Positions 1 to 64,000 of a stretch of DNA of 64,000 nt are shown in pieces. This DNA comes from Dehalococcoidia bacterium (GTDB taxonomy: Bacteria > Chloroflexota > Dehalococcoidia > UBA2979): positions 1,879,538 through 1,943,537 of the forward strand of contig CBDBPS010000002.1 of assembly GCA_965208885.1 (NCBI GenBank), in the 5' to 3' direction. Under the pieces are notes generated by a model. It did not search any database, was not told the origin of the DNA, and was given only the letters and a program-made list of their open reading frames with translations. The position numbers and the translations under genes are program-made. Within the stretch, counting starts at the first letter, position 1; each line of letters begins with the position of its first letter.

Positions 1-5
1 TCACG

Positions 6-3000
6 ATGGACGAGGACACGTACGTCTACATCGAAGCCCTGACCTTCGGAAGCGCCCTGGCGCTCACCCCGGCGATCCTCGACAGCATGGGGACCGAGGT
101 CTCCATGCATATCGTCTCCCAATCCACTTACAGCGGGCACGGCCGTTCGTATATCAGCTTCTCTGTCTGGGGGAAGCTCGAGGCGGGCACGTACCACCTG
201 CGCGTCAGCTCTTCCGGGGGCCCCACCGGGATGTACCTGCTGGATCCCGTCGCGTCGCCCTACAACCAGGTTGTCGAGGACTGCACCGCCATCACCACGA
301 CCCAGAGCGACCCCCTGTACGGGTGCCAGTGGCACCTCAACAACACTGGCCAGTTCGGCGCCGGCGCCGGGCAGGACATCAATGTCGAGAGCGTCTGGGC
401 GGGCGGGAACAAGGGCGAGGGCATCAACATCGCCCTCCTCGAAGACAGCCTGCAGACCGACCACGAAGACCTCGTCGACAACGTGCTCACCGCCCGCAAC
501 CGTGACCTGATCGGGCAGGGGAACGTCTATCACCCCCTCGAGTTCCACGGCACGGCGATAGCGGGCCTCATTGCCGCCCGCGACAACGACATCGGCGTCC
601 GCGGAGTGGCGCCGCGCGCGAAGATCTTCATCTACGACATCACCCGCGGGAACTTGACCAACTCCACCAGGGCGATTGCCGGCACCTACCACGCGGAGGA
701 CGCGCCGCACACCGCCATCTCGAACAACAGCTGGGGACCCTCTTCCCTCGGCATACCGCGCGACGTGGAACCGGAGTGGGAGGAGGCCACCAGGAACGGC
801 GTGACACTCGGCTACGGGGGCAAGGGCATCCTCTACGTCTGGTCGGGGGGCAACGGCCACCTGAGGGGCGACCACTCCAACCTCGCCGAACGCGTCAACT
901 ACTACACCGGCACCACCGTCTGCGCCGTCGGGTACGACGACCTGCGGGCCGAATACTCCGAGATGGGCGCGAACCTCTGGCTCTGCGCCCCCGCGCAGAG
1001 CGGCAGGGGCGACCACCCGTGGATCACGACGACCCACATCCCCGACCGCTACCGGACCGACTTCGGCAGCACCTCCGGCGCGGCGGCCATCGTCTCGGGT
1101 GTCGCCGCCCTCGTGCGCGCCGCCAACACAGACCTGACGTGGCGCGACGTCAAGCTGATCCTGGCGGCGTCGGCCCGCAAGAACGACGCCACCAACACCG
1201 GCTGGGAGCAGGGCGCACTCGAGTACGGTTCGACGACCACCCGCTACGACTTCAACCACGAGTACGGCTTCGGCATGGTCGATGCCGCTGCCGCAGTCGC
1301 CCTCGCCGACGGCTGGAGCAACGTCCCCGCCATGCGCACGAGCCAGGCGAGCTCTGGCCAGCTCGGGGATGTCAACTTCCGCGGCATCTTCCTTCCCGAT
1401 GTTGATGGCGGTACCACGACGACGATCAGCAACACGCTCAGCCTGGACAGCTACGTGTCGTTCATCGAGTTCGTCGAGATCGAGATCGAGTTCCGCCACG
1501 ACCGGTTCCGCGACCTGCAGATCGAGCTCGTGTCCCCGAGCGGGAAGGTCTCCGAGCTGTCGGTTCCATCGTCGTCCTTCAGCGGGCAGGCTCACTTTTA
1601 TGACTCCCATCGCTTCGGTTCGGCGAAGCACCTCGGCGAAAGCGCGGAGGGAACATGGACCCTGAGGCTCACAGACGAACGGTTCACCAGGAGCGGGCGG
1701 CTCATGTCATGGGGGCTGAAGGTCTACGGCCATGGCTACAAGCCGGGCCGAGTCAGCATCACGAGCGCGACGGCCGGAGCCGGCCTCGCCGCCCTGGCCT
1801 GGGACGCGCCCGCCGATATAGGGGGCTCGGCCATCACCTCTTACGACCTTCGCTACCGGAAGCGTGGGTCCGACTGGACCACGGTCACGAACGTCGGAAC
1901 CCTCGACGACCGCACGCACACGCTTACCGGGCTGGACGGCTCGGTGGGAGGGGTGTCGGTGTGGTACGAACTCCAGGTCCGGGCCGTCAACGATGCCGGT
2001 TCCGGTCGCTGGTCGAGCTCCTCCAACGTCGCGCCGTGGAGAGTCGCGCCCGATGCTCCCCGGTCCGTCTCGACCGCCGCCCGCAACCAGGCGCTCGCGG
2101 TGTCCTGGCAGACGCCGAACTACTGGGGGGCGCAGCCCCTCGTGGCCTACCACATCCGCTACATCGAAGCGGACGCCATGGACAAGTCCGACAGTGAGTG
2201 GACGCCCGTCAGCCGCGCCTGGCAGACCGGGGGCGGCGAGCTCCGCCACGTCATCCGAGGGCTCACCAACGGCACCGCTTACGAGGTGCAGGTCCAGGCC
2301 GAGAACATCCGCACGACGGGTGGCTGGTCCAGCGTCGCAACAGGCACGCCAGCGAACATCAACGGCCCGGCCGAGTTCGCCGGCACCCGGACGACTCGCA
2401 GCATCCCCGAGAACACCGCCGCCGGCGCGGACATCGGCGACCCCGTCGCCGCCCGCGACGACGAGGGCGACACCCTGACGTACTCGCTCAGGAGAGGCAC
2501 CAACATCCTCGAGATCAACAGCGCCACCGGCCAGCTCCAGACGAAGTTCGCGTTCAATCACGAGCTGGCATCCAGGTACTTCGCCACCGTTGCCGTGCAC
2601 GACGGCAAGGCCAGCGACGCCACCGGGAGCACCGCCATCGACGACACGATCGACGTGACGATCGAGATCGAGGATGTGGACGAGCCACCCGTGGTCACGG
2701 GCAGTGAGACGCGCAGGGTCCGGGAGAACACGACGGCCGTCGCTACCTACAGCGCCAGCGACCCCGAGGAGGCGACGACCACCTTCACCTGGTCACTCGC
2801 TGGAGACGACTCCGACGACTTCGCGATCAGCAGCAGCGGCGTGCTGACCTTCGATCCCGCCCCGAACTTCGAGGTGCCGACCGACACCGGCGGCGACAAC
2901 ACCTACAGCGTCACGGTCCGGGCGACTGACGACAGCGCGACCGACCCCGACGCCATGACCGGCGAGTTCGAGGTCGAGGTCACCGTCCTGCCCGTCGACG

Positions 3001-6000
3001 AGCCGCCGGAGATCCGCGGCGACACCAGCTACACGATCGCGGAGAACAGCGCGAGACGCGTCGGCAGCTACACGGCCACGGACCCCGAGGGGGCGAGCAC
3101 CACCTGGCTGAGCCTGACGGGGACGGATGCGCGGCACTTCGTCCTCGACGAGTTCGGGACGTTGAGCTTCGCCGAGACGCCGGACTTCGACCGCTCGACC
3201 AACGACGACCACGGCCCCGAGTACCGAGTCACCCTGCGGGCCTCGGACGGGCGCACGGGGACGGCCGGGATCGGCACCTTGCCCGTCACGATCACCCTCA
3301 CGTCCGTCGCCGAGGGTCCGCTGATCGAGGGCGACACGGTCATCGACGTCAACGAGGGCCACACGGGCACGCTCGACATGTACACGAAGACCGACCCGGA
3401 GGGCTCCGCTACGAACTGGGGCGCGGTCGGCAGCACGACCGCGCTGAGCGGCGCCAACGCGGACGCCTTCGACTTCAACCAGTCGACCGGGGGGCTGACA
3501 TTCAAGAGCCCGCCCGACTTCGAGGACGGCGGGGGCTCCTACCAGGTCACGATCAACGCCAACGACGGCGTGCTGAACGGCCGCCTCGACGTCACTGTCA
3601 ACGTCGCCAACCACGATGAACGCGCCGACCAGCCGGTACAGCTCGGCGCGCAGCGCGGCGTCATCAACGTCCCGCTCACGGCGACGCTGACGGACCCCGA
3701 CAACGTGGTCAGCGCGACGTGGCAGTGGCAGCGGTCGACGAGCCGCACGGGCGGCTGGAGCGACATCGCGGGCGCTACCTCGAGCAGCACCTCGTCGAGC
3801 AGCCATACCCCGACCGCCGCCGACCGCGACCAGTACCTGCGCGCGACCGTGTCCTACGAGGACGGCCACGGCCCGGGCAAGAGCGCGGACGCCGTCACGG
3901 AGTTCACGACCGTGAACGAGCGCCTCTCGAACACCGCCCCCGTGCTGCCCGACAGCGTCGACGACATCGTGATCCCCGAGGACACCCCGGAGCGCCGCAA
4001 CGTCGGCAGCCCGATCCTGGCGACCGACGATGAGGGGGACGACCCCGTGTACACGCTGAGTGGCGCGAGCGAGTTCGAGATTGGCCGCACGACGGGCCAG
4101 ATCCAGGTCGCCGGCGGCGCCACGTTCGACTACGACCAGGGCCAGCGCAGCTACGCGCTCACCGTTACCGCCGACGACGGCTTCGGCGGCACCGACACCG
4201 TCGCCGTCACTGTCAACATCGAGGACGTGAACGAGGCGCCGGTCGCCGCCAACGACGCCCGTAGCGTCGCCGAGGACGAGTCGATCACCATCGACGTGCT
4301 CGCCAACGACAGCGACCCCGAGAACGACACCCTGTCACTGGTGAGCGCGCTGCCGCGCAGTCCGCGCTGGGGGACGGCGACCGTCGACACCTCGACCAAC
4401 CACATCAGCTACACGCCGAGGGCGAACTATCACGGCGCAGACAGCTTCATCTACCGTGCCCAGGATGACGGCAGCCCTCGCCTCTCGAGCACTGCCATCG
4501 TCTCGATCACCGTCAATGCCGTAAACGACGCCCCCGAGTTCGCCTCGGCGATGGTGGAGCGCAGCATCGCCGAGAGCGCCGAGGAAGGTGACAGCGTCGG
4601 CGCGCCCGTGACCGCGACGGACATCGACACCGGCGACACCCTCACCTACCGGCTCGCGGGCGTCGACGCCTCCTCGTTCGACATCGACGGCGCCGGCCAG
4701 ATCACCGTCGGCGCCGGGGTCAGCTTCGAGATCGCGACCAAGGACACGTACGAGGTGACGGTCACCGTCGACGACGGTAGCGGGGAGTCGAACGCCACGG
4801 CGAGCGTCGCCGTGACCATCACCGTCAGGGCCGGGCCGGTTGGGCCACTCATCATCGGGGGCGGTGGAGGCGGGCCGTCGGGGCCGACTCCGAGCGAGGT
4901 CGACTTCGAGTGGACCGTCGAGCAAGACATTGAGGAACTGGACAGCAGCCACGAGAAGCCCGGCGGCTCCTGGTCCGACGGCGTCACGCTGTGGCTGCTC
5001 GACAACCCCGACGGCGCGGGCGACGCCGTCTACGCATACGACCTCGCGACCGGCGAACGCGTCGAGGACCGTGAGTTCGACCTCGACGATACGAACCGCG
5101 CCCCGCGCGGCGTCTGGTCCGACGGCAAGACCTTCTTCTGGGTCTCGGACAGCGGCCAGGACAGGCTCTTCGCCCACGACATCACGACGGGGGACGGCAC
5201 GCCCGAGCGCGACATCGAGCTGGACCGCCGCAACGCCGACGCGCGCGGCATCTGGTCGGATGGCGCGACGATGTGGGTGCTCGACGGCGGCAAGGACGCG
5301 CTCTTCCTCTACGACCTCGAGAGCGGCGCGCTGCTGGGGGAGTGCGCGCTCGACCAGGCCAACGACGACCCGCGCGGCGTCTGGTCGGACGGCGTCACGG
5401 TCTGGGTCTCCAACCACGACCCCAAGCGCCTCTTCGCCTACCGCCTGCCAACCCGCGAGGACCTCGCCGCGGCGGCCGAGGACAAGGCGCTCGAGCGTGT
5501 CCGTGACGAGGAGTTCGGGGAGCTGAGCGCGGCAGGTAACAACAGCCCGCGCGGCCTCTGGTCCGACGGCGACGTCATGTACGTCGCCGATGAGAACGAC
5601 CGCAAGGTCTACAGCTACAACATGCCGGATGCGATCGACGCGCGGCTGGCTTCGCTGGAGCTCAGCGGAGTCGACTTCGGAGTGTTCTCACCGCTGCGCT
5701 ACGACTACGCCAGCGAGACGATCCCCCACGGCAACATCGCAACCCTGACTGCCGTGCCGGCGCAGGCGGGCGCGACGGTGCAAGTCGAGCCCCCGGACCA
5801 CGACGGAGACCCTGAGAACGGGCACCACCTGCGGCTGCTCCCCGGACTCGAGATCACCATCACGGTGACCTCAGAGGACCGCAGCCGCGAGCGCGTCTAC
5901 CGCCTGCTCCTCGGCGACGAGGAGCCCACCGGGGATGAGGATGCGGCCGAACCCGTCCCGAGCTGCCTGCGCGGCGCCGTCGCCGTTGGCTTCAGCCTCC

Positions 6001-6488
6001 TCGTCTTCGAGGGCGGAAGCCTCGAGGACCTCGTGAGCTGCGCGCAGCTCCGCCACGTCACCGCGCTCTACGCGCTGAGCGACGCCGAGTACGTCGCCTA
6101 CATCCTCGGGGCGCCCGAGTTCGTGAACGAACGTTTCGGCGAGCTCTACGCGGGTGGCGTTCCGGCACTCACTCCGTTGACGGTCAAGAGCGACGGTCCC
6201 GCGACGGCCGACCCGGGTGCTCCCGTGGTCACGGGGCCGTGGCCCGAGTGCCTCAGAGGCGAGATCGTCGAGGGCTTCAGCCTCGTGCTCTACGAGGGTG
6301 GCAGCATCGACGATCTTGCCGCGTGCGCCGAGGGCCTCGGGGTCGGAGCACTCTATATCCTCGATGACGGTATCTGGGTCTCGTACATCCTCGGAGCGCC
6401 GGAGTTCGTCAACCAGTCCTTCCGCGAGCTGTTCCCGGGCGGCGTCCCGACGGCCGCGCCGCTGACCGTGCAAGTCGACGGGCCGTAG
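6..6488 (+). CDS. Giant secreted/surface multidomain protein; the 5' end probably lies upstream of the window. It has a subtilisin/kexin-like S8 domain, a P-domain, FN3, cadherin-like repeats and the conserved C-terminal module.
   Basis: 2160-aa ORF. His motif HGTAIAGLIAARDN and Ser motif GTSGAAAIVSGVAAL of S8 are present, as is the oxyanion SNNSWG. The furin-like DDG catalytic-Asp motif reads LLEDS here. The P-domain reads FRDLQIELVSPSGKVSEL. FN3 repeats read SAITSYDLRY. Cadherin repeats read DVDEPP. The C-terminus matches the other three giant genes. Confidence 0.85.
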   Translation: MDEDTYVYIEALTFGSALALTPAILDSMGTEVSMHIVSQSTYSGHGRSYISFSVWGKLEAGTYHLRVSSSGGPTGMYLLDPVASPYNQVVEDCTAITTTQSDPLYGCQWHLNNTGQFGAGAGQDINVESVWAGGNKGEGINIALLEDSLQTDHEDLVDNVLTARNRDLIGQGNVYHPLEFHGTAIAGLIAARDNDIGVRGVAPRAKIFIYDITRGNLTNSTRAIAGTYHAEDAPHTAISNNSWGPSSLGIPRDVEPEWEEATRNGVTLGYGGKGILYVWSGGNGHLRGDHSNLAERVNYYTGTTVCAVGYDDLRAEYSEMGANLWLCAPAQSGRGDHPWITTTHIPDRYRTDFGSTSGAAAIVSGVAALVRAANTDLTWRDVKLILAASARKNDATNTGWEQGALEYGSTTTRYDFNHEYGFGMVDAAAAVALADGWSNVPAMRTSQASSGQLGDVNFRGIFLPDVDGGTTTTISNTLSLDSYVSFIEFVEIEIEFRHDRFRDLQIELVSPSGKVSELSVPSSSFSGQAHFYDSHRFGSAKHLGESAEGTWTLRLTDERFTRSGRLMSWGLKVYGHGYKPGRVSITSATAGAGLAALAWDAPADIGGSAITSYDLRYRKRGSDWTTVTNVGTLDDRTHTLTGLDGSVGGVSVWYELQVRAVNDAGSGRWSSSSNVAPWRVAPDAPRSVSTAARNQALAVSWQTPNYWGAQPLVAYHIRYIEADAMDKSDSEWTPVSRAWQTGGGELRHVIRGLTNGTAYEVQVQAENIRTTGGWSSVATGTPANINGPAEFAGTRTTRSIPENTAAGADIGDPVAARDDEGDTLTYSLRRGTNILEINSATGQLQTKFAFNHELASRYFATVAVHDGKASDATGSTAIDDTIDVTIEIEDVDEPPVVTGSETRRVRENTTAVATYSASDPEEATTTFTWSLAGDDSDDFAISSSGVLTFDPAPNFEVPTDTGGDNTYSVTVRATDDSATDPDAMTGEFEVEVTVLPVDEPPEIRGDTSYTIAENSARRVGSYTATDPEGASTTWLSLTGTDARHFVLDEFGTLSFAETPDFDRSTNDDHGPEYRVTLRASDGRTGTAGIGTLPVTITLTSVAEGPLIEGDTVIDVNEGHTGTLDMYTKTDPEGSATNWGAVGSTTALSGANADAFDFNQSTGGLTFKSPPDFEDGGGSYQVTINANDGVLNGRLDVTVNVANHDERADQPVQLGAQRGVINVPLTATLTDPDNVVSATWQWQRSTSRTGGWSDIAGATSSSTSSSSHTPTAADRDQYLRATVSYEDGHGPGKSADAVTEFTTVNERLSNTAPVLPDSVDDIVIPEDTPERRNVGSPILATDDEGDDPVYTLSGASEFEIGRTTGQIQVAGGATFDYDQGQRSYALTVTADDGFGGTDTVAVTVNIEDVNEAPVAANDARSVAEDESITIDVLANDSDPENDTLSLVSALPRSPRWGTATVDTSTNHISYTPRANYHGADSFIYRAQDDGSPRLSSTAIVSITVNAVNDAPEFASAMVERSIAESAEEGDSVGAPVTATDIDTGDTLTYRLAGVDASSFDIDGAGQITVGAGVSFEIATKDTYEVTVTVDDGSGESNATASVAVTITVRAGPVGPLIIGGGGGGPSGPTPSEVDFEWTVEQDIEELDSSHEKPGGSWSDGVTLWLLDNPDGAGDAVYAYDLATGERVEDREFDLDDTNRAPRGVWSDGKTFFWVSDSGQDRLFAHDITTGDGTPERDIELDRRNADARGIWSDGATMWVLDGGKDALFLYDLESGALLGECALDQANDDPRGVWSDGVTVWVSNHDPKRLFAYRLPTREDLAAAAEDKALERVRDEEFGELSAAGNNSPRGLWSDGDVMYVADENDRKVYSYNMPDAIDARLASLELSGVDFGVFSPLRYDYASETIPHGNIATLTAVPAQAGATVQVEPPDHDGDPENGHHLRLLPGLEITITVTSEDRSRERVYRLLLGDEEPTGDEDAAEPVPSCLRGAVAVGFSLLVFEGGSLEDLVSCAQLRHVTALYALSDAEYVAYILGAPEFVNERFGELYAGGVPALTPLTVKSDGPATADPGAPVVTGPWPECLRGEIVEGFSLVLYEGGSIDDLAACAEGLGVGALYILDDGIWVSYILGAPEFVNQSFRELFPGGVPTAAPLTVQVDGP
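4850..6488 (+). repeat. Copy 1 of 4 of the conserved ~1.65-kb 3' cassette, encoding the shared C-terminal module (Gly-rich linker, WSDG blades, cadherin-like sandwich, 2x CLRG domain).
   Basis: The cassette starts at GGGGGGPSGPTPSEVDFEW. Blades have the form RGVWSDG.T.WV.D...LFAYDL. It ends in two CLRG...GFSL.LYEGGS.DDL..CA...ALY....G..VSYILGAPEFVN units. It is near-identical at the DNA level to copies at 7083-8712 (rc), 25930-27602 and 33375-35021. Confidence 0.8.
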
Positions 6489-6787
6489 GCGCCAGGCGCG
6501 GACCGGGGGCGCTGCATATGCTGGCCGCCGGACGACCGAAGAGGCTGCCGACGTGGCCTCGTCGACAATCACTTGAGCATCATGAGGTGACGGGCGACCC
6601 CCTTCCACATCACGCCAGTGGCGTGATCACCGCGAGTGGTACCCACGCGATCACCGTTGGTGCGCCCCGGCTGCTGCGCATTACGTGCGATTCCAACGTC
6701 ATTCGGCAGGAACACTACCTTCCATAAAGTGTGCGCCGGCTCTTCAGTGAAGCACGATAAGCCGCCACGGGTCCCTAACCTGAACAG

Positions 6788-7096
6788 GTGAGGGAAGCGC
6801 CCGGCGTGGCGCCCATTCGGCCGGCTCGAAGTGACAACGGCGCGCTCGTTGGGGGATGGGAAGGGACCGTGCGGACACTCGTCGCTACCACCGACATCGC
6901 CGGCGCCACCGCTCCTACCGTGCGCCCCGAACACATGGAGCGCATCGAGGCGGCCGCGGCAGAGGTCCTCAGCGCCAACACGCGCCGGGCCTACGCGAGC
7001 GCGTGGCGCGCGTGGGTGGCGTGGTGCGCGGCCGACGGCGGCAGGCGCGAGGACGGGCAGGAGGCCTGCCGGGCGCGGGCGCTCAGTCGCCCTTGA
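6788..7096 (+). pseudogene. Tyrosine recombinase/integrase N-terminal (core-binding SAM-like) fragment. It is truncated where the 3' end of the convergent giant gene begins.
   Basis: LSANTRRAYASAWRAWVAWCAADG resembles the CB-domain motif of XerC/phage integrases. No catalytic domain follows. The ORF runs into the stop region of the 7083-14696 gene. Confidence 0.5.
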
Positions 7097-8712
7097 TGAC
7101 GAGCGGCGTCGCAGCGGCGAGGCCGTCCGGGAACAGTGCGCTGAAGCCGCGGTTGACGAACTCCGGTGCGCCGAGGATGTAGGACACGTACTCGCCGCCG
7201 ACAAGCGCGTAGAGTGCCGTGACGCCGGTCTCCCCCGCACACGCCGCGAGGTCCTGGACGCTGCCGCCGGCGTAGAGCACGAGGCTGAAGCCCGCTGCGA
7301 TCTCGCCGCGCAGGCACGCCGGCCACGCTTCGACGTCAACGGCGCCGCCGGCGGCCGGGGTGGGCGGCCCCTCGCTGCGGGCGGTCAGCGCGGTGAGCAC
7401 GGGCACACCCGCGGTGAACAGCCTGCTGAAGGTGCGGTTCACGAACTCCGGTGCGCCGAGGATGTAAGAGACGAACTCCCCCTCGTGCAGGGCATACAGC
7501 GCCGTGACGTGGCGGCCCTCGGCGCAGGCCACGAGGTCCTCGATGCTGCCGCCTTCGTAGACGACGAGGTTGAAGCCGACGCTGACGGCGCCGCGCAGGC
7601 AGCTCGCCGACGGTCCGGTCACCTGCTCCTCGGCGACGTCCGCCAGCGCCACCCGGTAGACGCGCTCGCGGCTGCCGTCCGGCGAGGTCACGGTGATGGT
7701 GACCTCGAGGCTCGGGAGAAGCCGCACGTGGTGCCCGTTCTCAGGGTCTCCGTCGTGGTCCGGGGGCTCGATCTTCACCGTCGCGCCCTCCTGCGCCGGC
7801 ACGGCAGTCAGGGTCGCGATGTTGCCATGGGGGATCGTCTCGCTGGCGTAGTCGTAGCGCAGTTGTGAGAACTCCCCGAACTCCACGCCGCTGAGGCTCA
7901 GCGAGGCGAGCCGCGTGTCGATCGCGTCGGGCATGTTGTAGGTGTAGACGCGGCCATCGCTCTCGTCGGCGACGTACATCACCGCGCCGTCGGACCAGAG
8001 CCCGCGCGGGCTGTTGTTGCCGGCGCTGCTCAGCTCGGCGAACTCCTCGTCCCGCACCCGCTCGAGTGCGGGCGGCTCCTCGGGAGGCTCGCCTTCGGGC
8101 GGCACGGGCAGCCGGTAGGCGAAGAGGCGCTTGGCGGTGTGGTCGGAGACCCAGACTGTGACGCCGTCCGACCAGAGGCCGTGCGGGCCGCTGTTCGCGT
8201 CCGCGAGCTCATACTCGCCCAGCAGCGCGCCGCTGGTGATGTCATAGACGAAGAGGGAGGGATTCGCGTTGAGCACCCAGACCGTTTCGCCGTCGGACCA
8301 GATAGCGCGCGCGTCGCGGTTCCCGTTGGCGAGCACGATCTCGCGCTCCTCGTCGCGCTCGCCCGTCTCGAGGTCGTAGGCGAAGAGGCGGTCTTGCCCG
8401 CTGTCGGCGACCCAGGCGGTCTCGCCGTTCGACCAGACGCCGCGCGGGGCGCGGTTCGTATCGTCGAGCTCGAACTCGCGGTCCTCGACACGTTCGCCGG
8501 TCGCGAGGTCATAAGCGTAGACGGCGTCGTCAGCGCCGCTGCCGTTCTGGGTGAGCCAGAGCAATGCGCCGTCCGACCACATCCCGGTGGGCGTGTCGTT
8601 GGCCGCGGCGAGCGCGTCGATGTCGCGAGTCACGTTCCACTCGAAGTCGACCGTGCTCGGAGTCGGCCCGGAAGGTCCGCCGCCACCACCGCCGAAGCTG
8701 ACGATGGTTGAG
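7083..8712 (-). repeat. Copy 2 of 4 of the conserved 3' cassette (C-terminal module).
   Basis: SFGGGGGGPSGPTPSTVDFEWNV followed by WSDG blades, a cadherin-like domain and tandem CLRG domains. Confidence 0.8.
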
Positions 8713-11700
8713 GGCTGGACGACGCGCGCGCTCACGGTAATCGTGACGGTGACGGTGGCCTGCGCGCCGGCCCGATCGATGGCGGTGATGGTCACTATGT
8801 GGTCGCTCCCAACCTCGAGCCCTGCGCTCGCGGCGACGGTGATCTGGGCCGTGTGGGGCTCGACCTCAAAGAAGCTGGAGCCGGAGAGCCGGTACGTCAG
8901 GACATCGCCCAGGAGGACGTCGCCCACGTCGACATCGGTGGCGGTCACCGGGGTGCCGACTGGCGTGCCTTCGGGGGCATGTTCGCTAACGCTCAGGGCA
9001 ATGTCGGACGCGGCGAACTCCGGCGGGTCGTTGACGGGGTTCACGGTCACGAAGACATCGGCGCTATCCGAGTGCGGCCCGGCGAAGACACGGTAGGTGA
9101 AACGGTCGACACCGTGGGTGTCGGCTGTCGGCTCATACGAGACCCGGTTGTCGGCAGTCACGGTCACGGAGCCGCTCTCCGGGTGGTTCGTGATTGAGAT
9201 CGTGAGCGGCGCGCCCTCCGGGTCGCGGTCGTTACCCAGGACATCGATGAGAGTGGGCCTGTCCTCTTGCGTTCTGGCAGTGTCGTCCTCCGCCATGGGC
9301 GGTTCGTCCACGTCGTCGATGGTAATGGTGACGAACGCGCTGTCGCTGGCGTTGGAGGAATCTGAGGCGGTGACAGTGACGAAGTAGGTGTCGCGGCCCT
9401 CGCGGTTGAGCATGGTTCCCACACCCACGCGGATCTGGCCGCTGTCGCCGTCGACGGCAAAGCTGCCGGCGTCGGCGCCCGAGAGCGTGTAGCTGGGCAC
9501 ATCGCCCGGGTCGGGGTCGGTCGCCTCCACGACCGCACCGACGGGGGTGCCGGCCGCCGAGTTCTCTGCCACCGAGCGGTCCTCGGTGGCGTTGGGGAAC
9601 GCAGGCGGGTTGTTGATGACGGGCGCAGCCTGGGTCCGGTTCATCGAGGCCACCTGCTTGTCCTTGCCGGAGCCGTGACCATCGGTGTAGTCGACCGTCA
9701 CGCGCAGGTAGTGGTTGAGGTCGGCGTCGAGAGGCGTATAGCGGCTGCCCGTGGCGCCCCCGATGGTGCTCCAGTTGCTGCGGTTCTGCGACCGCTCCCA
9801 CGTCCAGGACTGGCCGGAAATGTTCCCGTCAAGGTCGGCCAGCGTCGCCGTCAGTTCGGCGTCTACCTGCGGCTGCTGCGAGGAGAGGCTGAGCGTACCG
9901 GGCTCGTCGACGTTGGTGACATTGACGGTCACGTCGTGCTCCACGGTGTTGACGACGTCTCGGGCTTCGACGATGACTTCGTACGTGTTGTTCAGACTGG
10001 CGTCGGCGGGATCCTCGTAGTTGGGCGTGGAGTTGAAGCGGAGCACACCGTTGCTGAAGTTGAAGTCGCCGCTGTCGGGCCCGATCAGCCGCAGTGCGAC
10101 CGTGCCGCCCTCGGGATCGGTCGCGCTATAGGTGGCGATCGAGCCCGTAGCGTTCTCGTCGAAGTCCATGCTGTCAGGGCCCGTGACCTCCGGCGGCTCG
10201 TCCACGTCGGTGACCGCGACGGTCACGTCGAGCTTGCTGGGCAGGCCCCCGCTCTCCCTGTCCGAGGTGTTCACCGTGACCTGGTAGCGGTTGTCCCTGT
10301 TGCTGTCCGCCGGGATGTCTGCGTCCGGTGGGCTCTTGAAGCGCAGTTCCCTCGTGCATGGGTCCGTCCCATCGGTGAGTTCGAATTTGCTCGCGTCCGG
10401 CCCCGACAGGGCCCTCCAGGTGACCGCCTCTCCCTCCGGGTCGGTGGCTGTGTAGCAACCGAGGGAGACGTCGCTGTTCTCCGCGATGGTGACGTGGGCG
10501 AGGCCCGTGAGTAGCGGGGCCTCATCCACGTTCGTGACCTGGATCGTCACGGGGAGCTCGCTCTTGTTGACCCCATCACTGGCGGCGACCTCGAGGTGGT
10601 AGAGGCTGTCTTCGTTCGCATCGAGTGGCCGGTCGTGATCGGGAGGCAGGCGGAAGCTGAGTTCGCCGGAGGCATTGATCCGCAGCGCGTCCTTGTCTTC
10701 GTCGGCGCCCTCGACGGACCACGTAAGGGCGAGGCCTTCCGGATCGGTGGCCGTGTACGTCTCCAGCACGCCGGTGCTGTTCTCCGGCCGGGTGATGTGG
10801 GTGACGCCGTCGACGGTGAAGCCTTCGTTGACGTCGACAACGGTCACGGTGACCACGATGTCGTCGTCGATGGCGTCGTCGTTGTCGCCGTGCACATCAC
10901 GGCCGTCGCTGACGTTCACCGTGAGGGTGTGACTGGTCTGTTCCTCGTAGTCGAGGAGCCTGGTCAACTGCAGCCCGCCGGTCCGGCTGTCCAGGCTGAA
11001 GTAGTCGCTGGGAGCGCTCAGGGAGTAGGTCAAGAGGTTGCCATCGGGGTCCGTGGCCTCTACCGCGTCACCGGCCGCGCTATCCAGGGTCGTATCCTCG
11101 GACAGGCTGCGAGCGCCTGTCTCGCTCTCCGGGAATTTCGGGTCGGTATTCTGCAGATTGGGGGTTCCCGATACGGTCGCCGACCACGGGCTGTCGCCGG
11201 CGCTGTTGGTTGCGAGCACCTGCACGTCGTAGCCGATGCCGTTCTCCAGGCTGAGGATGTTGTACCGGTGCAGCCCGTCGCCGAGCGCCACGCCGGGGGT
11301 GGATGTGGCGCTCCAGTTGGCGTCGACGGCCTTCTCATCGACGGTGGCGTCGCTGCGAATGTGGCGCACCTGGTAGCCGCTGATGTCTGCGCCGCCGGTG
11401 AAGCCCGGTTCGCGCCACACAACCCCGAGCTCCTGGTGGCGGGGCGCGACCAGGGTGATGGCGGGCGCCGCCGACACTACCACCGCCGTGCCCTTGCTCT
11501 CGCTCGGCGACCAGGGCCCCGCGCCGGCGTCGTTGACCGCGCGGATACGCAGGTCGTACCAGGTACCGGCTGACAGGCCGGAGAGCTCGTAGCTCAGAGC
11601 GCCGCCGTCCGTCTCCCAGATGCCGGTCACTTCGGTCCAGTTGGTATCTGACTTGTCCGAGGCGGTGCTGGCGATGTAGCTCAGGTCGTAGCTCGTGATT

Positions 11701-14696
11701 TCCGACTCGCCGGTGTCACCCGCATTGGGCGCCTTCCACTCGGCCGTGAGGGATCCGTCTCCGGCCTCCACGTGGTCGATAAAGGGATAGCCGGGCGCGT
11801 AGCCATGCCCGTAGACGGTCAGGCTCCAGCCGCGCATTCGCCCGCGATTGCCGCTCTGCCTGTCAGTGACGCGTAGCGTCCACTCGCCTGCGGGATCCTC
11901 GCCCAGGAATCGCGCCGACCCCATCCTGAACTCCCCGTTGAGCGGCGCTTCTTGCGGTAGCACCAGGCCCAGGAATCTTGAATAGCCCTGCCCGTCGTTC
12001 ACCAACCTGGACACCGACCCGGAGGGCGACACCAGGTCGATATCGAGGTCCCTGAAGTCATCGTGGTTCATGTTGACCGTGATCGCGACGTACTCGACGA
12101 AGTCCACGAATCCGTCAACGGTCAATGACCGCGTGACCCTGGTGGAAGTGCCGTTGGAGGGGGCGTCAGGGATCGAGAAGGAAGAGCCCTGGTAGGTCGA
12201 GGTGGTCTTTCTCATCGAGGGAGCATTCGTCCAGCCATCGGCAAGGTCCACGGCCGCGGCCGCATCGACCATGCCGAAGCCGTACTCGTGGTTGAATGAG
12301 TACTTGTCGTCGTCCTCGGTGGCGCCGAACCTCAGCGCTCCCTCCCGCCAGCCGCTGTCACGTGGGTCGTTCTTCCTTGCGGACGCGGCCAGGATCAGCT
12401 TCACGTCCCGCCAGGTCAGGTCCGCGTTGACGGATCGCATCAAGGCGACAACGCCCGACACGACAGGGGCGGCAGCCGACGTCCCCCCGAAGTCCGCCGT
12501 CCAGCCGCCGTTGGTGGTGGTCGTTATTCCAGGGGTTGTTCCCCGGCCGTTGGATGGGCCGCACACCCACAGATTGGCGCCGTGCTCGGAATAGACGCTC
12601 CTCGTGTCCCTGTGGTCGACGGCGCAGACCGCGATGACACCGTAGTAATTGGCGCGCCCGTCGAGGTTGGATTCGTCCGTCCGTTCGGCCCCGTTGCCGG
12701 CCGCCCAGACGTAGGAGATGCCCTTCCCGCCGTACCCCTCATTGAGGCCGGTTTCGATCGAACTGATCCAGGTGCTGCGCGGACTCGTGGGGCTACCATT
12801 GTCGATGAACCCCCAACTGTTGTTGGAGACGGCTGTCTCCAACAGGTTGCGGGTCATCGCGTCCGCTATGGCGTCGTCGACCACGTCGAGCAGGAGGTCA
12901 TACGCGTACAGGGTCGCCCGTGGCGCGACGCCACGCACTCCGAGGTTGTTGTCACGGGCGGCTACCAGGCCGGCGACGGCGGTGCCGTGGGTTTCGTGCA
13001 GGTGAAGGACGTCCGAACCCTGGTAAGAGTGATTCCGCGTCTCATCAACGTTCTCACGCAGGTCCGGGTGTTCGTAGTACATCCCGTCGTCGACGATTGC
13101 GACATTGACACCCGCGCCCAGCGTGGTCTCCCAGGCTTCCTCGGCGTTGATGTCGAAGCCCGCGCCACCATCAAACTGGTCCGTGTTGTTCAGGTGCCAC
13201 TGGCATCCGTAGAACGTATCTTCCTGGGAGTGCTCGATGGGGAGGCACTCGTCGAGGAACGCTCGGCCTCGGTAGTTCTCGAGGAAATGGAGCGCGTACG
13301 TCTCGCTGGAGGATACCGTGGCGGTCACCCGGAAGTAGTGCGTTCCCGGAGCCAAATATCCCGTCACATCGAAAGCGCGGCCGGGATCGCGGAAGATTGA
13401 GACATAGGGAAGCAGGCCCCCAGTCTCGTTGCCGTCGTTGTCGACGAGTGTAATTTCGACATCCGGTTCGTCCCCCGCAACACCCTGAGCGTAGACCCTC
13501 GTCCAGCTCGGAGAAGTGACGACCATACGGTAATACTGGTGGTCGCTGGCGGAGGTGCTTTCTCCGGCGGTGAGGAAATGCACGCCCACCGGGGAGGCAG
13601 TCTCCGTCGTGGCGCCGGTACTCTCTACCGGATGCACGTGCAACGTGTACGACCCGGACCTGGCACGATAGCCTTTGATAATGATGTAGTATGTCCCGGG
13701 TTCAAGCACCCTGGTCATCATCGGACCCAGTATATTAGTCTCAATGTGTCCGTCATCGTTCTTGGCAATGTGCTCCAAGGATTCGGAAGTCGTGTCCCAG
13801 GAATAGAGATCCATCACCGTATCCACTTCTCCAGTGACGTACATCCATACTGTGGTTTTCTCGCTGAGCTCAAACTTAAAGTAGTTATGTTCAAGATCGT
13901 CTTTTGTACGGCCCGGTGTTGCGGTCCCCAGTTCCACCTCCGTTGCGTTTGCCGTGGAGTCACCCGGACTCGCTGCGCGGAGGTGGAGCGTATAGGGACC
14001 CGTCGCTGTGCCCTCGAAGCCACCTACCTCGACGTAATACGTCACCGGAACCGTCACATTCGCGGCTATCCGCAGCTCGAAGTTGAGCGGGTTGCCCGGG
14101 GCCACGGCGTCGTCTGCGGTGGTGTATGGAAGGCCAGGGTTGATTCGGAACGTGCCAACCGTGTCAGTCGGGCCGGTCGTGTAAATCAACATGTCGGCGG
14201 ACTCGGTGAGCGAGATCCTGAAGTAGTCCCTGTCATCCCCGGCGCCGATACGGCCGGGGATAGATCCGCCCAGGTCGATCACCGAGGCCGTGTCCCCCGA
14301 TCCGCCGTGGTCGTTCGTAGCCTCTGCGACCGCGTCCGACCACGCCCCCGGTCCGGTGGCGTTCAGCGCCCGTAGCTGCAGGTCGTAGCTGGTGTCTTTG
14401 GTCAACCCGCTGAGGACGTAGAAGAGTGCGTCCGCACTCCACACGCCTTCCTTCACCGTCCAGTCGTCGTCCCCCTTGCTTGTTGCGTCGCTCAGCACGT
14501 AGCGCAAGTCGTAACTGGTGATTGCCGAGCCGCCATCGCTGGACGGGGCGCTCCAGAGGACGGTCAGTGAGTCATCGCCGCTGCTCACCGTGGTGATGGT
14601 GGGCGCCCCGGGCGCCACCGCCTGCGCGCGGACGCCGGTCACCGACAACAGCCCCCAGAGTGCGAGGCACCCTGACAGCAGCGCCAGGCGCTTCAC
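7083..14696 (-). CDS. Giant secreted furin/kexin-like subtilase (S8 + P-domain) with FN3, three PPC-type domains, cadherin-like repeats and the conserved C-terminal module.
   Basis: The likely GTG start at 14696 overlaps the upstream stop as GTGA. The signal peptide reads (M)KRLALLSGCLALWGLLSVTGVRAQA. PPC motifs read DDRDYFRISL and DLEHNYFKFEL. The catalytic motifs VAIVDDGMYYEHPDL, HGTAVAGLVAARDN, SNNSWG and GTSAAAPVVSGVVAL align with furin. The P-domain reads FRDLDIDLVSPSGSVSRL. The C-terminal 540 aa match the other giant genes. Confidence 0.85.
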   Translation of the reverse strand: MKRLALLSGCLALWGLLSVTGVRAQAVAPGAPTITTVSSGDDSLTVLWSAPSSDGGSAITSYDLRYVLSDATSKGDDDWTVKEGVWSADALFYVLSGLTKDTSYDLQLRALNATGPGAWSDAVAEATNDHGGSGDTASVIDLGGSIPGRIGAGDDRDYFRISLTESADMLIYTTGPTDTVGTFRINPGLPYTTADDAVAPGNPLNFELRIAANVTVPVTYYVEVGGFEGTATGPYTLHLRAASPGDSTANATEVELGTATPGRTKDDLEHNYFKFELSEKTTVWMYVTGEVDTVMDLYSWDTTSESLEHIAKNDDGHIETNILGPMMTRVLEPGTYYIIIKGYRARSGSYTLHVHPVESTGATTETASPVGVHFLTAGESTSASDHQYYRMVVTSPSWTRVYAQGVAGDEPDVEITLVDNDGNETGGLLPYVSIFRDPGRAFDVTGYLAPGTHYFRVTATVSSSETYALHFLENYRGRAFLDECLPIEHSQEDTFYGCQWHLNNTDQFDGGAGFDINAEEAWETTLGAGVNVAIVDDGMYYEHPDLRENVDETRNHSYQGSDVLHLHETHGTAVAGLVAARDNNLGVRGVAPRATLYAYDLLLDVVDDAIADAMTRNLLETAVSNNSWGFIDNGSPTSPRSTWISSIETGLNEGYGGKGISYVWAAGNGAERTDESNLDGRANYYGVIAVCAVDHRDTRSVYSEHGANLWVCGPSNGRGTTPGITTTTNGGWTADFGGTSAAAPVVSGVVALMRSVNADLTWRDVKLILAASARKNDPRDSGWREGALRFGATEDDDKYSFNHEYGFGMVDAAAAVDLADGWTNAPSMRKTTSTYQGSSFSIPDAPSNGTSTRVTRSLTVDGFVDFVEYVAITVNMNHDDFRDLDIDLVSPSGSVSRLVNDGQGYSRFLGLVLPQEAPLNGEFRMGSARFLGEDPAGEWTLRVTDRQSGNRGRMRGWSLTVYGHGYAPGYPFIDHVEAGDGSLTAEWKAPNAGDTGESEITSYDLSYIASTASDKSDTNWTEVTGIWETDGGALSYELSGLSAGTWYDLRIRAVNDAGAGPWSPSESKGTAVVVSAAPAITLVAPRHQELGVVWREPGFTGGADISGYQVRHIRSDATVDEKAVDANWSATSTPGVALGDGLHRYNILSLENGIGYDVQVLATNSAGDSPWSATVSGTPNLQNTDPKFPESETGARSLSEDTTLDSAAGDAVEATDPDGNLLTYSLSAPSDYFSLDSRTGGLQLTRLLDYEEQTSHTLTVNVSDGRDVHGDNDDAIDDDIVVTVTVVDVNEGFTVDGVTHITRPENSTGVLETYTATDPEGLALTWSVEGADEDKDALRINASGELSFRLPPDHDRPLDANEDSLYHLEVAASDGVNKSELPVTIQVTNVDEAPLLTGLAHVTIAENSDVSLGCYTATDPEGEAVTWRALSGPDASKFELTDGTDPCTRELRFKSPPDADIPADSNRDNRYQVTVNTSDRESGGLPSKLDVTVAVTDVDEPPEVTGPDSMDFDENATGSIATYSATDPEGGTVALRLIGPDSGDFNFSNGVLRFNSTPNYEDPADASLNNTYEVIVEARDVVNTVEHDVTVNVTNVDEPGTLSLSSQQPQVDAELTATLADLDGNISGQSWTWERSQNRSNWSTIGGATGSRYTPLDADLNHYLRVTVDYTDGHGSGKDKQVASMNRTQAAPVINNPPAFPNATEDRSVAENSAAGTPVGAVVEATDPDPGDVPSYTLSGADAGSFAVDGDSGQIRVGVGTMLNREGRDTYFVTVTASDSSNASDSAFVTITIDDVDEPPMAEDDTARTQEDRPTLIDVLGNDRDPEGAPLTISITNHPESGSVTVTADNRVSYEPTADTHGVDRFTYRVFAGPHSDSADVFVTVNPVNDPPEFAASDIALSVSEHAPEGTPVGTPVTATDVDVGDVLLGDVLTYRLSGSSFFEVEPHTAQITVAASAGLEVGSDHIVTITAIDRAGAQATVTVTITVSARVVQPSTIVSFGGGGGGPSGPTPSTVDFEWNVTRDIDALAAANDTPTGMWSDGALLWLTQNGSGADDAVYAYDLATGERVEDREFELDDTNRAPRGVWSNGETAWVADSGQDRLFAYDLETGERDEEREIVLANGNRDARAIWSDGETVWVLNANPSLFVYDITSGALLGEYELADANSGPHGLWSDGVTVWVSDHTAKRLFAYRLPVPPEGEPPEEPPALERVRDEEFAELSSAGNNSPRGLWSDGAVMYVADESDGRVYTYNMPDAIDTRLASLSLSGVEFGEFSQLRYDYASETIPHGNIATLTAVPAQEGATVKIEPPDHDGDPENGHHVRLLPSLEVTITVTSPDGSRERVYRVALADVAEEQVTGPSASCLRGAVSVGFNLVVYEGGSIEDLVACAEGRHVTALYALHEGEFVSYILGAPEFVNRTFSRLFTAGVPVLTALTARSEGPPTPAAGGAVDVEAWPACLRGEIAAGFSLVLYAGGSVQDLAACAGETGVTALYALVGGEYVSYILGAPEFVNRGFSALFPDGLAAATPLVIKGD

Positions 14697-15772
14697 CGGG
14701 TCGTGGACTCGCGGCGCCAGTTGGGGCTGGAAATTGCGACGCCCTCCTGGCCTGCCAGGGCATTGGCAAGCTCCAGCGACGGCAGCCCCGGCGCGGTCTC
14801 CACGAAGAAGGCGTTGGCCGTGAACGACCGCTCCGAGATGCGGGTCTGCGCGATGCCGTTCGCCGAGAAGAAGCGGTCGACCTCGGACTCGCTCCACTCC
14901 GGGTCGAGGGCGAGCAGCACCCCACCCGGGAGCGTCATCAGCTCGCCCTCGGCGGAGAGGAACACAGGCTCGGTGTTGCTGGAGTGCTGCGCCTGCCTCA
15001 CGACGATGCCGGTGGAGTCGGCTGCGGGCTCTGCGACGACACCGGGGACCAGCCGCACCTGGCGCGTGTGTTCACCATCCTGCCAGGTGAACGCCGGGCC
15101 CTCATCCGCTAGCAGGGCCCTCACGACCGCCTGTTGCTCGGGGGCGGGCGTGGGGCTCCCCTTCGCCCGCGCATCGGAGTTGTCAGGGCCGCCCGATCCT
15201 CTGGCCTGGGCATTCTCGCCTTCGCTCGGAGGGGCCGGGCGCCCCTTGGGAGACACGGGCGGATCGGGTTTCGCCGCCGCGGGGCTCGGGACAGGGTCCG
15301 CTACAGTCGCGCCACTCTCGGGCGAGGGCGCCGCCGCGGGACTCGGAGCAGCATCCGGGGAAGACGTTGCCACCGGCGTTGCCGGCTCTTCGCGCGGGGC
15401 GGGTGTCGTCTCAGTCGCCGACGCTGGTGACAGCGGCCTCGCAGCTCCCTCGCCACGGACGGGCGTCACCTCTTCCCGGGGCTGTGCGGCGGGCGGGCTG
15501 GCATTGTTCTGAGCAGCCTCGTCGGGGGTGCTGCACCCCACTGCCGCCGCCATCCAGATCACTACGAAGCTGGCCGCAATCACGGCGGCGAGGTGGGCGA
15601 TGGGCCCACTTCTGTTGGCCTCCCGGGTGTCGTCGTGGCGAGCGCTCGGCCGGGGCGAAGCTGAGGACGCCCTTCGCGCGCGGTACGGCACCGTGAAGCG
15701 TCGCCCCACAGACACGGGCTCGCATCTCCCACCTGCAGAGTCGCTTCCCGGTGCTGTCCTTCCTGAGTCCAT
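14693..15772 (-). CDS. Putative lipoprotein with a Pro/Ala/Ser-rich linker and a C-terminal domain weakly reminiscent of a subtilase propeptide (I9-like). It is translationally coupled to the downstream subtilase.
   Basis: The hydrophobic stretch IAHLAAVIAASFVVIWMAAAVGC ends in a lipobox-like AVGC. A long PAPE/PSPA linker follows. The C-terminal ~150 aa end in ...NAFFVETAPGLPSLELANALAGQEGVAISSPNW. The stop TGA overlaps the GTG start of the 7083-14696 gene. The true start is uncertain and may be nearer 15700 or as far as 15862. Confidence 0.55.
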   Translation of the reverse strand: MDSGRTAPGSDSAGGRCEPVSVGRRFTVPYRARRASSASPRPSARHDDTREANRSGPIAHLAAVIAASFVVIWMAAAVGCSTPDEAAQNNASPPAAQPREEVTPVRGEGAARPLSPASATETTPAPREEPATPVATSSPDAAPSPAAAPSPESGATVADPVPSPAAAKPDPPVSPKGRPAPPSEGENAQARGSGGPDNSDARAKGSPTPAPEQQAVVRALLADEGPAFTWQDGEHTRQVRLVPGVVAEPAADSTGIVVRQAQHSSNTEPVFLSAEGELMTLPGGVLLALDPEWSESEVDRFFSANGIAQTRISERSFTANAFFVETAPGLPSLELANALAGQEGVAISSPNWRRESTTR

Positions 15773-16418
15773 AGTGGTGCTGTCCGGCTGATCAATCGCT
15801 GAGCGTGAGGGTCGCGCCCTTACCTTGCGCAAGGGGCGGTTCGCGCCGCCGGGCGCCCCCACGGATGAGGCGGATTTACGTGGCGTCGTGCGAGTCGGAA
15901 ACGGGGGTCGCCTGGCGGCTCTTCCAGGTCCTTACAAGCCGTTCGAGTGGAGGAGTGGTGCTGCAGGGTATGTCCGCGCACTTGGGTGGCGCCTCCAGCT
16001 GCGCTGTTGTGCCGGGGACTGCAGGGCGACCGCGAGGGCCATCCCACCAACAACTATTATCGCGGAGCGCGTGTGATGTATCTGTAAGGAATTGCGTGAT
16101 TAATATGTCCTGTAGTGTCAGTTTTGCATGATCTCCCCTGGAGTTGAGCCATGCCCGTCCGACGCCTGGGCATGGGCAACTCCCTCCTCGGTGGGAGTGC
16201 CCAAAAACTCGCATCCCTGCTGGACCAGGATTCGGGGTCAAGACCACCATGCCGCGACAGCGTGCTGGCCGACCGGTCGGAGATAACACGACTCAAAGAC
16301 AGCCCTGGCGGCCCAGGTCGCCATTGTCGAAGACAGCGACTACGACGCAGGCGCGACCCGGATCGCGGAACGCGTCGACGCCGACGTGTCGCCCACCCGG
16401 GCCCGCTCGGAGGAAGAG

Positions 16419-16775
16419 CTACTTCGCTTCTGGCACCTCGCGGCAATACAGCGGGACACCGGGGTGGGCCACACCGTGCTGTCTATCGCGAGCCTGCTGC
16501 AGAACCCCACTCGCGCGGCCCGGACGCGGGAGTCGTTCGAGACCGCTGCGCAGCGCATAGCTGCGAGCCTGGACTACCGGCTTGAGCAGCGAGGGGAAGT
16601 AGCTGCCATCGCGCAGCTTCGGGATGCCCAGTTCGATCGTGTCCACGCGCGTGTCCCAGCGCCTGGGCCGGTAGCCGTTGCGCCGCGTGAGCCGCGTCCC
16701 GCTGCGCTCGTCCAGGTCCGCTCCGTCCGCCTGCCTGAGCAGCAGTTCCAACAAGTCCACGTTCTCCTTGACCAC
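16419..16775 (-). pseudogene. IS256/mutator-family transposase N-terminal fragment (relic).
   Basis: RNGYRPRRWDTRVDTIELGIPKLRDGSYFPSLLKP matches the conserved RNGYRPREWDTR...IPKLRSGSYFP block of IS256-family transposases. The rest of the gene is absent or frameshifted. Confidence 0.6.
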
Positions 16776-16930
16776 CGTAGTCCTCCTCCACGTGACTCTT
16801 CTTCTTGTGAAGGATGGCGCGGTGGTCTCCTACGTCTACCTCCTGTGACACCACTTCCTGAGGCGCTACTGTGACCCGCGTTTCAGCGCGGGGCCAAGAC
16901 GGCGAAGATGCAGGAGCACTCCATCACAGG

Positions 16931-17045
16931 AGTTATACTACATCTCTCTCAAACAGGTCTCTTGCGACCACGTGCGACGAATCAATAGCGTTGCAAGATC
17001 GGTACTTTATAACCTTACCAGGCCTGCACTGGGTCACTAATCTTC
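16931..17045 (+). promoter_or_regulatory. Conserved AT-richer upstream element (copy 1), about 200 nt 5' of the 17250-27602 giant gene. Candidate promoter/regulator site.
   Basis: It aligns over ~100 nt with 28688-28790 upstream of the 29109 gene. Shared blocks are AGTTA.A.T.CATCTCTC, (T)AACGTTGCA.A..CGGTAC, TTA.AACCTT and CCTG.A.TG.GTCA.TA.TCTT. There is a partial third copy at 16085-16135. Confidence 0.45.
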
Positions 17046-17249
17046 CGCCCAGACATTCTGACTGGAAAACCGCCGTCGGTTCCGGCTCTCTTGCTTCGCC
17101 GACTGGAATGGTCTGGGGACGATCAGAATGGCGCACGCGTGGCCCTCCCGTGTGTTCCGACCGACTGCAACGCCTGCCCCGGCAACGATGCGAGGCCAGA
17201 CCGTCCGTCGCCCCGGCGGGCCTGGCTGCTCCAGGCCGGGGGGCTCACG

Positions 17250-20200
17250 GTGATCGGTGGTTGCCGCGTGGCGGCCGGGCGGGCCCTCGTCGTGATCGCT
17301 CTGGGTATCGCCCTCTATGGCCTTGTGGCCCCGCGCTTCGGCGACCCGCCTGCCGCGGCACAGGAGGGTTCCGTCCCGGCCCGACCCACGGGCCTCACGG
17401 TCACCAGCGTCAGCCACAACTTCGTCGAACTGAGCTGGGACGACCCCGTCGACCCGTCCATCACCCATTACGAGGTGCTGCGGCGCGACCCGGCCGTCCA
17501 CGCCGTCGGCGAGTTCGAGACGGTCGACCCGGGCACCGGCTCGAACGCCACCAGCTACCGCGACGGCAGCGTGTCGCCTGGGCGGAGCTATCTCTACCGG
17601 GTCAAGGCAGTGAATCCCCACGGAAGCAGCGAGCAGTCGGGGTACGCCCGGGCCCACACCCCGGCGGCTCCTGCCATCGAAGAGTCCCATGCCGGGAACG
17701 GCGTGAGGCAGGCTCCCCCCGGCGCCGAATCGACCGATGCGGACCTGAGCGCGCTCAGCCTCAGCGCCGGGACGCTCGCCCCTGCCTTCGACCCGGCCCG
17801 GACCTCCTATACGGCGTCGGTGGAGCACTCGCAGTCCCGGGTCACGGTGACCGCCACGGCCTCCGATGCAGCCAACGCCACGGTCGAGTTCCTCGACGGC
17901 GACGACATGACGCTGGTGGACGCCGACGGCAACACCGAGGGCCACCAGGTGGACCTCGCCGTGGGCGACAACACGGTCAAGGTGAAGGTGACCGCCGAGG
18001 ACAACGCCACGATCCGGACCTACACGCTGGTCGTCACCCGCGCCGAATCGGACAACACCGACCTGAGCGACCTCAAGGTCAACGGCGTCAGCGTTCCCGG
18101 GTTCAGCGCCCACGTGTCGTACGGTGCGGTGGGCGTGCAATACGGCGTCGCCCCCTCGGTGACGCGGGTAACGGTTGAGGGCGTCACCGCCGACTCCAAC
18201 GCCGGGGTGGAGTACTCGGGCGCCGACGCCGACGGCGGGACCGGCGGGCAACAGATCGACCTGCTCGAGGGCGGCAATGAGCTGACGATCACCGTCACGG
18301 CGGCCGACGGCGTCACCACCAGAGACTACCTCGTCAGCGTCAACCGGGGGACGAACGCTCCCTTCGGCTGGCGGGCGCATGACGACTTCGACACGCTCCG
18401 GGCGGGTGGGACTGTCCTTCCCCAGGGCATGTGGTCCAACGGCACGACCTTGTGGGTGACGGACGACTTCGATGCGAACGACAAGCTCTTCGCCTATGTG
18501 GTAGCCACCGGGTTGCGGGATCCCGACAAGGACTTTGACACCCTGCAAGCGGCCGGGAACGAGTCCATGAGAGGCATCTGGTCGGACGGCACGACCATGT
18601 GGGTGGTGGACTGGCTCGACGAGAAAATCTACGCCTACGACCTGGAGACGCGACAGCGGAACTCCGGCAAGGACTTCAACTCCCTGCAAGCGGCCGGGAA
18701 CACCAGCCCCGCGAGCATCTGGTCGGACGGCATGACCATGTGGGTGGCGGACTGGGAGGACGACAAGCTCTACGCCTACGACCTGAACACGCGGCAGCGG
18801 GACTCCCGAAGAGACGTCGACACCCTGCGAGCGGCCGGGCAAACCTACCCTCTGGGCATCTGGTCGGACGGCACGACGATATGGGTGGGAGACTCTTTCG
18901 ACGAAAAGCTCTACGCCTACGACCTGGCGAGCGGGAAGCGGGACCGCGGCAGGGACTTCGACACTCTGGTGGCGGCCGGGAACCGCAGCCTCAGGGGCCT
19001 CTGGTCCGACGGCGCCACCATGTGGGTATCGGACAGATCCGAGGACAAGCTCTTCGCCTACAACATGCCCGGCAACGCCGACCTGACCACGCTCAGCATC
19101 AGCCCCGGGACGCTGGCCCCCGCCTTTCACCGGGTCGAGACCTCCTACACGGCGTCGGTGGTGCATTCGCAGTCCCGGGTCACGCTGACCGCCACGGCGT
19201 CCGATGCGGACGACGCCACCATCGAGTTCCTGGACGCCTCGGACGCGGCGCTGGATGACGCCGACGGCAACACCACAGGCCACCAGGTAGACCTCGCCAC
19301 GGGCGAGAACACGATCAAGGTGAAGGTGACCGCCGCAGACAACGCCACGACCCGCACCTACACGCTGGTCGTCACCCGCGCCGAATCGGACAACACCGAC
19401 CTGAGCGATCCGCAGGTCAACGGCGTCAGCGTTCCCGGGTTCAGCGCCAACGCGTCGTACAGTGCGGTGGGCGTGCAATACGGCGTCGCCCCGTCGGTGA
19501 CGCGGGCGACGATTCGGGGCGTCACCGCCGACTCCAACGCCACGGTGACCTACTCGGGCACAGACGCCGACGGCGGGACCGGCGGACACCAGATCGACCT
19601 GCTCGAGGGCGCGAATGAGCTGACGATCACTGTCACCGCCGCGGACGGCGTCACAACCAGAACCTACCCCGTCAGCATCAACCGGGGGACGGACGCCCCC
19701 TTCGGCTGGCGGGCGCAGGACGACTTCGACGCCCCGTTTGCACCTGGGAACGGAGCTCCCGATGGCCTCTGGTCGGACGGCACGACCATGTGGGTGGCGA
19801 GCGAGGCAGAAAGCAAGATCTTCGCCTATGTGCTGGACACCGGCTTGCGGGATCCCGGCAATGACTTCAACGGCCTCATGGCGGCCGGGAACATCACCCC
19901 CAGAGGATTGTGGTCCAACCGCACCACCATGTGGGTGGTGGACAGGATTCACGAGAAGATCTACGCGTATCAGCTCGCCACCCGCCAGCGAGACCCCGAC
20001 AAGGACTTCACCGCCCTGGCGGCGGCCGGGAACGACGATCCCGGGGACATCTGGTCCGACGGCACGACCATGTGGGTGGCGGACCAGGATGACAAGAAAC
20101 TCTATGCCTATCAGCTCGCCACCGGGCAGCGGGACGCCAGCAAGGACTTCAACACGTTGGCGTCCGGCAACAGTTACCCCGAGGGCATCTGGTCCGACGG

Positions 20201-23200
20201 CACGACTCTGTGGGTAGGAGACGAGGATGACGACAAGCTCTACGCCTACGACCTGGCTACCGGGAAGCGCGACTCCCGCATGGACTTCACGACCCTGCGA
20301 GGGGCCGATAACATCCGGTTCAGGGGCATCTGGTCCAACGGCACGATCATGTGGGTGACGGACCGAGTTGCGGACAAGCTCTTCGCCTACAACATGCCGG
20401 GCAACGCCGACCTGAGTGCGCTCAGCCTCAGCGGCGGGACGCTGGACCCCACCTTTCACCGGGTCGAGACATCCTACACGGCGTCGGTGGTGCATTTGCA
20501 GCCGACGATCACGGTGACCGCCACGGCGTCCGATGCGGACAACGCCACCGTCGAGTTCCTGGACGCCTCGGACGCGGCGCTGGATGACGCCGACGGCAAC
20601 ACCGATGGCCACCAGGTAGACCTCGCCGTGGGCGACAACACGATCAAGGTGAAGGTGACCGCTGCAGACGACGCCACGACCCGCACCTACACGCTCGTCG
20701 TGAAGCGTGCGCGGTCAACCTCCACTAAACTGAACGATCTGCGGATCGACGGTGTCAGCGTTCCCGGGTTCGACGCCGACGCTGACTACAGCACACTAGG
20801 CGTGCAGTACGGCGTGGGTCCCTCGGTGACGCGCGTGACGGTTGAGGCCACCGCCGCCGAAGCCAACGCCACGGTTACCTACTCGGGCACGGACGCCGAC
20901 GACGTGGCCGACGGTCATCAGTTGGACCTGAGCGTGGGCGCCAATGAGATGTCCATCACCGTCAGGGCGGACGGCGCCACGACCAGAAGGTACAAGGTCA
21001 GCGTCAACCGGGGGTCGGACGCCCCCTTTGGCTGGAAGGCGCAGGACGACATCGACACCCTGCGTGCGGCCGGCAACAGATCACCCGAGGGCCTCTGGTC
21101 GGACGGCACGACCATGTGGGTGGTCGAAGACCTCTACCCGCACGACAAGTTGCTGGCCTACACGCTCGACACCGGGCTACGGGATCCGAGCAAGGACTTC
21201 AACGGCCTCCCGCCGGCCGGGAACATAAACGCCAGGGGGTTGTGGTCGGACGGCACGACCATGTGGGTGGCGGACTGGTTGGACGAGAAGATCTACGCCT
21301 ATGTATTGAGCACCTGGCAGCGGGCCCCCGGTAAGGACTTCAACGGCCTCACATCGGCCGGGAACACGCAGCCCAGAGGGTTATGGTCCGACGACACGAC
21401 CATGTGGGTGGTAGACGAGCAGGACAGAAAGCTCTACGCCTACGACCTGGACACGCGGCAGAGGGACTCCGACAAGGACTTCACTCTGGCCTTAGTCAAT
21501 ACCAGCCCGCAGGGAGTCTGGTCGGACGGCACCACGCTCTGGGTGGGAAACCATTCAAGTCACAAACTCTATGCCTACGACCTGGCGAGTGGGAAGCGGG
21601 ACCGCAGCAGGGACTTTGACACCCTGTTTGCGGCCGGAACCCGCGGCCTCAGTGGCATCTGGTCCAACGGCACGATCATGTGGGTGGTGGACCGAGTTGC
21701 GGACAAGCTCTTCGCGTACAACATGCCGGGCAACGCCGACTTGAGCGCGCTCAGCCTGAGCGCCGGGACGCTGGATCCTGCCTTCCACCGGGTCGAGACC
21801 TCCTACAGGGTCTCGGCGCCGGCGTTCGCGTCCCGGATGACGGTGACCGCCACGGCGTCCGATGCGGCCGACGCGACGGTCGAGTTCCTGGACGGCTCGG
21901 ACGCGGCGCTGGATGACGCCGACGGCAACACGGCGGGCCAGCAGGTGGACCTGGCGGTGGGCGAGAACACCTTCAAGGTGAAGGTCACCGCCGGGGACGG
22001 CGCCACGACGCGCACCTACACGGTCGTCGTGACGCGCGCCGAACCGGCGCCGCTGAGCTTCGAGTCCTCCTCGCTGAGCGTCCCGGAGGGGGGCTCGGCC
22101 ACGGTCGTGCTCAACCTCGAGCGGGCGCCCGGCCGTCAGACCGTGGTCCCGCTGGAGGCGGTCACCGCCGGCGGCGACGCCTACCCGGGCGTGCCGCAGA
22201 GCGTGACGTTCGCCGCCACGGCGACGTCGGCGTCGTTCAGCTTCTCCGCCGGAACCGACGATCTCGTCGTCGAGGATGACGAGACCGTCACCGTCTCGTT
22301 TGGCGCGCTGCCCGAGGGTGTGACCGCGGGCAGCCGCTCAACGACCACGGTTACCATTGAGGACAACGATGAACCGAGCTGGGCGCTCTCGGTCGCCCCG
22401 GCCTCGATTGCCGAGGCGAGCACGTCGTCGTCAACGGTGTCGGTGAGCAGCGGCGGCGTGACGTTCACGGGCGCGAAGACGGTCAACCTCACCTTCGCGG
22501 GCACGGCGACCAGGGACGCCGACTACTCGGTGGCGGCCGAGACGCTGACCCTCGCGGAGGGCCAGACGACGGTCTCCGCCACCGTCGTCAGCGCGCTGGA
22601 CGACACTGTCGCGGACGCGGGCGAGCGCATCCTCATCACGGCCACGCTGGACGGCTCGAGGATCGGGACCCAGCAGGTGGTCGCCGTCGTCGACGACGAC
22701 GAGCCGGCCACCGGCATCGCGCTCAGCGTGGCGCCCTCGCGGGTGGACGAGGACGGGGGCGCCACGACGCTGACGGTGACGGGGACGCTCGACGGCTCGC
22801 CGCTCACGACGGCCACGGCGGTGTCGCTCACGCTGGCGGCGGGCACGGCCACCGTGACCGACGACTACACCGTCAACGCGTCCACGGCCACGCTCACGAT
22901 CCCGGCGGCGGCCCCCTCGGGGACGGCCCGCTTCACGCTGACGCCCGCCGACGACCAGCTCGACGACGACGACGAGACGGTGACGATCGGGGCGACGACG
23001 ACCTCCGCCCTGACGCTGTCGCCGTCTACGCTGACGGTCACGATCGCCGACAACGACGAGCCGAATGCCGCGCCGGTGTTCAACCCCCAGGCGGTGACGC
23101 GCACCCTGGTGGAGAACAGCGCGGGAGGCGTCGCGCTGGGCGCGCCGGTTGCCGCGACCGACGCGGACAACGACCAGCTGTCCTACTCGCTGTCAGGCGC

Positions 23201-26200
23201 CGGCGCCTCGTCGTTCACGATCCACGCCACGACCGCGCAGATCCGCACGGCGCCGGGCGCCGCCTACGACCACGAGACCAGGAACCGCTACGTGCTCACG
23301 GTCACCGCCGACGACTCCCGCGGCGGCGTCGCGACCGCGACGGTCACCGTCAGCGTCAGCGACGTGGACGAGCCGCCCCCCGTGCCCGCTGCCCCGCTGG
23401 TGTCGCCCACGCGCGGCTCCACCGAGAGCCTCGATGTCTCGTGGACCGCGCCCGCCGCCGCCGGCCGGCCCCCCGTCAGCGGCTACGAGCTGCGCTACCG
23501 CGCAGGCGGCGACGCGTGGGCCGAGTGGCCACACGCCGGCACGGGCATCGTGGCCACGATCAGCGGACTGCTCGCCGGTAGCAGCTACGAGGTGCAGGTG
23601 CGCGCCGCCAACGACGAGGGGGTGAGCGGCTGGTCCGCCTCGGGCATGGGGACCACCCTCACCGAAGACGCGCTGTGCCTGGGAGGGGGCCCGGCGCCGA
23701 CCGAGATCACGGTCACGTCCGTGCCGGTCGTGGTCGCCTCCACGCCCAACGTCTACTTCGTGCTCTACGTGACCCACGACCTGGACGGCGAAGAGGTGTG
23801 GACTCCCGTCTCCGTGACCATGGGAGAAGCGGTCAGGACCACGCTCGCCGAGAACGTCGACGCTCTGCCCGCCTCGCGTTACCGCGTCGAGCGCTACCTC
23901 GTCTCCGACCCGGCCGACGTCGACGGCGACTGCATCGACGACCTCACCGAACTCGCCGCCATGGGGAGTCAGAACCCCCTCAACCCGGCCCCCGCCATCG
24001 CCGTCAGGGACGGCGGCGTGGCCATCCCCGGTCGCGAGATGTTCGACGCGCTCTCCTTCACCGATCCCAACGCCGAGTACCAGTATGTGAAGTTCGCGCT
24101 GCTCGGCATGGACGGCGAGCGCCCGCTGCTCTTCTTCATCAACTCCACGACCCACCTGCGCCACCCGATCGCCTTCTTCCTGGAGGAGATCGGCCACACG
24201 GGGCCGAATCGGCCCTGGGCGATCCCCGGCGAGATCGTCTACGACCCCGACCTGATCGCGTCCGACGGCACACGCGGCGTCTACTACTTCTGGTTTATCC
24301 GCTACGACGGCCGCTACACCCCCGAGCTGCTGGAACGCGCCTACGCGATGCTCGGCGCCGCGATGCCGCTGCTGGGTGACGACCTGCCGATGTACATCCC
24401 CAACCGCCGCCTTCCCGGTTACCGGGCCGACCTGGAGACGCTCAGGGCATCGCGTATCCCGCTGCTGTTCAACGAAGACATCTTCGCGAATACCGAGTTC
24501 CTCGCCCTCAATCCCGAGACGGGCTACGGCCGGCTGCGGGTCATGGAGCAGGGCGAGCGCCCCAACCCTCGCAACGTCGTGGTCTACGAGGCGCTGCCCA
24601 ACGAGCTGCCCCGCGTCGCCGGCATCATCAGCACCGTGCCGCAGACGCCGCTCTCCCACGTCAACCTGCGCGCCGTGCAGGACGGCGTGCCCAACGCCTT
24701 CATCAAGGACGCGCTCGACAAGGACGAGGTCGACGACCTGCTCGACCAGTTCGTGCGCTACGAGGTGACCGCGGACGGCTACGAGTTGCGCGGCGCGACG
24801 CCGCGGGAGGTGGATGCCCACTTCGCCCGCTCCCGGCCCGCCCACGTGCAGACGCCCCAGCGCGACCTCTCCGTCACGACCATCACGCCCCTCAGCGACA
24901 TCACCTTCGACGACTGGAAGGCCTTCGGCGTCAAGGCCGCCAACGTAGCCGTGCTCGGGACGCTGGGCTTCCCCACGGGCACCGTGCCCGAGGGCTTCGC
25001 CATCCCCTTCTCCTTCTACGACGAGTTCATGAAGAACACCCCCCTGGGCGAGGAGACCGTCTTCGGCAAGGGCAAGGGCCCCGACGAGGACCAGTTCACG
25101 CTGGCCGCCGACGTGAAGCTCATCGACGCCGTCAAGGCGATCCTGGCCCACCCCAGGTTCCAGACGGACTTCGAGATCCAGGACGAGATGCTGGGTGACC
25201 TGCGCGACGCCATCGAGGACGCCCAGAGCCCGCAGTGGATCATCGACGCCCTGACCGCCATGCACGCGACGTACCCGGTGGGGCAGTCGCTGCGCTACCG
25301 CTCGAGCACCAACAACGAGGACCTGCCGGGCTTCAGCGGAGCGGGCCTGTACGACTCCAACACGCAGCACCCCGACGAGACCACAGAAGACGGCATCGAC
25401 AAGTCCATGAAACAGGTGTTCGCGAGCCTCTGGAACTTCCGCGCGTTCGCCGAACGGGAGTTCCATCGCATCGACCACCTCGCCACCGCGATGGGCGTGC
25501 TGGTACACCCGAACTACTCCGATGAGCGGGCCAACGGCGTGGCGGTGAGCTTCGACCCGATCCGCGGCTACTCCGACTACTACTACCTCAACACCCAGCT
25601 CGGCGAGGACCTGGTCACCAATCCCGAGGCGCACTCGGAGCCGGAGGAGATCCTCCTGCACCGCAGCGGCGACTTTTACGAAGTGCTGGCGACCTCCAAC
25701 CAGGTGGACGACCCGGGCACCCTGCTGATGAGCGACGAGCAGATGGACCAGCTGGCGGACCACCTCACCGTGATCCACGAGCGCTTCGCGCAGCTGTACG
25801 CCGGGCTGCCGTTCGCGATCGAGATCGAGTTCAAGATCACTGTCGACAACATCCTGGCGATCAAACAGGCCCGGCCGTGGGTCTTCGGCGGGGCGGCCAC
25901 CACCACTACCGGCTTCGGGGGCATCGGCCTGATCGGCGGTGGCGGTGGTCCCTCGGGGCCGGAGCCGAGCGATGTCGAGTTCGAGTGGAACGTGACTCGC
26001 GACATCGAGCAGCTCGACAGCACTCACGAGAAGCCCAGCGGCTCCTGGTCCGATGGCACGACGCTCTGGCTGCTGCAGAACGGCTCAGGCGCCGACGACG
26101 CCGTCTACGCCTACGACCTCGCGACGGGCGAGCGCCTCGAGGAGCGTGAGTTCGACCTCGACGATACGAACCGCGCCCCGCGCGGCGTCTGGTCCGACGG

Positions 26201-27602
26201 CGAGACCGCCTTCTGGGTCTCCGACAGCGGCCAGGACAAACTCTTCGCCCACGACCTCGCGACCGGTGAGCGCACCCCGGCGCGCGACATCGAGCTCGCG
26301 GACCGCAACGCCGACCCGCGCGGCATCTGGTCCGACGGCGAGACGGTCTGGGTGCTCGACGGCGGCAAGAACGGCCTCTTCGGCTACGACCTGGCGAGCG
26401 GCGCGTTGCTCGGCGAGTGCGCCCTCGACCCCGCCAACGGCGACCCGCGGGGCCTGGGGTCGGACGGCGTCACGGTCTGGGTCTCCGACCACGCCGCCAA
26501 GCGCCTCTTCGCCTACCGCCTGCCCCAGCGCGGTGCGCTGGGCGCGGAAGACAAGGCGCTCGAGCGCATCCGCGCCGAGGAGTTCGCCGAGCTGAGCGGC
26601 GCCGGCAACAACAGCCCGCGCGGCCTCTGGTCCGACGGCGCGGTGATGTACGTCGCCGACGAGAGCGACGGCCGCGTCTACACCTACAACATGCCCACCG
26701 CGATCGACGCCCGTCTCTCCTCGCTCGCGCTCAGCGGCGTGGAGTTTGGGGAGTTCGACCCCGCCGTGAGCGAGTACACCGGCGTCCCCGACGACGGGGT
26801 CACGCAGACGACGGTGGTGGCGGAGCCGGTCCAGTCCGGGGCCACCGTCACCACCGAGCCTGCGGACGCCGACGAGGCGGCCGACGGCCACCAGGTCGCC
26901 CTCGAGGGCGTCGCTGAGGTCGCCGTGACGGTGACCTCGCCGGACCGCAGCCGCGAGCGCGTCTACCGGGTGGCGCTGGCGGACGTCGCCGAGGAGCAGG
27001 TGACCGGACCGTCGGCGAGCTGCCTGCGCGGCGCGGTCAGCGTCGGCTTCAACCTCGTCGTCTACGAAGGCGGCAGCATCGAGGACCTCGTGGCCTGCGC
27101 CGAGGGCCGCCACGTCACGGCGCTCTACTCCCTGCACGAGGGGGAGTACGTCTCGTACATCCTCGGCGCACCGGAGTTTGTGAACCGCACCTTCAGCAGG
27201 CTGTTCACCGCGGGTGTGCCCGTGCTCACCGCGCTGACCGCCCGCAGCGACGGGCCGCCCACCGCAGCCCCGGCCGCCGCTGCCCCGCCCACCGGGGGCG
27301 CCGTTGACGTCGAAGCGTGGCCGGCGTGCCTGCGCGGCGAGATCGCAGCGGGCTTCAGCCTCGTGCTCTACGCCGGCGGCAGCGTCGACGACCTCGCGGC
27401 CTGCGCGGGGGAGACCGGCGTCTCGGCACTCTACGCCGTGCACGAGGGCATGTGGGTCTCGTACATCCTCGGCGCACCCGACTTCGTCAACCGCGGCTTC
27501 AGCGCACTGTTCCCCGACGGCCTCACCGCGGCGACGCCGCTCGTCGTTCGGAGCGAAACGCCTCCTGCGGGTGGCCGGATGGCAACGGCAAGCAGTGAGT
27601 AG
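17250..27602 (+). CDS. Giant secreted/surface protein with FN3, 3x [cadherin-like sandwich + 6 WSDG blades], Calx-beta, cadherin, FN3, a PEP-utilizer-like phosphotransferase unit (swivel-His + ATP-grasp PPDK_N-like), and the conserved C-terminal module.
   Basis: The ORF is open from 17091. The likely start is the GTG at ~17250-17268, before the signal/TM stretch GRALVVIALGIALYGLVAP. A Calx-beta unit reads LSFESSSLSVPEGGSATVVL...VTIEDND. The swivel-His domain reads RVAGIISTVPQTPLSHVNLRAVQDGVPNAF. The PPDK_N signature reads LRYRSSTNNEDLPGFSGAGLYDSNTQ. It ends with GGGGGPSGPEPSDVEFEW, blades and 2x CLRG. Confidence 0.85.
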   Translation: MIGGCRVAAGRALVVIALGIALYGLVAPRFGDPPAAAQEGSVPARPTGLTVTSVSHNFVELSWDDPVDPSITHYEVLRRDPAVHAVGEFETVDPGTGSNATSYRDGSVSPGRSYLYRVKAVNPHGSSEQSGYARAHTPAAPAIEESHAGNGVRQAPPGAESTDADLSALSLSAGTLAPAFDPARTSYTASVEHSQSRVTVTATASDAANATVEFLDGDDMTLVDADGNTEGHQVDLAVGDNTVKVKVTAEDNATIRTYTLVVTRAESDNTDLSDLKVNGVSVPGFSAHVSYGAVGVQYGVAPSVTRVTVEGVTADSNAGVEYSGADADGGTGGQQIDLLEGGNELTITVTAADGVTTRDYLVSVNRGTNAPFGWRAHDDFDTLRAGGTVLPQGMWSNGTTLWVTDDFDANDKLFAYVVATGLRDPDKDFDTLQAAGNESMRGIWSDGTTMWVVDWLDEKIYAYDLETRQRNSGKDFNSLQAAGNTSPASIWSDGMTMWVADWEDDKLYAYDLNTRQRDSRRDVDTLRAAGQTYPLGIWSDGTTIWVGDSFDEKLYAYDLASGKRDRGRDFDTLVAAGNRSLRGLWSDGATMWVSDRSEDKLFAYNMPGNADLTTLSISPGTLAPAFHRVETSYTASVVHSQSRVTLTATASDADDATIEFLDASDAALDDADGNTTGHQVDLATGENTIKVKVTAADNATTRTYTLVVTRAESDNTDLSDPQVNGVSVPGFSANASYSAVGVQYGVAPSVTRATIRGVTADSNATVTYSGTDADGGTGGHQIDLLEGANELTITVTAADGVTTRTYPVSINRGTDAPFGWRAQDDFDAPFAPGNGAPDGLWSDGTTMWVASEAESKIFAYVLDTGLRDPGNDFNGLMAAGNITPRGLWSNRTTMWVVDRIHEKIYAYQLATRQRDPDKDFTALAAAGNDDPGDIWSDGTTMWVADQDDKKLYAYQLATGQRDASKDFNTLASGNSYPEGIWSDGTTLWVGDEDDDKLYAYDLATGKRDSRMDFTTLRGADNIRFRGIWSNGTIMWVTDRVADKLFAYNMPGNADLSALSLSGGTLDPTFHRVETSYTASVVHLQPTITVTATASDADNATVEFLDASDAALDDADGNTDGHQVDLAVGDNTIKVKVTAADDATTRTYTLVVKRARSTSTKLNDLRIDGVSVPGFDADADYSTLGVQYGVGPSVTRVTVEATAAEANATVTYSGTDADDVADGHQLDLSVGANEMSITVRADGATTRRYKVSVNRGSDAPFGWKAQDDIDTLRAAGNRSPEGLWSDGTTMWVVEDLYPHDKLLAYTLDTGLRDPSKDFNGLPPAGNINARGLWSDGTTMWVADWLDEKIYAYVLSTWQRAPGKDFNGLTSAGNTQPRGLWSDDTTMWVVDEQDRKLYAYDLDTRQRDSDKDFTLALVNTSPQGVWSDGTTLWVGNHSSHKLYAYDLASGKRDRSRDFDTLFAAGTRGLSGIWSNGTIMWVVDRVADKLFAYNMPGNADLSALSLSAGTLDPAFHRVETSYRVSAPAFASRMTVTATASDAADATVEFLDGSDAALDDADGNTAGQQVDLAVGENTFKVKVTAGDGATTRTYTVVVTRAEPAPLSFESSSLSVPEGGSATVVLNLERAPGRQTVVPLEAVTAGGDAYPGVPQSVTFAATATSASFSFSAGTDDLVVEDDETVTVSFGALPEGVTAGSRSTTTVTIEDNDEPSWALSVAPASIAEASTSSSTVSVSSGGVTFTGAKTVNLTFAGTATRDADYSVAAETLTLAEGQTTVSATVVSALDDTVADAGERILITATLDGSRIGTQQVVAVVDDDEPATGIALSVAPSRVDEDGGATTLTVTGTLDGSPLTTATAVSLTLAAGTATVTDDYTVNASTATLTIPAAAPSGTARFTLTPADDQLDDDDETVTIGATTTSALTLSPSTLTVTIADNDEPNAAPVFNPQAVTRTLVENSAGGVALGAPVAATDADNDQLSYSLSGAGASSFTIHATTAQIRTAPGAAYDHETRNRYVLTVTADDSRGGVATATVTVSVSDVDEPPPVPAAPLVSPTRGSTESLDVSWTAPAAAGRPPVSGYELRYRAGGDAWAEWPHAGTGIVATISGLLAGSSYEVQVRAANDEGVSGWSASGMGTTLTEDALCLGGGPAPTEITVTSVPVVVASTPNVYFVLYVTHDLDGEEVWTPVSVTMGEAVRTTLAENVDALPASRYRVERYLVSDPADVDGDCIDDLTELAAMGSQNPLNPAPAIAVRDGGVAIPGREMFDALSFTDPNAEYQYVKFALLGMDGERPLLFFINSTTHLRHPIAFFLEEIGHTGPNRPWAIPGEIVYDPDLIASDGTRGVYYFWFIRYDGRYTPELLERAYAMLGAAMPLLGDDLPMYIPNRRLPGYRADLETLRASRIPLLFNEDIFANTEFLALNPETGYGRLRVMEQGERPNPRNVVVYEALPNELPRVAGIISTVPQTPLSHVNLRAVQDGVPNAFIKDALDKDEVDDLLDQFVRYEVTADGYELRGATPREVDAHFARSRPAHVQTPQRDLSVTTITPLSDITFDDWKAFGVKAANVAVLGTLGFPTGTVPEGFAIPFSFYDEFMKNTPLGEETVFGKGKGPDEDQFTLAADVKLIDAVKAILAHPRFQTDFEIQDEMLGDLRDAIEDAQSPQWIIDALTAMHATYPVGQSLRYRSSTNNEDLPGFSGAGLYDSNTQHPDETTEDGIDKSMKQVFASLWNFRAFAEREFHRIDHLATAMGVLVHPNYSDERANGVAVSFDPIRGYSDYYYLNTQLGEDLVTNPEAHSEPEEILLHRSGDFYEVLATSNQVDDPGTLLMSDEQMDQLADHLTVIHERFAQLYAGLPFAIEIEFKITVDNILAIKQARPWVFGGAATTTTGFGGIGLIGGGGGPSGPEPSDVEFEWNVTRDIEQLDSTHEKPSGSWSDGTTLWLLQNGSGADDAVYAYDLATGERLEEREFDLDDTNRAPRGVWSDGETAFWVSDSGQDKLFAHDLATGERTPARDIELADRNADPRGIWSDGETVWVLDGGKNGLFGYDLASGALLGECALDPANGDPRGLGSDGVTVWVSDHAAKRLFAYRLPQRGALGAEDKALERIRAEEFAELSGAGNNSPRGLWSDGAVMYVADESDGRVYTYNMPTAIDARLSSLALSGVEFGEFDPAVSEYTGVPDDGVTQTTVVAEPVQSGATVTTEPADADEAADGHQVALEGVAEVAVTVTSPDRSRERVYRVALADVAEEQVTGPSASCLRGAVSVGFNLVVYEGGSIEDLVACAEGRHVTALYSLHEGEYVSYILGAPEFVNRTFSRLFTAGVPVLTALTARSDGPPTAAPAAAAPPTGGAVDVEAWPACLRGEIAAGFSLVLYAGGSVDDLAACAGETGVSALYAVHEGMWVSYILGAPDFVNRGFSALFPDGLTAATPLVVRSETPPAGGRMATASSE
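17741..22030 (+). repeat. Intragenic tandem repeat, ~1.32-1.34 kb unit, x3 plus a partial fourth. Each unit encodes a cadherin-like sandwich pair plus a WSDG propeller.
   Basis: The near-identical segment gacctgagcgcgctcagcctcagcgccgggacgct...acggtgaccgccacggc recurs at 17741, 19081, 20401 and 21721. acctacacgctggtcgtcacccgcgccgaatcggacaacaccgacctgagcga recurs at 18021 and 19353. Confidence 0.85.
24390..25880 (+). other. PEP synthase/PPDK_N-like ATP-grasp nucleotide-binding domain embedded in the giant protein, preceded at ~24560-24700 by a PEP-utilizer swivel-His-like segment.
   Basis: SLRYRSSTNNEDLPGFSGAGLYDSNTQ (~25291-25370) matches the RSSA..ED...SFAGQ..T signature of PEP synthase, PPDK and rifampicin phosphotransferase. 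The upstream TPLSHVNLRAVQDGVPNAF resembles the GGRTSHAAIIARELGIP mobile-His motif. Confidence 0.55.
25930..27602 (+). repeat. Copy 3 of 4 of the conserved 3' cassette (C-terminal module).
   Basis: GLIGGGGGPSGPEPSDVEFEWNVTRDIEQLD followed by WSDG blades, a cadherin-like domain and 2x CLRG. Confidence 0.8.
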
Positions 27603-28031
27603 TCACAGTGCCCTGCACTCGAGAACGCCGCCAGTGTCTCCGGCGTGCCAACGCCGCATGTGAACAGACGACGAGTCGGCCCTGAGACGGCCGTTCCACT
27701 GACCCTGCCGACTACCCCGGGTGAGCGTGAACTTGAAGTAGTCGACCTGGTCGTCGCCGCCGCCGATGGAGTGACCGGGGAATCTGGTCTCGCTCAGGCT
27801 GGTCAAGTCGCCCAGGTCGATGGCGCCGTCCCTGGTGGCGTCGGCGTCCACTGGCTCCGGTTCCTGACCGGCCGGTGCCTGGGCTACCTGCGCTTCGAAG
27901 TCGTTACTCTGTTTGCTCAGCCCAGCGCTGTTACGGGCCTTGATGCGGTACACGTAGGACGCGCCTGCCGCGACGCTCGTATCGGCCAGCGCGTTGCGCA
28001 GCGCTCCCGTGTCCTCCCCGGCCTTCTGCAC
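27603..28031 (-). pseudogene. Truncated fragment (FN3 C-terminal part plus the start of a PPC domain) of a fifth subtilase-type giant gene. It is convergent with, and abuts, the stop of the 17250-27602 gene.
   Basis: ASYVYRIKARNSAGLSKQS is an FN3 end and DDQVDYFKFTLTRG is a PPC motif. Both parallel the N-terminal region of the 7083-14696 protein. There is no signal peptide or catalytic domain, and the frame degenerates after the PPC motif. Confidence 0.55.
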
Positions 28032-28687
28032 TCGCTGATCGCTACGCCAGCGTCGCGAGGGCCGCCGGAAAACCGCCGCCCGCGCATCCCCGCACGTTGA
28101 CCCCGAGTTGGATCAGCGCCTGCTGGTCTCGCACGGGATCAAGGCGGAGATGGTGCTCGGCGAGGTAGCGGCGATTCTCCAGCGGGCGGCCCCCATCGAT
28201 AGGTCGCAAAGCACCATCGGCAGGGGATTCTCTTGCCTACGAGCCGGCGGCGAGGAGAGAGACCGCTCCACCACGCCGGGTCGCGGCGCCGCGAACGCCA
28301 TCGCCGGCCGCGCCGCGACCTCGGGCGACGCGGTCTCCGCAAACGGTCCGCGCGCCTCGGGGACGATGTTCCGACGAGGTGGCGGGCGGGACCGCCGCGC
28401 GCTCGCCGTCGATGCTGACGCCCAGCCTCGCCCAGTCCTCGGGCCCCAGGGCGTCGACGAACTCGGCTACGAAGCGCGGGAGGTGGTCCCGGTATCAGCT
28501 CGTCAAGACCGGGCGGCAGCATCCGGGTCTGGTCACGGCTCAGCGGGCGCAGCGGCATCGGAGACTCCGCGGTTCTCCCCCGCCCCCTCAAAACTTCTAC
28601 CTCAAGCCGTTTTTCTGAGACAGGCTCATCTGGCGACTCACACACGCGATCACGACAGCGAACGTACAGAATCACCCCGCTCTATAG

Positions 28688-28790
28688 TTACAATCACATC
28701 TCTCCCGAGGTTCGTTTCGAAGCATTGATAACGTTGCAGACGCGGTACATTACAACCTTTCAAGTCCTGTAGTGAGTCAATAGTCTTTTC
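28688..28790 (+). promoter_or_regulatory. Conserved upstream element (copy 2), about 320 nt 5' of the 29109-35021 giant gene.
   Basis: Aligns with 16931-17045 (see that feature). Confidence 0.45.
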
Positions 28791-29108
28791 GTGGTCAGTC
28801 CGGTCGGCAACCCCCCCGGCTGTAAAGGTGGCGCGCGCGTGGCCGTTCAGGACCTCGCCGTCGTACGCGGACGCGATTCACTCGTGCACTCGCGGACGCA
28901 TCTCATTAACCACGTGCGCGACGACGTCAGGCGCGGGCCGCCGCGCTGCCGTTGTCGACTTCGCCGCATGCGGGGAACGAGAGCGCTCCGAGTCTGTCTG
29001 AGATAGATGCGCGTTCGACTCCTGCCATGAACCCCGGTCCGTGCCGACGGGAATAGGACAGGTTAGGTGAGCCCATCAACACGCGTTTCTGGAGGCGTCC
29101 GTCGGCGG

Positions 29109-32100
29109 ATGGCTCCCCTCGGCGCGGCGCTGCTCCTCATCGCGGCGGGTCTCACACCGGCTCCCGGCGCCTTCGCGCAGACCACCGCCGCCCCAGTGAT
29201 CACGAGTGAGGGCCCCTTCACCGTCGACGAAGGCGAGACCGCCATCGCCACCCTCACGGCGACCGATGCGGACACGGCTCCCGGCGATCTGACCTGGTCG
29301 AGGACCGGCGGCGCCGACAGCGACAAGTTCTCGCTGACTGCCGCCGGCGTCCTCACCTTCGCCGCCGCCGGGGACTACGAGGACCCCGACGACGCCGACG
29401 GCGACCGCTCCTACGAAGTCACCGTGCAGGTCTCGGACCGCGACAACACAGACACCGCGAACCTCGTCGTCATCCTTGCGAACGTAACGGAGCTCATCAC
29501 CACAATTGCGGGACCCACGACCGTCTCCTTCGCCGAGAACGGTGCTGGACGCGTGGCCACATTCACCGCCTCGACGGATGAGGACCGCGACGGCATCGAG
29601 TGGATCCTCGCCGGGACGGATCGCGAACACTTCACGATCGACAGTCCGGCGGGTGCGCTCCGCTTCCACATCGACCCGGTCTCGCCGAACATCTTCCCGA
29701 AGCTCCCGGACTTCGAGGACCCCAACGACGGCGGAACAGACAACGTCTACTCCATTACGCTGCTGGCCCGCGTTGGCTCCGCCATCAGTTCGTCGCACGC
29801 GGTCACGGTCACGGTGACCGATGAGGACGAGGGCGGCTCGCTGTCTTTCTCCTCGAAGCGTCCGCGCCAGGGCGTCGAGCTGACGGCGACGCTGAGCGAC
29901 CCGGACGGCGTCAGCGCCGGCACGGTCACGTGGCAGTGGGAGCGCTCGACGGGCCGCGACTCCTGGGCGGTTGTCGCCGGGGCAGCTTCCGGCAGCTACA
30001 CGCCGGTGGCCGCCGACACGAACGCCTTCCTGCGCGTCACCGCGACGTACGACGACGAGCACGGGGAGGACCATGGGGTTGCGGGGACGCCGCCCAACGT
30101 GGTGCTGGGACCGCTGCTGACGTCGGTGACGGTCACGACGAACAACGCGGCTAGCAACACCGCGCACGCCCTCCGGCCCACGTTTGACGCCGAGGTTCTG
30201 CACTACGGCATTGGCTGCGATGAAAGCGACACGATGGCGCTGACCCTGAGCGCACCTTCAGGGAGCCGTCTGGCCGTGGACGGGGAGCAGGTCGCACCGG
30301 GGACAGATGTTGAGTTGGGAGTGACCGAGACCACGAGCGTGCAGGTCACCCTCTCGGGCGGGGACGGCGCCGAGACCACCTATGTCATCCACTGCATGCC
30401 GCAGCAATTCTTCGAGTGGCAGATTATCAAACACGCGGGGACCTCCGGCGTCCTGGAGGATCTCATCGCGTTCGGGCACCCGGGGTACATCTCCTTCACG
30501 GACAACAATGGCGTTCCCAGGTACCTCACCCCGACTCTGGATGACCTCCGCCCGCCACGATTCTTCAAGATCGGCGTGTTCAGGGTCGGTGGGGACGGGG
30601 CGTTCCGGTACGCCTATCGCCGGCCAACGGAGACGCGCTCCAGCGCCTTCACCGTCCTGGACGCACAATTCAAGACCCATGCCGAGGGGATCCAGACCAG
30701 GCCGCCGCTCACACACACCGACAGCCACGACTTCCGCGTACTGGAGAACGGCGACTACCTGCTGCTCGCCTATAACAGCGCCATAAGGTATCTCGGCCAC
30801 CTCACGTTCCTCGACCCGATGAGAGACCCATCCGTCAAGGTGTATGACTCGGCGATTCAGATCGTGACGCCCCGGGGGCAGGCGAAATTCACCTGGAACT
30901 CATGGGATCACATGGCGATCGAGGACTGCGTGCAGCACCGCTTCCCGATACAGCATCCCGACACATCCTCGCGCAACCTGGAGCACCCCGGATATGCCCA
31001 CGTGAACTCGGCACAGGCTGTCGACGATCTCATCGTGGCCTCGTTCCGCGGCTGCTCGAAGGTTCTCGGCATTGATGTCACAACGGGGGAGGTGGCCTGG
31101 CGGATTGGCCTCAGCAATCTGAGCGAGGACGACTGGGCGGGACGCGACATCGGGCCGGCTCCGATGGGTATCGTCAATGACCCCGAGGGGCAATTCTGCG
31201 GCCAGCATGCAGCCCAAATTCTCCCGAACGGTCACCTCCTGCTCTACGACAACGGCACCCGTTGCGTCATGAATCCGTGGACGAACGAGCCGCTTGGAAG
31301 GGACTTCGACACCTTCAGCCGTGCCGTCGAGTACGCCCTGGATCACGAAAACAACGAGGTGGTGTTCGTGCGCGACCACTCGCTGCGGGGGGAGAGGAGC
31401 GCCTTCGCGTGGTCCAGCGGCGATGTGGAGGTCCTCGATAACGGCGACTGGCTGGTCAGTTGGGGGCGTACCCGCAGCACCGATCCGTTGCTTACCGACA
31501 ACGAAACGGTTACGCAAGTCGACCCGGCCACGGGTGTGGAGAAGTTCGCCATCAGGTTTGTCACCGCCGACAGCGCGAATGCCCCCCGCATCATTGCCTC
31601 CGCGGTCCCCCCCGAGGCGCTGGCCCCGCAGCCTGGTTCCCTCACGGCGCACCTTCCCGCAAGCTCCCACTCCTCGGTCTTCCACGGCGGCGCCACCGAC
31701 TCGCCGCAGGTGGTCGTCGCCTTCAGCCGCCCGGTCGTGGACTTCGACGAGACCTCGCCATCGTTCAACGTAACGGGGGCCACGGTTGCGAGCGTCAGCG
31801 CCCATGTCGTCGCGGGCGAGCCCTCCAACGCCTACCTCGTGACACTCACCCCGGACGGCGATGGCGCGATCAGCTTCAGCCTCGTCGCCGGCCATGCCTG
31901 CGCCGCCGGAGGGATCTGCACCGCCGACGGCGCAACGCTGTCCGCAGCGCCGGCGACATTCACCATCGGGCCGGCTCCCAGCGTCGCCTTCGAGGAGGCC
32001 GCGTACAGCGTCGGCGAGGGTTCCGCACGGAGCGTCGCGCTGCGCCTGAGCGCCGCGCACCGAGGCGCGCGCGGCGTGACCGTCCCCGTGCTGCTGCACA

Positions 32101-35021
32101 CGACCGGCACCGCTTCGGACAGCGACCTGATGGGCGGCGGGAGCGTCACGTTCGAGGCAGGCGAGACGCGCAAGACTATCACGGTAGAGGCGCTGCACGA
32201 CGACCTCATCGAAGGCAACGAGACCGCCATGCTTGCGTTCGGGGATTTGCCGGACGGCCTCACCGCGAGTGCGACCGCCACGGCCACCGTGACGGTGACC
32301 GACACGGACCGGGCGCAGATCGACTTCCGCGTCGGGGTGTCGCAGGTCTCCGAGGGGGGCGAGACCCGGCTCACCTTCACGATCACCAACGGCGTCACCT
32401 TCGAGCGGGACCAGCCCATCGACCTGACCATCGGCGGGACGGCCACGCCGGGAGACGACTTCACGCTCGTCGATGCCGCGAGCAACAACCTGTCCGCGCC
32501 CTATGCTCTCACCTTCCCGGCCGGGGCGAGCGCCATCGGCATGACGTTCCGCGCGGTCGATGACACGGACATCGAACCTGCAGCCGAAACGGTCATCATG
32601 AGCGCCCGGCTGGCACTTACCAACACCCTTCTGGGTACGCGCACGGTCGCGATTCCACCGAGCGACGTGCCCGACATCCCGGGCGTCGCGATGTTCGTCG
32701 GTGGCGGGAGCATGGTCACCGAGGGAGAGGACGCACCCTTCATCCTACTGCGCACCACGGCGACGAACCTGCCGGTCTCGGAGCCGCTGACAGTGTCCGT
32801 GGAGGTCACTGCGACGGGCTCGACGCTCAGCGGTGCGACGCCCACCAGTGCGACATTCGACGCGAACAGCTATCTCGCAACCGTGTGGCTCACCACCCTC
32901 GACGACCAGATCGTGGAACCGCCGGGGAGCGTAACCGTCCTCGTGCTCGGCAGCACCAGCAACCCGCCCGTGTACCTCACCGGCGCCAACAACGCATTCA
33001 CCCTGGCCGTTAGCGACAACGACGTGGCGGCGTTCACGGTGTCGGCGAGCGCCGAGGAGGTGGCCGAGGGCGCCACGGTCACGGTCACCATTGCGGCCGA
33101 TGGCGTCACCTTCGCCGAGCCCCAGGCGATCACGCTGATGCTCGGCGGGACGGCGACGCCTGGGGAGGACTTCAGCATCTGGAGTGGCGCCGCGGAGCTG
33201 TCGGACCCGTACACGGTCAAGCTGCCCGCGGGGGCGAGGTCGGCGCTCGTCAGCATCCGCACGAAGCCCGACGGCGAAGACGACCAGGGTGAGACGGTCG
33301 AACTCACAGCCAGCCACGATGGGAACGCCATCGGCGCTGTCACGGTCACGATCACCGCCCCCGCGCCGCCGCCCGTCGTCCTGGGCAGCTTCGGAGGTGG
33401 CGGCGGCCCCTCCGGCCCGACGCCCAGCGATGTTGAGTTCGAGTGGAACGTCGAGCGCGACATCGAGGAGCTGGACAGCGGTCACAACGCCCCGACTGGC
33501 GCCTGGTCCGACGGCGTGCGGGTCTGGCTGTTGCAGAACGGCAGCGGCGCCGACGACGCCGTCTACGCCTACGACCTCACGACTGGCGAACGTGTCGAGG
33601 ACCGCGAGTTCGAGCTCGACGATACGAACCGCGCCCCGCGCGGCGTCTGGTCGAACGGCGAGACGGTGTGGGTCTCCGACAGCGGCCAGAACCGCCTCTT
33701 CGCCTACGACCTCGAGAGCGGTGAACGCGTTCCCGAACTCGACCTGGTACTCGCTGCACGCAACCGCGACGCGCGCGGCATCTGGTCCGATGGCAAGACG
33801 ATGTGGGTGCTCGACGGCGGGAAGGACAGCCTCTTCGCCTACGACCTCGCCGGCGGCGACCTCATCGCCGAGTACGCCCTGGACGGCGCCAACAGCGACC
33901 CTCATGGCCTCTGGTCCGACGGTGTCAGCGTTTGGATCTCCGACCACACCGCCAAGCGCCTCTTCGCCTACAGTGTGCCGTCGCTGCCTGAGTCAGAGCC
34001 TCCCAAGGAGCCGCCCGCCCTCGAGCGCGTCGTCGCCGAGGAGTTCGAGGAGCCGGGCCGCGTCGGCAACAACAGCCCTCGAGGCATCTGGTCGGACGGC
34101 GAGGTCATGTATGTCGTCGACGCGCTCGACGGCCGCGTCTACACGTACAACATGCCCGATGCCATCGAAGTGCGCCTCGCCTCGCTCGCGCTCTCAGGCG
34201 TCGACATCGGCGAGTTCGACCCCGGCGTGAGGGAGTACGACGGCTCGGCGGACACAGGCGTGAGCGAGACGACGATCGAGGCGGAGGCGATGCAGCGCCT
34301 CGCCGACATCGACATCGACCCGCCCGATGCCGACGAGGGGGCGGATGGCCACCAGGTCACGCTCGAGGGCGTCGCCGAGATCACCGTGACCGTGACCTCG
34401 GCGGACGGCGCGCGGAAGCGAGAGTACCGCGTGCGGCTCGGCCAGGAGGAAGCGACCGGGACCGCCGCGGAGTGCCTGCGGGGCGCCGTGGCGGTGGGCT
34501 TCAGCATCCTCGTCTACCAGGGGGGGAGCGTCGGCGACCTGCTCGGCTGCGCGGAGAGCCGCCACGTCAGGGCCCTGTACGCCCTGCACGAGGGCGAGTA
34601 CCTCTCCCACATCCTCGGGGCGCCAGACTTCGTGAACGCCGCCTTCGGGGAGCTGTACCGCGACGGTGTTCCCGCGCTCACCGCGCTGGTCGCCCGCAGC
34701 GTCGGGCCGGCCACGCCGGACCCGGCCGCCGGCGGCGGCGCTGACGGCACAGCGTGGCCGGTCTGCCTGCGCGGCGAGATCGTCGAGGGCTTCAGCCTCG
34801 CGCTGTACGAGGGCGGCAGCGTCGACGCACTCGCAGCCTGTGCGCAGAGCCTGGGCGTCACGGCCGTCTACACCCTGGCCGATGGCGAGTACGTCTCCTA
34901 CATCCTCGGAGCCCCGGAGTTCGTGAACGCGGGCTTCGCCGAGCTGTTCGCCGGTGGTGTTCCGCCCATCACTCCATTGGTCGCCAGAAGCGAAACGCCT
35001 CCCGCGGGTGGACTACGATGA
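29109..35021 (+). CDS. Giant secreted protein with cadherin-like repeats, a possible arylsulfotransferase (ASST)-like beta-propeller, several Calx-beta domains and the conserved C-terminal module.
   Basis: The ATG at 29109 is preceded by GGAGG. The signal peptide reads MAPLGAALLLIAAGLTPAPGAFAQT. A cadherin repeat reads DVTELITT...DEDEG. The propeller region at ~30390-31560 carries ILPNGHLLLYDNGT, VLENGDYLLLAYNS and VLDNGDWLVSWG motifs. Calx-beta units read VAFEEAAYSVGEGSARSVAL...VTVTDTD. The C-terminal module begins SFGGGGGPSGPTPSDVEFEW. Confidence 0.85.
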   Translation: MAPLGAALLLIAAGLTPAPGAFAQTTAAPVITSEGPFTVDEGETAIATLTATDADTAPGDLTWSRTGGADSDKFSLTAAGVLTFAAAGDYEDPDDADGDRSYEVTVQVSDRDNTDTANLVVILANVTELITTIAGPTTVSFAENGAGRVATFTASTDEDRDGIEWILAGTDREHFTIDSPAGALRFHIDPVSPNIFPKLPDFEDPNDGGTDNVYSITLLARVGSAISSSHAVTVTVTDEDEGGSLSFSSKRPRQGVELTATLSDPDGVSAGTVTWQWERSTGRDSWAVVAGAASGSYTPVAADTNAFLRVTATYDDEHGEDHGVAGTPPNVVLGPLLTSVTVTTNNAASNTAHALRPTFDAEVLHYGIGCDESDTMALTLSAPSGSRLAVDGEQVAPGTDVELGVTETTSVQVTLSGGDGAETTYVIHCMPQQFFEWQIIKHAGTSGVLEDLIAFGHPGYISFTDNNGVPRYLTPTLDDLRPPRFFKIGVFRVGGDGAFRYAYRRPTETRSSAFTVLDAQFKTHAEGIQTRPPLTHTDSHDFRVLENGDYLLLAYNSAIRYLGHLTFLDPMRDPSVKVYDSAIQIVTPRGQAKFTWNSWDHMAIEDCVQHRFPIQHPDTSSRNLEHPGYAHVNSAQAVDDLIVASFRGCSKVLGIDVTTGEVAWRIGLSNLSEDDWAGRDIGPAPMGIVNDPEGQFCGQHAAQILPNGHLLLYDNGTRCVMNPWTNEPLGRDFDTFSRAVEYALDHENNEVVFVRDHSLRGERSAFAWSSGDVEVLDNGDWLVSWGRTRSTDPLLTDNETVTQVDPATGVEKFAIRFVTADSANAPRIIASAVPPEALAPQPGSLTAHLPASSHSSVFHGGATDSPQVVVAFSRPVVDFDETSPSFNVTGATVASVSAHVVAGEPSNAYLVTLTPDGDGAISFSLVAGHACAAGGICTADGATLSAAPATFTIGPAPSVAFEEAAYSVGEGSARSVALRLSAAHRGARGVTVPVLLHTTGTASDSDLMGGGSVTFEAGETRKTITVEALHDDLIEGNETAMLAFGDLPDGLTASATATATVTVTDTDRAQIDFRVGVSQVSEGGETRLTFTITNGVTFERDQPIDLTIGGTATPGDDFTLVDAASNNLSAPYALTFPAGASAIGMTFRAVDDTDIEPAAETVIMSARLALTNTLLGTRTVAIPPSDVPDIPGVAMFVGGGSMVTEGEDAPFILLRTTATNLPVSEPLTVSVEVTATGSTLSGATPTSATFDANSYLATVWLTTLDDQIVEPPGSVTVLVLGSTSNPPVYLTGANNAFTLAVSDNDVAAFTVSASAEEVAEGATVTVTIAADGVTFAEPQAITLMLGGTATPGEDFSIWSGAAELSDPYTVKLPAGARSALVSIRTKPDGEDDQGETVELTASHDGNAIGAVTVTITAPAPPPVVLGSFGGGGGPSGPTPSDVEFEWNVERDIEELDSGHNAPTGAWSDGVRVWLLQNGSGADDAVYAYDLTTGERVEDREFELDDTNRAPRGVWSNGETVWVSDSGQNRLFAYDLESGERVPELDLVLAARNRDARGIWSDGKTMWVLDGGKDSLFAYDLAGGDLIAEYALDGANSDPHGLWSDGVSVWISDHTAKRLFAYSVPSLPESEPPKEPPALERVVAEEFEEPGRVGNNSPRGIWSDGEVMYVVDALDGRVYTYNMPDAIEVRLASLALSGVDIGEFDPGVREYDGSADTGVSETTIEAEAMQRLADIDIDPPDADEGADGHQVTLEGVAEITVTVTSADGARKREYRVRLGQEEATGTAAECLRGAVAVGFSILVYQGGSVGDLLGCAESRHVRALYALHEGEYLSHILGAPDFVNAAFGELYRDGVPALTALVARSVGPATPDPAAGGGADGTAWPVCLRGEIVEGFSLALYEGGSVDALAACAQSLGVTAVYTLADGEYVSYILGAPEFVNAGFAELFAGGVPPITPLVARSETPPAGGLR
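30390..31560 (+). other. Possible ASST-like (arylsulfate sulfotransferase family) beta-propeller domain.
   Basis: Repeated L.NG.LL/LL.YDNG-type strands and overall spacing recall ASST-family propellers. This is an eyeball assignment only. Confidence 0.3.
33375..35021 (+). repeat. Copy 4 of 4 of the conserved 3' cassette (C-terminal module).
   Basis: GSFGGGGGPSGPTPSDVEFEWNVERDIEELD followed by blades, a cadherin-like domain and 2x CLRG. Confidence 0.8.
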
Positions 35022-35343
35022 GGGCCTCGCGACCCCCTGTTTCCCGGGCTCCGGGGTGCGGCATCGCCTATGGGCAGCGACCGGTGCAGGAGGCCGAATT
35101 CGCTGAACGGGTAGGCGGACCGAGTCGCTGAACGTCGACACTGACTTCACCCGCGCTACATGTCCCTGCCCGCGCCGGGCAGCGCCTCAAGCCCCTTCCC
35201 GGTCGGGGCGGCGTGGCCGCCCCCGGCTCCCTGCAGGGGGCCCGTGCGTCCGTCGCCGGCGCGAATCCAACGGCGGCGAGCAACGGCCACCGTGACGAGC
35301 GTGTCTCCGTCGCGGCCCGGCCGACCGGGGCGAAGTGGGATGA

Positions 35344-36500
35344 GTGAAGCAGGCTCCGGGGGTAGAACATGCGGTCGAGCGCGAGAAGATCGCGGAACGG
35401 TCGACGCGCGGCAAGGCGGAGCGCGCCCGCAACTGCAAACTCGCGCAGGGCACAGGCGCCGGTCGCTACGGGTACATCTACGAACCCGAAACGGGGCAGC
35501 GCGTGCTCAACCCCCGACAGGCGGCAGTCGTCCGCCGCATCTTCGAGGAGTGGGTCTCAGGTAAGGCTGTGAATCGCATCACCACCGACCTGAACATCGA
35601 CGGCATCCCGACGTTGACTGGCAAGCAGTGGTACCCGGTGACGGTCCGCCGGATCCTGCGCAACGAGACCTACACCGGCCGCACGGTCTACCGGCGCACC
35701 AGGGTGGAGATGGTTCGGCAGTCCGGCGCTCGCCGCAGGAAGCGGTGCGTGGTCGAGCAGGATCCGAGCGAGCACATCGTGATCGAGGGGGCGTCGCCGC
35801 AGATCATTTCCCCCGAGTCGTACGCGCTCGCTCAGTCGCGGTTCGAGGACCCCGAGCGCCGTAGCGCACGGGCGCCGTCGCGGACGTATCCGCTGCGTGG
35901 GCGGCTGCGCTGCCGAGATTGCGGTGCGGGCATGGTCGGTCAGCCGGTGCAGCACGGGCGCTACTTCTACTACCGCTGCAATCGCCTCTACCTGTCCAAC
36001 GCGGAGAAGCGCTGCTCAGGTCGGCAGGTCCGTAAGGAAACCCTTGAGGATGCCGTCCGCAGCACCCTCGAAGACGTCCGGAACTCGCCATCGGCATGGC
36101 CGAGCAGCTGCGCGAGGGGACGGATCACGCCGCCCGGCTGGACTAAGCTCGCGCGCGAGCTCAGCCACATCGACGACAGCCAGGACCGCCTCGTCGACCT
36201 CTGCACGGACGGCGAGGTCACCAAGGACGCCTCCCAGCAGAAGCGGGAACGGCTCACAAGGCGCAGGGCCTCGCTTGAGCGCGAGCAGGCTCAGCTCCGC
36301 TCAGAGTGCGAGCCCGGCCCCGATCCCGAGATGCTGCGGGAGGTGCTGGCGTTCGTCCGCGAGTGGGTGACGAAGGCCGAAGGCGACGACCTCGAGTTGC
36401 TGCTTTCAGGCGCTGAACGTGCGCGTGGACGTCTCTCCAGAGGAGGCCGATGTGCTCGTCGAGGTCCCGATGATGGAGGCGCTCGAGGGGGCAGATTTTG
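35344..36500 (+). pseudogene. Large serine recombinase lacking its N-terminal resolvase catalytic domain. Only the recombinase domain, zinc ribbon and coiled coil remain.
   Basis: YGYIYEPETGQRVLNPRQAAVVRRIFEEWVSGKAVNRITTDLNIDGIPTLTGKQWYPVTVRRILRNETYTGR is the recombinase domain. CRDCGAGM...YYRCNRL is the zinc ribbon. The in-frame TGA sits immediately upstream of the GTG at 35344, so no catalytic Ser domain is present. The 3' end reads through into the small conserved ORF. Confidence 0.7.
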
Positions 36501-36522
36501 TCACCACTGCACGAACATCGGT

Positions 36523-36582
36523 ATGAAGCTCCGGTCGTGCGAAAAAGGGTGCGCCAGGCTGTATCTGGCGCTCTCGTTCTGA
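36523..36582 (+). CDS. Conserved 19-codon small ORF, copy 1 (MKLRSCEKGCARLYLALSF). It is part of an ~88-nt repeated element that starts near 36495.
   Basis: Three copies, at 36523, 44177 and 57827, share a TTTcTCACCAC-N15-ATG leader and 19 codons. Differences between copies are mostly synonymous or conservative. Confidence 0.5.
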   Translation: MKLRSCEKGCARLYLALSF

Positions 36583-36601
36583 TGCCCGGCTGGCCTCTCC
36601 T

Positions 36602-37180
36602 CTATCGCGGTGCAACTCGCTTGCGCTTCCGCGCCGCGTTCTGTCTCGCCACCCCGGTGACGTTCAAACGGTACCGCGCCATGGTCTCACTGACTCCGTG
36701 ACGCTTTGCGATATCGCTTGCGGTCGCCCCTCGACGGATCTCCGCAAGGAGTAGCGGTCGAGGAAGGAGAAGGCACCCAGACAACCAGGCTGCCTCCTCC
36801 TCCTGAACAGGATCACAAGAGAGGAAGGTGACATCGCCGAGCGTCTCGATTCGGCTCAGGTCGTGGTCGAGCAGGATGTGCCCGAGTTCGTGCGCAAGGT
36901 CACTCGCCCGGCGGGGGGGCACAGACAGGGGATTGAACACGATCACTACGCGATCGTCTGAAGGACGGAACGTGCAGGCTGAGAACGCATCGGGCTGTAG
37001 CTCATCGAGGGCAACGAATCGGCTGCGCGGGATCAAGTCCTCTCCCGATCGGACCTCGACACCGAGGAGTTCCGCTAGGGCCTCGGGCGTGACCGGGTCA
37101 GCAGCCGCCAACCCGAGGTCCACCCTCACGCTCTTCGCGATCCTCTCCGCTTCTGACTTGAACCCCCTACGAAGCGCCAT
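36602..37180 (-). CDS. ImmA/IrrE-family Zn metallopeptidase (CapP-like).
   Basis: It carries the HEXXH motif AHELGHILLDH. It lies downstream of, and overlaps, an XRE HTH gene, as ImmR/ImmA and CapH/CapP pairs do. Confidence 0.75.
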   Translation of the reverse strand: MALRRGFKSEAERIAKSVRVDLGLAAADPVTPEALAELLGVEVRSGEDLIPRSRFVALDELQPDAFSACTFRPSDDRVVIVFNPLSVPPRRASDLAHELGHILLDHDLSRIETLGDVTFLSCDPVQEEEAAWLSGCLLLPRPLLLAEIRRGATASDIAKRHGVSETMARYRLNVTGVARQNAARKRKRVAPR

Positions 37181-37673
37181 CCTGTGATTCCCTCAAGAGC
37201 GCCTCGTGCAGGTCGTTCACCAGTTCCCCGAGGGTGTGAGCAGCGTCGGGCCTGAACGTCTTCGCTGCCCTCAGATGCACCGCCGCGACTCTTTCAGGAC
37301 GGGCCAACGCCGCGTAGAGGTCCTTTACGATCCCTGCGATTCGATCAGCCGCATCCGGGGGAAGATTGCGATCCGAGCGAAGGTGCTCCGCGATCACGTC
37401 AGTGGTCACCGCAGCTTTCTCGAGGGGCTCGAAGAACTCGGCGATGTCCGCCCCACACCACTCGACGAGACGCTTGAACTTCGGTAGGTCCGGTACGTGG
37501 CCTTTCTCGACTCGGGCCAGGGTGTTGAACGGAATCCCGACGGTGTCGGCGGCCTCGCGGAGACTCATTCCGCGCCGGTTCCGCTCGGCCGCGACGAGCC
37601 GTCCTAGGTCACCGAGGTCGCGGTTGCCAGCCGCCACACGTCCCCCTGTGCGTAAAGTGGTACGCCGCACCAA
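37167..37673 (-). CDS. XRE-family helix-turn-helix transcriptional regulator (CapH/ImmR-like).
   Basis: The HTH reads RGMSLREAADTVGIPFNTLARVEKG. It is divergent from the Ubl operon. Confidence 0.75.
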   Translation of the reverse strand: MVRRTTLRTGGRVAAGNRDLGDLGRLVAAERNRRGMSLREAADTVGIPFNTLARVEKGHVPDLPKFKRLVEWCGADIAEFFEPLEKAAVTTDVIAEHLRSDRNLPPDAADRIAGIVKDLYAALARPERVAAVHLRAAKTFRPDAAHTLGELVNDLHEALLRESQDGAS

Positions 37674-37713
37674 GCGCAGTTTGACACAACTGGCCGCCGC
37701 GCGCTAGGTTGGT

Positions 37714-37737
37714 TGCTGTACCGATTACGGTACAGCA
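37714..37737. promoter_or_regulatory. Perfect inverted repeat TGCTGTACCG-ATTA-CGGTACAGCA in the divergent intergenic region. Candidate operator for the XRE regulator.
   Basis: It has 10-bp arms and a 4-nt spacer. It sits 30 nt upstream of the Ubl ATG and 40 nt upstream of the XRE start on the other strand. Confidence 0.6.
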
Positions 37738-37767
37738 GTGCGCAAGTGGTTCAGAGGAGGATCCGCG

Positions 37768-38019
37768 ATGCCTGACGACAAGGACAAGATCACGATCATT
37801 GTGAACGGCCGCGAGCGGATCGTCACGTCGGACGAGCTCTCGTTCAGCGAAGTGCTCGCACTCGCCTTCGACCCGGTGCCTTCGGGTCCGAACTGGGAGT
37901 TCACCGTCACCTACCGTAACGGCGCTGGCCGCCCGCCCGATGGTCGGCTCCGCCCCGGCGGTCAGGTCAAGGTCGAGGACGGAACCGTCTTCAATGCCAC
38001 CGCAACTGATAAGTCGTAG
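37768..38019 (+). CDS. Ubiquitin-like beta-grasp protein (multiubiquitin/Bub-type Ubl).
   Basis: The 83-aa protein reads MPDDKDKITIIVNGRERIVTSDELSFSEVLALAF... It has a strong SD (GAGGAGGA), and its stop overlaps the start of the E2/E1 fusion. It does not end in Gly-Gly. Confidence 0.6.
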   Translation: MPDDKDKITIIVNGRERIVTSDELSFSEVLALAFDPVPSGPNWEFTVTYRNGAGRPPDGRLRPGGQVKVEDGTVFNATATDKS

Positions 38020-39166
38020 CCCCGATCTCCAGCGGCTCGCAGACGAGGGCTACGAAATCGAGGTGCGCGGCGGCCACCTCCTGCTGAAGCAAGTTCCGTA
38101 CGTAACCGAGGAGCGTGTCGTCGAGCGCGCCACTCTCATCTCCCCACTCGACCTCGCAGGGGATGTCGCTGCCCGCCCGAGCAGTCATGTCGTGATGTTT
38201 ACTGGGCGGGCACCGTGCAACAGCGACGGGAAGCCTCTAAGCAACATCATTCATTCTGCTGGTCAGTGGGACCTGGGCGGCGGCCTGGTCGCTCGGCACA
38301 AGTTCTCAAGCAAGCCGGCAGCCGGCTACGCGGACTACTACGCGAAGATGTCGACGTACGCGGAAATCCTGTCCGGCTACGCGCAGGCCATCGACCCTGC
38401 AGCGACGGCTCGGACGTTCATTGTGGTCCCCGAGGAGGACACAAACTCGGTGTTCCAGTACGTCGATACAGCGTCGAGCCGGTCCGAAATCGCTGCGATC
38501 ACCGAGAAGCTCACGCTCGCTGCGGTAGCGATCGTTGGGCTCGGGGGCACGGGATCGTACATTCTCGATCTCGTCGCGAAGACGCCGGTCGGCGAGATCC
38601 ACCTCTTCGACGGCGACGTCTTTGGCCAGCACAACGCCTTCCGGGCTCCCGGCGCGCCATCGGTCAACGTACTCAGGGCACGACCCAGGAAGTCCGACTA
38701 CCTCCGCAGCATCTATTCCAACATGCACCGCAACATCATCAGTCACGGCTACCTCGATCAGGGCACAACCGACATTCTGTCATCCATGGACTTCGCGTTC
38801 GTGGCCGTGGATGACGCCGATGCCAGGAGGCTGGCGGTCGAGACGCTGCTGGGCGCCGGCGTACGGTTCGTCGATGTGGGGATGGGTGTTAGCGAGGTTG
38901 ACGGGGCGTTGCTCGGGCAGTTGCGAGTCACGTCTGCGACGCCGGACGACCGCGATCACGTTCTCTCGACGATCCCACTCATGCCCCCACCCGGGGATGA
39001 CGACTATTCGCAGAACATCCAGATCGCGGACCTCAACGCGCTGAACGCCGCCCTCGCCGTCCTTAAGTGGAAGAAGCTCATGGGGTTCTACCTGGATCTG
39101 GGACAGGAGCACTCCAGCTGGTACCAGATTGACGGCAACCACCTGGTCAATGAAGCGCGAGCATGA
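37994..39166 (+). CDS. E2-like (Prok-E2) domain fused to an E1/ThiF adenylyltransferase domain.
   Basis: The N-terminal ~130 aa contain HVVMFTGRAPCNSDGKPL, a candidate catalytic Cys. The ThiF Rossmann region reads VAIVGLGGTGSYILDLVAKTPVGEIHLFDGDVFGQHNAFR. A later conserved Asp-rich region reads FVAVDDADARRL. Confidence 0.7.
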   Translation: MPPQLISRSPDLQRLADEGYEIEVRGGHLLLKQVPYVTEERVVERATLISPLDLAGDVAARPSSHVVMFTGRAPCNSDGKPLSNIIHSAGQWDLGGGLVARHKFSSKPAAGYADYYAKMSTYAEILSGYAQAIDPAATARTFIVVPEEDTNSVFQYVDTASSRSEIAAITEKLTLAAVAIVGLGGTGSYILDLVAKTPVGEIHLFDGDVFGQHNAFRAPGAPSVNVLRARPRKSDYLRSIYSNMHRNIISHGYLDQGTTDILSSMDFAFVAVDDADARRLAVETLLGAGVRFVDVGMGVSEVDGALLGQLRVTSATPDDRDHVLSTIPLMPPPGDDDYSQNIQIADLNALNAALAVLKWKKLMGFYLDLGQEHSSWYQIDGNHLVNEARA

Positions 39167-39528
39167 GCCGTAGAGCGGCCCTCGATCACGAGTTCGTCCA
39201 TCACATCCCAGAGCATCTTGCCGATGGGGTGCTGTACGTCTCTGTCGCCTTCGCGACGGCCCTGCACAGGTGTTGCTGCGGATGCGGCAACGAGGTCGTG
39301 ACCCCGCTCAGCTCACACGATTGGAGCCTGACCTTTGACGGCGAGTCGATCTCTCTCTGCCCGTCGATAGGCAACTCGAGCTTCGAGTGCCAGTCGCACT
39401 ACTACATCCGGCGCAACAAAGTCATCTGGCTGCGCTCCTTCGCGGAGACGGAGTCTGAGCGACGCCTGCCTCTCTGGCGGCGGATCGTGCCGAGGTGGCT
39501 GAAGGTGCCGAGAGCGGGTCGAAGGTGA
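39163..39528 (+). CDS. Small Cys-rich (probable Zn-binding) protein, translationally coupled to the E2/E1 gene.
   Basis: An ATGA overlap joins it to the upstream gene. The Cys cluster reads HRCCCGCGNE...LCPS...ECQSHYY. There is no JAMM HxH motif. Confidence 0.5.
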   Translation: MSRRAALDHEFVHHIPEHLADGVLYVSVAFATALHRCCCGCGNEVVTPLSSHDWSLTFDGESISLCPSIGNSSFECQSHYYIRRNKVIWLRSFAETESERRLPLWRRIVPRWLKVPRAGRR

Positions 39529-39612
39529 CCCGCGCGAAACTCGGAGACACACGTTGAGGGTCGACCAGTGAGGCAACACTAGCCCGGCGGCCCGCAGCTC
39601 AGGGTATGAACC

Positions 39613-40479
39613 ATGGCTGAAAACGCTGAACCGCGACCACCGTTTCCTGCAGACTACGAGTCCTCGCGCCGGCGAGTCATATTGGCGCTCGTCGCGTACC
39701 GCTACAACGACTTCGCAAGGCTGCACCAGATGCTCACTTGGTGTGATCCGCGAGTCCCGCGCAACTGGTCAAGCTGGGCTCCCCTCTTCCTCCCGGCTGT
39801 GCTTCTCGTGATCATCGGGTCAGTACTCGATCACGCAGGTGTGAATGATGCGACGGAACTTGCAGCTGCACTCTTCCTGCTTGTCGGGATCCCCTTCTCG
39901 TACGCGTTCCTCGTTGGGTTTCCACTGGCTTGGCTACTGACGAGTGCGCTCAGCCCCCAAGTTAGAGCGTCCCTCGAGCGCCGAGTGCGTGAGTGCTTGG
40001 TGACGTTCTTCGATCTGTACGGCAAATCGATCCCCACCGGAGACGGAAATCGAGGCTCGCTCACCGCATTGGGGGACGACCTAGGGCCCGTGAATCGGCC
40101 ACGCCCGAGCCTATCGGCCTGGAGTAAAGCCTGGGTGCTCCTCATCGGCACCTCTGCGGTGTTCGTGCGCAGCTGGGTTGGAGACGGGAGCGATGCGGAA
40201 TCGCTTACCGCGTTCGTTGAGGCATCGTCCTCGTCCTGGAGCATTCCTGCGCTCCTGATTGGGCTCTCGCTCATCGTCACCTCGCGCTTGGCCGAACAGG
40301 CAAACCGCGATCTCTATGAGGCTGAACTGCAACCCCCACTGAAGGAGCTGTCCGCAGAGTTCGGGAATGTGGCCGACTTGGCTCGATACCCCGGTTCTCT
40401 TGTGACCGACGTTGTGGGTGTGGCGGGGGTGGCCTTGGTCACAGCGGCGGTCGTGGCACTCGCCGCGAACCTAACGTAG
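39613..40479 (+). CDS. Predicted integral membrane protein (4-5 TM helices), last gene of the Ubl cluster.
   Basis: Hydrophobic segments include WAPLFLPAVLLVIIGSVL, AAALFLLVGIPFSYAFLVGFPLAWLLTSAL, WVLLIGTSAVFV and VGVAGVALVTAAVVALAANL. An SD sits before the ATG. Confidence 0.55.
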   Translation: MAENAEPRPPFPADYESSRRRVILALVAYRYNDFARLHQMLTWCDPRVPRNWSSWAPLFLPAVLLVIIGSVLDHAGVNDATELAAALFLLVGIPFSYAFLVGFPLAWLLTSALSPQVRASLERRVRECLVTFFDLYGKSIPTGDGNRGSLTALGDDLGPVNRPRPSLSAWSKAWVLLIGTSAVFVRSWVGDGSDAESLTAFVEASSSSWSIPALLIGLSLIVTSRLAEQANRDLYEAELQPPLKELSAEFGNVADLARYPGSLVTDVVGVAGVALVTAAVVALAANLT

Positions 40480-40662
40480 CGACGGTACACGCAGCCGTCG
40501 TGGCGAGAGCTCCACGACGGGACGCGCATCACCCCTGGCGCGTAAGGTCCAACATCCTGAGCTGAACCCCGCCCTACGAGCTCGCGCGGGGGCAAGGCAG
40601 TGCGTTCCAGCTGGAGTAGGGTTTGCTAGCATCGACGCTAGAGGAAGCGACGGGGAGGGTGC

Positions 40663-40893
40663 GTGCCTGAGCCACAGAACGTGACAGATGCCGAACCTGC
40701 CGAGGTTGGCCGCACGATGGCGAACCAGCTGCTAGCGTGGCGCCCAACAATGAACTCGGAAGATGTATCGAGAGCCATGATGCGTGCTCTTGAGCACTAT
40801 TCCGCACGAACTGAAGGATCGTCTGAGTCAGGACTCCGAAGGATCATCTACCACTTGCAAGATGCCCTGGAACAGCGGCTGAGGTCCATCTAA
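40663..40893 (+). CDS. Hypothetical small protein (76 aa).
   Basis: ORF only. No recognisable motif. Confidence 0.25.
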   Translation: MPEPQNVTDAEPAEVGRTMANQLLAWRPTMNSEDVSRAMMRALEHYSARTEGSSESGLRRIIYHLQDALEQRLRSI

Positions 40894-40902
40894 GGGGCAG
40901 GC

Positions 40903-42111
40903 CTACGGCGCCCCTGACGCTTGCGTGTCGGCGGCCGACGGGAGCGCTGGGATCGCTCGGGACTCTGGGAATTCGATAGCGTAGTTCGGAGTGAACGGCT
41001 GGGTTGTGACTCGGGCCGACTCGATGCGATCAAGCCGGTACGCTCGGTGCTCACGACTCTCCGCCCGTAGCGCGTGGAGAAGGATGTCCCCCGCCCGTGA
41101 CTGCCTCAACGAGTACGGCTCAATCAGCCGATTCCCACCCTGGTACCCAAGATCAACGAGCAAGCGGTTCACAGCTGCAAACCGGACGGGCTCAATGCGG
41201 TTCCCCAACCCCGTCGTCCAGAAGGTCGGTGGCGGTGTCCAGAGATCGTCCTCCGCCGCCAGCGGTAAGGGCTCAGGGGACTCTTCACCGTTGAGCCAGG
41301 CGAAGAGCCGCGGCAGCTCGGACCAGAAGTGGTTGAAGTCCGGGAGGGCTCTCAACTGGTGGTCGAGCATGTTCGCCCACTCGGTTTCGAGCTCGTCGAA
41401 CATCGGGGAAGTCCGGATGCTCTCGACTGAAGGGATGGCGATCCCTTTCGACGAGCACTTCTCGGCCAGGATCTCGCGGACGAGTGCGGCGTATGGCAAG
41501 AAGTCCGGCCGACGGAAGAGGTTGATGATGTCGTAGAGGTCCCGCGGCCTCGACCGCTCGCCCATTGCGCGCAGCTTCTCGGCGAAGACTTCTTCGAAGC
41601 GGTAGCAGCGAACTTGCGCCGGCTCGGGCAGTGCATCGGGATAGTCGTGGCTGATGGACCTCAGGACCGACGGCCGCACCACGACTTCGTCTGTGGTCAG
41701 GTCGAGCTTGATGCTCGCTGGACCGGGCGCGTTGCGCGGCCCGCGATAGTAGAGTCGCCCCTCTGCTGATGCTCCGGACGAACGGCTCCTGCAGATGGGT
41801 GGTCGCACCGCGAAGTCGATGCCGGACTCCTGACTGACACGGTCGAGTACACGCTCGACCGCCGCGAGCACCTCTTCCGGCTCTATCGGCCCCTCTTCAA
41901 GAACCGTGAAGTCGAGGTCCTCGGAGAACCGGTACGTCTCGATGTAGCACTTCTTCAGGCACGTCCCGCCCTTGAAAACCCATGTCCGGCCGAGTAGCGG
42001 GTCGGCCCCGATACCCCAGAGCACCCACCCGAGGGCGTAGTCCTTCTCGACTACGTCCTCGCGGAGACCCCAGGCGCGCACGCGGTCGTCGATATCGGCT
42101 CGCCCGATCAC
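40903..42111 (-). CDS. abiEii: AbiEii/AbiGii-family nucleotidyltransferase toxin (type IV TA / abortive infection) with a ~100-aa C-terminal extension.
   Basis: VFKGGTCLKKCYIETYRFSEDLDF matches the GGTAL...RFSEDLD nucleotidyltransferase signature. The GTG start overlaps the stop of the upstream AbiEi gene (GTGA). Confidence 0.75.
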   Translation of the reverse strand: MIGRADIDDRVRAWGLREDVVEKDYALGWVLWGIGADPLLGRTWVFKGGTCLKKCYIETYRFSEDLDFTVLEEGPIEPEEVLAAVERVLDRVSQESGIDFAVRPPICRSRSSGASAEGRLYYRGPRNAPGPASIKLDLTTDEVVVRPSVLRSISHDYPDALPEPAQVRCYRFEEVFAEKLRAMGERSRPRDLYDIINLFRRPDFLPYAALVREILAEKCSSKGIAIPSVESIRTSPMFDELETEWANMLDHQLRALPDFNHFWSELPRLFAWLNGEESPEPLPLAAEDDLWTPPPTFWTTGLGNRIEPVRFAAVNRLLVDLGYQGGNRLIEPYSLRQSRAGDILLHALRAESREHRAYRLDRIESARVTTQPFTPNYAIEFPESRAIPALPSAADTQASGAP

Positions 42112-42977
42112 GACTGAACCTCGTTACTGGGAGCAAGCCGTGCGCTGTTCACACGGAGATTCCAACGCGAGACGATCCGGCCTTCCCTCGGGCCAGCAGG
42201 ATCGAGCCAACTCAGCCCGCGAGTGATCCGACTGTGACATGCGCCGATGAAGCTAGCGTCCGCAAGCTGCTCTCGCTCCGCCAGGTACCCGAGGCGCTTG
42301 AAGACGGTCCCGCGGCCCAGCCGGTCGCCGTACTGCAGGAGACGTGCTGGATCGGCACCGGCACTCTCGAAGTACGTGGTGAGGACTTCGGAGGCATGCA
42401 GCGCACCTCCCGCCGCACCCGGCACGTCGAGAACATCGATGATGGTGCGGTGTGGGTCGGACACATCGACAGCCACCTGTCGGCGCCAGACACGCCGCGT
42501 GCCGAACAGCGCCTCCCTGGGCACGCTCCGAATGGTGAAGTCCGTACCCTGAACCAACTGTCGAGTAGGCGTGACCTTCTTTCCAGCGACGACGTAGATG
42601 ACGCTGAAGATCTGGTCCGTCAGCCCCCAGTGCTCTGCGGCGCTCCAACCTCCGATGTAACCTGGACTGAACAGGGTTGCGGCCACGATCCATGGATCTT
42701 CTCGCCACTCGCTCGGCTCGGAGGCCTCAAGCGGGACTGCGATGTACCAGCCTGGGCGCACACGCGAGAGCCAGCCGCCAGCAGCGAGCGCCGCGAGCAG
42801 ACGGCGCGTGGGTCCGATCGCCGTACCGAGCACCGACGCTGCCTGAGTGGCGTTGAACGGACCAGGGAACCTCCGATGAAGCACGGCCAGCTGCGCTCGC
42901 CGCCGACGCCCGAGGCCGGCTGCCAAGCTGTCCTCGCGGTACATCGTGACTCGATTGTCTTCTGTGAGACTGGACAC
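42108..42977 (-). CDS. abiEi: AbiEi-family antitoxin / transcriptional regulator.
   Basis: The 289-aa protein lies immediately upstream of, and overlaps, the AbiEii gene. Its length and position are typical of AbiEi. The N-terminal winged-helix-like region reads LHRRFPGPFNATQAASVLGTAIGPTRRLLAALAAGGWL. Confidence 0.65.
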   Translation of the reverse strand: MSSLTEDNRVTMYREDSLAAGLGRRRRAQLAVLHRRFPGPFNATQAASVLGTAIGPTRRLLAALAAGGWLSRVRPGWYIAVPLEASEPSEWREDPWIVAATLFSPGYIGGWSAAEHWGLTDQIFSVIYVVAGKKVTPTRQLVQGTDFTIRSVPREALFGTRRVWRRQVAVDVSDPHRTIIDVLDVPGAAGGALHASEVLTTYFESAGADPARLLQYGDRLGRGTVFKRLGYLAEREQLADASFIGACHSRITRGLSWLDPAGPREGRIVSRWNLRVNSARLAPSNEVQS

Positions 42978-43246
42978 TTTGCCCTCGCAATGTAGGTCAG
43001 TATATCAGAGGACGTGACTTTTCTTCCATAGAGTGAACTGTGGACTTTCAGTATACCGAGGCCCTCCTCCAGAACAGCGACCCGAGATCCCGACGCTCAC
43101 CGCGAACGAGCTCGAATCCGGTAAGGATGCCGCCCACGGCGCTCTTCCGGCTCACCCCAGGAACTCCGGGCCAAGACATCGGCGAGGCTGTGCTGGAATG
43201 TCGGTACTTATTGACATCGTCCGACGTATCAAAGCACTATCGGGCC

Positions 43247-43849
43247 ATGAGCAAAGCGGGCACGGAAGAGATCCTCGACCTCGTGCGAGAGGCCGGGCTG
43301 GTACGTCCGCGCGACCTCGAGTCGGCCGGCGTTCCGGGAGGCTCCCTCGCGCAACTGGCGCAGAGAGGTCTGCTGGAGAGGCTCGGCCGTGGCCTGTATG
43401 CGGTGCCCGGTGCCGCACCAAGTGAGCACCGCTCGCTCGCGGAGGTCTCGAAGCGGACGCCACGAGGGGTAGTCTGCCTGCTCTCGGCAGTGCGCTTTCA
43501 CGGACTCACTACCCAGGCGCCGGCCGAGGTCTGGCTGGCGATCGGGCCAAAGGATCGGGCCCCGAGGGAGCACAGCGTGCACCTGCGGATCGTGCGCGCC
43601 TCGGGCGAGGCGCGCGATGCAGGCGTCGAGACACATGTCGTCGAGGGCGTGCCTGTCCGCGTCTACGGTGCGGCGAAGACCGTGGCGGACTGCTTCAAGT
43701 TCAGGAACCAGATTGGCACCGACATCGCTGTCGAGGCGCTGCGCGACTGCCTCGAACAGCGCCGCTGCACCGCCGACGAACTCTTCGAATACGCTCGCGT
43801 CTGCCGCGTCTCGCGCGTGATGCGCCCCTACTTGGAGGCACTCGCATGA
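43247..43849 (+). CDS. Orphan AbiEi-like antitoxin domain protein with no downstream toxin gene. The ORF is open from 43040.
   Basis: EEILDLVREAGLVRPRDLESAGVPGGSLAQLAQRGLLERLGRGLYA is typical of the AbiEi_4 N-terminal domain. Downstream there is only a short ORF and then small conserved ORF copy 2. Confidence 0.6.
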   Translation: MSKAGTEEILDLVREAGLVRPRDLESAGVPGGSLAQLAQRGLLERLGRGLYAVPGAAPSEHRSLAEVSKRTPRGVVCLLSAVRFHGLTTQAPAEVWLAIGPKDRAPREHSVHLRIVRASGEARDAGVETHVVEGVPVRVYGAAKTVADCFKFRNQIGTDIAVEALRDCLEQRRCTADELFEYARVCRVSRVMRPYLEALA

Positions 43850-44176
43850 GTCCCGAGCTTCTGTTGGTCCCTATCGACGCCCGGGCGGGACGCGCCTGAC
43901 CGGGTTCCGAGACGAAGGCGTCTCCTTCGGGGCTCGCGAACTGCCGCTTCAGCGCCGTGAGAGCCTCGATGAGTTCCGGGGCCTCGCACCGCGCGGCGTC
44001 TTCGACAGCGAGCCGGCATGCGCTCGCGAAGAACACGATCCAAAGGCTGACACCGGCGAGGGCCCGCTCGGAATCGGGCGCGCCTTCGTAGGGCGTCTCT
44101 GAGATGCCCTTACCGAGGGCGCTGACACCCTCCGAGACCGCCAACCGCGATTTCTCACCACGGGAGGAAACAAGGT

Positions 44177-44236
44177 ATGAAGCTGCGGTCGTGCGAAAGG
44201 GGATGCGCCCGGATCTACGTCGTGCTGTCCTTCTGA
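44177..44236 (+). CDS. Conserved 19-codon small ORF, copy 2 (MKLRSCERGCARIYVVLSF), with a GGGAGGA SD.
   Basis: See copy 1. The element spans ~44149-44236. Confidence 0.5.
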   Translation: MKLRSCERGCARIYVVLSF

Positions 44237-44463
44237 GGCCCATCACTCGTGGCGCCGATGGTCATCCTCAAGTGGCTCCTGCAGCCACGCCGGAACGTCC
44301 CGCGCCCATGCACCACCCCTCAGGGCATCGACGTCCGCCTCTCGCTCGACGTAGTCGACTGAGTCGCTCAGTCGGTGAAACGGTGCGCGAAGGGCGGCGG
44401 ACGCGGGCGCGGACGGAGCAATTCAGTCAGACCAGCCAACACGCGTCGACCCACACCCAGCAA

Positions 44464-45885
44464 CTACATGATCAGGTGGTCGAATTTCTCCTTGAGGAAC
44501 CCGAACGTCTCATCCCTTTTCCGCGCTTCAACCAACTGCCGGAGGTCATCATCGTCCAAGAAAATGATGAATCCTCGGTCATCGCTCGCCGTGTCTCGGA
44601 GACGACTCTGGAGTAGCTCGCGGTTTTCCACGGTCCGGACCGCCAGAATCCCAAATTGTCCTCGGTTCGGTGAGAATCGGCCCGCAAGTTGGTCGACTTC
44701 CGGATTGGCAGGATCGGCGGAGTAGTTCTTGCATTCGATAAACACATGCTGACTCGGGTAGTTGTTCCCCAGCCATCGGAAGAAGCCTTGCTCGGCGATG
44801 TTCGCATAGGAAATGTCGATTCGCTTGCGGCCACTATGCAGTCGTTCCTCGATTCGAGGGAACGAGAGGGCTGGATAAAAAACCGCCGTGAGAAGGGCCT
44901 CCACTGAACGATGATATCGGTCCGAGCATTCCGGGCCGGGCGGGAGCGAAGTCACCGCCTGCAGTAGGGTGTCCCAGTCGGGCGTATCGACGCCGACATA
45001 AGCAGCCACCCCCTCGTGATTCAACGGAGGTGTGATTCGCCCTGCCTTGGACGCCCGATACGTCTCGAGAAGCTCTGGGGTTTCGAGGGTGAAATCTATC
45101 GCTACCTGCTTCCCCTGGCCATACTTCTTGATTAGGTCTGACTTCGTGACGTGCGGCACTTTGCCTACGAGTCGGACTAGTTCTGTGGTTGCCTCAAGCT
45201 CCCGTGCTTGCAACGCCGGGAGAATGAAGTGCCGATAGTACTCACCGACATCGAAGTCCATTCGTCGGCGAACAATCGACTTCGGTACCAATAGGAGTCG
45301 TCTGTTATCGACGATTGGCAGGTCCACGTAGTCCTCGAACCATTCCTCGGCCTGCGGATCCCACATGGGACCTGAGGCGACACCGCTAGTGACCGGGATC
45401 CCATACCATTCGGATGCTTCTTGTGTGTACCGGATGAGGGGTTGGCGGATGACGTTCGTTGCGATATCAGAAACGATGTCGCTCGCGACACCCGGTACCA
45501 TCAGGACAGTGTCCTCTAGATCTTGGAGAAGGCCGCTCTTGGCTGCCTCACTGTCCTTTAGGGCATTCCCCACATCCCGCGCGGACTGGCTCCCGAGTCC
45601 GCGTCCCCTCGCTTGACCCGTCGAGAACCCGAGATGGGTTTCGTTCGGCTCTCGCAACATTCGTAGCAGCCCGACCGCAGTCTCATCATCCCCCTCGTGT
45701 ATCGAGCGAAGAACTCGGCGAAAGAAGTCCTGTATCAGGGCGACGCACTCCTGGCCCCACGGTGTGTTGAAGCGGCGAAGTGCACGGGGATCCACGAAGA
45801 TCCGCACATCGGTGGCTAGATCAACGTCAACAAAATCAACCTCTGGCTGCGTCTTCGCTAGACCAAAGTGAGCAGTGACGCGCAA
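44464..45885 (-). CDS. Hypothetical 473-aa protein with a putative C-terminal PD-(D/E)xK nuclease motif.
   Basis: A TTG start is preceded by GAGGGG. The C-terminal RKRIDISYANIA ... HVFIECKNY fits a D...ExK restriction-endonuclease-like core. No other family is recognised. Confidence 0.45.
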   Translation of the reverse strand: MRVTAHFGLAKTQPEVDFVDVDLATDVRIFVDPRALRRFNTPWGQECVALIQDFFRRVLRSIHEGDDETAVGLLRMLREPNETHLGFSTGQARGRGLGSQSARDVGNALKDSEAAKSGLLQDLEDTVLMVPGVASDIVSDIATNVIRQPLIRYTQEASEWYGIPVTSGVASGPMWDPQAEEWFEDYVDLPIVDNRRLLLVPKSIVRRRMDFDVGEYYRHFILPALQARELEATTELVRLVGKVPHVTKSDLIKKYGQGKQVAIDFTLETPELLETYRASKAGRITPPLNHEGVAAYVGVDTPDWDTLLQAVTSLPPGPECSDRYHRSVEALLTAVFYPALSFPRIEERLHSGRKRIDISYANIAEQGFFRWLGNNYPSQHVFIECKNYSADPANPEVDQLAGRFSPNRGQFGILAVRTVENRELLQSRLRDTASDDRGFIIFLDDDDLRQLVEARKRDETFGFLKEKFDHLIM

Positions 45886-46104
45886 GGTCCCCTCGTTTCC
45901 TCCGATTCGTCAGATTGCAGGCAACGGTCTGCTGCCGCGGTCATCCCGGCGAGTGCGGTGAGAGGATTGTACGTGATGTGCCCACACTGTAGCTGAGGCG
46001 GAGAGCGCGTCAGGCTCTTCGTTCACGTTGGGGACTGTGACCGTCACAGACGCGCCGATCACGCCACCCAAGGCTTCCTAGAGGCGTTCACGGTGAGCAT
46101 GGGG

Positions 46105-46963
46105 CTAGCTGTCCTTCCCACGAACGTTGTTTACAGGCGTGAGGCGGGGACAGCCCCGCCGATGCCGCCGTGTGGCCGGCGAGCATTGTAGCGGTAGAGC
46201 CAGCGCGGGAGCTGGTGCAGCCGCTCGGCGTTGGAGCGGTAGGGGCGGGTCTAGCCCACTCGTTCTGCAGGATCTGGATGAAGCGCTCGGCCTTCCCGTT
46301 TGTTTGCGGGCGGTAGGGCCGGGTGTGACGCAGTTCCACCCCTGCGGCGGCGGCCACGCCGCGGAAGCCGCGCGCCACGGTGTAGGCCTTCGCGTTGTCC
46401 GTGAGCACGCGCCTGACGCGCACGCCGCGCCTGACGCGCACGCCGCGGCGTGCGAACGCCGCGAGCGCCTGCTTGAGGAAAGCGGCGCAGCTGGCGCCGC
46501 GCTCGTCGGGCAGCACGTCGACGTAGGCGTAGCGGCTGTGGTCGTCGACGGCGACATGCAGGTAGTCGAGGCTGCGCGTGCGCGGGGTTGCCGCGGAGCG
46601 CCCGCGCACGCAGTGTCCGCCGCCGTCGGGGATGCGGCCCAGCTTCTCCAGTTCCGGCGAGGTGCGGCGCGGATTCGAGCGCGGAGCGGAGGCGCGGTCC
46701 TCGAGTCCGGCGGCGCCTTCCTCGCGGTAGAGCCGCCACCACCTGGCGACCGTGGGGGGAGACCCGGAAGCGCCGGGTAACCTCGGCCTGGGGGTAGCCG
46801 GCTTCGACCTCCCTGACCATCTCCCGCCGGGTCACCGGCGTCAAACGCGCGTTAGGATGTGCCACGAGAGGCTCCTCTCCTGCTACTGGTGCGTTCGTTT
46901 CACACACACAGCAGCAGGCGGAGCCCCTCACCTGTCAACAACCTACGTGGGAACTACACCTAG
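46105..46963 (-). mobile_element. IS481-family insertion sequence relic (~0.85 kb) with imperfect terminal inverted repeats and a frameshifted, internally deleted DDE transposase.
   Basis: TIRs are CTAGGTGTAGTTCCCACGTAGGTTGTTGACAG (46932-46963, rc) and CTAGCTGTCCTTCCCACGAACGTTGTTTACAG (46105-46136). The N-terminal HTH begins VAHPNARLTPVTRREMVREVEAGYPQAEV. The rve core reads DYLHVAVDDHSRYAYVDVL...VLTDNAKAY...RPYRPQTNGKAERFIQILQNEW. The C-terminal LYRYNARRPHGGIGG lies in a third frame. An 18-nt tandem duplication cgcctgacgcgcacgccg occurs at ~46411-46446. Confidence 0.7.
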
Positions 46964-47156
46964 GCGATGAGATCGCTGGCTCTAGGTGCCAACCGGAGGT
47001 CATTGGCTCGATGTTGAGCGAGGCGCGTGTTGGAGACGTTCTGGATCTGACCTCCATGTGGGTGGGGCACCCGCTACTGCTGGGCGCTTCAGCAGGTGAC
47101 TGTCCAACCGATGCGACAGGGCCACCAAGGCCTGCACTGGAACCAGGGCGGCCCAC

Positions 47157-48386
47157 ATGACTACCTACACGCCGGCGTCGTCTCTTGGCTGGCTCGATCT
47201 CGATCCAGCGGCAAGTGAGCGAGTGACCACGCTGCTCCGCTCGCTCGACGAGCCCGGAACTCTCGACGTGCTGGGCTTGGGCACGATACGCGATGCGTTC
47301 TCGGCGATGCTCAGCCCCGGCACCTCGACCGTCCAGACCAGGCTCCGGTATTTCATCTTCTTGCCCTGGATACTGGGTCGCGTCGAAGCCCAGGGAGTCC
47401 CTCCAACCGATTTCACCCGCAGACTCCGTGAGGACGAGGCGCGACTGATCGACTGCCTGCGCCACCTGGGGCCAGGACAGGGGGTCATCGGCTACAACGC
47501 CGGCAGAGAACTCAGGCGCATGCCCAGCGAGATCTACTGGGTCGGTTTAGGCTCCTGGGGTCTGAGGCGGCATGACTTGAGCATCGCCGAGTACGGGCAA
47601 CGGGCTGCTGCTATCGGGAGGCTCCGGCCCGAGCGCGACGACGACGGCGAAGCGACTAGGCGGGTCGTATCAACGTGGGCTCCACTCCCTCAACCTCCAG
47701 CTGACTTCCTGCAGAGCGACATCACCTTCGAGCTTCGTGCCGAGGAGGCGCAGGTCCTTATCGACCACATCCGGCGGCACCACACGGGTACGCTACTGGC
47801 CGTCTTGTGCGGTATGCCAGCTGCTGTGAAGGATGCCGACTATCCGTGGGAAGTCCCGACGGGCGGGCTGCCGGATCACCTCGTTGAACTCCTTCACCAC
47901 GCCCGATGCTTCTCCGAGCTGACTCTTGGGCCGCAACTTGTCTACAACGTCCTCCTCGCGCGTAAGGCGAGCGAGGAGCTTGATTGGGAAACCCACGAGC
48001 TCGAAGAGGGACAACTCAGCCAGCTCGAAACCTGGGGCCAGCTGGTTGGAGACCGGCACGAGGAGTTGCAGTCGTGGGTCGAAGACCTCCCTGAGTTCTG
48101 GCACGTCGTAGCAGACCAGGGCGTCAGCGCACAAACCCAGGACTTCGTCGCAACTGTGGTTAGACGCGCCGTCGCCAATCCCCTCGGCTTCGCCGACGAT
48201 TCCGTCGTTCACAAGCGCATCCGCGACCGGGAGCTCAAGCTGAAGTCGAAGCGAGCTCGACTGGCCCACCGGACTGCGCTTGAGAACTGGAGCCAGGCAC
48301 CAGTCGGTGGTCAGTTCGACTATCGGTGGTCAATCACCAAGAGCTACCTCGCAGACATTGCCAAGGCGTTGGAGGAGGGAGCCTGA
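47157..48386 (+). CDS. Hypothetical 409-aa protein, first gene of a three-gene coupled operon.
   Basis: The ATG at 47157 begins MTTYTPASSLGWLDL. The stop overlaps the next ATG (TGATG). No known motif recognised. Confidence 0.5.
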   Translation: MTTYTPASSLGWLDLDPAASERVTTLLRSLDEPGTLDVLGLGTIRDAFSAMLSPGTSTVQTRLRYFIFLPWILGRVEAQGVPPTDFTRRLREDEARLIDCLRHLGPGQGVIGYNAGRELRRMPSEIYWVGLGSWGLRRHDLSIAEYGQRAAAIGRLRPERDDDGEATRRVVSTWAPLPQPPADFLQSDITFELRAEEAQVLIDHIRRHHTGTLLAVLCGMPAAVKDADYPWEVPTGGLPDHLVELLHHARCFSELTLGPQLVYNVLLARKASEELDWETHELEEGQLSQLETWGQLVGDRHEELQSWVEDLPEFWHVVADQGVSAQTQDFVATVVRRAVANPLGFADDSVVHKRIRDRELKLKSKRARLAHRTALENWSQAPVGGQFDYRWSITKSYLADIAKALEEGA

Positions 48387-50203
48387 TGCTCCAGCCCACA
48401 AATCGCCTCACACTGATTGACGCGCTGAGGCCCCCGGCCGCATTCCGTTTGGAGTCGGCCATGGCGGTGACATTCACGCTTGATCTACAGGCGCTCTTGG
48501 CGGCGCCCTTTGCGTTGGCGCACTCAGGGGCCGAAGGAATCGTTTCCGATGGAAGCCAATACGAACCCATCGAGTTGCTTCACGCACTTCGGTCCAACGC
48601 AAACAGAATCAGCGTGTTCAACCAGGTCGGCGAGATCGCCTTGCCGCCCTCACGGCGAGTGTTCGCCTTCCTCGAGCAGGCGGTCGTGCCCGTTCGCGCT
48701 CCGCTCGGCGGTATCGTCCACCCCAAGATCTGGGTGCTTCGATACGAGACCGCTGCTGAGCCACCGGTGGGTCAGCAACGGGAGCGGCGTCTAAGGGTGC
48801 TCATCTCCAGCCGGAATCTCACGTTCGATCCGAGCTGGGACACTGTGGTCCGTCTAGACGAAGCAACCGATGAGAAGGCTGCATCGCTGGAACCTGTCGG
48901 GGAACTGTTTGAGGGGCTGCTCGGCACCGCGGTTGGCACCGTCACCACGGTCCACCAGGACCGCGTGAAGTTGCTCTCCGCCGCGCTAGAGTCTACGAGT
49001 TTCGCCTTACCCGCCGGTGTAGAGGAGCTGCGAGCGCATGTAATGGGCCTGACCTCCACAACTTCACCACTTCCGGCCACCGCCGAAAGGTCATTGATCG
49101 TCTCGCCATTCGTCAGCGATGACTTCTTTACCAGAGTCCATCCGTCGCCGGTAAATGAGCTCGTGAGCAGGCCGGAACAGCTCGACCACCTTGAGCAGGC
49201 GACGCTCGATAAGATGCAGACCCAACCTTACGCTTTTGACGACGTTAGCTTGGCCGCCCTCGAAGGAGGGGAGGAACAAACATCGCTCTATGGTCCTGGC
49301 CGGCCTCTGGTAGGGCTACACGCCAAGATATTCGCCTTCGAGAGTGATGGTCGAGCCCGCCTGTTCCTTGGGTCGGCCAACGCCACCGGTGCGGCGTTCA
49401 GCAGAAATATCGAAGTTTTGCTAGAACTCGTCGGCTCCAAAGAGATGCTCGGCATCGCCCGGCTCTTCGATGGCAACGGCGACGAGCCGGGACTCCGCGA
49501 CTTGTTCGTACCATATCACCGGCGAGAAGATCGCGATCAAGAGAACGGAACGGCAACGGTTGACAGCGCTAGACGCGCCATCGCTCAACTTCACTTCGAG
49601 GGCGTTGTCGAGGAGAGCGGGACCGGATGGGCGGTGACTTACCGGTCGCGGGAACCGGTGAGCGCTCCGGATGGCACGGTGATCCGCTGCTGGCCACTGG
49701 CATCTGCTGGGAACCGGCGACGGGTTGCTCTGGATGAACGGCTGGATGTTCGATTCGAGACCACCCTGGAAGCCATCAGTGGGTTCCTCGCGTTCGAGAT
49801 CACGCACAGAGATGGCGAGGACGCACGGACCGGATTCGTCGTCCCGGTCCCACTCGCCGGAATCCCAGAGAATCGTGACCGGATCCTGTTGCGCTCTCTT
49901 GTGGGTAACGCCGAGCGCTTTTTTCGGTACTTGCTGGCGATACTGGACGACGATCCGGATCAGATGAGTCTGATCGATGCTCTGGAAACCGACGGTATGG
50001 ACTCTGTAGCCTCTGGAAGCGGATTTACGAACTTGCCGGTGTTGGAGAAGTTGCTCAGAACCATGCGACGAGAACCGACGAAGCTTGCCGGACTCCATCC
50101 ACTCGTCTCTGACCTGGCTGCCGATGACGCGCTTCCGTCAGGTTTCGCTGAACTCTGGATGGCTATCTACGACGAGGCACACCGACGCGGTCCAGCACAG
50201 TGA
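48386..50203 (+). CDS. Phospholipase D-superfamily (two HKD motifs) putative nuclease.
   Basis: A GGAGGAGGGA SD precedes the start. HKD motif 1 reads VHPKIWVLRYE...ISSRNLT. HKD motif 2 reads LHAKIFAFESDGRARLFLGSANATGAAF. The stop overlaps the GTG of the helicase gene (GTGA). Confidence 0.7.
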   Translation: MLQPTNRLTLIDALRPPAAFRLESAMAVTFTLDLQALLAAPFALAHSGAEGIVSDGSQYEPIELLHALRSNANRISVFNQVGEIALPPSRRVFAFLEQAVVPVRAPLGGIVHPKIWVLRYETAAEPPVGQQRERRLRVLISSRNLTFDPSWDTVVRLDEATDEKAASLEPVGELFEGLLGTAVGTVTTVHQDRVKLLSAALESTSFALPAGVEELRAHVMGLTSTTSPLPATAERSLIVSPFVSDDFFTRVHPSPVNELVSRPEQLDHLEQATLDKMQTQPYAFDDVSLAALEGGEEQTSLYGPGRPLVGLHAKIFAFESDGRARLFLGSANATGAAFSRNIEVLLELVGSKEMLGIARLFDGNGDEPGLRDLFVPYHRREDRDQENGTATVDSARRAIAQLHFEGVVEESGTGWAVTYRSREPVSAPDGTVIRCWPLASAGNRRRVALDERLDVRFETTLEAISGFLAFEITHRDGEDARTGFVVPVPLAGIPENRDRILLRSLVGNAERFFRYLLAILDDDPDQMSLIDALETDGMDSVASGSGFTNLPVLEKLLRTMRREPTKLAGLHPLVSDLAADDALPSGFAELWMAIYDEAHRRGPAQ

Positions 50204-53200
50204 CGGGACTGCGCATCGATGTAGGGGCGGTCCTAGCTGACCTGAAGGACTTCCAGAGGCGAACCGCCCGTTGGGCGTTCCAGCGGATGTTCGATGAGCA
50301 GGATCCTGCAATCCGATTCCTGGTCGCTGACGAGGTCGGGCTGGGGAAAACGCATGTCGCCCGAGGAATAGTTGCTCTGGCTATCGACCACCTTCGGCGG
50401 ACGGGCGACACACGATATGACATTGTCTACGTCTGCTCCAACGCGGCGATCGCGCGCCAGAACCTTCGCAAACTTGTGCCAGAAGGAATCGAGCCGCTCG
50501 AGGACATCGAACGACTCACCATGCTGCCTCTCGCAAAACTGAATAGCGGTGACGACCAGCATATGGGTGTAAACCTTCTCGCGATCACACCAGGGACGTC
50601 GCTGCAGTTCGGTCGTAGCACGGGCCGGTTCCGCGAGCGCTGCATAGCGTACGCGTTCTTGCGGGCCTGTTGGAGTGCGGAAGTGATGAACGCACCGGCT
50701 CGTCGGATCTTCTGGCACGGCGTCACGGCCAACGACCCCGACGAGCGGCTGCGCTCGGAGGAGCGACGGTACCGGTCGGAAATAAGGGAGTCACTCGGAG
50801 AGTTCGAAGCAATGCTGGAAGAGGTCGAACAGTCGCGCCGCGCCGACGGACGACCGGCGCTACGTGAACTCTTTGAGGGTCTGGCCCACGGATTGGCGTG
50901 GAAGCGCACGTTCCCAGACGACTTGTACGAAGACCGCAGAGAATTGATTGGTGAGGTTCGCCGCATCATGGCGAGAGTTGGCATCGCCAAGCTCCAACCG
51001 GATCTCGTGATATTGGACGAGTTCCAACGGTACAAGGACGTGCTCCGAATGGCTCCCAAGAACTTCGCTGTGGAGTTGGGGCAACGCTTGCTGAACCACA
51101 CGGACCCGCAGACTGGGCGCGCGACGCGAACGCTGCTTCTGTCCGCTACCCCATACCGCCTGTACACGACTGGCGATCGGGCAGGTGACGACCACTACGA
51201 AGACTTCTTTGATACTTGCTCGTTCCTTCTCAGGGATCCCGCGAGGGTTAACTGGCTGCGGGATCAGTTTCGTGCCCTCCGCCTGGCACTCACGTCCAAG
51301 GAGTCACTCTCAAACGCCGAGGGGGTCTGCCGCGCCATCGGCACCGAGCTGAGCAGCGTAATGGCACGAACGGAGCGGCTGGCGGCTACGCCAGACCGTG
51401 ACGGGATGCTTCACGAACCGGACACTCCAGTGGAGGTGAAACCGCTTGACCTGCGCGCCTATCGTCGCCTCGGGAATCTTGCGGAGGCGGTCGACCACCA
51501 CGAACCGACCGAATACTGGAAGTCCGCGCCGTATCTCGTCAACTTCATGGAGCGGTACAAGCTCAAGGAGGCCGTGGTGCAGTCCGCAGGCGACGGCCGA
51601 TTCAAGGACGGAGAAGGGCTTAGTCCAGGTCCTGGACTGCTGAACTGGGACGATGTCGAGGCCTACGAGGACGTTGATCCCCAGAACGGGCGACTTCGCT
51701 GGCTGCTCAGCGACTTGGATCGCCACCGTGCATTCGAATTGCTCTGGATACCTCCCTCGATGCGGTACTACGACACTGGATCGGTGTACGAAACCCCGGA
51801 AGCAGCCAGCTTTACGAAGCGGCTGATCTTCTCCGGGTGGAGAGTCGTCCCGAAGGTGGTATCCTCGCTCGTCAGCTTCGAGGCCGAACGCCGCGCCTTC
51901 GCCGGACGCAATCACGACTACACGGCAGACTATCGGCGGCGTGGTGGCCAACGTCTCACCTTCCGTACGAGCGAGCGCACTGCCGGCCAACTCCGACACG
52001 GAGAATCGGCCAGAGTCCGCCGAGCAGCCGGAATGACCACGTTTCTCTTGATCTGGCCGAGTCCGAGTCTTGCGGAGCTGGGAGACCCCCGACCGCTAGT
52101 GTCCGGCGCATACCGCCCTGTGTCTGAGATGCTCGCCGACGTGGCGGGTCGAATCTCGGACGCCATCGAACCGCTGGTTCAGAGCGCACCAACTGATGGC
52201 GCCGTCGACCAGAGGTGGTACTGGGCCGCGCCCCTGCACCTCGACCGAGAGGCTTACCTGTCGGTAACGGATCGCTTGCTTTCCCAGGGTGGCCTCATAC
52301 AGTCGGGAGGGGACGAATCCGATCGTGGACTCCGCGCCCACGTTGCCGAGGCAAATTCCATGCTATCGCGCGGTGCCCGGGCTCTCGGTCGCCCACCCGA
52401 TGACCTCAGCGAGGTTCTCGCTGAGTTGGCAATCGGAGGGCCGGCGCAATGCGCGCTGCGGGCGATCAGTTCAGTCACTCAGTTGCCGATCGCTGACGAA
52501 TCCACCGTGTTGAACGCCGCGCGGGTCGGTGCCGCGTTCAGGAGATTCTTCAACGCCCCGGAAGTCACGGGGCTCATAGTAGGTGGGCGTCCAGGGGAAC
52601 CGGACGTCGACGAAGGCGCAGGCCGCTACTGGCGCGATGTCATTCGACACTCGATCGGCGGCAATCTGCAGGCCGTTCTCGATGAACACACCCATGTGGT
52701 CCGTGACTGGCTCGGATATCTTCGTTTGGGCGACGATGACCGGCGCGCGCAGGCGGCCAACGACATCGCTCTGACCGTCGCGGACGCCTTGGACCTCCGC
52801 ACTTCATCGTTTCGCGTGGACATCCCCCGTAGTGGGCAAGGCGAACGCAACATGGATCTGGAAGAACGTCGGATGCGGACCCGTTTCGCCGTTTCATTTG
52901 GCAATCAAACACTCGACGAGGGCGGCGAGGCCCGAATCGAATCTGTGTACAGAGCGTTCAACTCGCCGTTCTGGCCCTTCGTCCTCGCCTCCACTTCTAT
53001 CGGACAGGAGGGGTTGGACTTCCACCTCTGGTGTCACGCCGTCGTCCACTGGAACCTTCCTACCAACCCAGTCGACCTGGAGCAGCGCGAGGGGCGCGTT
53101 CACAGGTACAAGGGTCACGCCGTCCGCCGCAACATCGCCGCGACCTTGGCGCCGGACCTGCTTGAAGGTGCGCTGGCTGGTGTCGCCGATCCTTGGAGTC

Positions 53201-53487
53201 AGCTATTCGCCATGGCAGTGCCCACTAGGCCAGAGGCCGCCGGCGAAATGGTGCCTTACTGGGTGTTCCCCAGGGGTCCGGCGCGGATCGAACGCCACGT
53301 GCCGGTCATGCCCTTCAGCCGAGATGCAGCGACTCTGCCACGGTTGCGCAAGTCACTCGCTGCATATCGCCTTGCGTTCGGCCAACCCCGGCAGGCCGAG
53401 TTGATTGAGTTTCTCGGGGCCGAGCGCTCCGACAGTGACCTGCTGCAACTGGCCTCACGGCTCCGCATTGAACTCTCACCCCCCTGA
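50200..53487 (+). CDS. SNF2-like superfamily-2 helicase/ATPase (1095 aa).
   Basis: Motif I reads FLVADEVGLGKTHVA, compared with SNF2 ILADEMGLGKT. Motif II reads LVILDEFQRYK. Motifs V-VI read SIGQEGLDFHLWCHAVVHWNLPTNPVDLEQREGRVHRYKGH. Confidence 0.75.
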   Translation: MTGLRIDVGAVLADLKDFQRRTARWAFQRMFDEQDPAIRFLVADEVGLGKTHVARGIVALAIDHLRRTGDTRYDIVYVCSNAAIARQNLRKLVPEGIEPLEDIERLTMLPLAKLNSGDDQHMGVNLLAITPGTSLQFGRSTGRFRERCIAYAFLRACWSAEVMNAPARRIFWHGVTANDPDERLRSEERRYRSEIRESLGEFEAMLEEVEQSRRADGRPALRELFEGLAHGLAWKRTFPDDLYEDRRELIGEVRRIMARVGIAKLQPDLVILDEFQRYKDVLRMAPKNFAVELGQRLLNHTDPQTGRATRTLLLSATPYRLYTTGDRAGDDHYEDFFDTCSFLLRDPARVNWLRDQFRALRLALTSKESLSNAEGVCRAIGTELSSVMARTERLAATPDRDGMLHEPDTPVEVKPLDLRAYRRLGNLAEAVDHHEPTEYWKSAPYLVNFMERYKLKEAVVQSAGDGRFKDGEGLSPGPGLLNWDDVEAYEDVDPQNGRLRWLLSDLDRHRAFELLWIPPSMRYYDTGSVYETPEAASFTKRLIFSGWRVVPKVVSSLVSFEAERRAFAGRNHDYTADYRRRGGQRLTFRTSERTAGQLRHGESARVRRAAGMTTFLLIWPSPSLAELGDPRPLVSGAYRPVSEMLADVAGRISDAIEPLVQSAPTDGAVDQRWYWAAPLHLDREAYLSVTDRLLSQGGLIQSGGDESDRGLRAHVAEANSMLSRGARALGRPPDDLSEVLAELAIGGPAQCALRAISSVTQLPIADESTVLNAARVGAAFRRFFNAPEVTGLIVGGRPGEPDVDEGAGRYWRDVIRHSIGGNLQAVLDEHTHVVRDWLGYLRLGDDDRRAQAANDIALTVADALDLRTSSFRVDIPRSGQGERNMDLEERRMRTRFAVSFGNQTLDEGGEARIESVYRAFNSPFWPFVLASTSIGQEGLDFHLWCHAVVHWNLPTNPVDLEQREGRVHRYKGHAVRRNIAATLAPDLLEGALAGVADPWSQLFAMAVPTRPEAAGEMVPYWVFPRGPARIERHVPVMPFSRDAATLPRLRKSLAAYRLAFGQPRQAELIEFLGAERSDSDLLQLASRLRIELSPP

Positions 53488-54048
53488 TGCACGCGACGCT
53501 GCGCGCCGGGGTGATGGAGTAGGTGGGCTCACGGAATGAAGTGACCGGGGCGCCGCACGGCGGGGTGTGCCCCCGCTTGGCCAACGTCCACCTGCACCGC
53601 TGGACCGGGCGTGGGAGGCGGAAGGAAGATTGCGAAAGGAGAAGGCCGCCAATGTCCGAGAACCACATGCAGCAGACGGAGGGCGGTAGCAGAGGAGTCG
53701 CGCTCCTCTCGCCGCTCGCGGAGCTGGCACGACGGCCCGTTCGCTCCTCCAGGGGATACTCGTCCCCAATAACAGCGCCGCCGATTGGCCAGGTAGCAGT
53801 TCGGAAGAGCCTTGACCGAGGTAAGAGGCCGACGATGCAGCAGGATAACGCAACGACGCGGAGCATTGAGAGCAGGGAACGGGTCTCTGGGCGACCCCTC
53901 CAGGTGAGTTCCGCCGGTTGGCACGCATCCGGCGGGTGTTGAGTTACTCGAGTCTGGCTATGTAGCCGAAAGGTCATCAATGCGGCGGACTTGGGCAACA
54001 CCGGCTTCTGATGCGCTGCAACGGGAAGTTGGCGGCAACCCCTCGCCC

Positions 54049-54360
54049 CTACCCCAGCGGCCGTGTCAGGGCGCTCGCTGCAACGGCGAGCTTGACCGCG
54101 CGCGCAGTGCCGACCAGTTCACGAGGCCGCGCTCCGAGGCGATCATTGCGCGAGAAGCCGAACTCGTCGAGGCAGAGCAGGCCGAGCCGGCCGTTGCAGG
54201 CGACCACGCGCGAGAGCATGCGCTCCTCGGCGGCCTCGGCGAGCTCGTTCACGAGCTGTGCCGCCGTCGTGTAGCGCACGCGCAGCCCGCGCTGGCAGGC
54301 GGCCATGCCGAGGCCGATCAGCAGATGCGACTTACCGGTGCCGCTGTCGCCGAGCAGCAC
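54049..54360 (-). pseudogene. IS21-family IstB helper ATPase fragment.
   Basis: Walker A reads LLGDSGTGKSHLLIGL and Walker B reads LLCLDEFGF. Both termini are missing. No istA was found. Confidence 0.6.
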
Positions 54361-54571
54361 GACGGGCTCGCCCTGTTCGACCCACTCGGCGGCGCCGCGT
54401 CGCGGTCGTCGAGCTCGGCCTGGAGCAGCTCGGCGAGGTAGGCGAGATGGCTGAGGCGGTCGCGCAGCGCGGCGGGGCGAGGGAGCCGGCCTGTTCGCGC
54501 ACGGTCGGGAGGCGCAGCGCCCGGCTGGTCGCCTCGACCGTCAGTGCCGCCGCCTGCTCGGTGACGGGCTG

Positions 54572-54716
54572 TCCTCGCGGTACATCGTGACTCGATTGTC
54601 TTCAGTCAGACTAGACACTATTCCCTCGCGATGTAGCTCAGTACATCAGAGGACGTGGTTCTTCTCACGCAGGTTGAACTATGGACTCTCAGTATGCCGG
54701 CGGCCCTCCTTCAGAA
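54572..54716. repeat. ~145-bp duplicate (~85% identity) of the AbiEi/AbiEi-like bidirectional promoter and 5'-ends region at 42935-43080.
   Basis: gtcctcgcggtacatcgtgactcgattgtcttc.gt.agact.gacact.t.ccctcgc.atgtag.tcagta.atcagaggacgtg...atggact.tcagtat.ccg is shared. No coding partners follow in the second copy. Confidence 0.75.
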
Positions 54717-54959
54717 CGGCCCACCGCCAGATCGCATCGTTGCATCGCAGTGCCGACAGGTCGGCACCGCGAGATGGCTTCGCCGTCCGTCCGGAGCGTG
54801 GGTAAGATATGCGCGCGATGAACGCTCGACCATATCCTGAGCTGAGACTGTGACGCGCCACGCCCAGTCTTCGCTCAGCATCCTCATCGCCATCGCCGAC
54901 TGCTCCCGGGGTCGCCAGCTTCGTCCACGGCGCAGCCCCACCGGCTAAGCGATGGTCCA

Positions 54960-56120
54960 GTGAGTCTGCCGAAACGCCCCGCAACGCTCGCCGAACTCCG
55001 GGAGAGTCTCACCGCCGGGGTTCTGCAGGAAGGTCGGCATCTCGAGTTCAAGCGCGAACTCCCGTCGAACAAGGACATCGCGCGGCAGTGCGCGGCACTG
55101 GCGGTCCAGGGCGGCGTTCTCGTGTTCGGTGTAGATGAGTCAGAAGCCGGACTTGTCGTCGCCCCGATCGAGTATGCGGGCGTCCGTGAGAAAGTCGGGC
55201 AAATAGCCCGGGACAGGTCGGTGCCACCCATCGAGTTGGACTCGTCGGTGCTGCATTCCGACGAGGCGGGCAGGGGCGTCGTTTGGATCGAGATTCCGCC
55301 ATCCCCGCACATGCTCCACCAGGTCGACGGGACGTACTACACGCGCGACGACGCGCGGACAAGGCCAATGTCAGACGCCGAGGTCGCTGATCGAATGGAG
55401 CTGCGCAAGGGGCGTCCGCGCTTGCTCGAGCAGGCACTCGAGCAAGCGCTGCGGAGACCGGAACCGGCAGCTGCGTCGCTGCATGCAAGGACCTGTATTG
55501 TCGCGCGGCCGGTCGGTGCCGCCTCCGACTTGCTCTTCGCAAAGACCAGGACGGCGGATGAGTGGGATGACTTCGCCTTCGAGCTCATGGTCCCGACAGG
55601 CCCGATCGTGATGCCCGCGCCGGTACGGGCCTGGGGCTTCATCAGCCATCAAGCCACGCCAGAGGGACCGAGTTGGGGCTCGCAGGCGATCATGTCGTAT
55701 CGCGACATCGCGTTCGAGAAGAACGGCGCACTCGCGCACCTCTCGTACAGCCGGGGGTTCGATCGCCGGAATGCGGATACGGTTCAGCCGTGGCTCGCGC
55801 TACAGGCTTGCATCGAAGTCATCGGGATCATCGGCGCCATCCAAGAGCGCACCAAGGAGGCCATGCCTTGGGACATCGCGATGTCGATCCGCGACGTGCG
55901 GGGTCACCTGGGGACATCGAGGCCGTGGTCTGGTCGCGGCCCGGTTCAGCAGCGGTTCCGGCCGACATTCCCGCGCGACGACTACACTGAGTATGCGCTT
56001 GGCGTGACTGGGCGACGGATAGAAGCGGACGGCGTTGCGCTTGTCGAGGAGCTGGCCGGTCAGTTCGTCTTGGAGTGTGGGCTGGACTTCGACACCGAAT
56101 ACCCTGGGCGAAGGACATAA
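54960..56120 (+). CDS. AlbA_2/Schlafen-like domain protein (putative DNA-binding/regulatory ATP-binding protein).
   Basis: GRHLEFKRELPSNKD...GGVLVFGV resembles the AlbA_2 (divergent AAA / Schlafen) signature E..E..LEFK...GG.l..GV. Confidence 0.4.
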   Translation: MSLPKRPATLAELRESLTAGVLQEGRHLEFKRELPSNKDIARQCAALAVQGGVLVFGVDESEAGLVVAPIEYAGVREKVGQIARDRSVPPIELDSSVLHSDEAGRGVVWIEIPPSPHMLHQVDGTYYTRDDARTRPMSDAEVADRMELRKGRPRLLEQALEQALRRPEPAAASLHARTCIVARPVGAASDLLFAKTRTADEWDDFAFELMVPTGPIVMPAPVRAWGFISHQATPEGPSWGSQAIMSYRDIAFEKNGALAHLSYSRGFDRRNADTVQPWLALQACIEVIGIIGAIQERTKEAMPWDIAMSIRDVRGHLGTSRPWSGRGPVQQRFRPTFPRDDYTEYALGVTGRRIEADGVALVEELAGQFVLECGLDFDTEYPGRRT

Positions 56121-56492
56121 GCAGGCTCAGACCAGAGGCCCACCCCGGACACACAAGATTCCTGCGGGACGGCTCGGAGGCAGGAGTGGCTCTCCTACGC
56201 ACCTCCGTAGTACCACGCGACCGGACCCCGGCCCGCGAGTTCGCCGCGCACATACAACGCCGGTATGCGCTCGGAGCGCCAGGCCCGGCCAGCATTAGAG
56301 AGGCCTCGGCACGAGGGGTTGAGGCTACGGGTAGCATTGGTCGTTCTGGATGCGGTAGTCCTCGGGTCGCCTCGTCTCCTGCGCCCCGAGCTCTCGAGGC
56401 GCGATCCCCGCGCGACCCGCGGGCGACCTAAGCTCCGATAGTACGGCTCCATATAGGAGGTTAGGTGGTAACATTCAGCAAGAGAGGTTGAT

Positions 56493-57764
56493 ATGGCTGG
56501 CTACGAGCGCCGACAGTGGCAGGGGAGCCCGACGGGGCAAACCTACCGCGACCGGCGGCCCTGCAACTACGACACATACCTGCCGGATCCCCTCGCCGGC
56601 CGCGACTTCGCGCTCTCGGGCGAGGTCACTGCGGATGTCGCCGCGGCCGAGGCCGCGCTCGTGCGCCTCGACGAATCGGCCACCGCGCTCGCCGGCGCCC
56701 GCTCCCTCGCCCGACTGATCCTGCGAGCCGAATCGGTCGCGTCGTCTCGCATCGAAGGATTGGTGGTCGGGGGTCGGCGGCTGCTCCGTGCCGATGCGGC
56801 GCGCCGTCTCGGCAATGACCCGCGGGATCGTACGGCCGAGGAGGTGCTGGCCAACATCGACGCAATGTCGATGGGCGTCGAGACCGTGGGGCCGGGCGAC
56901 CCGATTGAGCCGGCTGTCATGCTGGAGATGCACCGCCTGCTGCTCGCCGGCACGCCGCTTGAGGAGCACGGCGGGCGACTGCGAGACCAGCAGAACTGGA
57001 TCGGAGGCTCCGGGTACAACCCGTGCGCCGCGGCGTTCGTACCGCCACCCCCCGAGATCGTGGAGGACCTGTTCGATGACCTCTGCGCCTTCGCGAGCGC
57101 CGATGCGTGGCCACCGCTGGTCCAGGCAGCGATCACACACGCGCAGTTCGAGACCATTCACCCGTTTGTGGACGGCAACGGGCGTGTGGGCCGTGCCCTG
57201 ATCCATCTGGTGCTGCGGCGCCGCGGCCTCGGGCTCCGCGTCCAGCCGCCCATCTCGCTGGTGCTGGCGACATGGTCTTCGGCCTACGTGGCCGGCCTGA
57301 CCGCGACGCGCTACGTCGGGCCGTCCGATAGCGCCGAGGCGCGCGACGGCTTCGACCGCTGGGTGGAGCTCGCCGCCGAAGCCTGCCTGCGTGCCGCGGG
57401 AGACGCTGCGCGCTTCGAGGAGCGGGTGCGGGCGCTCCAGGCGAAATGGATCGAGCGAGCCGGACCCGCGCGGCGTGACTCGGCGCTCCGCCTGCTCATC
57501 GACACGCTCCCGGAGGCACCCGTCCTGACCACGTCCGTCGCCGCGGATCTCATCGGCCGCTCGCTGCGGGCGACGACCCAGGCGATGGACCAGCTGGTGC
57601 GCGCGGGGATCCTGGTCCAGATCACGGTTGGCCGCCGCAACCGCGCGTTCGAGGCGCCGGAGCTCATCGAGGCGTTCACGGCATTCGAGCGAGGCCTCGC
57701 GAGCCCGGAGGGCAACACGGCCATCGCGGATCCCTCACGCCCGGTGCCCCAGCGGCCGAACTGA
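56493..57764 (+). CDS. Fic/Doc-family protein (AMPylase-type, with a C-terminal winged helix).
   Basis: The canonical Fic motif HPFVDGNGRVGRAL is present. The ATG is preceded by AGAGAGG. Confidence 0.85.
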   Translation: MAGYERRQWQGSPTGQTYRDRRPCNYDTYLPDPLAGRDFALSGEVTADVAAAEAALVRLDESATALAGARSLARLILRAESVASSRIEGLVVGGRRLLRADAARRLGNDPRDRTAEEVLANIDAMSMGVETVGPGDPIEPAVMLEMHRLLLAGTPLEEHGGRLRDQQNWIGGSGYNPCAAAFVPPPPEIVEDLFDDLCAFASADAWPPLVQAAITHAQFETIHPFVDGNGRVGRALIHLVLRRRGLGLRVQPPISLVLATWSSAYVAGLTATRYVGPSDSAEARDGFDRWVELAAEACLRAAGDAARFEERVRALQAKWIERAGPARRDSALRLLIDTLPEAPVLTTSVAADLIGRSLRATTQAMDQLVRAGILVQITVGRRNRAFEAPELIEAFTAFERGLASPEGNTAIADPSRPVPQRPN

Positions 57765-57826
57765 GCACGATTGCCTCGCCCCCAGAGCACCGAGGGCCAG
57801 TTTCTCACCACTCGAACAAGAGGGCT

Positions 57827-57886
57827 ATGAAGCTGCGGTCGTGCGAAAAGGGGTGCGCCAGATTGTATCTGGTGCTCTCGTTCTGA
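57827..57886 (+). CDS. Conserved 19-codon small ORF, copy 3 (MKLRSCEKGCARLYLVLSF).
   Basis: See copy 1. The element spans ~57799-57886 and lies 60 nt after the Fic stop. Confidence 0.5.
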   Translation: MKLRSCEKGCARLYLVLSF

Positions 57887-57933
57887 GTACCCGAGTTGGC
57901 TTCCGCTGAACACCCCGACAGCCAGCGCGTCGT

Positions 57934-57956
57934 GTTCGAGTCCCGGCGGGGACACC
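57934..57956 (+). other. tRNA 3'-end-like fragment (T-loop, T-stem 3' half, acceptor 3' strand, discriminator and CC). Possible att remnant.
   Basis: GTTCGAGTCCCGGCGGGGACACC has the form TTCGAGT (T-loop) + CCCGG + CGGGGAC + A + CC. No complementary 5' half or full tRNA is present. Confidence 0.3.
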
Positions 57957-58144
57957 TAACGAGACTGTACTACGAACTTTCGAACTCGTTGTGAAGCTGT
58001 AGCGTCATTCTGAGGGGTGTGCGGGTACTTTCGGCACCAGGACGCCTCGCGTGTCCCGCTCACGGGAGCATGCCTTCCGTCTCTGGAATCGCGGTCTAGG
58101 TGACCCGGCGGAACGGCGGGCGGTTAGCGCGGCCCATGGGCATA

Positions 58145-61100
58145 TCAACACTCAGATTCGTTATGGGTTTGCGCCGAGGCGCGCTCGTTTCCTTGGGCAT
58201 CGCTTGAGATCCCTGCCTGGGTCCTGATCTCGTCCAACGAAGCGATCCGGCGCCACACGTTTGAGTAGCCCTCATACGCGGTGCTGAGCCACTCGGGGCG
58301 ATCCACCGAGTAGTCAGCGAACCACACGTCCCGCTCGCCCCAGACGATCCAGACGACCTCATAGTCGTGCGCAGCGCAGTAGTCTCGGATCAGGTCCTCC
58401 CGCAAGTAGAGGAGGTGACCCGCCTCCTTGAAGTCCGACGGTGGCGCGAGCGTCACTGAGGCTCTGCGGCCTTCGGGGTCGCACCAATCTAGGCTCGCCG
58501 GCATCACACGGAGGTCCAAAGTCTCGGCGAAAGTAACCGCTGGTACCGGGTAACCTCCAGCCTCGTTCGTCACCGAGTGATAGGACTCCCATCCATAGTA
58601 ATGAGCTGGCCGCTCGATGACGACCTCATTCTCCTCTGTGGCACCAAGGGCTTCGGTGTAGATTTCCTGAAGCCTGTCACCGGGCAGGCCGAGTCGTGCA
58701 CAGTGACTCCACGTCATTTCTCCAGCGAAGACATAGTGGGCCTCGGGCAGACGGAGGGCCCAGAAACTTCCAGGGTGCTGTTGGGAAGAGAGAACCTCCC
58801 TGAGTTGATGCTCGCGACCGCGTTCGACGAGAACCGCCCTCAAGAAGCCATGGATCCTCCGTTGCGATTCGATGTCCTCCTGCCGGAGGTATCCGGACAG
58901 AGCCACCCAAGGACCGTCAGATCCATCGAGCGAGTGGGGTCGCAGTAACTCATCTGAGATATCCACCCTGCCATTGATTACCCAACTCTCCAAGTCCTCG
59001 GACTCTTCTGACAGGAACTCGGGGATCTCCAGCGTGAGCGCTGGAGGCTTCGCTGGGAAGGATGGGTCAATATCGACGTCTGTAAGGTGTACCTCACCAT
59101 CCCTTATTGGCGAGCGGCCTTCGGCAATGAGCCTGCCTGCCGCCTCAAAGAACCCGACCCAGCCGTATTTCTTCTGGTACAGCTCGATGTGGCCGTCGCG
59201 ACCACGCCGATACTCACGGTCATCCCTCATACGCCGATCAACTTCAGCAAACCGCTCGGTGCTCCAACCCAGGTCCCAGACTCGGGCCCGAATCCAGGAT
59301 GACACCTCCTCATACTCGGGGTGGTCGAATTGGTAATTGCCTCGGTGCGGCACTAGCCTTCCCACCGTGTAGTTCCGAAAATCGAGCCCGTAGACGAGAT
59401 CACGGGGCGAGTTCCTGGGATCGTCACGAGTAATGGACTCTAGCTTGTCGGCACGACTGAAGCGCCACTCGCCTGAATGGGACCCGAGCGCGTCAGGATA
59501 GTAGCGGCGAGTTATGCCGGCGATTCCTTCGACGTAGTGTCGTATCAGCCAGTGATCCGTCGGATGGGTAGCATCCTCGGCACAGAATGCCTTCCAGAGA
59601 CCCTCGATGAAATCGTCCAGCTCTTGGCCGAACTCCCGTTGCTCTCCGGGAGCCGCCATCATGACGCCGAACGAGGCGGCGAGCATGCGTTCGGGGACGT
59701 ACGGGTCGTTCGTATTCAGGCTGGACAGCGTAAGTGCGAAGAGCGCTCCAGGCTCTCCCCGCCCGTACCAGTACATAGCCAGGGTAGCGACATCTCGGAG
59801 ATCGCGTACTGTGCTCGTCAAAAGCCACTTGAGCCAGAGGGCGCACAACCGATCTCCGTCGGTGCGCTCTGCACTGGACTCCCAACTCTCGATGAGTTCT
59901 TGAAGATCCTTGAAGTGCTCCGCGTCGGAGTTCCGGATCCACTCAGTCCAACGCAGATCGCGGTCGGCGACGGACAAGCCCGAGAGTAGGTCATCGACGA
60001 ACTCGGCGTTGAGAGGATGATTGCCTGCGTCTCGGACCTCGCGGAGGCGGTATAGCAGGTCTCGCCTTCGAATCCGGGCTCGACCGTCAGATTGATGCCG
60101 GAGGGAGAGTCGGGCGATTTCAGCAACCGTTCGCTCGTCCAAGAACTGACCTTCAAGGTCCGCGGAGTCGACGATTGCTTCTTCGCGAAGATCCCCACCT
60201 ACGAGTTCCCAGAACTGCATCCCGGGGTACCTTCGAGGAACCAGTCCGGCGAATGCCTCCCGAATGTCCGGCGCTAGAGGGTGGGCTTCCTGCCTGTGCC
60301 GTCGCTGCAAGCGCTCACGCAGTGGATGCGGGATGAGTCGTGTGCCGAACCTCCGGATAAGTGAAGTGAATGAGCCCCCTCCGCCCTGTTTGGCCCCCAA
60401 GCGTGCCGCAGTCTTCTTTTCACGAACCCACGGGGCGAAATCACCACGGCCCCGTGACCTGACCAGCGCGTCCGCGATTAGGAAGCCGGCGAACCCGTCG
60501 AACAGGATCACCGTTCGAGCATCGCTGCCAGAGTCGAGGTCCACACCGAGGACGCCCTCGTCACGTAGCGCCCGCGCGAGGCTATAGGGCCAGTCCTCAG
60601 CGTTTTCGCCTATCAAGTTGCGAATCTCGTCGAATGGCATTGCTCGACGGTTCGTGTTCCAAAGCGCCAAAGCGATCGTGTCTAGCGTCTTGAGGATGTC
60701 TGGTTCGTAGCGACGTACCCCGCTTCGTGTGTTCGCGATCCGCCTTACAGTATTCCTTCGGAATTCAATGAATGCGGCCGTGAGCGAGGCTGGCACTCGG
60801 TCAGGAGCTACTCGGGAATCGCGCGTTGGGTTCGTTGCTTCGCAGAAGATTCTGAGGAATAGTGGGTCACTAAACTGCTCCATGGGGAGGCGTACGTTAC
60901 CGCGATCGATCTTGTATTCGTCAAAGTAGGCTTCGACCGCATCCTCCCTCAGAGTGCGACTGAAGCCCTGGACTTCCAACTTCGCAAAACCATCTGGCAG
61001 CGCGATCTGAGCCACCGCCGGCCTGAGTGTCACAATCAGGACGACGTGATGAAGACCTCGTAGTATCGGTTCGATTCGAGACAACTCCTCCTTCCAGCTG

Positions 61101-62359
61101 GCCGGATCCTCCGATTCGTTTAGGCCGTCAACGACGATCGGCAACCGGATTCCGGCTCGAGCTCCCGCAGCCTCGACTGCCTCTAGAAGTTGCACAAACG
61201 ACTCGGCTCGAATGCCATCGAGCCGAGCCAGGAGTTCGTTCAGAGTCCCTCGACGCGAGAGTGGCCAGGCCTCGAGGTAGATCCCGCACGAAGAACTGTC
61301 GCCAGCCGCGGTCACGGCCGCCCCTAGGTGAGTCTTCCCGGCATGAGCGGGCCCGACCACCGCCATGCTGGTGATGGACAGGTACTGCTGCAGTCGATGA
61401 AAGAGAACTCCCGAATCGTGCTGGCGAGCCAGTCCGGCTTGCACGGCAAAAGCACAATGTTCGCGCCCCCGCCGGAGTTGCCGTGCCAGCCGTCGTCCCT
61501 CCGCCCGAGTCAGCCGAGGAGTCCACTCAGAGGAAGTGATCTGGATCGCCCCCGCGATGCTGCGCTGGGTAAGCGCGCTGGCGATGTCGATGAAGTTCTC
61601 GCGTAGATCACGGAGGTCATCGGCGAGCAGCGAGACCGCTTCGCGGTTATCCCCTTCCAACTCGGTGGTAGCCCCACCCAGCTGATCGAGCGACACTTCT
61701 AGTCCCCTGATCTGCTCCTCAACCTCGGGCCAGTACTCTGGTTCACCGAGGACCTTGCGAATCTCACCCTCGGCTTCCACCCGAATATGGACGCCAGGCA
61801 TCCATCGGTTGCGAATCGGCTCGATGGACTGCTCGCGCAGCGTTTGCAGACGGTCTGGGGTAAGGATGAGATCGCCGAAGTACGTGCTCCGTAGGATTTC
61901 CGCTTCGCCCACAAGATGTGCGTCAAGGTCGTCTGCAGTCCAAAGATGCAATTGCATAGACGTTTCGATCTCGCGGAACCACTTCTGATCTGTGGGTGTG
62001 AGCGGGCGCCTAGTCCACAGGACCCAGTCGGTGATTCCGGGAACGTACTCTGCTGTCTTGCGTATTGCCTCGAGTATTTCCGTTCTTCGTCGAGTGCCGA
62101 TCTGGTCTCCACTAGGCAGGTCGTACCACCGACATTGCCAACCCCACCAGCGCCCCGGCTCGCCGAGCGTCGTCGAAGACCGAGCCACCTTCATGTGGAA
62201 CTCGACGCCCGGCTGTTGAGCGACATATCGAAGGCTCCCGAGTGATCCGAAGCTCCGTCGGACCACGGCTCCGCAGAGCCGCTCCCAATTCGCGGTGACG
62301 GCCCCCGGGAGATTCGTGAACGCCTCCCAGTCCAGTTCAGGCATGGGCCACTTCTCCAA
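58145..62359 (-). CDS. Large NACHT-like STAND NTPase (1404 aa) with an unknown N-terminal ~300-aa domain and a long C-terminal region.
   Basis: Walker A reads MAVVGPAHAGKTHLGAAV. The NACHT-type Walker B reads LPIVVDGLNESED. The N-terminal region WERLCGAVVRRSFG...GVEFHMKV...WGWQCRWYD may be Mrr-like PD-(D/E)xK (uncertain). Confidence 0.65.
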   Translation of the reverse strand: MEKWPMPELDWEAFTNLPGAVTANWERLCGAVVRRSFGSLGSLRYVAQQPGVEFHMKVARSSTTLGEPGRWWGWQCRWYDLPSGDQIGTRRRTEILEAIRKTAEYVPGITDWVLWTRRPLTPTDQKWFREIETSMQLHLWTADDLDAHLVGEAEILRSTYFGDLILTPDRLQTLREQSIEPIRNRWMPGVHIRVEAEGEIRKVLGEPEYWPEVEEQIRGLEVSLDQLGGATTELEGDNREAVSLLADDLRDLRENFIDIASALTQRSIAGAIQITSSEWTPRLTRAEGRRLARQLRRGREHCAFAVQAGLARQHDSGVLFHRLQQYLSITSMAVVGPAHAGKTHLGAAVTAAGDSSSCGIYLEAWPLSRRGTLNELLARLDGIRAESFVQLLEAVEAAGARAGIRLPIVVDGLNESEDPASWKEELSRIEPILRGLHHVVLIVTLRPAVAQIALPDGFAKLEVQGFSRTLREDAVEAYFDEYKIDRGNVRLPMEQFSDPLFLRIFCEATNPTRDSRVAPDRVPASLTAAFIEFRRNTVRRIANTRSGVRRYEPDILKTLDTIALALWNTNRRAMPFDEIRNLIGENAEDWPYSLARALRDEGVLGVDLDSGSDARTVILFDGFAGFLIADALVRSRGRGDFAPWVREKKTAARLGAKQGGGGSFTSLIRRFGTRLIPHPLRERLQRRHRQEAHPLAPDIREAFAGLVPRRYPGMQFWELVGGDLREEAIVDSADLEGQFLDERTVAEIARLSLRHQSDGRARIRRRDLLYRLREVRDAGNHPLNAEFVDDLLSGLSVADRDLRWTEWIRNSDAEHFKDLQELIESWESSAERTDGDRLCALWLKWLLTSTVRDLRDVATLAMYWYGRGEPGALFALTLSSLNTNDPYVPERMLAASFGVMMAAPGEQREFGQELDDFIEGLWKAFCAEDATHPTDHWLIRHYVEGIAGITRRYYPDALGSHSGEWRFSRADKLESITRDDPRNSPRDLVYGLDFRNYTVGRLVPHRGNYQFDHPEYEEVSSWIRARVWDLGWSTERFAEVDRRMRDDREYRRGRDGHIELYQKKYGWVGFFEAAGRLIAEGRSPIRDGEVHLTDVDIDPSFPAKPPALTLEIPEFLSEESEDLESWVINGRVDISDELLRPHSLDGSDGPWVALSGYLRQEDIESQRRIHGFLRAVLVERGREHQLREVLSSQQHPGSFWALRLPEAHYVFAGEMTWSHCARLGLPGDRLQEIYTEALGATEENEVVIERPAHYYGWESYHSVTNEAGGYPVPAVTFAETLDLRVMPASLDWCDPEGRRASVTLAPPSDFKEAGHLLYLREDLIRDYCAAHDYEVVWIVWGERDVWFADYSVDRPEWLSTAYEGYSNVWRRIASLDEIRTQAGISSDAQGNERASAQTHNESEC

Positions 62360-62365
62360 GTGTCA

Positions 62366-62773
62366 CTACGGTCGGGGTGGGCCCTCGTCCGGGTAATGAT
62401 GCGCTGAGTACACCTCCACGCGGGCGGGACTGTCGATCATGAATCTCAGGAAGCCGCTCACGGTCGACTCATCAGTTGATATCCGCAGTTCATCGTCCAC
62501 GCGTCGCACTGTATGTTCCGAGCTGAGGCTCTCGATGTCCTCAGGGGAGAAGTTGTACAAGCCAAGTTTCCTGAGGTTCTCGACCAACGGATCATTGAGG
62601 TACCACGCCATCGGGTTCTCGTGGAACCTGTCGTAGTCATAATTCTCGACGACGAGCTCACAGAGCTCTTCCAGCTGCCTCCTCACGGACTCAGCCTTCT
62701 CAGCAGTTTCGAAGTGGCCAATCATCCTCAAGTTGGCCGAGTGCTCCGAGCCGAACCCTGTCCAGACCTTCAT
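62366..62773 (-). CDS. Hypothetical ~135-aa protein between the radical SAM and NTPase genes. The likely start is the ATG overlapping the upstream stop (ATGA).
   Basis: MKVWTGFGSEHSANLRMIGHFETAEK... The ORF is open from 62872, but the ATG at ~62773 overlaps the radical SAM stop. It ends 6 nt before the NTPase start. Confidence 0.45.
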   Translation of the reverse strand: MKVWTGFGSEHSANLRMIGHFETAEKAESVRRQLEELCELVVENYDYDRFHENPMAWYLNDPLVENLRKLGLYNFSPEDIESLSSEHTVRRVDDELRISTDESTVSGFLRFMIDSPARVEVYSAHHYPDEGPPRP

Positions 62774-63672
62774 GCTGGTTCTCCTGTTTGGCTGCGAAGC
62801 TCGTCCAGCGCAGCCCGGACCGACGCTCGCACGTGGACACCACTCGCTGAGAACGAGGACGATCGAAGCCAACTCGATGCGTCGATGTGGGCGTAGGCAC
62901 TGGCACGGTTCCCCCCACGAAACGGATCTGCGATGGGAATGCCGTCCACCGGCGCTGCCTCAGATATCGCTAGGCGGTACTGACCGTTGTTCTCGATCCA
63001 GCGAGTAAGAGCCTCCGAACTGGCAGAGTCCATGCCCCCGATGCCTGCGACTGCACGCTCGGGCAGCAGCAGCATCTCGAACGCCCCGTGTCCAAATGCT
63101 ATCTCAGCGGCGGCGTCAAGGTCCTGGATCGTCTCGGCGTTGATGACGTAGTTCACCCCGAATGGCGCGGTCGCGCGCAAGAGCCGTAGCTTATCGAGGA
63201 ATGCAGCGAAGCTGCGCCCACGGATGCGCTCGTACGTCGCGCCTACGCCATCCATGGATACGCGCACGAAGTGGACAGCCCCCTCGATCTTCTCGGCCAA
63301 TTCCTCGGTGACGCGGTGGGCGTGAGTAGTGAAGGAGACAGCCAACTGCGTCTCCGCCGCGACGCGGCCAGTCAGCAGCGCGAAGTGCGGGTGCAGAGTT
63401 GGTTCGCCGCCGCCGAAACCGACTCCGAGGCACCCGCCCGCGTCCAGTTCCGTCGCCCAAGCGACGACGGAATCGACATCCAGACGAGCGGGGTGCTTGG
63501 GGGCATAGCAGAATCGGCACTGTAGATCACAAGCGTTCGTCAGCGCGATCGATACGAATCTCGGTGCCCAGTCATAGTCGTCCCGATGTACTTCGACTTC
63601 GTCCAGCAGGACATTGAGCCCGGTCGCACGGTCGAAGAAGTGGACACCGCTTTGGTCTCGTCTGACCTTCAT
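62770..63672 (-). CDS. Radical SAM enzyme (~300 aa) with viperin-like motifs.
   Basis: The CxxxCxxC motif reads ALTNACDLQCRFCYAPK. The SAM motif reads GFGGGEPTL. VRVSMDGVGATYERIRGR and FGVNYVINAE parallel viperin LAISCDSFDEEVNVLIGR and FKINSVINRFN. Confidence 0.7.
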   Translation of the reverse strand: MKVRRDQSGVHFFDRATGLNVLLDEVEVHRDDYDWAPRFVSIALTNACDLQCRFCYAPKHPARLDVDSVVAWATELDAGGCLGVGFGGGEPTLHPHFALLTGRVAAETQLAVSFTTHAHRVTEELAEKIEGAVHFVRVSMDGVGATYERIRGRSFAAFLDKLRLLRATAPFGVNYVINAETIQDLDAAAEIAFGHGAFEMLLLPERAVAGIGGMDSASSEALTRWIENNGQYRLAISEAAPVDGIPIADPFRGGNRASAYAHIDASSWLRSSSFSASGVHVRASVRAALDELRSQTGEPA

Positions 63673-64000
63673 TCGCTCGGTTCTCCGCGTGTGTCCCGTA
63701 ATCGCTCCTCGACGCTAGCGACGCGCGTCGCCAGAGCGACGGATGGGGCCGGATACGTGCGGGGGAGTACGCGACTCTCATTCTATCAGCGATCAGCCTA
63801 TGCCGATCTGAGGTGCGCGCTCGCAGTCGCCATCTCACCAAGGGCTTCCCCTCCGCTCGGAAGCCGCGAGTGAGCCACTGCGGCCCAGTGATTGCTCCCG
63901 GTGTAGGCCCCCACCGACCTCTCCTACAGGTCGAGTTCCCGCAGAAACGCAGGGTGGGGTCTCCGCGCCCCAGGGGGTCCGGACGTCACCCGCTTCACAG

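Follow-up and report, generated by a model that had tools for sequence, protein, structure and literature searches.

Bacterial ubiquitin-like conjugation systems

The closest described system is Type II Bub, once known as the '6E.2' or 'DUF6527' operon and defined by Ye, Gong, Chambers and Corbett (bioRxiv 10.1101/2024.11.21.623953). A ubiquitin-like protein (Ubl), an E2-E1 fusion and a DUF6527 protein, without JAB and with the CapH+CapP regulator pair, make up this named subtype, of which roughly 405 operons are tabulated; the pair is present in 31% of catalogued Bub operons, and a single-domain Ubl is one of the catalogued architectures (bioRxiv 10.1101/2024.11.21.623953). The same work showed the conjugation chemistry, which runs through Ser and Tyr oxyesters, for homologues from E. 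coli and Citrobacter, the E. coli BubBD homologue forming protein-protein conjugates. It also showed that BubE combines Ser-His protease activity with a C4 zinc site and that the Citrobacter BubE removes BubA from its targets; so far, according to its authors, no Bub operon has protected E. coli from phage (bioRxiv 10.1101/2024.11.21.623953).

The DNA analysed here is a 64-kb stretch (the window) from a Dehalococcoidia bacterium. With a probability of about 0.87, the cassette at 36602-40479 is a canonical Type II Bub operon (BubA, BubBD and BubE) with its repressor/peptidase pair, followed by a membrane protein gene that is an unrelated passenger. An earlier sequence-only reading had suggested that the cassette may be a distinct variant. 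We reject this because its combination of Ubl, E2-E1 fusion and DUF6527 protein with CapH+CapP and no JAB is already a named subtype, Type II Bub.

Gene layout of the locus

A check of the open reading frames (ORFs) recovered five overlap-coupled genes and a perfect 24-bp palindrome. On the plus strand are bubA (37768-38019, 83 aa), with a Shine-Dalgarno sequence GAGGAGG 5' of it at 37754-37760, bubBD (37994-39166, 390 aa) and bubE (39163-39528, 121 aa). The overlaps are 26 nt between bubA and bubBD and 4 nt (ATGA) between bubBD and bubE, and the three genes are adjacent in 83 of 84 related loci. ORFs and Pfam domains agree with the single overlap-coupled operon described earlier, in which a Ubl and an E2-E1 fusion are followed by a small Cys-cluster protein. 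On the minus strand, a capH-like gene (37167-37637, 156 aa) and a capP-like gene (36602-37180, 192 aa) overlap by 14 nt. We place the capH start at a GTG, from which its relatives are also called, instead of the TTG at 37673 of the longest ORF that had been chosen before. A terminator-like hairpin on the minus strand (36551-36571; GCGCCAG-N7-CTGGCGC followed by a T-run) lies directly 3' of the capP stop. The membrane ORF (39613-40479, plus strand, 288 aa) begins after a gap of 84 nt, not 85 as first counted, downstream of bubE.

BubA, BubBD and BubE

The Ubl and E2 assignments of the sequence-only reading are supported by Pfam matches to Multi_ubiq, to DUF6791 plus ThiF, and to DUF6527. BubA is a single beta-grasp protein (Multi_ubiq, 1.7e-16); in E. 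coli ZDHYS365 BubA (PDB 9cd2; 3.2e-7) it matches the beta-grasp at the C-terminus, and the two share an identical TDKS end. It does lack a C-terminal Gly-Gly, as had been pointed out, and ends in ...FNATATDKS. The ...FNVTxTDKS C-terminus is conserved in 84/84 loci, and a non-Gly end of the ...TDKS type is the norm of the family.

BubBD joins an E2 domain (DUF6791, 6.9e-57; residues ~1-145) to an E1 adenylation domain (ThiF, 5.4e-11), and scores 525 bits with NCBIfam NF004805 against a cut-off of 352. Over its full length it shares 41% identity with the BubBD of E. coli ZDHYS365 (E=2e-94), an enzyme that has been tested biochemically, and it has more than 7,700 homologues, nearly all of ~390 aa. 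The nearest structural match of the N-terminal UBC-like E2 domain is BubB; that of the E1 part is Citrobacter BubCD, followed by UBA5, ThiF and MoeB. The domain first described as Prok-E2-like is an E2 fused to ThiF/E1, but its Pfam family is DUF6791 and not the guessed Prok-E2_B. Its candidate catalytic cysteine (C75) is conserved in 83/84 sequences, yet the published nucleophile is the invariant Ser of HxFSSKP, which corresponds to S105 here and to S106 in E. coli. S105, H65 and R217 are each present in 84/84 loci, K107 and Y338 each in 83/84. We infer from these residues that S105 and Y338 would form the oxyesters.

BubE matches Pfam DUF6527 (PF20137, 7e-24), a family labelled BubE in precomputed Pfam, and shares 54% identity with E. 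coli BubE (E=6e-32). Among 82 sequences, conservation is at least 99% for four cysteines (C37/C39/C41/C76), S68 and H79, and the protein ends in an amphipathic/basic tail. This Cys-rich protein is predicted to be the peptidase of the system, the four cysteines forming the C4 zinc site and Ser68/His79 the dyad. The absence of any JAB domain from the cassette was borne out by Pfam search, as far as the JAB part of the earlier 'no JAB/DUB gene' goes; the statement that there is no peptidase is wrong because the Cys-cluster protein is BubE, a peptidase. Conjugation, oxyester chemistry and BubE proteolysis are presumed for this locus by transfer from homologues at 41-54% identity.

The Pfam ThiF match of the E1 half, its structural likeness to ThiF and MoeB and some weak NCBIfam ThiF/MoeB matches would also suit a ThiS/MoaD-type sulfur carrier with a ThiF/MoeB adenylyltransferase, acting in cofactor or thio-modification biosynthesis and not in conjugation. 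A bare MoeB/ThiF pair of this kind, which the sequence-only reading had itself considered, is highly improbable: the ThiF/MoeB models reach 18-26 bits against cut-offs of 152-275, whereas the specific PRK06153 model reaches 525 bits. The E1 half is preceded by an E2 domain, the Ubl is a Multi_ubiq protein with a TDKS end instead of Gly-Gly, the partner is a protease, the E. coli homologue conjugates protein to protein, and no sulfurtransferase, thiazole or molybdopterin genes lie nearby. There is next to no chance that the cassette belongs not to Bub but to Bil or to the Cap2 systems of the Type II CBASS/Pycsar-like kind. PADLOC E1-E2 (Cap2) models do match BubBD weakly, but at 1e-8 or weaker and along the Rossmann/ThiF stretch only; Pfam and PADLOC found no CD-NTase, cyclase, effector or JAB/Cap3 genes in the cassette; Bil needs separate E1, E2 and JAB proteins with catalytic cysteines; and in structural and sequence comparisons BubB, BubCD and BubBD come out best.

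The regulator pair and its operator

As first described, a CapH/CapP-type pair of an XRE protein and an M78 peptidase is encoded divergently from the operon; Pfam, PADLOC and conserved residues agree on this. The CapP-like protein is a Zn-metallopeptidase of the M78/ImmA/IrrE family (Peptidase_M78, 7.7e-17) that consists of the peptidase domain and an HTH-like linker and has no GAF domain; PADLOC capP matches at 7.6e-11, over profile positions 4-150 of 242 only. Residues H97/E98/H101/E128 and C122 are kept in all close homologues (184-201 aa). The CapH-like protein is an XRE-family HTH repressor (HTH_31, 4.2e-8; HTH_3, 4.1e-7) with a weak match to PADLOC capH (0.006), and its relatives are called at 151-156 aa. 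In CapP the GAF domain forms half of the ssDNA groove, with ssDNA-binding residues, and the docking surface for CapH (bioRxiv 10.1101/2022.04.27.489752; 10.64898/2026.05.16.725639). Because the CapP-like protein here has no such domain, a trigger by DNA damage or ssDNA is uncertain, and the pair resembles ImmR/ImmA and CapH/CapP equally well.

The palindrome, TGCTGTACCG-ATTA-CGGTACAGCA, occupies 37714-37737 with a core GTACC-N6-GGTAC at 37718-37733; it abuts the -10 element and the likely transcription start, and the bubA ATG is 30 nt downstream. The palindrome alone is only moderately unusual, since the window holds five perfect hairpin palindromes whose arms reach 10 bp or more, where shuffled sequence has ~1.6. 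The core occurs once in the window (0.05 expected). Of 18 loci that encode a close CapH homologue, 17 carry it in the same place, against 0 of 64 loci that encode none; across related loci the half-sites do not vary and the spacer is unconstrained. This conservation with the CapH clade argues that the inverted repeat of 10 bp, already proposed as an operator, is a genuine one. The putative bubA promoter (37681-37710, plus strand) consists of a -35 TTGACA at 37681-37686, an 18-nt spacer and a -10-like TAGGTT at 37705-37710. Among 16 unique related loci, 15 have T(T/C)GACA 36-41 nt upstream of the core; the -10 is weak, a strict consensus scan did not call this promoter, and TAGGTT is a tentative assignment. 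Upstream of the -35, on the capH side, everted half-sites GGTAC-N3-GCAC at 37659-37670 may form a second, weaker operator; 10 of the 16 unique loci have GGTAC-N3-G(T/C)AC ~20 nt before the -35.

A mobile module in a defence island

A block of 3,026 bp (window 36520-39543), whose left end includes the terminator-like hairpin, is 97.9% identical to that of the nearest relative (L001/L002), and the flanks differ on both sides. The block has the hallmarks of a self-contained, horizontally mobile five-gene module. Around it is a defence island with two AbiE systems, ZacABC, SoFic, Avs2 and PDC-M36A, and GC content here is lower than in the upstream 36 kb. An antiphage or stress defence role for Bub is suggested by context only.

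Directly to the left, at 35344-36582, is a truncated and frameshifted large serine recombinase. With this neighbour, with mobile DNA all around and with a short, GAF-less, ImmA-like peptidase, the pair could be an ImmR/ImmA-type immunity module from the life cycle of a decayed integrative element, alongside which Bub is cargo. We consider this very unlikely, as the pair, the operator and bubA-BD-E move as one 3-kb block into other contexts without the recombinase, 17 related genomes have this pair and operator fixed upstream of bubA, and the operator abuts the bubA promoter.

The membrane ORF lies outside the block. That it encodes a protein of ~5 transmembrane segments stood up: it is a real gene, and the five-segment hydrophobic pattern is conserved in its small family. 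That it belongs to the system did not. It is on the same strand as bubE with no terminator called between them, and BubE tails have been proposed to associate with membranes, so the protein might be a dedicated effector or target of conjugation in a distinct Bub/Bil-like variant. This is very unlikely. In a 99%-identical relative a different, opposite-strand gene follows bubE, and 0 of 84 related Bub loci contain a homologue. Only 13 relatives, all distant, were found among 1.84 billion representatives; of three examined, one is in the T4SS region of an ICE, one near DndB/SNF2 and one near CRISPR/IS21, and none adjoins Bub. About half of Bub loci have no same-strand ORF after bubE, transmembrane proteins are not enriched there, and the GC3 of the membrane ORF is 0.70 against 0.79-0.81 for the bub genes. 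The ORF is a passenger gene of mobile DNA with no relation to Bub.

Proposed mechanism

At rest, CapH-like dimers would occupy GTACC-N6-GGTAC at the TTGACA-N18-TAGGTT promoter and keep bubA-BD-E expression low because the bound operator abuts the -10 and transcription start; the operator is defined by its comparative footprint. The weaker upstream site probably serves CapH autoregulation. A stress signal, which for canonical CapP is DNA damage or phage-derived ssDNA and is less certain for the GAF-less protein, would activate the M78 peptidase to cut the repressor and relieve repression. The E1 domain of BubBD, with R217 in the ATP site, would then adenylate the C-terminal carboxylate of BubA (Ser83 of ...TDKS). 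BubA would pass as an oxyester to the crossover-loop Tyr338, to Ser105 of the E2, assisted by K107 and the invariant His, and to a target lysine; 41% identity and the conserved residues point to these steps. BubE, by analogy with its homologue, may take BubA off targets and so limit the pathway.

Comparison with known systems

Bil (BilABCD) and Cap2/Cap3 of Type II CBASS are likewise bacterial E1/E2-based conjugation systems in defence islands, and Cap2, too, fuses E2 to E1. Bil and CBASS alike rely on catalytic cysteines and a JAB peptidase, which are absent from the cassette; CBASS conjugates a CD-NTase, not a Ubl. Type I Bub (BubAB/BubCD/BubE of Citrobacter sp. RHBSTW-00271; PDB 9ea4, 9ea5, 9ea8, 9eae, 9eav) shares the BubE family and, so far as sequence can tell, the cysteine-independent oxyester logic. 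In Type I, however, the Ubl is fused to the E2 and the JAB peptidase to the E1, and cleavage exposes a C-terminal Gly, whereas the Ubl in the window ends in Ser with no precursor extension.

In ImmR/ImmA of ICEBs1 and DdrO/IrrE of Deinococcus, an XRE repressor is cut by its cognate M78-family metallopeptidase upon DNA damage, and these pairs control a mobile element or a radiation-response regulon. ImmA-type peptidases are short and GAF-less, as is the one in the window; unlike these pairs, the one described here co-travels with a Bub operon that its operator abuts. CapH/CapP (E. coli MS115-1, Thauera sp. K11) has the same divergent, overlapping genes for an XRE-HTH repressor and an M78 Zn-peptidase, the same operator position at the promoter of the regulated operon, identically numbered active-site residues (H97/E98/H101/E128) and the HTH-like linker. 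A Cys lies in the loop between HExxH and the third ligand in both (position 122 here, 113/114 in CapP). The proteins differ in length: the peptidase has 192 aa against 288 aa for canonical CapP with its C-terminal GAF, and the repressor 156 aa against 107 aa for CapH.

Relative to known Type II Bub, the regulator peptidase is GAF-less, BubA has one domain and 83 aa where that of E. coli has three beta-grasp domains and 222 aa, and the host phylum (a Chloroflexota/Dehalococcoidia-type genome) is absent from the published Table S1 of Bub operons. Shared with the Type II operon of E. coli ZDHYS365 are the gene order and domains (Multi_ubiq Ubl, DUF6791-ThiF fusion, DUF6527 protease, no JAB), the catalytic Ser/Lys/His, Arg and Tyr, the C4 and Ser-His set of BubE, and the association with CapH+CapP and with mobile or defence loci. 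By these features the locus is predicted to be an ordinary representative of a bacterial system for ubiquitin-like protein tagging that already has a name.

Gene organization and domain content

Three overlapping plus-strand ORFs encode the conjugation proteins. bubA (37768-38019, 83 aa, preceded by GAGGAGG) overlaps bubBD (37994-39166, 390 aa) by 26 nt, and bubBD in turn overlaps bubE (39163-39528, 121 aa) at an ATGA. The start giving 390 aa was chosen for bubBD because almost all of its more than 7,700 homologues are about 390 aa long. A gap of 84 nt separates bubE from a further plus-strand ORF that encodes a hydrophobic protein of 288 aa (39613-40479; here called the membrane ORF). Two genes lie on the minus strand and overlap by 14 nt: an M78/ImmA-type peptidase gene (capP-like; 36602-37180, 192 aa) and an XRE-HTH gene (capH-like; 37167-37637, 156 aa from its GTG start). 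This GTG is the start used by gene callers in related genomes; a TTG at 37673 merely gives the longest ORF. The ORFs are thus as the sequence-only reading had described them.

Pfam searches identified Multi_ubiq in BubA (1.7e-16), both DUF6791 (6.9e-57; residues 28-177 of a 408-aa bubBD ORF) and ThiF (5.4e-11) in BubBD, DUF6527 in BubE (7e-24), Peptidase_M78 in the capP-like protein (7.7e-17) and HTH_31/HTH_3 in the capH-like protein; the membrane ORF had no Pfam match. The 2023 PADLOC models contain no Bub model and cannot classify a Bub system; with them BubA, BubE and the membrane ORF had no match, and BubBD produced only weak matches to Cap2. Neither Pfam nor PADLOC detected a JAB/JAMM domain in the five genes or in the genes next to them, in agreement with the sequence-only reading.

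Assignment to Type II Bub

The DUF6527 domain leads to the work of Ye, Gong, Chambers & Corbett (bioRxiv 10.1101/2024.11.21.623953) and its companion on Ubl architecture (10.1101/2024.11.21.623966), in which the "6E/DUF6527" operons were renamed Bub. Type II Bub is defined there as BubA (Ubl), BubBD (E2-E1 fusion) and BubE (DUF6527), "typically" without a JAB peptidase (10.1101/2024.11.21.623953). The same study finds a CapH+CapP pair in 168 of 544 Bub operons (31%), and its Table S1 has about 405 E2+E1-fusion operons, with the CapP and CapH columns filled for many of them. In precomputed Pfam, PF20137 is already labelled "BubE". Given this definition, the share of operons with CapH and CapP and the rows of Table S1, the composition of the cassette is that of a named subtype. 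The earlier suggestion of a possibly distinct variant is therefore abandoned: a subtype of identical composition is already catalogued, and the gene set here is the textbook one.

The locus is thus probably a Type II Bub system whose enzymology follows the published Bub mechanism, a reading to which we assign a probability of about 0.87 from the sequence comparisons. It had also been considered that the Ubl and ligase might be only a MoeB/ThiF sulfur-carrier pair. This was rejected, since the Ubl ends in TDKS and not in Gly-Gly, and since BubBD scores 18-26 bits on the NCBIfam ThiF/MoeB models against cut-offs of 152-275; on NCBIfam NF004805 it reaches 525 bits (cut-off 352). As a whole, the sequence-only reading was sound in what it observed, namely the genes and the palindrome, and its interpretation holds only in part. 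The cassette adds one further example of Type II Bub, from a sponge-associated Chloroflexota-like genome, and the genomes of its nearest relatives are Chloroflexota/Dehalococcoidia MAGs. Look-ups by exact sequence found no identical entry for either the BubBD or the membrane protein of the window. A literature search for functional data on Bub newer than the 2024 preprints found none.

Conserved features of BubA, BubBD and BubE

Gene order is nearly invariant among the 84 related Bub loci that were compared: BubA adjoins the ligase gene on its upstream side in all of them, and the BubE gene adjoins it in 83. BubA aligns to E. coli BubA (PDB 9cd2), and the two proteins end in ...ATATDKS and ...TQTDKS, respectively. 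In each of the 84 related BubA proteins the terminus is ...(T/S)x(K/R/Q)S, as FN(V/A)TxTDKS or a close variant. The Ubl had been singled out for not ending in Gly-Gly, which is true, but with the TDKS-type end common to every related BubA this is no peculiarity of the present protein. Its single-domain (Ubl1) architecture is likewise catalogued in the companion paper (10.1101/2024.11.21.623966). The retention across phyla of a Type II BubA ending in ...FNVTxTDKS, with Ser rather than Gly at the terminus, bears on substrate recognition by both E1 and BubE.

BubBD shares 41% identity over 376 residues (E=2e-94) with the biochemically tested BubBD of E. coli ZDHYS365. In an AF2 model (pLDDT 89.3, pTM 0.85) its N-terminal domain adopts a UBC/E2-like fold related to BubB, and the E1 half of the full-length model matches BubCD of Citrobacter best, followed by UBA5, ThiF and MoeB. 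Residues were counted in alignments of 28 database homologues and the 84 genomic loci. S105 (HxFSSKP), which is aligned with E. coli S106, H65 and the adenylation residue R217 (QHNAFR) are present in 84/84 loci, K107 in 83/84 and H102 in 74/84. The crossover-loop Y338 is found in 83 of the 84; the sole exception is a machine-read E. coli sequence, numbered with an offset of 1-2 residues, whose V at the Tyr342 position is probably a reading error and was treated as such. The E1 part has no Cys at all, so that the catalytic Cys of E1 is absent, as in Type II Bub.

The only Cys of BubBD is C75 in the E2 domain (window 38216-38218), within the motif (A/M)PC(D/N). The E. coli enzyme also has it, as do 83 of the 84 genomic loci, and 2 of the 28 database homologues carry His or Arg instead. 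The sequence-only reading had proposed this residue (RAPCNSDGKPL) as the candidate catalytic Cys. Published mutagenesis assigns E2 catalysis to a serine, the S106A change abolishing BubA-BubA conjugates, and the Bub family is described as cysteine-independent; C75 was for these reasons rejected as the established nucleophile. The available parts of the published account of the oxyester mechanism do not address a role for C75. This near-invariant residue could have a catalytic or redox-regulatory role.

BubE is 54% identical to E. coli BubE. Its C4 zinc site (C37/C39/C41/C76) and its S68/H79 dyad are at least 99% conserved among 82 sequences, and the Citrobacter homologue has been shown to cleave BubA fusions and to strip conjugates. 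The identity of BubE and the retention of these residues indicate that what had been described as a Cys-rich protein in a cassette without a peptidase is, in all probability, the peptidase of the system.

The membrane ORF

A word-indexed search with the membrane ORF produced no matches. Exhaustive HMMER searching of 1.84 billion representatives recovered 13 relatives, 8 of them at E <1e-10, which align over the full length at 30-39% identity and conserve the pattern of about five hydrophobic/TM segments. Judging from this conservation, the membrane ORF is a real gene of a very small family, one that is matched by no model in Pfam, NCBIfam or PADLOC.

The proposal that the membrane protein forms part of the conjugation system is contradicted by its distribution. 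The block common to the nearest related locus (97.9% identity; BubBD 99%) covers window 36520-39543 and ends 15 nt past the bubE stop, and in that relative bubE is followed by a different gene on the opposite strand. No homologue of the membrane ORF occurs in any of the 84 Bub loci. Three of its relatives were examined, and none is adjacent to Bub: one lies in the type-IV-secretion region of an ICE, about 40 kb from a Bub operon on the same contig, the second beside DndB/SNF2 genes and the third beside CRISPR-Cas/IS21. The family belongs to mobile DNA of Chloroflexota-type genomes, and a search for a conserved partner gene found none. At roughly half of the Bub loci, bubE is not followed by any ORF on its own strand, and TM proteins show no enrichment at this position. 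GC3 of the membrane ORF is 0.70, below the 0.79-0.81 of the bub genes.

Between the membrane ORF and AbiEii lies an ORF of 76 aa (40663-40893, plus strand) with no family match. Its GC (0.563) and GC3 (0.60) are below those of its neighbours, and it may be non-coding.

A CapH/CapP-like regulator pair

The two divergent genes had been read as a CapH/CapP switch. The part of this reading that stands is the arrangement, an XRE-HTH/M78 pair with overlapping genes, divergent from the operon; the part that does not is the GAF domain of canonical CapP, which is missing. The capP-like peptidase matches the PADLOC capP model (7.6e-11) only at profile positions 4-150 of 242. The residues H97/E98/H101/E128 (HExxH and the downstream Glu ligand; the positions are identical in E. 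coli MS115-1 CapP) are conserved in all capP-like homologues, and the protein has an HTH-like linker (weak HTH_20 match). Canonical CapP is 288 aa long; its C-terminal GAF domain (182-288) contributes three of the five ssDNA-binding residues that have been tested and is the docking site for the HTH domain of CapH. The GAF domain is absent from the window peptidase, which ends at residue 192, and all members of its clade are 182-201 aa long. We therefore describe the pair as "CapH/CapP-like, GAF-less"; by its domain content, its architecture appears equally close to ImmR/ImmA.

About one third of CapP proteins have a cysteine-switch loop. In the window peptidase C122 lies between H101 and E128; it is found in 17/17 close homologues and is absent in distant ones, and the canonical positions are C113/C114. 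C122 may serve as a cysteine switch.

The absence of the GAF domain from an entire clade of Bub-linked "CapP" proteins poses the question of their mode of activation. With half of the ssDNA groove and the CapH docking surface missing, such proteins could respond to something other than ssDNA, or detect ssDNA in another way. We give ssDNA as the trigger at this locus even odds by analogy with the canonical pair, considerably below our confidence in the enzymology because of the missing domain. A broader proposal would combine a GAF-less branch of CapH/CapP, having its own operator code and altered sensing, with a catalytic or redox-regulatory C75 in BubBD; we regard this combination as rather unlikely. 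Such a branch may comprise the 192-aa peptidase with its relocated Cys122 and the 156-aa repressor, and its operator code may consist of GTACC-N6-GGTAC and an everted upstream site.

Predicted operator and promoter of bubA

The palindrome reported earlier, TGCTGTACCG-ATTA-CGGTACAGCA, is present at 37714-37737. Taken alone it is only mildly unusual: a script recount found 5 perfect palindromes with 10-bp arms in the 64 kb, compared with about 1.6 in shuffled sequence. Its core, GTACC-N6-GGTAC, is more distinctive, occurring once in the window against 0.05 expected. Of the 18 loci with a close homologue of the window CapH, 17 have exactly one copy of the core, at the same position upstream of bubA, and the core is also present in one short contig that ends before capH; none of the 64 Bub loci without the window CapH clade has it. 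Related loci have identical half-sites and differ freely in the 6-bp spacer. The correspondence between the core and the CapH clade (17/18 versus 0/64) argues strongly for the palindrome being an operator, as the sequence-only reading had supposed.

Further elements were recognised solely by conservation across loci anchored on the core. T(T/C)GACA lies 36-41 nt upstream of the core in 15 of 16 unique loci (window 37681-37686), and an A/T-rich, -10-like hexamer is found directly 5' of the operator (window TAGGTT, 37705-37710). In 10 of the 16 loci there is also a second site, with the half-sites everted (GGTAC-N3-G(T/C)AC), some 20 nt past the -35 (window 37659-37670). A consensus promoter scan of the window did not call this promoter, because the -10 is weak. 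Since the -10-like hexamer stands directly before the operator, the operator would overlap the probable transcription start of bubA, which is the classic geometry of repression. This comparative footprint predicts an operator for the capH-like repressor within the bubA promoter. The arrangement TTGACA-N18-TAGGTT followed by GTACC-N6-GGTAC, with its clean presence/absence correlation over 82 loci, offers a testable operator and promoter.

Genomic context

GC content drops from about 0.69 to about 0.62 near 36 kb. The left border of this lower-GC island is a decayed large serine recombinase (35344-36582, plus strand) in which only the Recombinase and Zn_ribbon_recom domains are left; it has no N-terminal resolvase catalytic domain, and its C-terminal third is frameshifted, with the natural ...DFVTTARTSV* end in another frame. 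Directly upstream of the island is a gene for a secreted repeat protein of 1,984 aa (29067-35021, plus strand), with a signal-like N-terminus, many Ig/cadherin-like repeats and beta-propeller-like WxxDG repeats. A tRNA scan of the window revealed no tRNA to mark an integration site, and an Rfam scan of the window matched no family.

To the right of the bub module, the minus strand carries an AbiEii/AbiEi pair (40903-42977), a complete toxin-antitoxin defence system in which AbiEii has a C-terminal WYL domain (PADLOC 1.6e-127); the DNA of this pair is 84% identical to that of a pair in another related locus. It is followed by a second, solitary AbiEi-type gene (43040-43849, plus strand), PDC-M36A (44464-45885, minus strand), ZacA/ZacB/ZacC (47157-53487, plus strand; ZacC 1020 bits), a Schlafen/AlbA_2 protein (54960-56120), SoFic (56493-57764) and an Avs2-like NLR (58145-62359, minus strand). 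By these gene predictions the region is a densely packed defence island, in line with the contextual argument of the Bub paper. According to the Bub authors, none of the Bub operons has so far protected E. coli from phage. The AbiE, Zac, SoFic and Avs2 surroundings add contextual support, and no proof, for a defence or stress role.

A repeat of about 100 bp containing a conserved 19-codon mini-ORF occurs at window 36523-36582, 44177-44236 and 57827-57886, and in the nearest related locus at 8531-8590 and 19177-19236. The repeat forms the left boundary of the mobile Bub block. The first copy reads (ATG..TGA) MKLRSCEKGCARLYLALSF; the second reads ...LYLVLSF and the third MKLRSCERGCARIYVVLSF. The changes in the third copy are synonymous or conservative in frame and destroy the GCGCCAG...CTGGCGC hairpin of the other two. 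Each of the three window copies has its ATG overlapping, as ATGA, with the stop codon of a preceding frame that ends in F(V/L)TT...(V/L)*. The repeat was found only in the window genome and its 99% relative (0/82 other loci) and matches no Rfam family; it may represent a module-border repeat, a terminator or a small peptide.

Proposed mechanism and comparison with known systems

By analogy with the characterised systems, the bub operon would be de-repressed by the CapH/CapP-like pair. Ser83 of BubA would then be adenylated and BubA passed to Tyr338 of BubBD as an oxyester, from there to Ser105 as a second oxyester, and finally to a target lysine; BubE would reverse the conjugation. The demonstration of ATP-dependent BubA conjugation through oxyester intermediates, and of its reversal by BubE, comes solely from the E. 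coli and Citrobacter homologues.

Two other ubiquitin-like systems were considered and rejected. Bil (BilABCD) has separate E1 (IAD-AAD-CYS), E2 and JAB proteins with catalytic cysteines, whereas the window locus has none of these: its E2 and E1 are fused, JAB is absent and the E1 has no Cys. Type II CBASS consists of a CD-NTase, an effector, the Cap2 E1-E2 and the Cap3 JAB peptidase; at the window locus the CD-NTase, effector and JAB are all absent, and the PADLOC E1-E2 matches are weak and do not extend beyond the ThiF region. The regulators differ from canonical CapH/CapP (E. coli MS115-1 and Thauera; bioRxiv 10.1101/2022.04.27.489752, 10.64898/2026.05.16.725639) in that the C-terminal GAF domain of canonical CapP, which forms the ssDNA groove and the CapH docking site, has no counterpart in the window protein. 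They resemble it in that a gene for an XRE-HTH protein is paired with one for an M78 Zn-peptidase, and that both diverge from the operon under their control.

Follow-up and report, generated by a model that had tools for sequence, protein, structure and literature searches.

Which defence system, if any, is encoded by three closely packed genes in the 64,000-nucleotide stretch of Dehalococcoidia DNA analysed here (the window)? A sequence-only reading had described them as a coupled cassette of an unknown 409-aa protein, a PLD nuclease with two motifs and a large SNF2-like helicase, and had judged that it was not obviously any named defence system. The sequence features were confirmed and that judgement was wrong. 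The cassette is very probably an Azaca (ZacABC) operon for defence against phages, zacA-zacB-zacC, of canonical form and apparently intact. Azaca is a system that is already catalogued; the cassette is real, not new.

Layout of the operon

The ORF list and our reading of the sequence give three adjacent ORFs on one strand, arranged as one operon (Table 1), in line with the Azaca rule of PADLOC and DefenseFinder, which we take to be the three core genes. At the zacA/zacB junction, the TGA at 48384-48386 shares its A with the ATG at 48386-48388, giving TGATG with a 1-base overlap. At the zacB/zacC junction, the GTG at 50200-50202 and the TGA at 50201-50203 form GTGA with a 4-base overlap. Both overlaps, as well as a Shine-Dalgarno sequence before gene 2, had been proposed from the letters and are present. 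The mechanically called ORF for gene 2 (48326-50203, forward strand) starts with GTG and encodes 625 aa. Because the ATG of TGATG lies 6 nt after GGAGGAGGG, we took zacB to be the shorter ORF from 48386, and alignments with ZacB homologues begin at the first residue encoded from there. Neither frameshifts nor internal stops were found in zacA, zacB and zacC. The three genes are contiguous and translationally coupled.

Table 1. Positions of the zac genes and of sequence features within them, numbered along the window
Feature	Position	Strand	Description
zacA	47157..48386	+	ATG start; 409 aa; DUF6361 protein; Azaca subunit without known biochemical activity
Shine-Dalgarno-like GGAGGAGGG	48371..48379	+	Within the end of zacA, 6 nt before the ATG of zacB; read from sequence
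zacB	48386..50203	+	605 aa; PLD-family nuclease carrying two HxK motifs; start ATG shares a base with the zacA stop (TGATG)
ZacB first PLD motif HPKIWVLR	48719..48742	+	Residues 112-119; no variation at H, P, K or W across 8 aligned homologues
ZacB second PLD motif HAKIFAFE	49319..49342	+	Residues 312-319; kept in all aligned homologues
zacC	50200..53487	+	1095 aa; SF2 helicase/ATPase; starts with a GTG that overlaps the end of zacB (GTGA)
ZacC motif I / Walker A LVADEVGLGKTH	50320..50355	+	Residues 41-52, K50; identical in 8/8 aligned homologues
ZacC motif II / Walker B DEFQ	51016..51027	+	Residues 273-276; invariant in homologues and plasmid copies
ZacC motif VI QREGRVHR	53083..53106	+	Residues 962-969; invariant in homologues and plasmid copies

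Identity of the three proteins

The PADLOC v2 profiles match all three proteins nearly end to end, in the protein as well as in the profile. The ZacA profile matches gene 1 with an E-value of 1.3e-103 (residues 8-406, profile positions 3-395 of 396), the ZacB profile matches gene 2 with 1e-141 and 472 bits (residues 1-597, profile positions 1-580 of 586), and the ZacC profile matches gene 3 with an E-value of 0 and 1019.9 bits (residues 7-1094, profile positions 5-1016 of 1019). Profile matches at E-values of 1e-103 to 0, together with a TGATG junction kept in 10/10 loci, are well beyond chance. The sequence-only reading had itself raised the possibility that the triad was already catalogued, and these matches show that it is. 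It had also considered that gene 1 might match DrmB/DUF1998, which is not the case. Gene 1 is a DUF6361 protein: Pfam DUF6361 (PF19888), the ZacA domain, matches it over its full length (residues 8-404) at 1.3e-54, with 186 bits where the cut-off is 25.

Azaca was reportedly described by Millman et al. in Cell Host & Microbe in 2022, an attribution that comes from secondary citations. A citing paper lists Azaca among the PLD-containing systems of Millman et al. 2022, and the name Azaca is absent from the preprint of that work (10.1101/2022.05.11.491447). An enrichment of Azaca in Actinobacteria is also reported.

ZacA has 582 homologues in the protein collection, and the matches listed are 64-80% identical and all carry PF19888. 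Its N-terminal peptide is conserved, and its exact sequence is not on record in public assemblies. The AF2 model of ZacA is all-helical (pLDDT 78, pTM 0.79). A fold search with it gave no informative match to solved structures, and the predicted structure adds nothing on mechanism. A PDB sequence search with ZacA, ZacB and ZacC found no relative with a solved structure.

ZacB belongs to the PLD-family nucleases and has two HxK motifs, like the ZacB of Azaca. Pfam PLDc_2 matches it weakly, at residues 311-361. The motif HPKIWVLR is followed by SSRNLT and the motif HAKIFAFE by GSANAT. The two motifs had been read as HKD motifs. They are both present as given, but they have the forms HxKx4R and HxKx4E, and neither has the canonical D four residues past the K. 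The ZacB motifs are HxK...(S/G)SxN variants of HKD. H112/K114 and H312/K314 are kept in all ZacB homologues aligned, and the first motif reads HPKTWVLR in the Halomarina plasmid copy and HPKIWVLR in the Cronobacter plasmid copy.

The third protein is identified as ZacC by its PADLOC match and its invariant helicase motifs. ADEVGLGKTH is at residues 43-52 and SAT at residues 315-317. GLGKT, DEFQ, SAT and QREGRVHR are invariant in the aligned ZacC homologues, and GLGKT is found in the plasmid copies as well. At E<=0.01, the only Pfam match on ZacC is Helicase_C (residues 915-970), and the SNF2 N-terminal ATPase lobe has no Pfam match at this threshold. Similarity of ZacC to DrmD, RapA and DpdE (residues ~876-979) and to BrxH (~895-979) is confined to the C-lobe. 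The earlier description of the helicase as SNF2-like therefore holds for the motifs ADEVGLGKTH, DEFQ and QREGRVHR but not for the Pfam model of the SNF2 N-lobe. Judged from its sequence, ZacC resembles SNF2 at the motif level only (DEVGLGKT, QREGRVHR).

Could the cassette be a degenerate or minimal DISARM-like locus, in which a DrmC-like PLD protein and a DrmD-like SNF2 helicase remain and the methyltransferase and DrmA/DrmB have been lost? We consider this extremely unlikely. ZacB has weak secondary matches to DrmC (best 17.8 bits in PADLOC, 21.3 bits in NCBIfam) and ZacC to DrmD (41 bits in PADLOC, 51.3 bits in NCBIfam). However, the NCBIfam equivalog cut-offs of 133 bits for DrmC and 610 bits for DrmD are both far from reached. 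The DrmC match covers only the HxK motif (~304-348) and the DrmD match only the helicase C-lobe (~895-979), whereas the Zac profiles are full-length on the same proteins with 472 bits (ZacB) and 1020 bits (ZacC). Gene 1 belongs to DUF6361 rather than DUF1998, and a Pfam scan of 23 ORFs in the 35-64 kb region gave no match to DrmA, DUF1998 or a methyltransferase. The annotations of two plasmid records also show the triad without DISARM partners; in the 10 genome loci, the check covered the Zac genes and the window neighbours. With the DrmC and DrmD thresholds missed and DrmA, DrmB (DUF1998) and a methyltransferase missing, membership in DISARM was rejected. Membership in Mokosh was rejected as well: PADLOC gave no Mko profile match at E<=0.01 and ZacC has motifs of the SF2 type. 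The scores and the lack of key components thus agree with the earlier claim that the cassette is neither of these systems. Dpd, the 7-deazaguanine DNA modification/restriction cluster, was also rejected, since DpdE scores 52.9 bits where the cut-off is 500, over the C-lobe only (906-973).

Conservation and genomic surroundings

The A-B-C order is kept in 10/10 related genome loci. The TGATG zacA/zacB junction is kept in the same 10/10, and the zacB/zacC junction is ATGA or GTGA in most of them. The closest copies, with 60-80% identity, come from MAGs of Acidimicrobiia, Chloroflexi and Pseudomonadales. The same triad, in this order and annotated as DUF6361 / phospholipase D / helicase, is carried by a Halomarina (haloarchaeal) plasmid and by Cronobacter IncFIB plasmids, in copies that are 31-40% identical to this one end to end and have the same motifs. 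We therefore did not find the lack of co-conservation that the sequence-only reading had named as a reason to give up its cassette. A conserved fourth gene was not found: 0 of 20 window neighbours recur in the 10 related loci, save one weak IstB match (locus L008). Because the triad, its overlaps and its catalytic motifs are kept and the flanking genes are not, the operon is a self-contained mobile module. In bacteria and archaea alike, zacA, zacB and zacC move jointly and independently of their neighbours, as a tight three-gene unit with conserved overlaps that has spread across bacterial phyla and into archaea.

In the window, the cassette is flanked by two IS remnants, an rve-integrase pseudogene (46088-46931) and an IstB fragment (54049-54360), and the expression signals of the cassette may be disturbed by these remnants on both sides. 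A promoter scan of 45.8-55 kb returned no promoter-like site, a sigma-70-specific result that carries little weight for a high-GC organism, and terminator-like sites in the same region were found in numbers at the shuffle level. One could regard the operon as a decaying remnant that is stranded between IS fragments and has lost expression or function. The flanking remnants and the empty promoter scan are compatible with this, and the split of zacC by an IS transposase in the related locus L004 indicates that the Azaca family does get inactivated. However, zacA, zacB and zacC are full length against profiles and homologues and have no frameshifts or internal stops, and no damage is seen in any catalytic motif or in either coupling junction, so that decay is very unlikely here and an intact Azaca operon is the preferred reading.

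The defence-island context proposed earlier was borne out: AbiE, PDC-M36A, Avs2-like and pVip-like genes lie around the cassette. A tRNA scan for an integration site found none in the window. The less characterised genes of the island encode a DUF6791-ThiF protein, a DUF6375 and radical SAM pair, PDC-M36A, Schlafen and Fic. The 30 kb around the cassette form a dense defence island, and these less characterised genes are better targets for follow-up.

Predicted mechanism and comparison with known systems

The ZacABC systems of Bacillus (Bm) and Klebsiella (Kp) have been studied biochemically, and in them the three proteins act as one complex (bioRxiv 10.1101/2025.07.10.664194). Phage resistance has been demonstrated for these systems, and the purified complex cuts double-stranded phage DNA, T4 DNA by strong preference. 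Cleavage requires ZacA, ZacB and ZacC, an active PLD site in ZacB and the Walker A motif of ZacC; activity is lost in nuclease mutants and when the Walker A of BmZacC is mutated. In vitro, mutations at conserved positions of ZacA were without effect (bioRxiv 10.1101/2025.07.10.664194).

Every predicted catalytic motif of ZacB and ZacC is intact in this copy, and we infer by analogy that it would cleave DNA by the same mechanism. Powered by ATP, ZacC would load onto invading DNA or move along it, and would license cutting by the two-HxK PLD nuclease ZacB. PLD enzymes need no metal and work via a phospho-histidine intermediate. ZacA, the DUF6361 protein, would be indispensable, in a structural or regulatory role. 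Self DNA would be spared because a phage-specific cue is absent from it. The cue may be a hypermodified base, in which case Azaca would act like an NTP-dependent type IV (modification-dependent) restriction system. This type IV-like reading fits the absence of any methyltransferase, and modification dependence of Azaca is suggested.

An alternative is that Azaca acts by abortive infection, in which ZacABC, once triggered by infection, degrades DNA indiscriminately, the host's included, and the cell dies or is arrested. The cut site of BmAzaca, 5' A^NT, is very degenerate and lies throughout the T4 genome (bioRxiv 10.1101/2025.07.10.664194), and no modification gene nearby would mark self DNA. 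Hachiman and many other helicase-nuclease systems of defence are also described as degrading DNA non-selectively once activated. On the other hand, of the substrates in the panel, T4 dsDNA was cut by BmAzaca in vitro with a 'clear preference', no trigger being added, and protection against T4 was >1,000,000-fold (bioRxiv 10.1101/2025.07.10.664194). The preference argues for substrate discrimination, and protection of this size is typical of direct restriction. T4 DNA carries glucosyl-hydroxymethylcytosine, and glucosyl-hmC is offered in that preprint only as a 'possible molecular cue'. Abortive infection is therefore improbable, and direct restriction of phage DNA is the reading that we prefer.

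PADLOC or DefenseFinder would label this cassette Azaca, and it should be removed from the candidates for new systems. Its value is modest and lies in annotation, as an intact Azaca is added to an uncultured high-GC lineage. The role of ZacA and what Azaca senses are questions for the whole family and are not particular to this locus.

In comparison with known Azaca, the cassette has the same gene order with DUF6361 first, overlapping genes, two HxK PLD motifs in ZacB, SF2 motifs I, II, III and VI in ZacC, no methyltransferase and a defence-island setting. Only the host lineage and the sequence divergence differ, and ZacC here is ~76 residues longer than the PADLOC ZacC profile. Azaca may functionally resemble the type IV systems McrBC and GmrSD in three respects: the lack of a cognate methyltransferase, an NTPase-driven nuclease and a preference for hypermodified T-even DNA. 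The folds are unrelated, being PLD and SF2 in Azaca, AAA+/PD-(D/E)xK in McrBC and DUF262/HNH in GmrSD. DISARM shares with the cassette a PLD-family protein and an SF2 helicase with SNF2-like motifs, as well as weak local profile similarity, but unlike the cassette it has no known DUF6361 partner. Mokosh (MkoA/MkoB, or the single-gene type II) is also made of a PLD nuclease and a helicase, which is an SF1, Upf1-like COG1112 enzyme. EcMokosh II cut only ssDNA, whereas Azaca cuts T4 dsDNA, and the 'nuclease-NTPase' class holds both Azaca (SF2) and Mokosh (SF1) (bioRxiv 10.1101/2025.07.10.664194).

Assignment of the cassette to Azaca

In the PADLOC-DB scan, the three genes of the cassette matched the ZacA, ZacB and ZacC profiles at full length: gene 1 matched ZacA (1.3e-103; residues 8-406 on positions 3-395 of 396), gene 2 ZacB (1e-141; residues 1-597 on positions 1-580 of 586) and gene 3 ZacC (E=0, 1019.9 bits; residues 7-1094 on positions 5-1016 of 1019). 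In Pfam, gene 1 falls in DUF6361 (1.3e-54), the domain given for ZacA in a bioRxiv preprint (10.1101/2025.07.10.664194). Because of these three matches and the DUF6361 assignment, the cassette is, by its profiles, Azaca (zacABC), a catalogued anti-phage defence system which several papers, as secondary citations, credit to Millman et al. 2022. The sequence-only reading had described an unknown protein, a PLD nuclease and a helicase, and this make-up agrees with ZacA, ZacB and ZacC; its statement that the cassette is not obviously any named defence system is refuted. A match of gene 1 to DrmB/DUF1998 had also been considered, and Pfam gives DUF6361 instead. The exact ZacA sequence was absent from the public record in a look-up in public assemblies, and the closest relatives among the homologues listed from the protein collection were about 80% identical. 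Since the exact proteins are unrecorded and their nearest relatives stand at this distance, the locus is, as judged by homology, a new sequence of Azaca without architectural departure and not a new system; it reads as an intact, ordinary member of a defence system already catalogued.

The three ORFs lie on one strand in the mechanical ORF list. The stop codon TGA of zacA (48384-48386) has one base in common with an ATG that begins at 48386, so that the junction read from the window (...GGAGGAGGGAGCCTGATGCTC...) contains the overlap TGATG, and a Shine-Dalgarno-like element, GGAGGAGGG, is located ahead of this ATG at 48371-48379. In tblastn of the related loci, the alignment of homologues with gene 2 begins at residue 1 from this ATG, so that gene 2 encodes 605 aa, not 625 aa. 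The zacB/zacC junction is GTGA (GTG 50200-50202, TGA 50201-50203). Both overlaps and the strong Shine-Dalgarno sequence claimed earlier are thus present in the window. The PLD and helicase motifs quoted before were also found in the translations, with ADEVGLGKTH, DEFQ, SAT and QREGRVHR in gene 3, and the catalytic motifs are invariant among the aligned homologues. The earlier observation is confirmed as written.

Profiles of other systems were weighed against this assignment. DrmC of DISARM matched gene 2 at 18-21 bits on the HxK motif only (NCBIfam cut-off 133). DrmD of DISARM and DpdE of Dpd matched gene 3 within 30-53 bits in the helicase C-lobe only (NCBIfam cut-offs 610 and 500), and RapA and BrxH fell within the same range, confined to the same lobe. 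The secondary DISARM-type matches are genuine yet marginal. Of the 23 ORFs that were scanned in the 35-64 kb stretch, none had a Pfam match to DUF1998, a methyltransferase or DrmA, and no Mokosh profile of PADLOC-DB matched the cassette proteins at E<=0.01. These results uphold the earlier view that the cassette is neither DISARM nor Mokosh.

Conservation and mobility of zacABC

Relatives were sought with ZacA, one genome per species, which gave 10 loci in Acidimicrobiia or Candidatus Poriferisodalis MAGs, a Chloroflexi MAG (80% identity) and a Pseudomonadales MAG (65%). In tblastn with the three window proteins, the order ZacA-ZacB-ZacC was found in all of them, including L008, the closest related locus, where the contig edge cuts off inside the operon. 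The TGATG junction is likewise kept in 10/10 loci, and the zacB/zacC junction is ATGA or GTGA in most. In an Acidimicrobiales MAG (L004), zacC is broken near residue 887 by an insertion of about 1.3 kb (15805-17090) with a putative transposase gene, a 376-aa ORF on the strand opposite zacC that is DDE-transposase-like on reading its sequence; the insertion would make a natural Azaca knock-out on this chromosome.

More distant copies are carried by 48 plasmid records (tblastn against plasmids). On a haloarchaeal Halomarina plasmid and a Cronobacter sakazakii IncFIB plasmid, the annotated regions hold the same triad with overlapping genes, labelled 'DUF6361 family protein / phospholipase D family protein / DEAD/DEAH box helicase or helicase-related protein'. 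Both copies align with the window proteins from end to end at 31-40% identity and retain HxK, GLGKT, DEFQ and QREGRVHR. The co-conservation of the three genes is therefore borne out. The 20 neighbouring window genes had no match in the ten genome loci except one weak IstB match in L008. Because the triad is conserved across loci and plasmids while its neighbours in the window do not recur, zacABC forms a self-contained, horizontally mobile module. ZacA identity is unusually high, 60-80%, across the ten loci, whose MAGs are assigned to three phyla (Acidimicrobiia, Chloroflexi, Pseudomonadales). Several of the hosts look sponge-associated, judging by names such as Candidatus Poriferisodalis and the SB06xx bins. 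This pattern would fit a recent spread of the module among organisms that share a habitat.

Surroundings of the cassette

The 35-64 kb stretch, with G+C below that of the window's first half, holds AbiE, PDC-M36A, Avs2-like and other defence-type genes (Table), which confirms the defence-island setting proposed earlier.

Table. Features of the cassette and of the rest of the window
Feature	Position	Strand	Details
Four giant ORFs for secreted proteins	6-35021		2160, 2604, 3503, 1984 aa
Serine-recombinase gene	35344-36582	+	Recombinase and zinc-ribbon domains
DUF6791 + ThiF (E1-like) protein	within 36602-39166, possibly to 40479		408 aa; weak PADLOC CBASS-type E1-E2 matches
AbiEii with C-terminal WYL fusion, and AbiEi	40903-42977	-	PADLOC 1.6e-127 and 1e-76
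Second AbiEi, divergent orientation	43040-43849	+	PADLOC 9.6e-82
PDC-M36A candidate-family protein	44464-45885	-	473 aa; PADLOC 5.5e-42
rve-integrase pseudogene, frameshifted	46088-46931	-	Pfam rve 1.7e-12; directly upstream of cassette
Gene 1 (zacA)	47157-48386	+	409 aa; ATG start; ORF list
Gene 2 (zacB), mechanical ORF	48326-50203	+	625 aa, counted from upstream GTG
Gene 2, first PLD motif	residues 112-119		HPKIWVLR, then SSRNLT; translation
Gene 2, second PLD motif	residues 312-319		HAKIFAFE, then GSANAT; translation
Gene 3 (zacC)	50200-53487	+	1095 aa; GTG start; ORF list
IstB_IS21 ATPase fragment	54049-54360	-	Profile positions 96-169 of 238; directly downstream
Schlafen AlbA_2 protein, then Fic/DOC protein	54960-57764	+	386 aa; 423 aa
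Avs2-like protein	58145-62359	-	1404 aa; Avs2 profiles 1.1e-96
DUF6375 + radical SAM, overlapping ORFs	62366-63672	-	DUF6375 3.3e-36

IS remnants flank the cassette on both sides, and the upstream integrase remnant looks IS481-like by eye. In L008, a weak IstB-like match (7151-7381) lies just ahead of zacA. The serine-recombinase gene is located where G+C begins to drop; the N-terminal resolvase catalytic domain was not detected in it, and it may be a truncated integrase at the island boundary. A divergent XRE-HTH/IrrE-M78 peptidase pair precedes the DUF6791-ThiF gene, and after this gene comes a 288-aa ORF that matched no family; the region is possibly an E1-based defence module of an uncharacterised kind. 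The second AbiEi has no recognisable AbiEii partner downstream, where the ORFs at 43.85-44.46 kb gave no Pfam match. No Pfam domain was found in the PDC-M36A protein, nor any Pfam match at E<=0.001 in the Avs2-like protein. The Schlafen gene, whose product had no PADLOC match, and the Fic/DOC gene are placed between Azaca and the Avs2-like gene. The radical SAM protein matched prokaryotic viperin (pVip) profiles weakly and partially (4.3e-16), and may be a viperin-like variant or serve unrelated radical SAM chemistry.

The domains recognised in the giant ORFs of the first 35 kb are subtilase S8, P-domain, fibronectin III, cadherin-like, Big_9 and Calx-beta. In addition, PPDK_N (ATP-binding) occurs in one ORF and arylsulfotransferase in one. 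Adhesion repeats of this eukaryote-like kind are characteristic of symbionts that live in association with a host.

ZacA and the proposed mechanism

A PDB sequence search gave no relative of ZacA, ZacB or ZacC. The AlphaFold2 model of ZacA (57-sequence alignment; pLDDT 78, pTM 0.79) is all-helical, and residues 1-33 (window 47157-47255) are predicted to be disordered (pLDDT 30-46). Six invariant residues, S8, G11, W12, L13, D14 and D16, lie inside this disordered N-terminus, and the distant plasmid copies have a related S-W-(L/I) pattern N-terminally. Speculatively, the peptide may fold only upon docking to a partner.

According to the preprint (bioRxiv 10.1101/2025.07.10.664194), purified BmAzaca, the Bacillus orthologue, preferentially degrades T4 dsDNA from 10 nM at degenerate sites (5' A^NT) throughout the genome; cleavage needs ZacA, ZacB and ZacC jointly, is lost in mutants of either the PLD active site or Walker A of ZacC, and persists when conserved ZacA residues are mutated. 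Its authors raise the possibility that glucosyl-hydroxymethylcytosine is a cue. For the complex and its nuclease activity the source is the preprint; family membership and motif integrity come from the window. Since the residues corresponding to the orthologues' required sites are all intact in the window copy, ZacC may be an ATP-driven helicase that licenses the PLD nuclease ZacB on invading DNA. ZacA would be an obligatory non-catalytic subunit; this role, like the trigger, is inferred. In function, Azaca may be likened to NTP-dependent, modification-dependent restriction enzymes, and restriction of this kind would explain why the cassette has no methyltransferase.

Follow-up and report, generated by a model that had tools for sequence, protein, structure and literature searches.

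Results

A probable KpAvs2-type operon in a defence island

Three genes on the minus strand of the window (the whole 64-kb stretch of DNA analysed here) very probably constitute an anti-phage system of the KpAvs2 type, with the order avap1-avap2-avs2; we put the probability of this assignment at about 0.87. A sequence-only reading of the same DNA had regarded the combination of a radical SAM enzyme with a STAND NTPase as an unusual pairing. The same operon was published in 2024 from Klebsiella pneumoniae S_15PV, encoding Avap1 (radical SAM), Avap2 (DUF6375) and Avs2 (Bechon et al., Nat Commun 2024; PMC11564622), and the window operon is a divergent member of that system, not a new pairing of a viperin with a NACHT protein. 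Because the radical SAM-DUF6375-Avs2 operon had already been described and tested, our analysis adds little as discovery.

The family identities obtained with HMMs are far beyond chance. The radical SAM protein scored 66.4 bits against Pfam Radical_SAM (PF04055; cut-off 29.5), and the small protein matched DUF6375 (PF19902) over its full length with 126.4 bits (cut-off 27.5; E = 1.5e-36). For the large protein, the PADLOC Avs2 model PDLC02164 gave 323 bits (E = 1.1e-96) and five further PADLOC Avs2 models matched, with no other Avs type among the PADLOC matches. The PADLOC Avs2 models PDLC02162, 02163 and 02165 aligned at residues ~757-946, and EcAvs2 (PDB 9O4E; E = 3e-19) aligned to residues 779-904; no Pfam model matched the C-terminal region. 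The NCBIfam Avs2 model was also matched (E = 1e-62), at 212 bits and thus under its equivalog cut-off of 1000. The description of this protein as NACHT-like, made earlier, is apt at the level of motifs but does not hold by Pfam: NACHT (PF05729) did not match the full-length protein at E up to 0.1, and gave 19.7 bits for the isolated NTPase region, under the cut-off of 26.7. The protein shares with bNACHT proteins the STAND NTPase class used in anti-phage sensing and a Walker B of the DG-L-(D/N)-E type, and differs from them in that all of its significant defence-HMM matches are to Avs2.

The three ORFs proposed by the sequence-only reading are present as listed in Table 1, together with every motif it quoted and the ATGA in which the avap2 ATG and the avap1 TGA share 4 nt. 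The radical SAM ORF contains NACDLQCRFCY (CxxxCxxC), FGGGEPTL, VRVSMDGVGATYERIRGR and FGVNYVINAE. Its placement of the NTPase 6 nt after the small gene is correct for the ORF that begins with TTG, 6 nt past the avap2 TAG, but not for the probable start. Residues 1-5 of the window Avs2 fall in a gap in 92% of homologues, so that the alignment begins at residue 6, and the ATG at 62344 is preceded by a GGAG at a distance of 9 nt; translation therefore probably begins at this ATG, giving 1399 aa and a gap of 21 nt after avap2. In the 1404-aa numbering, GPAHAGKTH occupies residues 336-344 and VVDGLNESED residues 409-418; from the start at 62344 the Walker A lysine thus becomes K337, a number identical to that in KpAvs2.

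Table 1. Features of the avap1-avap2-avs2 locus (positions in the window)
Feature	Position	Strand	Remarks
avap1-like gene, 300-aa radical SAM protein	62770..63672	minus	CxxxCxxC (C48/C52/C55), GGGEPT SAM-binding motif; no SPASM/twitch Cys cluster
avap2-like gene, 135-aa DUF6375 protein	62366..62773	minus	start overlaps avap1 stop as ATGA
avs2 gene, Avs2-type STAND NTPase	58145..62359	minus	1399 aa from ATG at 62344 more likely than 1404 aa from TTG at 62359
Avs2 N-terminal effector domain	61955..62344	minus	from the family alignment; Mrr-type nuclease label from literature on KpAvs2
Avs2 QCR motif	62129..62137	minus	Arg at the site of KpAvs2 lysine K71
Avs2 Walker A, GPAHAGKTH	61328..61354	minus	Lys invariant in 64/64 sequences
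Avs2 Walker B region, VVDGLNESED	61106..61135	minus	D-G-L-N-E invariant in 64/64; weak Pfam NACHT match
Avs2 31-aa arginine-rich insertion, GGGSFTSLIRRFGTRLIPHPLRERLQRRHRQ	60290..60382	minus	window copy only
Avs2 C-terminal sensor region, ~700 aa	58148..60259	minus	homologous to C-terminal regions of other Avs2 proteins

The operon lies within a defence island that also holds Azaca and SoFic. Its flanks hold the Azaca genes ZacA, ZacB and ZacC, a Schlafen/AlbA_2 protein, SoFic, AbiEii and a serine recombinase, and this company, along with the PADLOC identification of Avs2, agrees with the defence role suggested from the sequence. The GC content of the operon is 60%, compared with 68% in the first 35 kb of the window, and no tRNA genes were found in the 64 kb. 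A promoter and terminator scan yielded nothing informative. The three genes would be produced as one coupled unit within a horizontally acquired defence island.

The gene trio is conserved across phyla

We compared 80 genome loci, retrieved with Avap1 as query, and 80 metagenome loci, retrieved with Avap2. Avap2 adjoins Avap1 in 79 of the 80 genome loci, and a full-length Avs2 homologue follows avap2 in 74 of the 75 that could be evaluated; among the metagenome loci the trio is complete in 71 of 72 evaluable cases, and Avap1 accompanies Avap2 in all 74 evaluable cases, leaving no Avap2 without Avap1. The 4-nt overlap between avap1 and avap2 is retained in 65 of 79 loci. The trio, for which the sequence-only reading had wanted synteny checked in other genomes, is thus syntenic there, and the counts rule out chance adjacency of the three genes. 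The earlier proposal of an overlap-coupled operon is upheld: avap1-avap2-avs2 is supported as a single translationally coupled three-gene module, and this module is conserved across phyla.

The order avap1-avap2-avs2, all on one strand, is found in Enterobacteriaceae as well, and hosts of the trio include Acidobacteriota, Actinomycetota, Chloroflexota, Planctomycetota, Spirochaetia and Bacteroidota, with one trio on an IMG/VR viral contig. The closest genome homologue comes from an acidobacterial MAG, and the host of the window is a high-GC bacterium. As a proxy for KpAvs2 we used the operon of a Pseudocitrobacter (L043), whose DNA is 95-96% identical to copies in 26 E. coli genomes that are annotated there as radical SAM, DUF6375 and hypothetical. 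This operon carries K71 in QCK (numbered from MPEVNW) and K337 in GEGKS. In full-length alignments its proteins are 51% (Avap1), 35% (Avap2) and 33% (Avs2) identical to those of the window, a measure of how far the window operon has diverged from the enterobacterial one.

Departures from the trio are few. Three loci (L007, L083 and L085) hold the Avap1-Avap2 pair without Avs2. One Avs2-less locus may be a product of decay, since a transposase fragment sits downstream. In L007 the pair stands beside an AAA protein and a DUF6414 protein, an arrangement that is a singleton; the Avap2 of this locus has no close relative, the nearest (52% identity) belonging to a normal trio.

Avs2 has an arginine at the nuclease lysine and a unique insertion

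In an alignment of 64 Avs2 family members, the window included, E26 and E53 of the effector domain are invariant, and the domain also carries the motif GW(Q/S)C(K/R)W. The site equivalent to K71 is occupied by Lys in 47 sequences and by Arg in 17, among them the window copy. None of the 63 homologues in the alignment, not even the closest (L001), has the 31-aa insertion of the window protein. These two features, QCR in place of QCK and an insertion without counterpart, might together with the loss of Cys101 from Avap1 (Thr in the window, Cys in 96% of Avap1 proteins) mark the window copy as a disabled or decaying relic. We think this very unlikely. The three ORFs are all intact and of full length, and the remaining invariant residues are all present. 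The Arg variant is common to 16 other full-length homologues of several phyla and is therefore a maintained trait of a subclade. Genuine decay looks different, as in a locus (L025) where an internal deletion has fused Avap2 to the C-terminus of Avs2.

An Mrr-like fold of the N-terminal domain, which the sequence-only reading had suspected, has support in the literature on KpAvs2 but was not detected by HMM in the window family. Pfam gave no match to this fold for the isolated domain (E threshold 10) or for 16 family members, a family profile run against all PDB sequences yielded no signal for it, and hhalign of the domain against E. coli Mrr gave no signal. The Mrr-type assignment therefore rests on the published HHpred result for the KpAvs2 N-terminal domain (PMC11564622).

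Avap1 is closer to peptide maturases than to viperins

The CxxxCxxC motif is invariant in the Avap1 family. Against the curated viperin model NF038283, Avap1 of the window reached 46.5 bits (cut-off 180) over residues 41-155 only, and a mycofactocin maturase model scored higher; the top NCBIfam matches are peptide maturases. The Avap1 family profile gave 63.5 bits for SkfB, 46.9 for PqqE and 31-37 for viperins, and the best matches in both sequence and fold were SkfB and SuiB (also PqqE), with viperin close behind. We therefore reject Avap1 as a prokaryotic viperin, the sequence-only reading having described it as viperin-like: by curated criteria it is not one, and its chemistry is very probably not viperin-type nucleotide dehydration.

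Avap1 also differs from the maturases with structures (SkfB, 6EFN; SuiB, 5V1Q; PqqE, 6C8V), being ~100 residues shorter and without their auxiliary Fe-S Cys motif. Conserved cysteines outside CxxxCxxC are C81 (95%), column 101 (96%; Thr in the window) and column 248 (48%), and in the window Avap1 no Cys follows C81 and no Cys motif for an auxiliary Fe-S cluster was found. With respect to an RRE domain, the AF2 model of Avap1 places only a 35-residue three-stranded sheet before the core; R4, G9, D14, G18, N20 and L22 of this strongly conserved segment are invariant in alignment A1. The locus holds no RiPP precursor gene, unless Avap2 serves as one.

Discussion

The Klebsiella operon provides the framework for reading the locus in the window. 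Its defence is abortive infection brought about by the nuclease at the N-terminus of Avs2, DNA smearing is seen upon infection, and the nuclease mutant K71A, the Walker A mutant K337A and a C-terminal deletion all lose defence (PMC11564622). Avap2 co-immunoprecipitates with KpAvs2. Avap1 is required against T2 and dispensable against SECphi18, where defence still works with Avap2 in its absence and needs the nuclease lysine; about 5% of Avs2 homologues have Avap1-Avap2 beside them (PMC11564622). The window operon resembles this one in three matching Pfam/PADLOC identities with identical order and strand, in an Avs2 laid out as N-terminal effector, helical linker, STAND NTPase and long C-terminal sensor, and in its location, both systems lying within a defence island. 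It differs in the degree of protein identity given above, in the Arg at the K71 equivalent and in the 31-aa insertion past the NTPase domain.

The steps demonstrated for the Klebsiella homologue can be carried over to the window copy by homology. The phage protein bound by the long C-terminal region of Avs2 would be the large terminase or else a small protein specific to the phage. The STAND NTPase would then oligomerise, a step dependent on the lysine of Walker A, and the N-terminal nuclease domain would cut DNA non-specifically and abort the infection. As a constitutive partner required for defence, Avap2 would bind the helical linker that joins the nuclease domain to the NTPase, and Avap1 would be an auxiliary enzyme broadening the phage range. 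EcAvs2 is a single-gene system that works alone (Gao et al. 2022; bioRxiv 10.64898/2026.04.30.721860). It too is a STAND NTPase, its C-terminal sensor detects the large terminase of phages, and it is homologous to the window Avs2. However, its N-terminal effector is of another type, whereas for the window Avs2 a nuclease-type N-terminus and a need for Avap2 are presumed.

The sequence-only reading had proposed that the NTPase senses infection and licenses the production of a chain-terminating analogue by Avap1 as a viperin-like nucleotide dehydratase, or the reverse. Avap1 does share with pVip a radical SAM core with CxxxCxxC and an anti-phage role, both belong to one broad structural subgroup with MoaA and SPASM enzymes, and the PADLOC pVip models match at E = 4e-16. 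That alignment nevertheless covers no more than the generic radical SAM core (positions 2-116 of the 257 in the profile), and the scores against NF038283 and the family profile favour the maturases. Avap1 is nearly always found with DUF6375 and Avs2, whereas pVip is usually solitary or kinase-paired. In the KpAvs2 operon, the nuclease is the effector shown, pVip-type modified nucleotides (ddh-nucleotides) were sought and none detected, the AlphaFold2 model of Avap1 has no NTP site, and defence against SECphi18 is independent of Avap1 and dependent on the nuclease lysine (PMC11564622). We regard a nucleotide analogue as scarcely credible.

Our guess is that the substrate of Avap1 is a protein partner (either Avap2 or Avs2) and not a free nucleotide. 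One form of this idea, unlikely in our estimation, is that Avap1 modifies the invariant tail at the N-terminus of Avap2, or else part of Avs2, and so tunes the firing of Avs2 against particular phages. Avap2 has an invariant N-terminal MKxWxGFGSEHSAN, which begins at Met1 across the whole family, and a C-terminal VEVYSAH; residues 1-14 are nearly invariant yet have a pLDDT of ~45 in the predicted model. The nearness of Avap1 to RiPP maturases fits such a role, as do the constancy of the pair (79/80 genome and 74/74 evaluable metagenome loci), the 4-nt overlap in 65/79 loci and the survival of the pair without Avs2 in three loci. Against it, Avap1 lacks the auxiliary-cluster Cys motif and apparently an RRE domain as well, Avap2 works against SECphi18 without Avap1 (PMC11564622), and Avs2-less loci are rare, one perhaps reflecting decay and another (L007) being a singleton. 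Fusions of DUF6375 were limited to low-complexity tails and one tandem duplication. A little less likely again is the stronger version, in which Avap1-Avap2 is a self-contained enzyme-substrate pair: Avap1 would modify the flexible Avap2 tail covalently, and the modified Avap2 would set the activation threshold or trigger range of Avs2. Other NTPase partners might also be served by such a pair, as the single locus with AAA and DUF6414 (L007) would illustrate.

The assignment to the KpAvs2-type system, which we prefer, extends the distribution of the trio far past Enterobacteriaceae, with a gene order and a 4-nt avap1/avap2 overlap that are almost invariant. The survey also provides handles on what Avap1 and Avap2 do, namely the Arg subclade at the 'essential' nuclease lysine, the invariant and apparently unstructured N-terminus of Avap2, and the structural neighbours of Avap1, which are peptide maturases and then viperin. 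If modification of the Avap2 tail by Avap1 does govern Avs2, the trio would contain a post-translational switch, operated by a radical SAM enzyme, on a bacterial NLR-like receptor.

The operon belongs to a published defence system

The minus-strand operon at 58145-63672 is a new and divergent representative of the Avap1-Avap2-Avs2 system. In Klebsiella pneumoniae, for which that system was described, the operon encodes the radical SAM protein Avap1, the DUF6375 protein Avap2 and KpAvs2 (Bechon et al., Nat Commun 2024, PMC11564622). The sequence-only reading had proposed a novel viperin-NACHT coupling, which is superseded by the publication of this operon type in 2024. Its description of the layout was borne out by an ORF check: three tightly packed ORFs, the quoted motifs, the ATGA overlap and the 6-nt gap are all present.

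Features of the defence island and the operon
Feature	Coordinates	Strand	Remarks
Serine recombinase	35344-36582		island appears to begin here
DUF6791+ThiF (E1-like) protein	37940-39166
AbiEii toxin	40903-42111	-
PDC-M36A candidate defence protein	44464-45885	-
Azaca system	47157-53487	+	complete, overlapping gene ends
ZacA	47157-48386	+	346 bits
ZacB	48326-50203	+	472 bits
ZacC	50200-53487	+	1020 bits
Schlafen/AlbA_2-domain protein	54960-56120	+
SoFic-type Fic protein	56493-57764	+	PADLOC SoFic, 235 bits
avs2 ORF	TTG 6 nt past avap2 stop, to 58145	-	1404 codons; GPAHAGKTH, residues 336-344; VVDGLNESED, residues 409-418
avap2	start 62773, stop TAG 62366	-	ATG shares 3 bases with avap1 TGA (ATGA)
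avap1	63672-62770	-	300 aa; NACDLQCRFCY, FGGGEPTL, VRVSMDGVGATYERIRGR, FGVNYVINAE

The avap1 product matches Pfam Radical_SAM (66 bits) and the avap2 product DUF6375/PF19902 (126 bits, E 1.5e-36), while the full avs2 product has no significant Pfam match. In PADLOC it hits six different Avs2 models, the best at E 1.1e-96, and none for another Avs type; it also matches the NCBIfam Avs2 equivalog (E 1e-62, under its strict cut-off), and the one related PDB entry, 9O4E, is that of the EcAvs2-terminase complex. Because of these matches, and because the isolated NTPase region scores just 19.7 bits with Pfam NACHT (cut-off 26.7), the protein is a STAND NTPase of the Avs2 family; the earlier NACHT-like label holds for its motifs, but not for the family. 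Homologues align only from residue 6 onward (residues 1-5 are gapped in 92%) and a GGAG lies 9 nt 5´ of the ATG at 62344, which together point to this ATG as the probable true start of avs2.

The window from ~35.3 kb to its end is a defence island, in which a serine recombinase, DUF6791-ThiF, AbiEii, PDC-M36A, Azaca, Schlafen/AlbA_2 and SoFic genes precede the operon, the last two (54960-57764) convergent with it. GC drops from ~0.68 to ~0.60-0.64 at 35344-45885, and the island is lower in GC than the four giant genes in the first 35 kb. Their ORFs (6-35021; 2160, 2604, 3503 and 1984 aa) presumably encode huge surface proteins; the latter three, which were scanned with Pfam, contain subtilase, cadherin-like, fn3, Calx-beta, PPDK_N and arylsulfotransferase domains.

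Conservation of the operon and the link to KpAvs2

Conservation of the operon is striking, and the three genes are indeed syntenic in other genomes. A genome-wide search seeded with an Avap1 alignment found 80 loci spread over many phyla, and tblastn with the window proteins placed Avap2 directly downstream of Avap1 in 79 of them, with a 4-nt overlap at the junction in 65/79. Of the 75 loci that extend far enough downstream, 74 continue with an Avs2 homologue. All three genes were found in 71/72 evaluable metagenome loci in a reciprocal scan with Avap2, which revealed no Avap2 without Avap1. The 80th genome locus (L025, 10894-12673) is decayed: an internal deletion has evidently joined the first 31 Avap2 residues to the last 550 of Avs2.

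The link to KpAvs2 was built through homologues, with L043 (Pseudocitrobacter) as the enterobacterial representative. Among 5426 complete E. coli genomes, 26 carry copies that match the L043 operon at 95-96% DNA identity, with the three genes annotated as 'radical SAM protein', 'DUF6375 family protein' and 'hypothetical protein'. When L043 Avs2 is numbered from its MPEVNW start, K71 falls in GWQCKW and K337 in GEGKS, the residues mutated in KpAvs2. Window Avap1, Avap2 and Avs2 align with L043 over their full length at 51%, 35% and 33% identity; the closest genome homologue, from an acidobacterial MAG (L001), shows 65%, 60% and ~57%.

KpAvs2 combines an N-terminal Mrr-type nuclease with a STAND NTPase and a C-terminal sensor. 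In E. coli, its operon confers protection through abortive infection, in which DNA is degraded non-specifically; defence is abolished alike by K71A (nuclease), K337A (Walker A) and C-terminal deletion (PMC11564622). By homology, the Avs2 nuclease would be the effector in the window operon. Avap2, found beside ~5% of Avs2 homologues and in most of these cases together with Avap1, physically binds KpAvs2 and is required for defence; Avap1 is needed against T2 and dispensable against SECphi18 (PMC11564622). Literature to mid-2026 adds terminase-recognition detail, and nothing on Avap1 or Avap2.

The window copy has Arg (QCR, 62129-62137, -) at the equivalent of KpAvs2 K71. GWQCRW in place of GWQCKW occurs in 17/64 Avs2 proteins, all full-length and in one subclade: the window protein and those of L001, L005, L008, L037, L039, L044, L047, L048, L051, L056, L057, L061, L066, L069, L075 and L079. 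A 31-aa Arg-rich insertion, GGGSFTSLIRRFGTRLIPHPLRERLQRRHRQ (60290-60382, -), lies between the NTPase and sensor regions and is unique to the window copy, being missing from all 63 aligned homologues. Since its other invariant residues are all retained, we regard the copy as probably functional.

Variant loci

The avap1-avap2 pair is intact, with Avs2 absent downstream, at L083 (3998-8206), L084 and L085 (5088-7417). At L083, three coupled genes of unassigned function (247, 195 and 225 aa) precede the pair, while downstream come a DDE transposase fragment and, beyond it, T4SS genes; at L085, a 308-aa gene of unassigned function lies upstream. In an actinobacterial MAG (L007, 10001-14013, equal to L169), the next genes encode an AAA ATPase resembling IetA and a DUF6414 protein, with no Avs2. 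This Avap2 lacks close relatives, so the arrangement is apparently a singleton. L167 and L168 (5338-11439) have four genes, a PF12281 (NTP_transf_8) gene 5´ of the trio overlapping the avap1 start by 4 nt. Some copies may ride on prophages, because one complete operon (L082, 7099-12393) lies on a 30.6-kb IMG/VR contig classified as viral.

Avap1 as viperin or peptide maturase

Avap1 had been read as viperin-like, an assignment that we rejected on every curated measure. Window Avap1 scores 46.5 bits with the NCBIfam viperin model (cut-off 180), over residues 41-155 only, which is less than with the mycofactocin maturase model; PADLOC pVip matches stop at position 116 of a 257-position profile; and the family profile, run against the PDB, scores SkfB (63.5 bits) and PqqE (46.9) higher than viperins (31-37). 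The supposedly viperin-like blocks are conserved among Avap1 proteins and are presumably generic to the whole MoaA/viperin/SPASM subgroup. These profile scores place Avap1 in that broad neighbourhood, marginally nearest to the peptide maturases; it lacks their auxiliary-cluster cysteines and, apparently, their RRE domain. Beyond CxxxCxxC, conserved family cysteines occur at C81 (95%), column 101 (96%) and column 248 (48%); in place of the last two, window Avap1 has Thr (63370-63372, -) and Ala. The KpAvs2 operon yielded no detectable pVip-type modified nucleotides, and no NTP site was seen in an AF2 model of its Avap1 (PMC11564622).

Among 1.84 billion proteins, Avap2 counts just 368 representatives at 50% identity, a small family whose members, of ~130 aa, are nearly always standalone, with a profile that begins at Met1. 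Nearly invariant are residues 1-14 (MKxWxGFGSEHSAN), T100-D-E and V-E-V-Y-S-A-H. The AF2 model has a ferredoxin-like core and an invariant N-terminal tail with pLDDT ~45, so that the most conserved segment (residues 1-14; 62732-62773, -) is also that of lowest confidence. A protein-directed role for Avap1, rather than nucleotide chemistry, is mildly favoured by four features together: the two genes are strictly paired and translationally coupled, Avap1 has a maturase-like fold, and the flexible tail of Avap2 is conserved.
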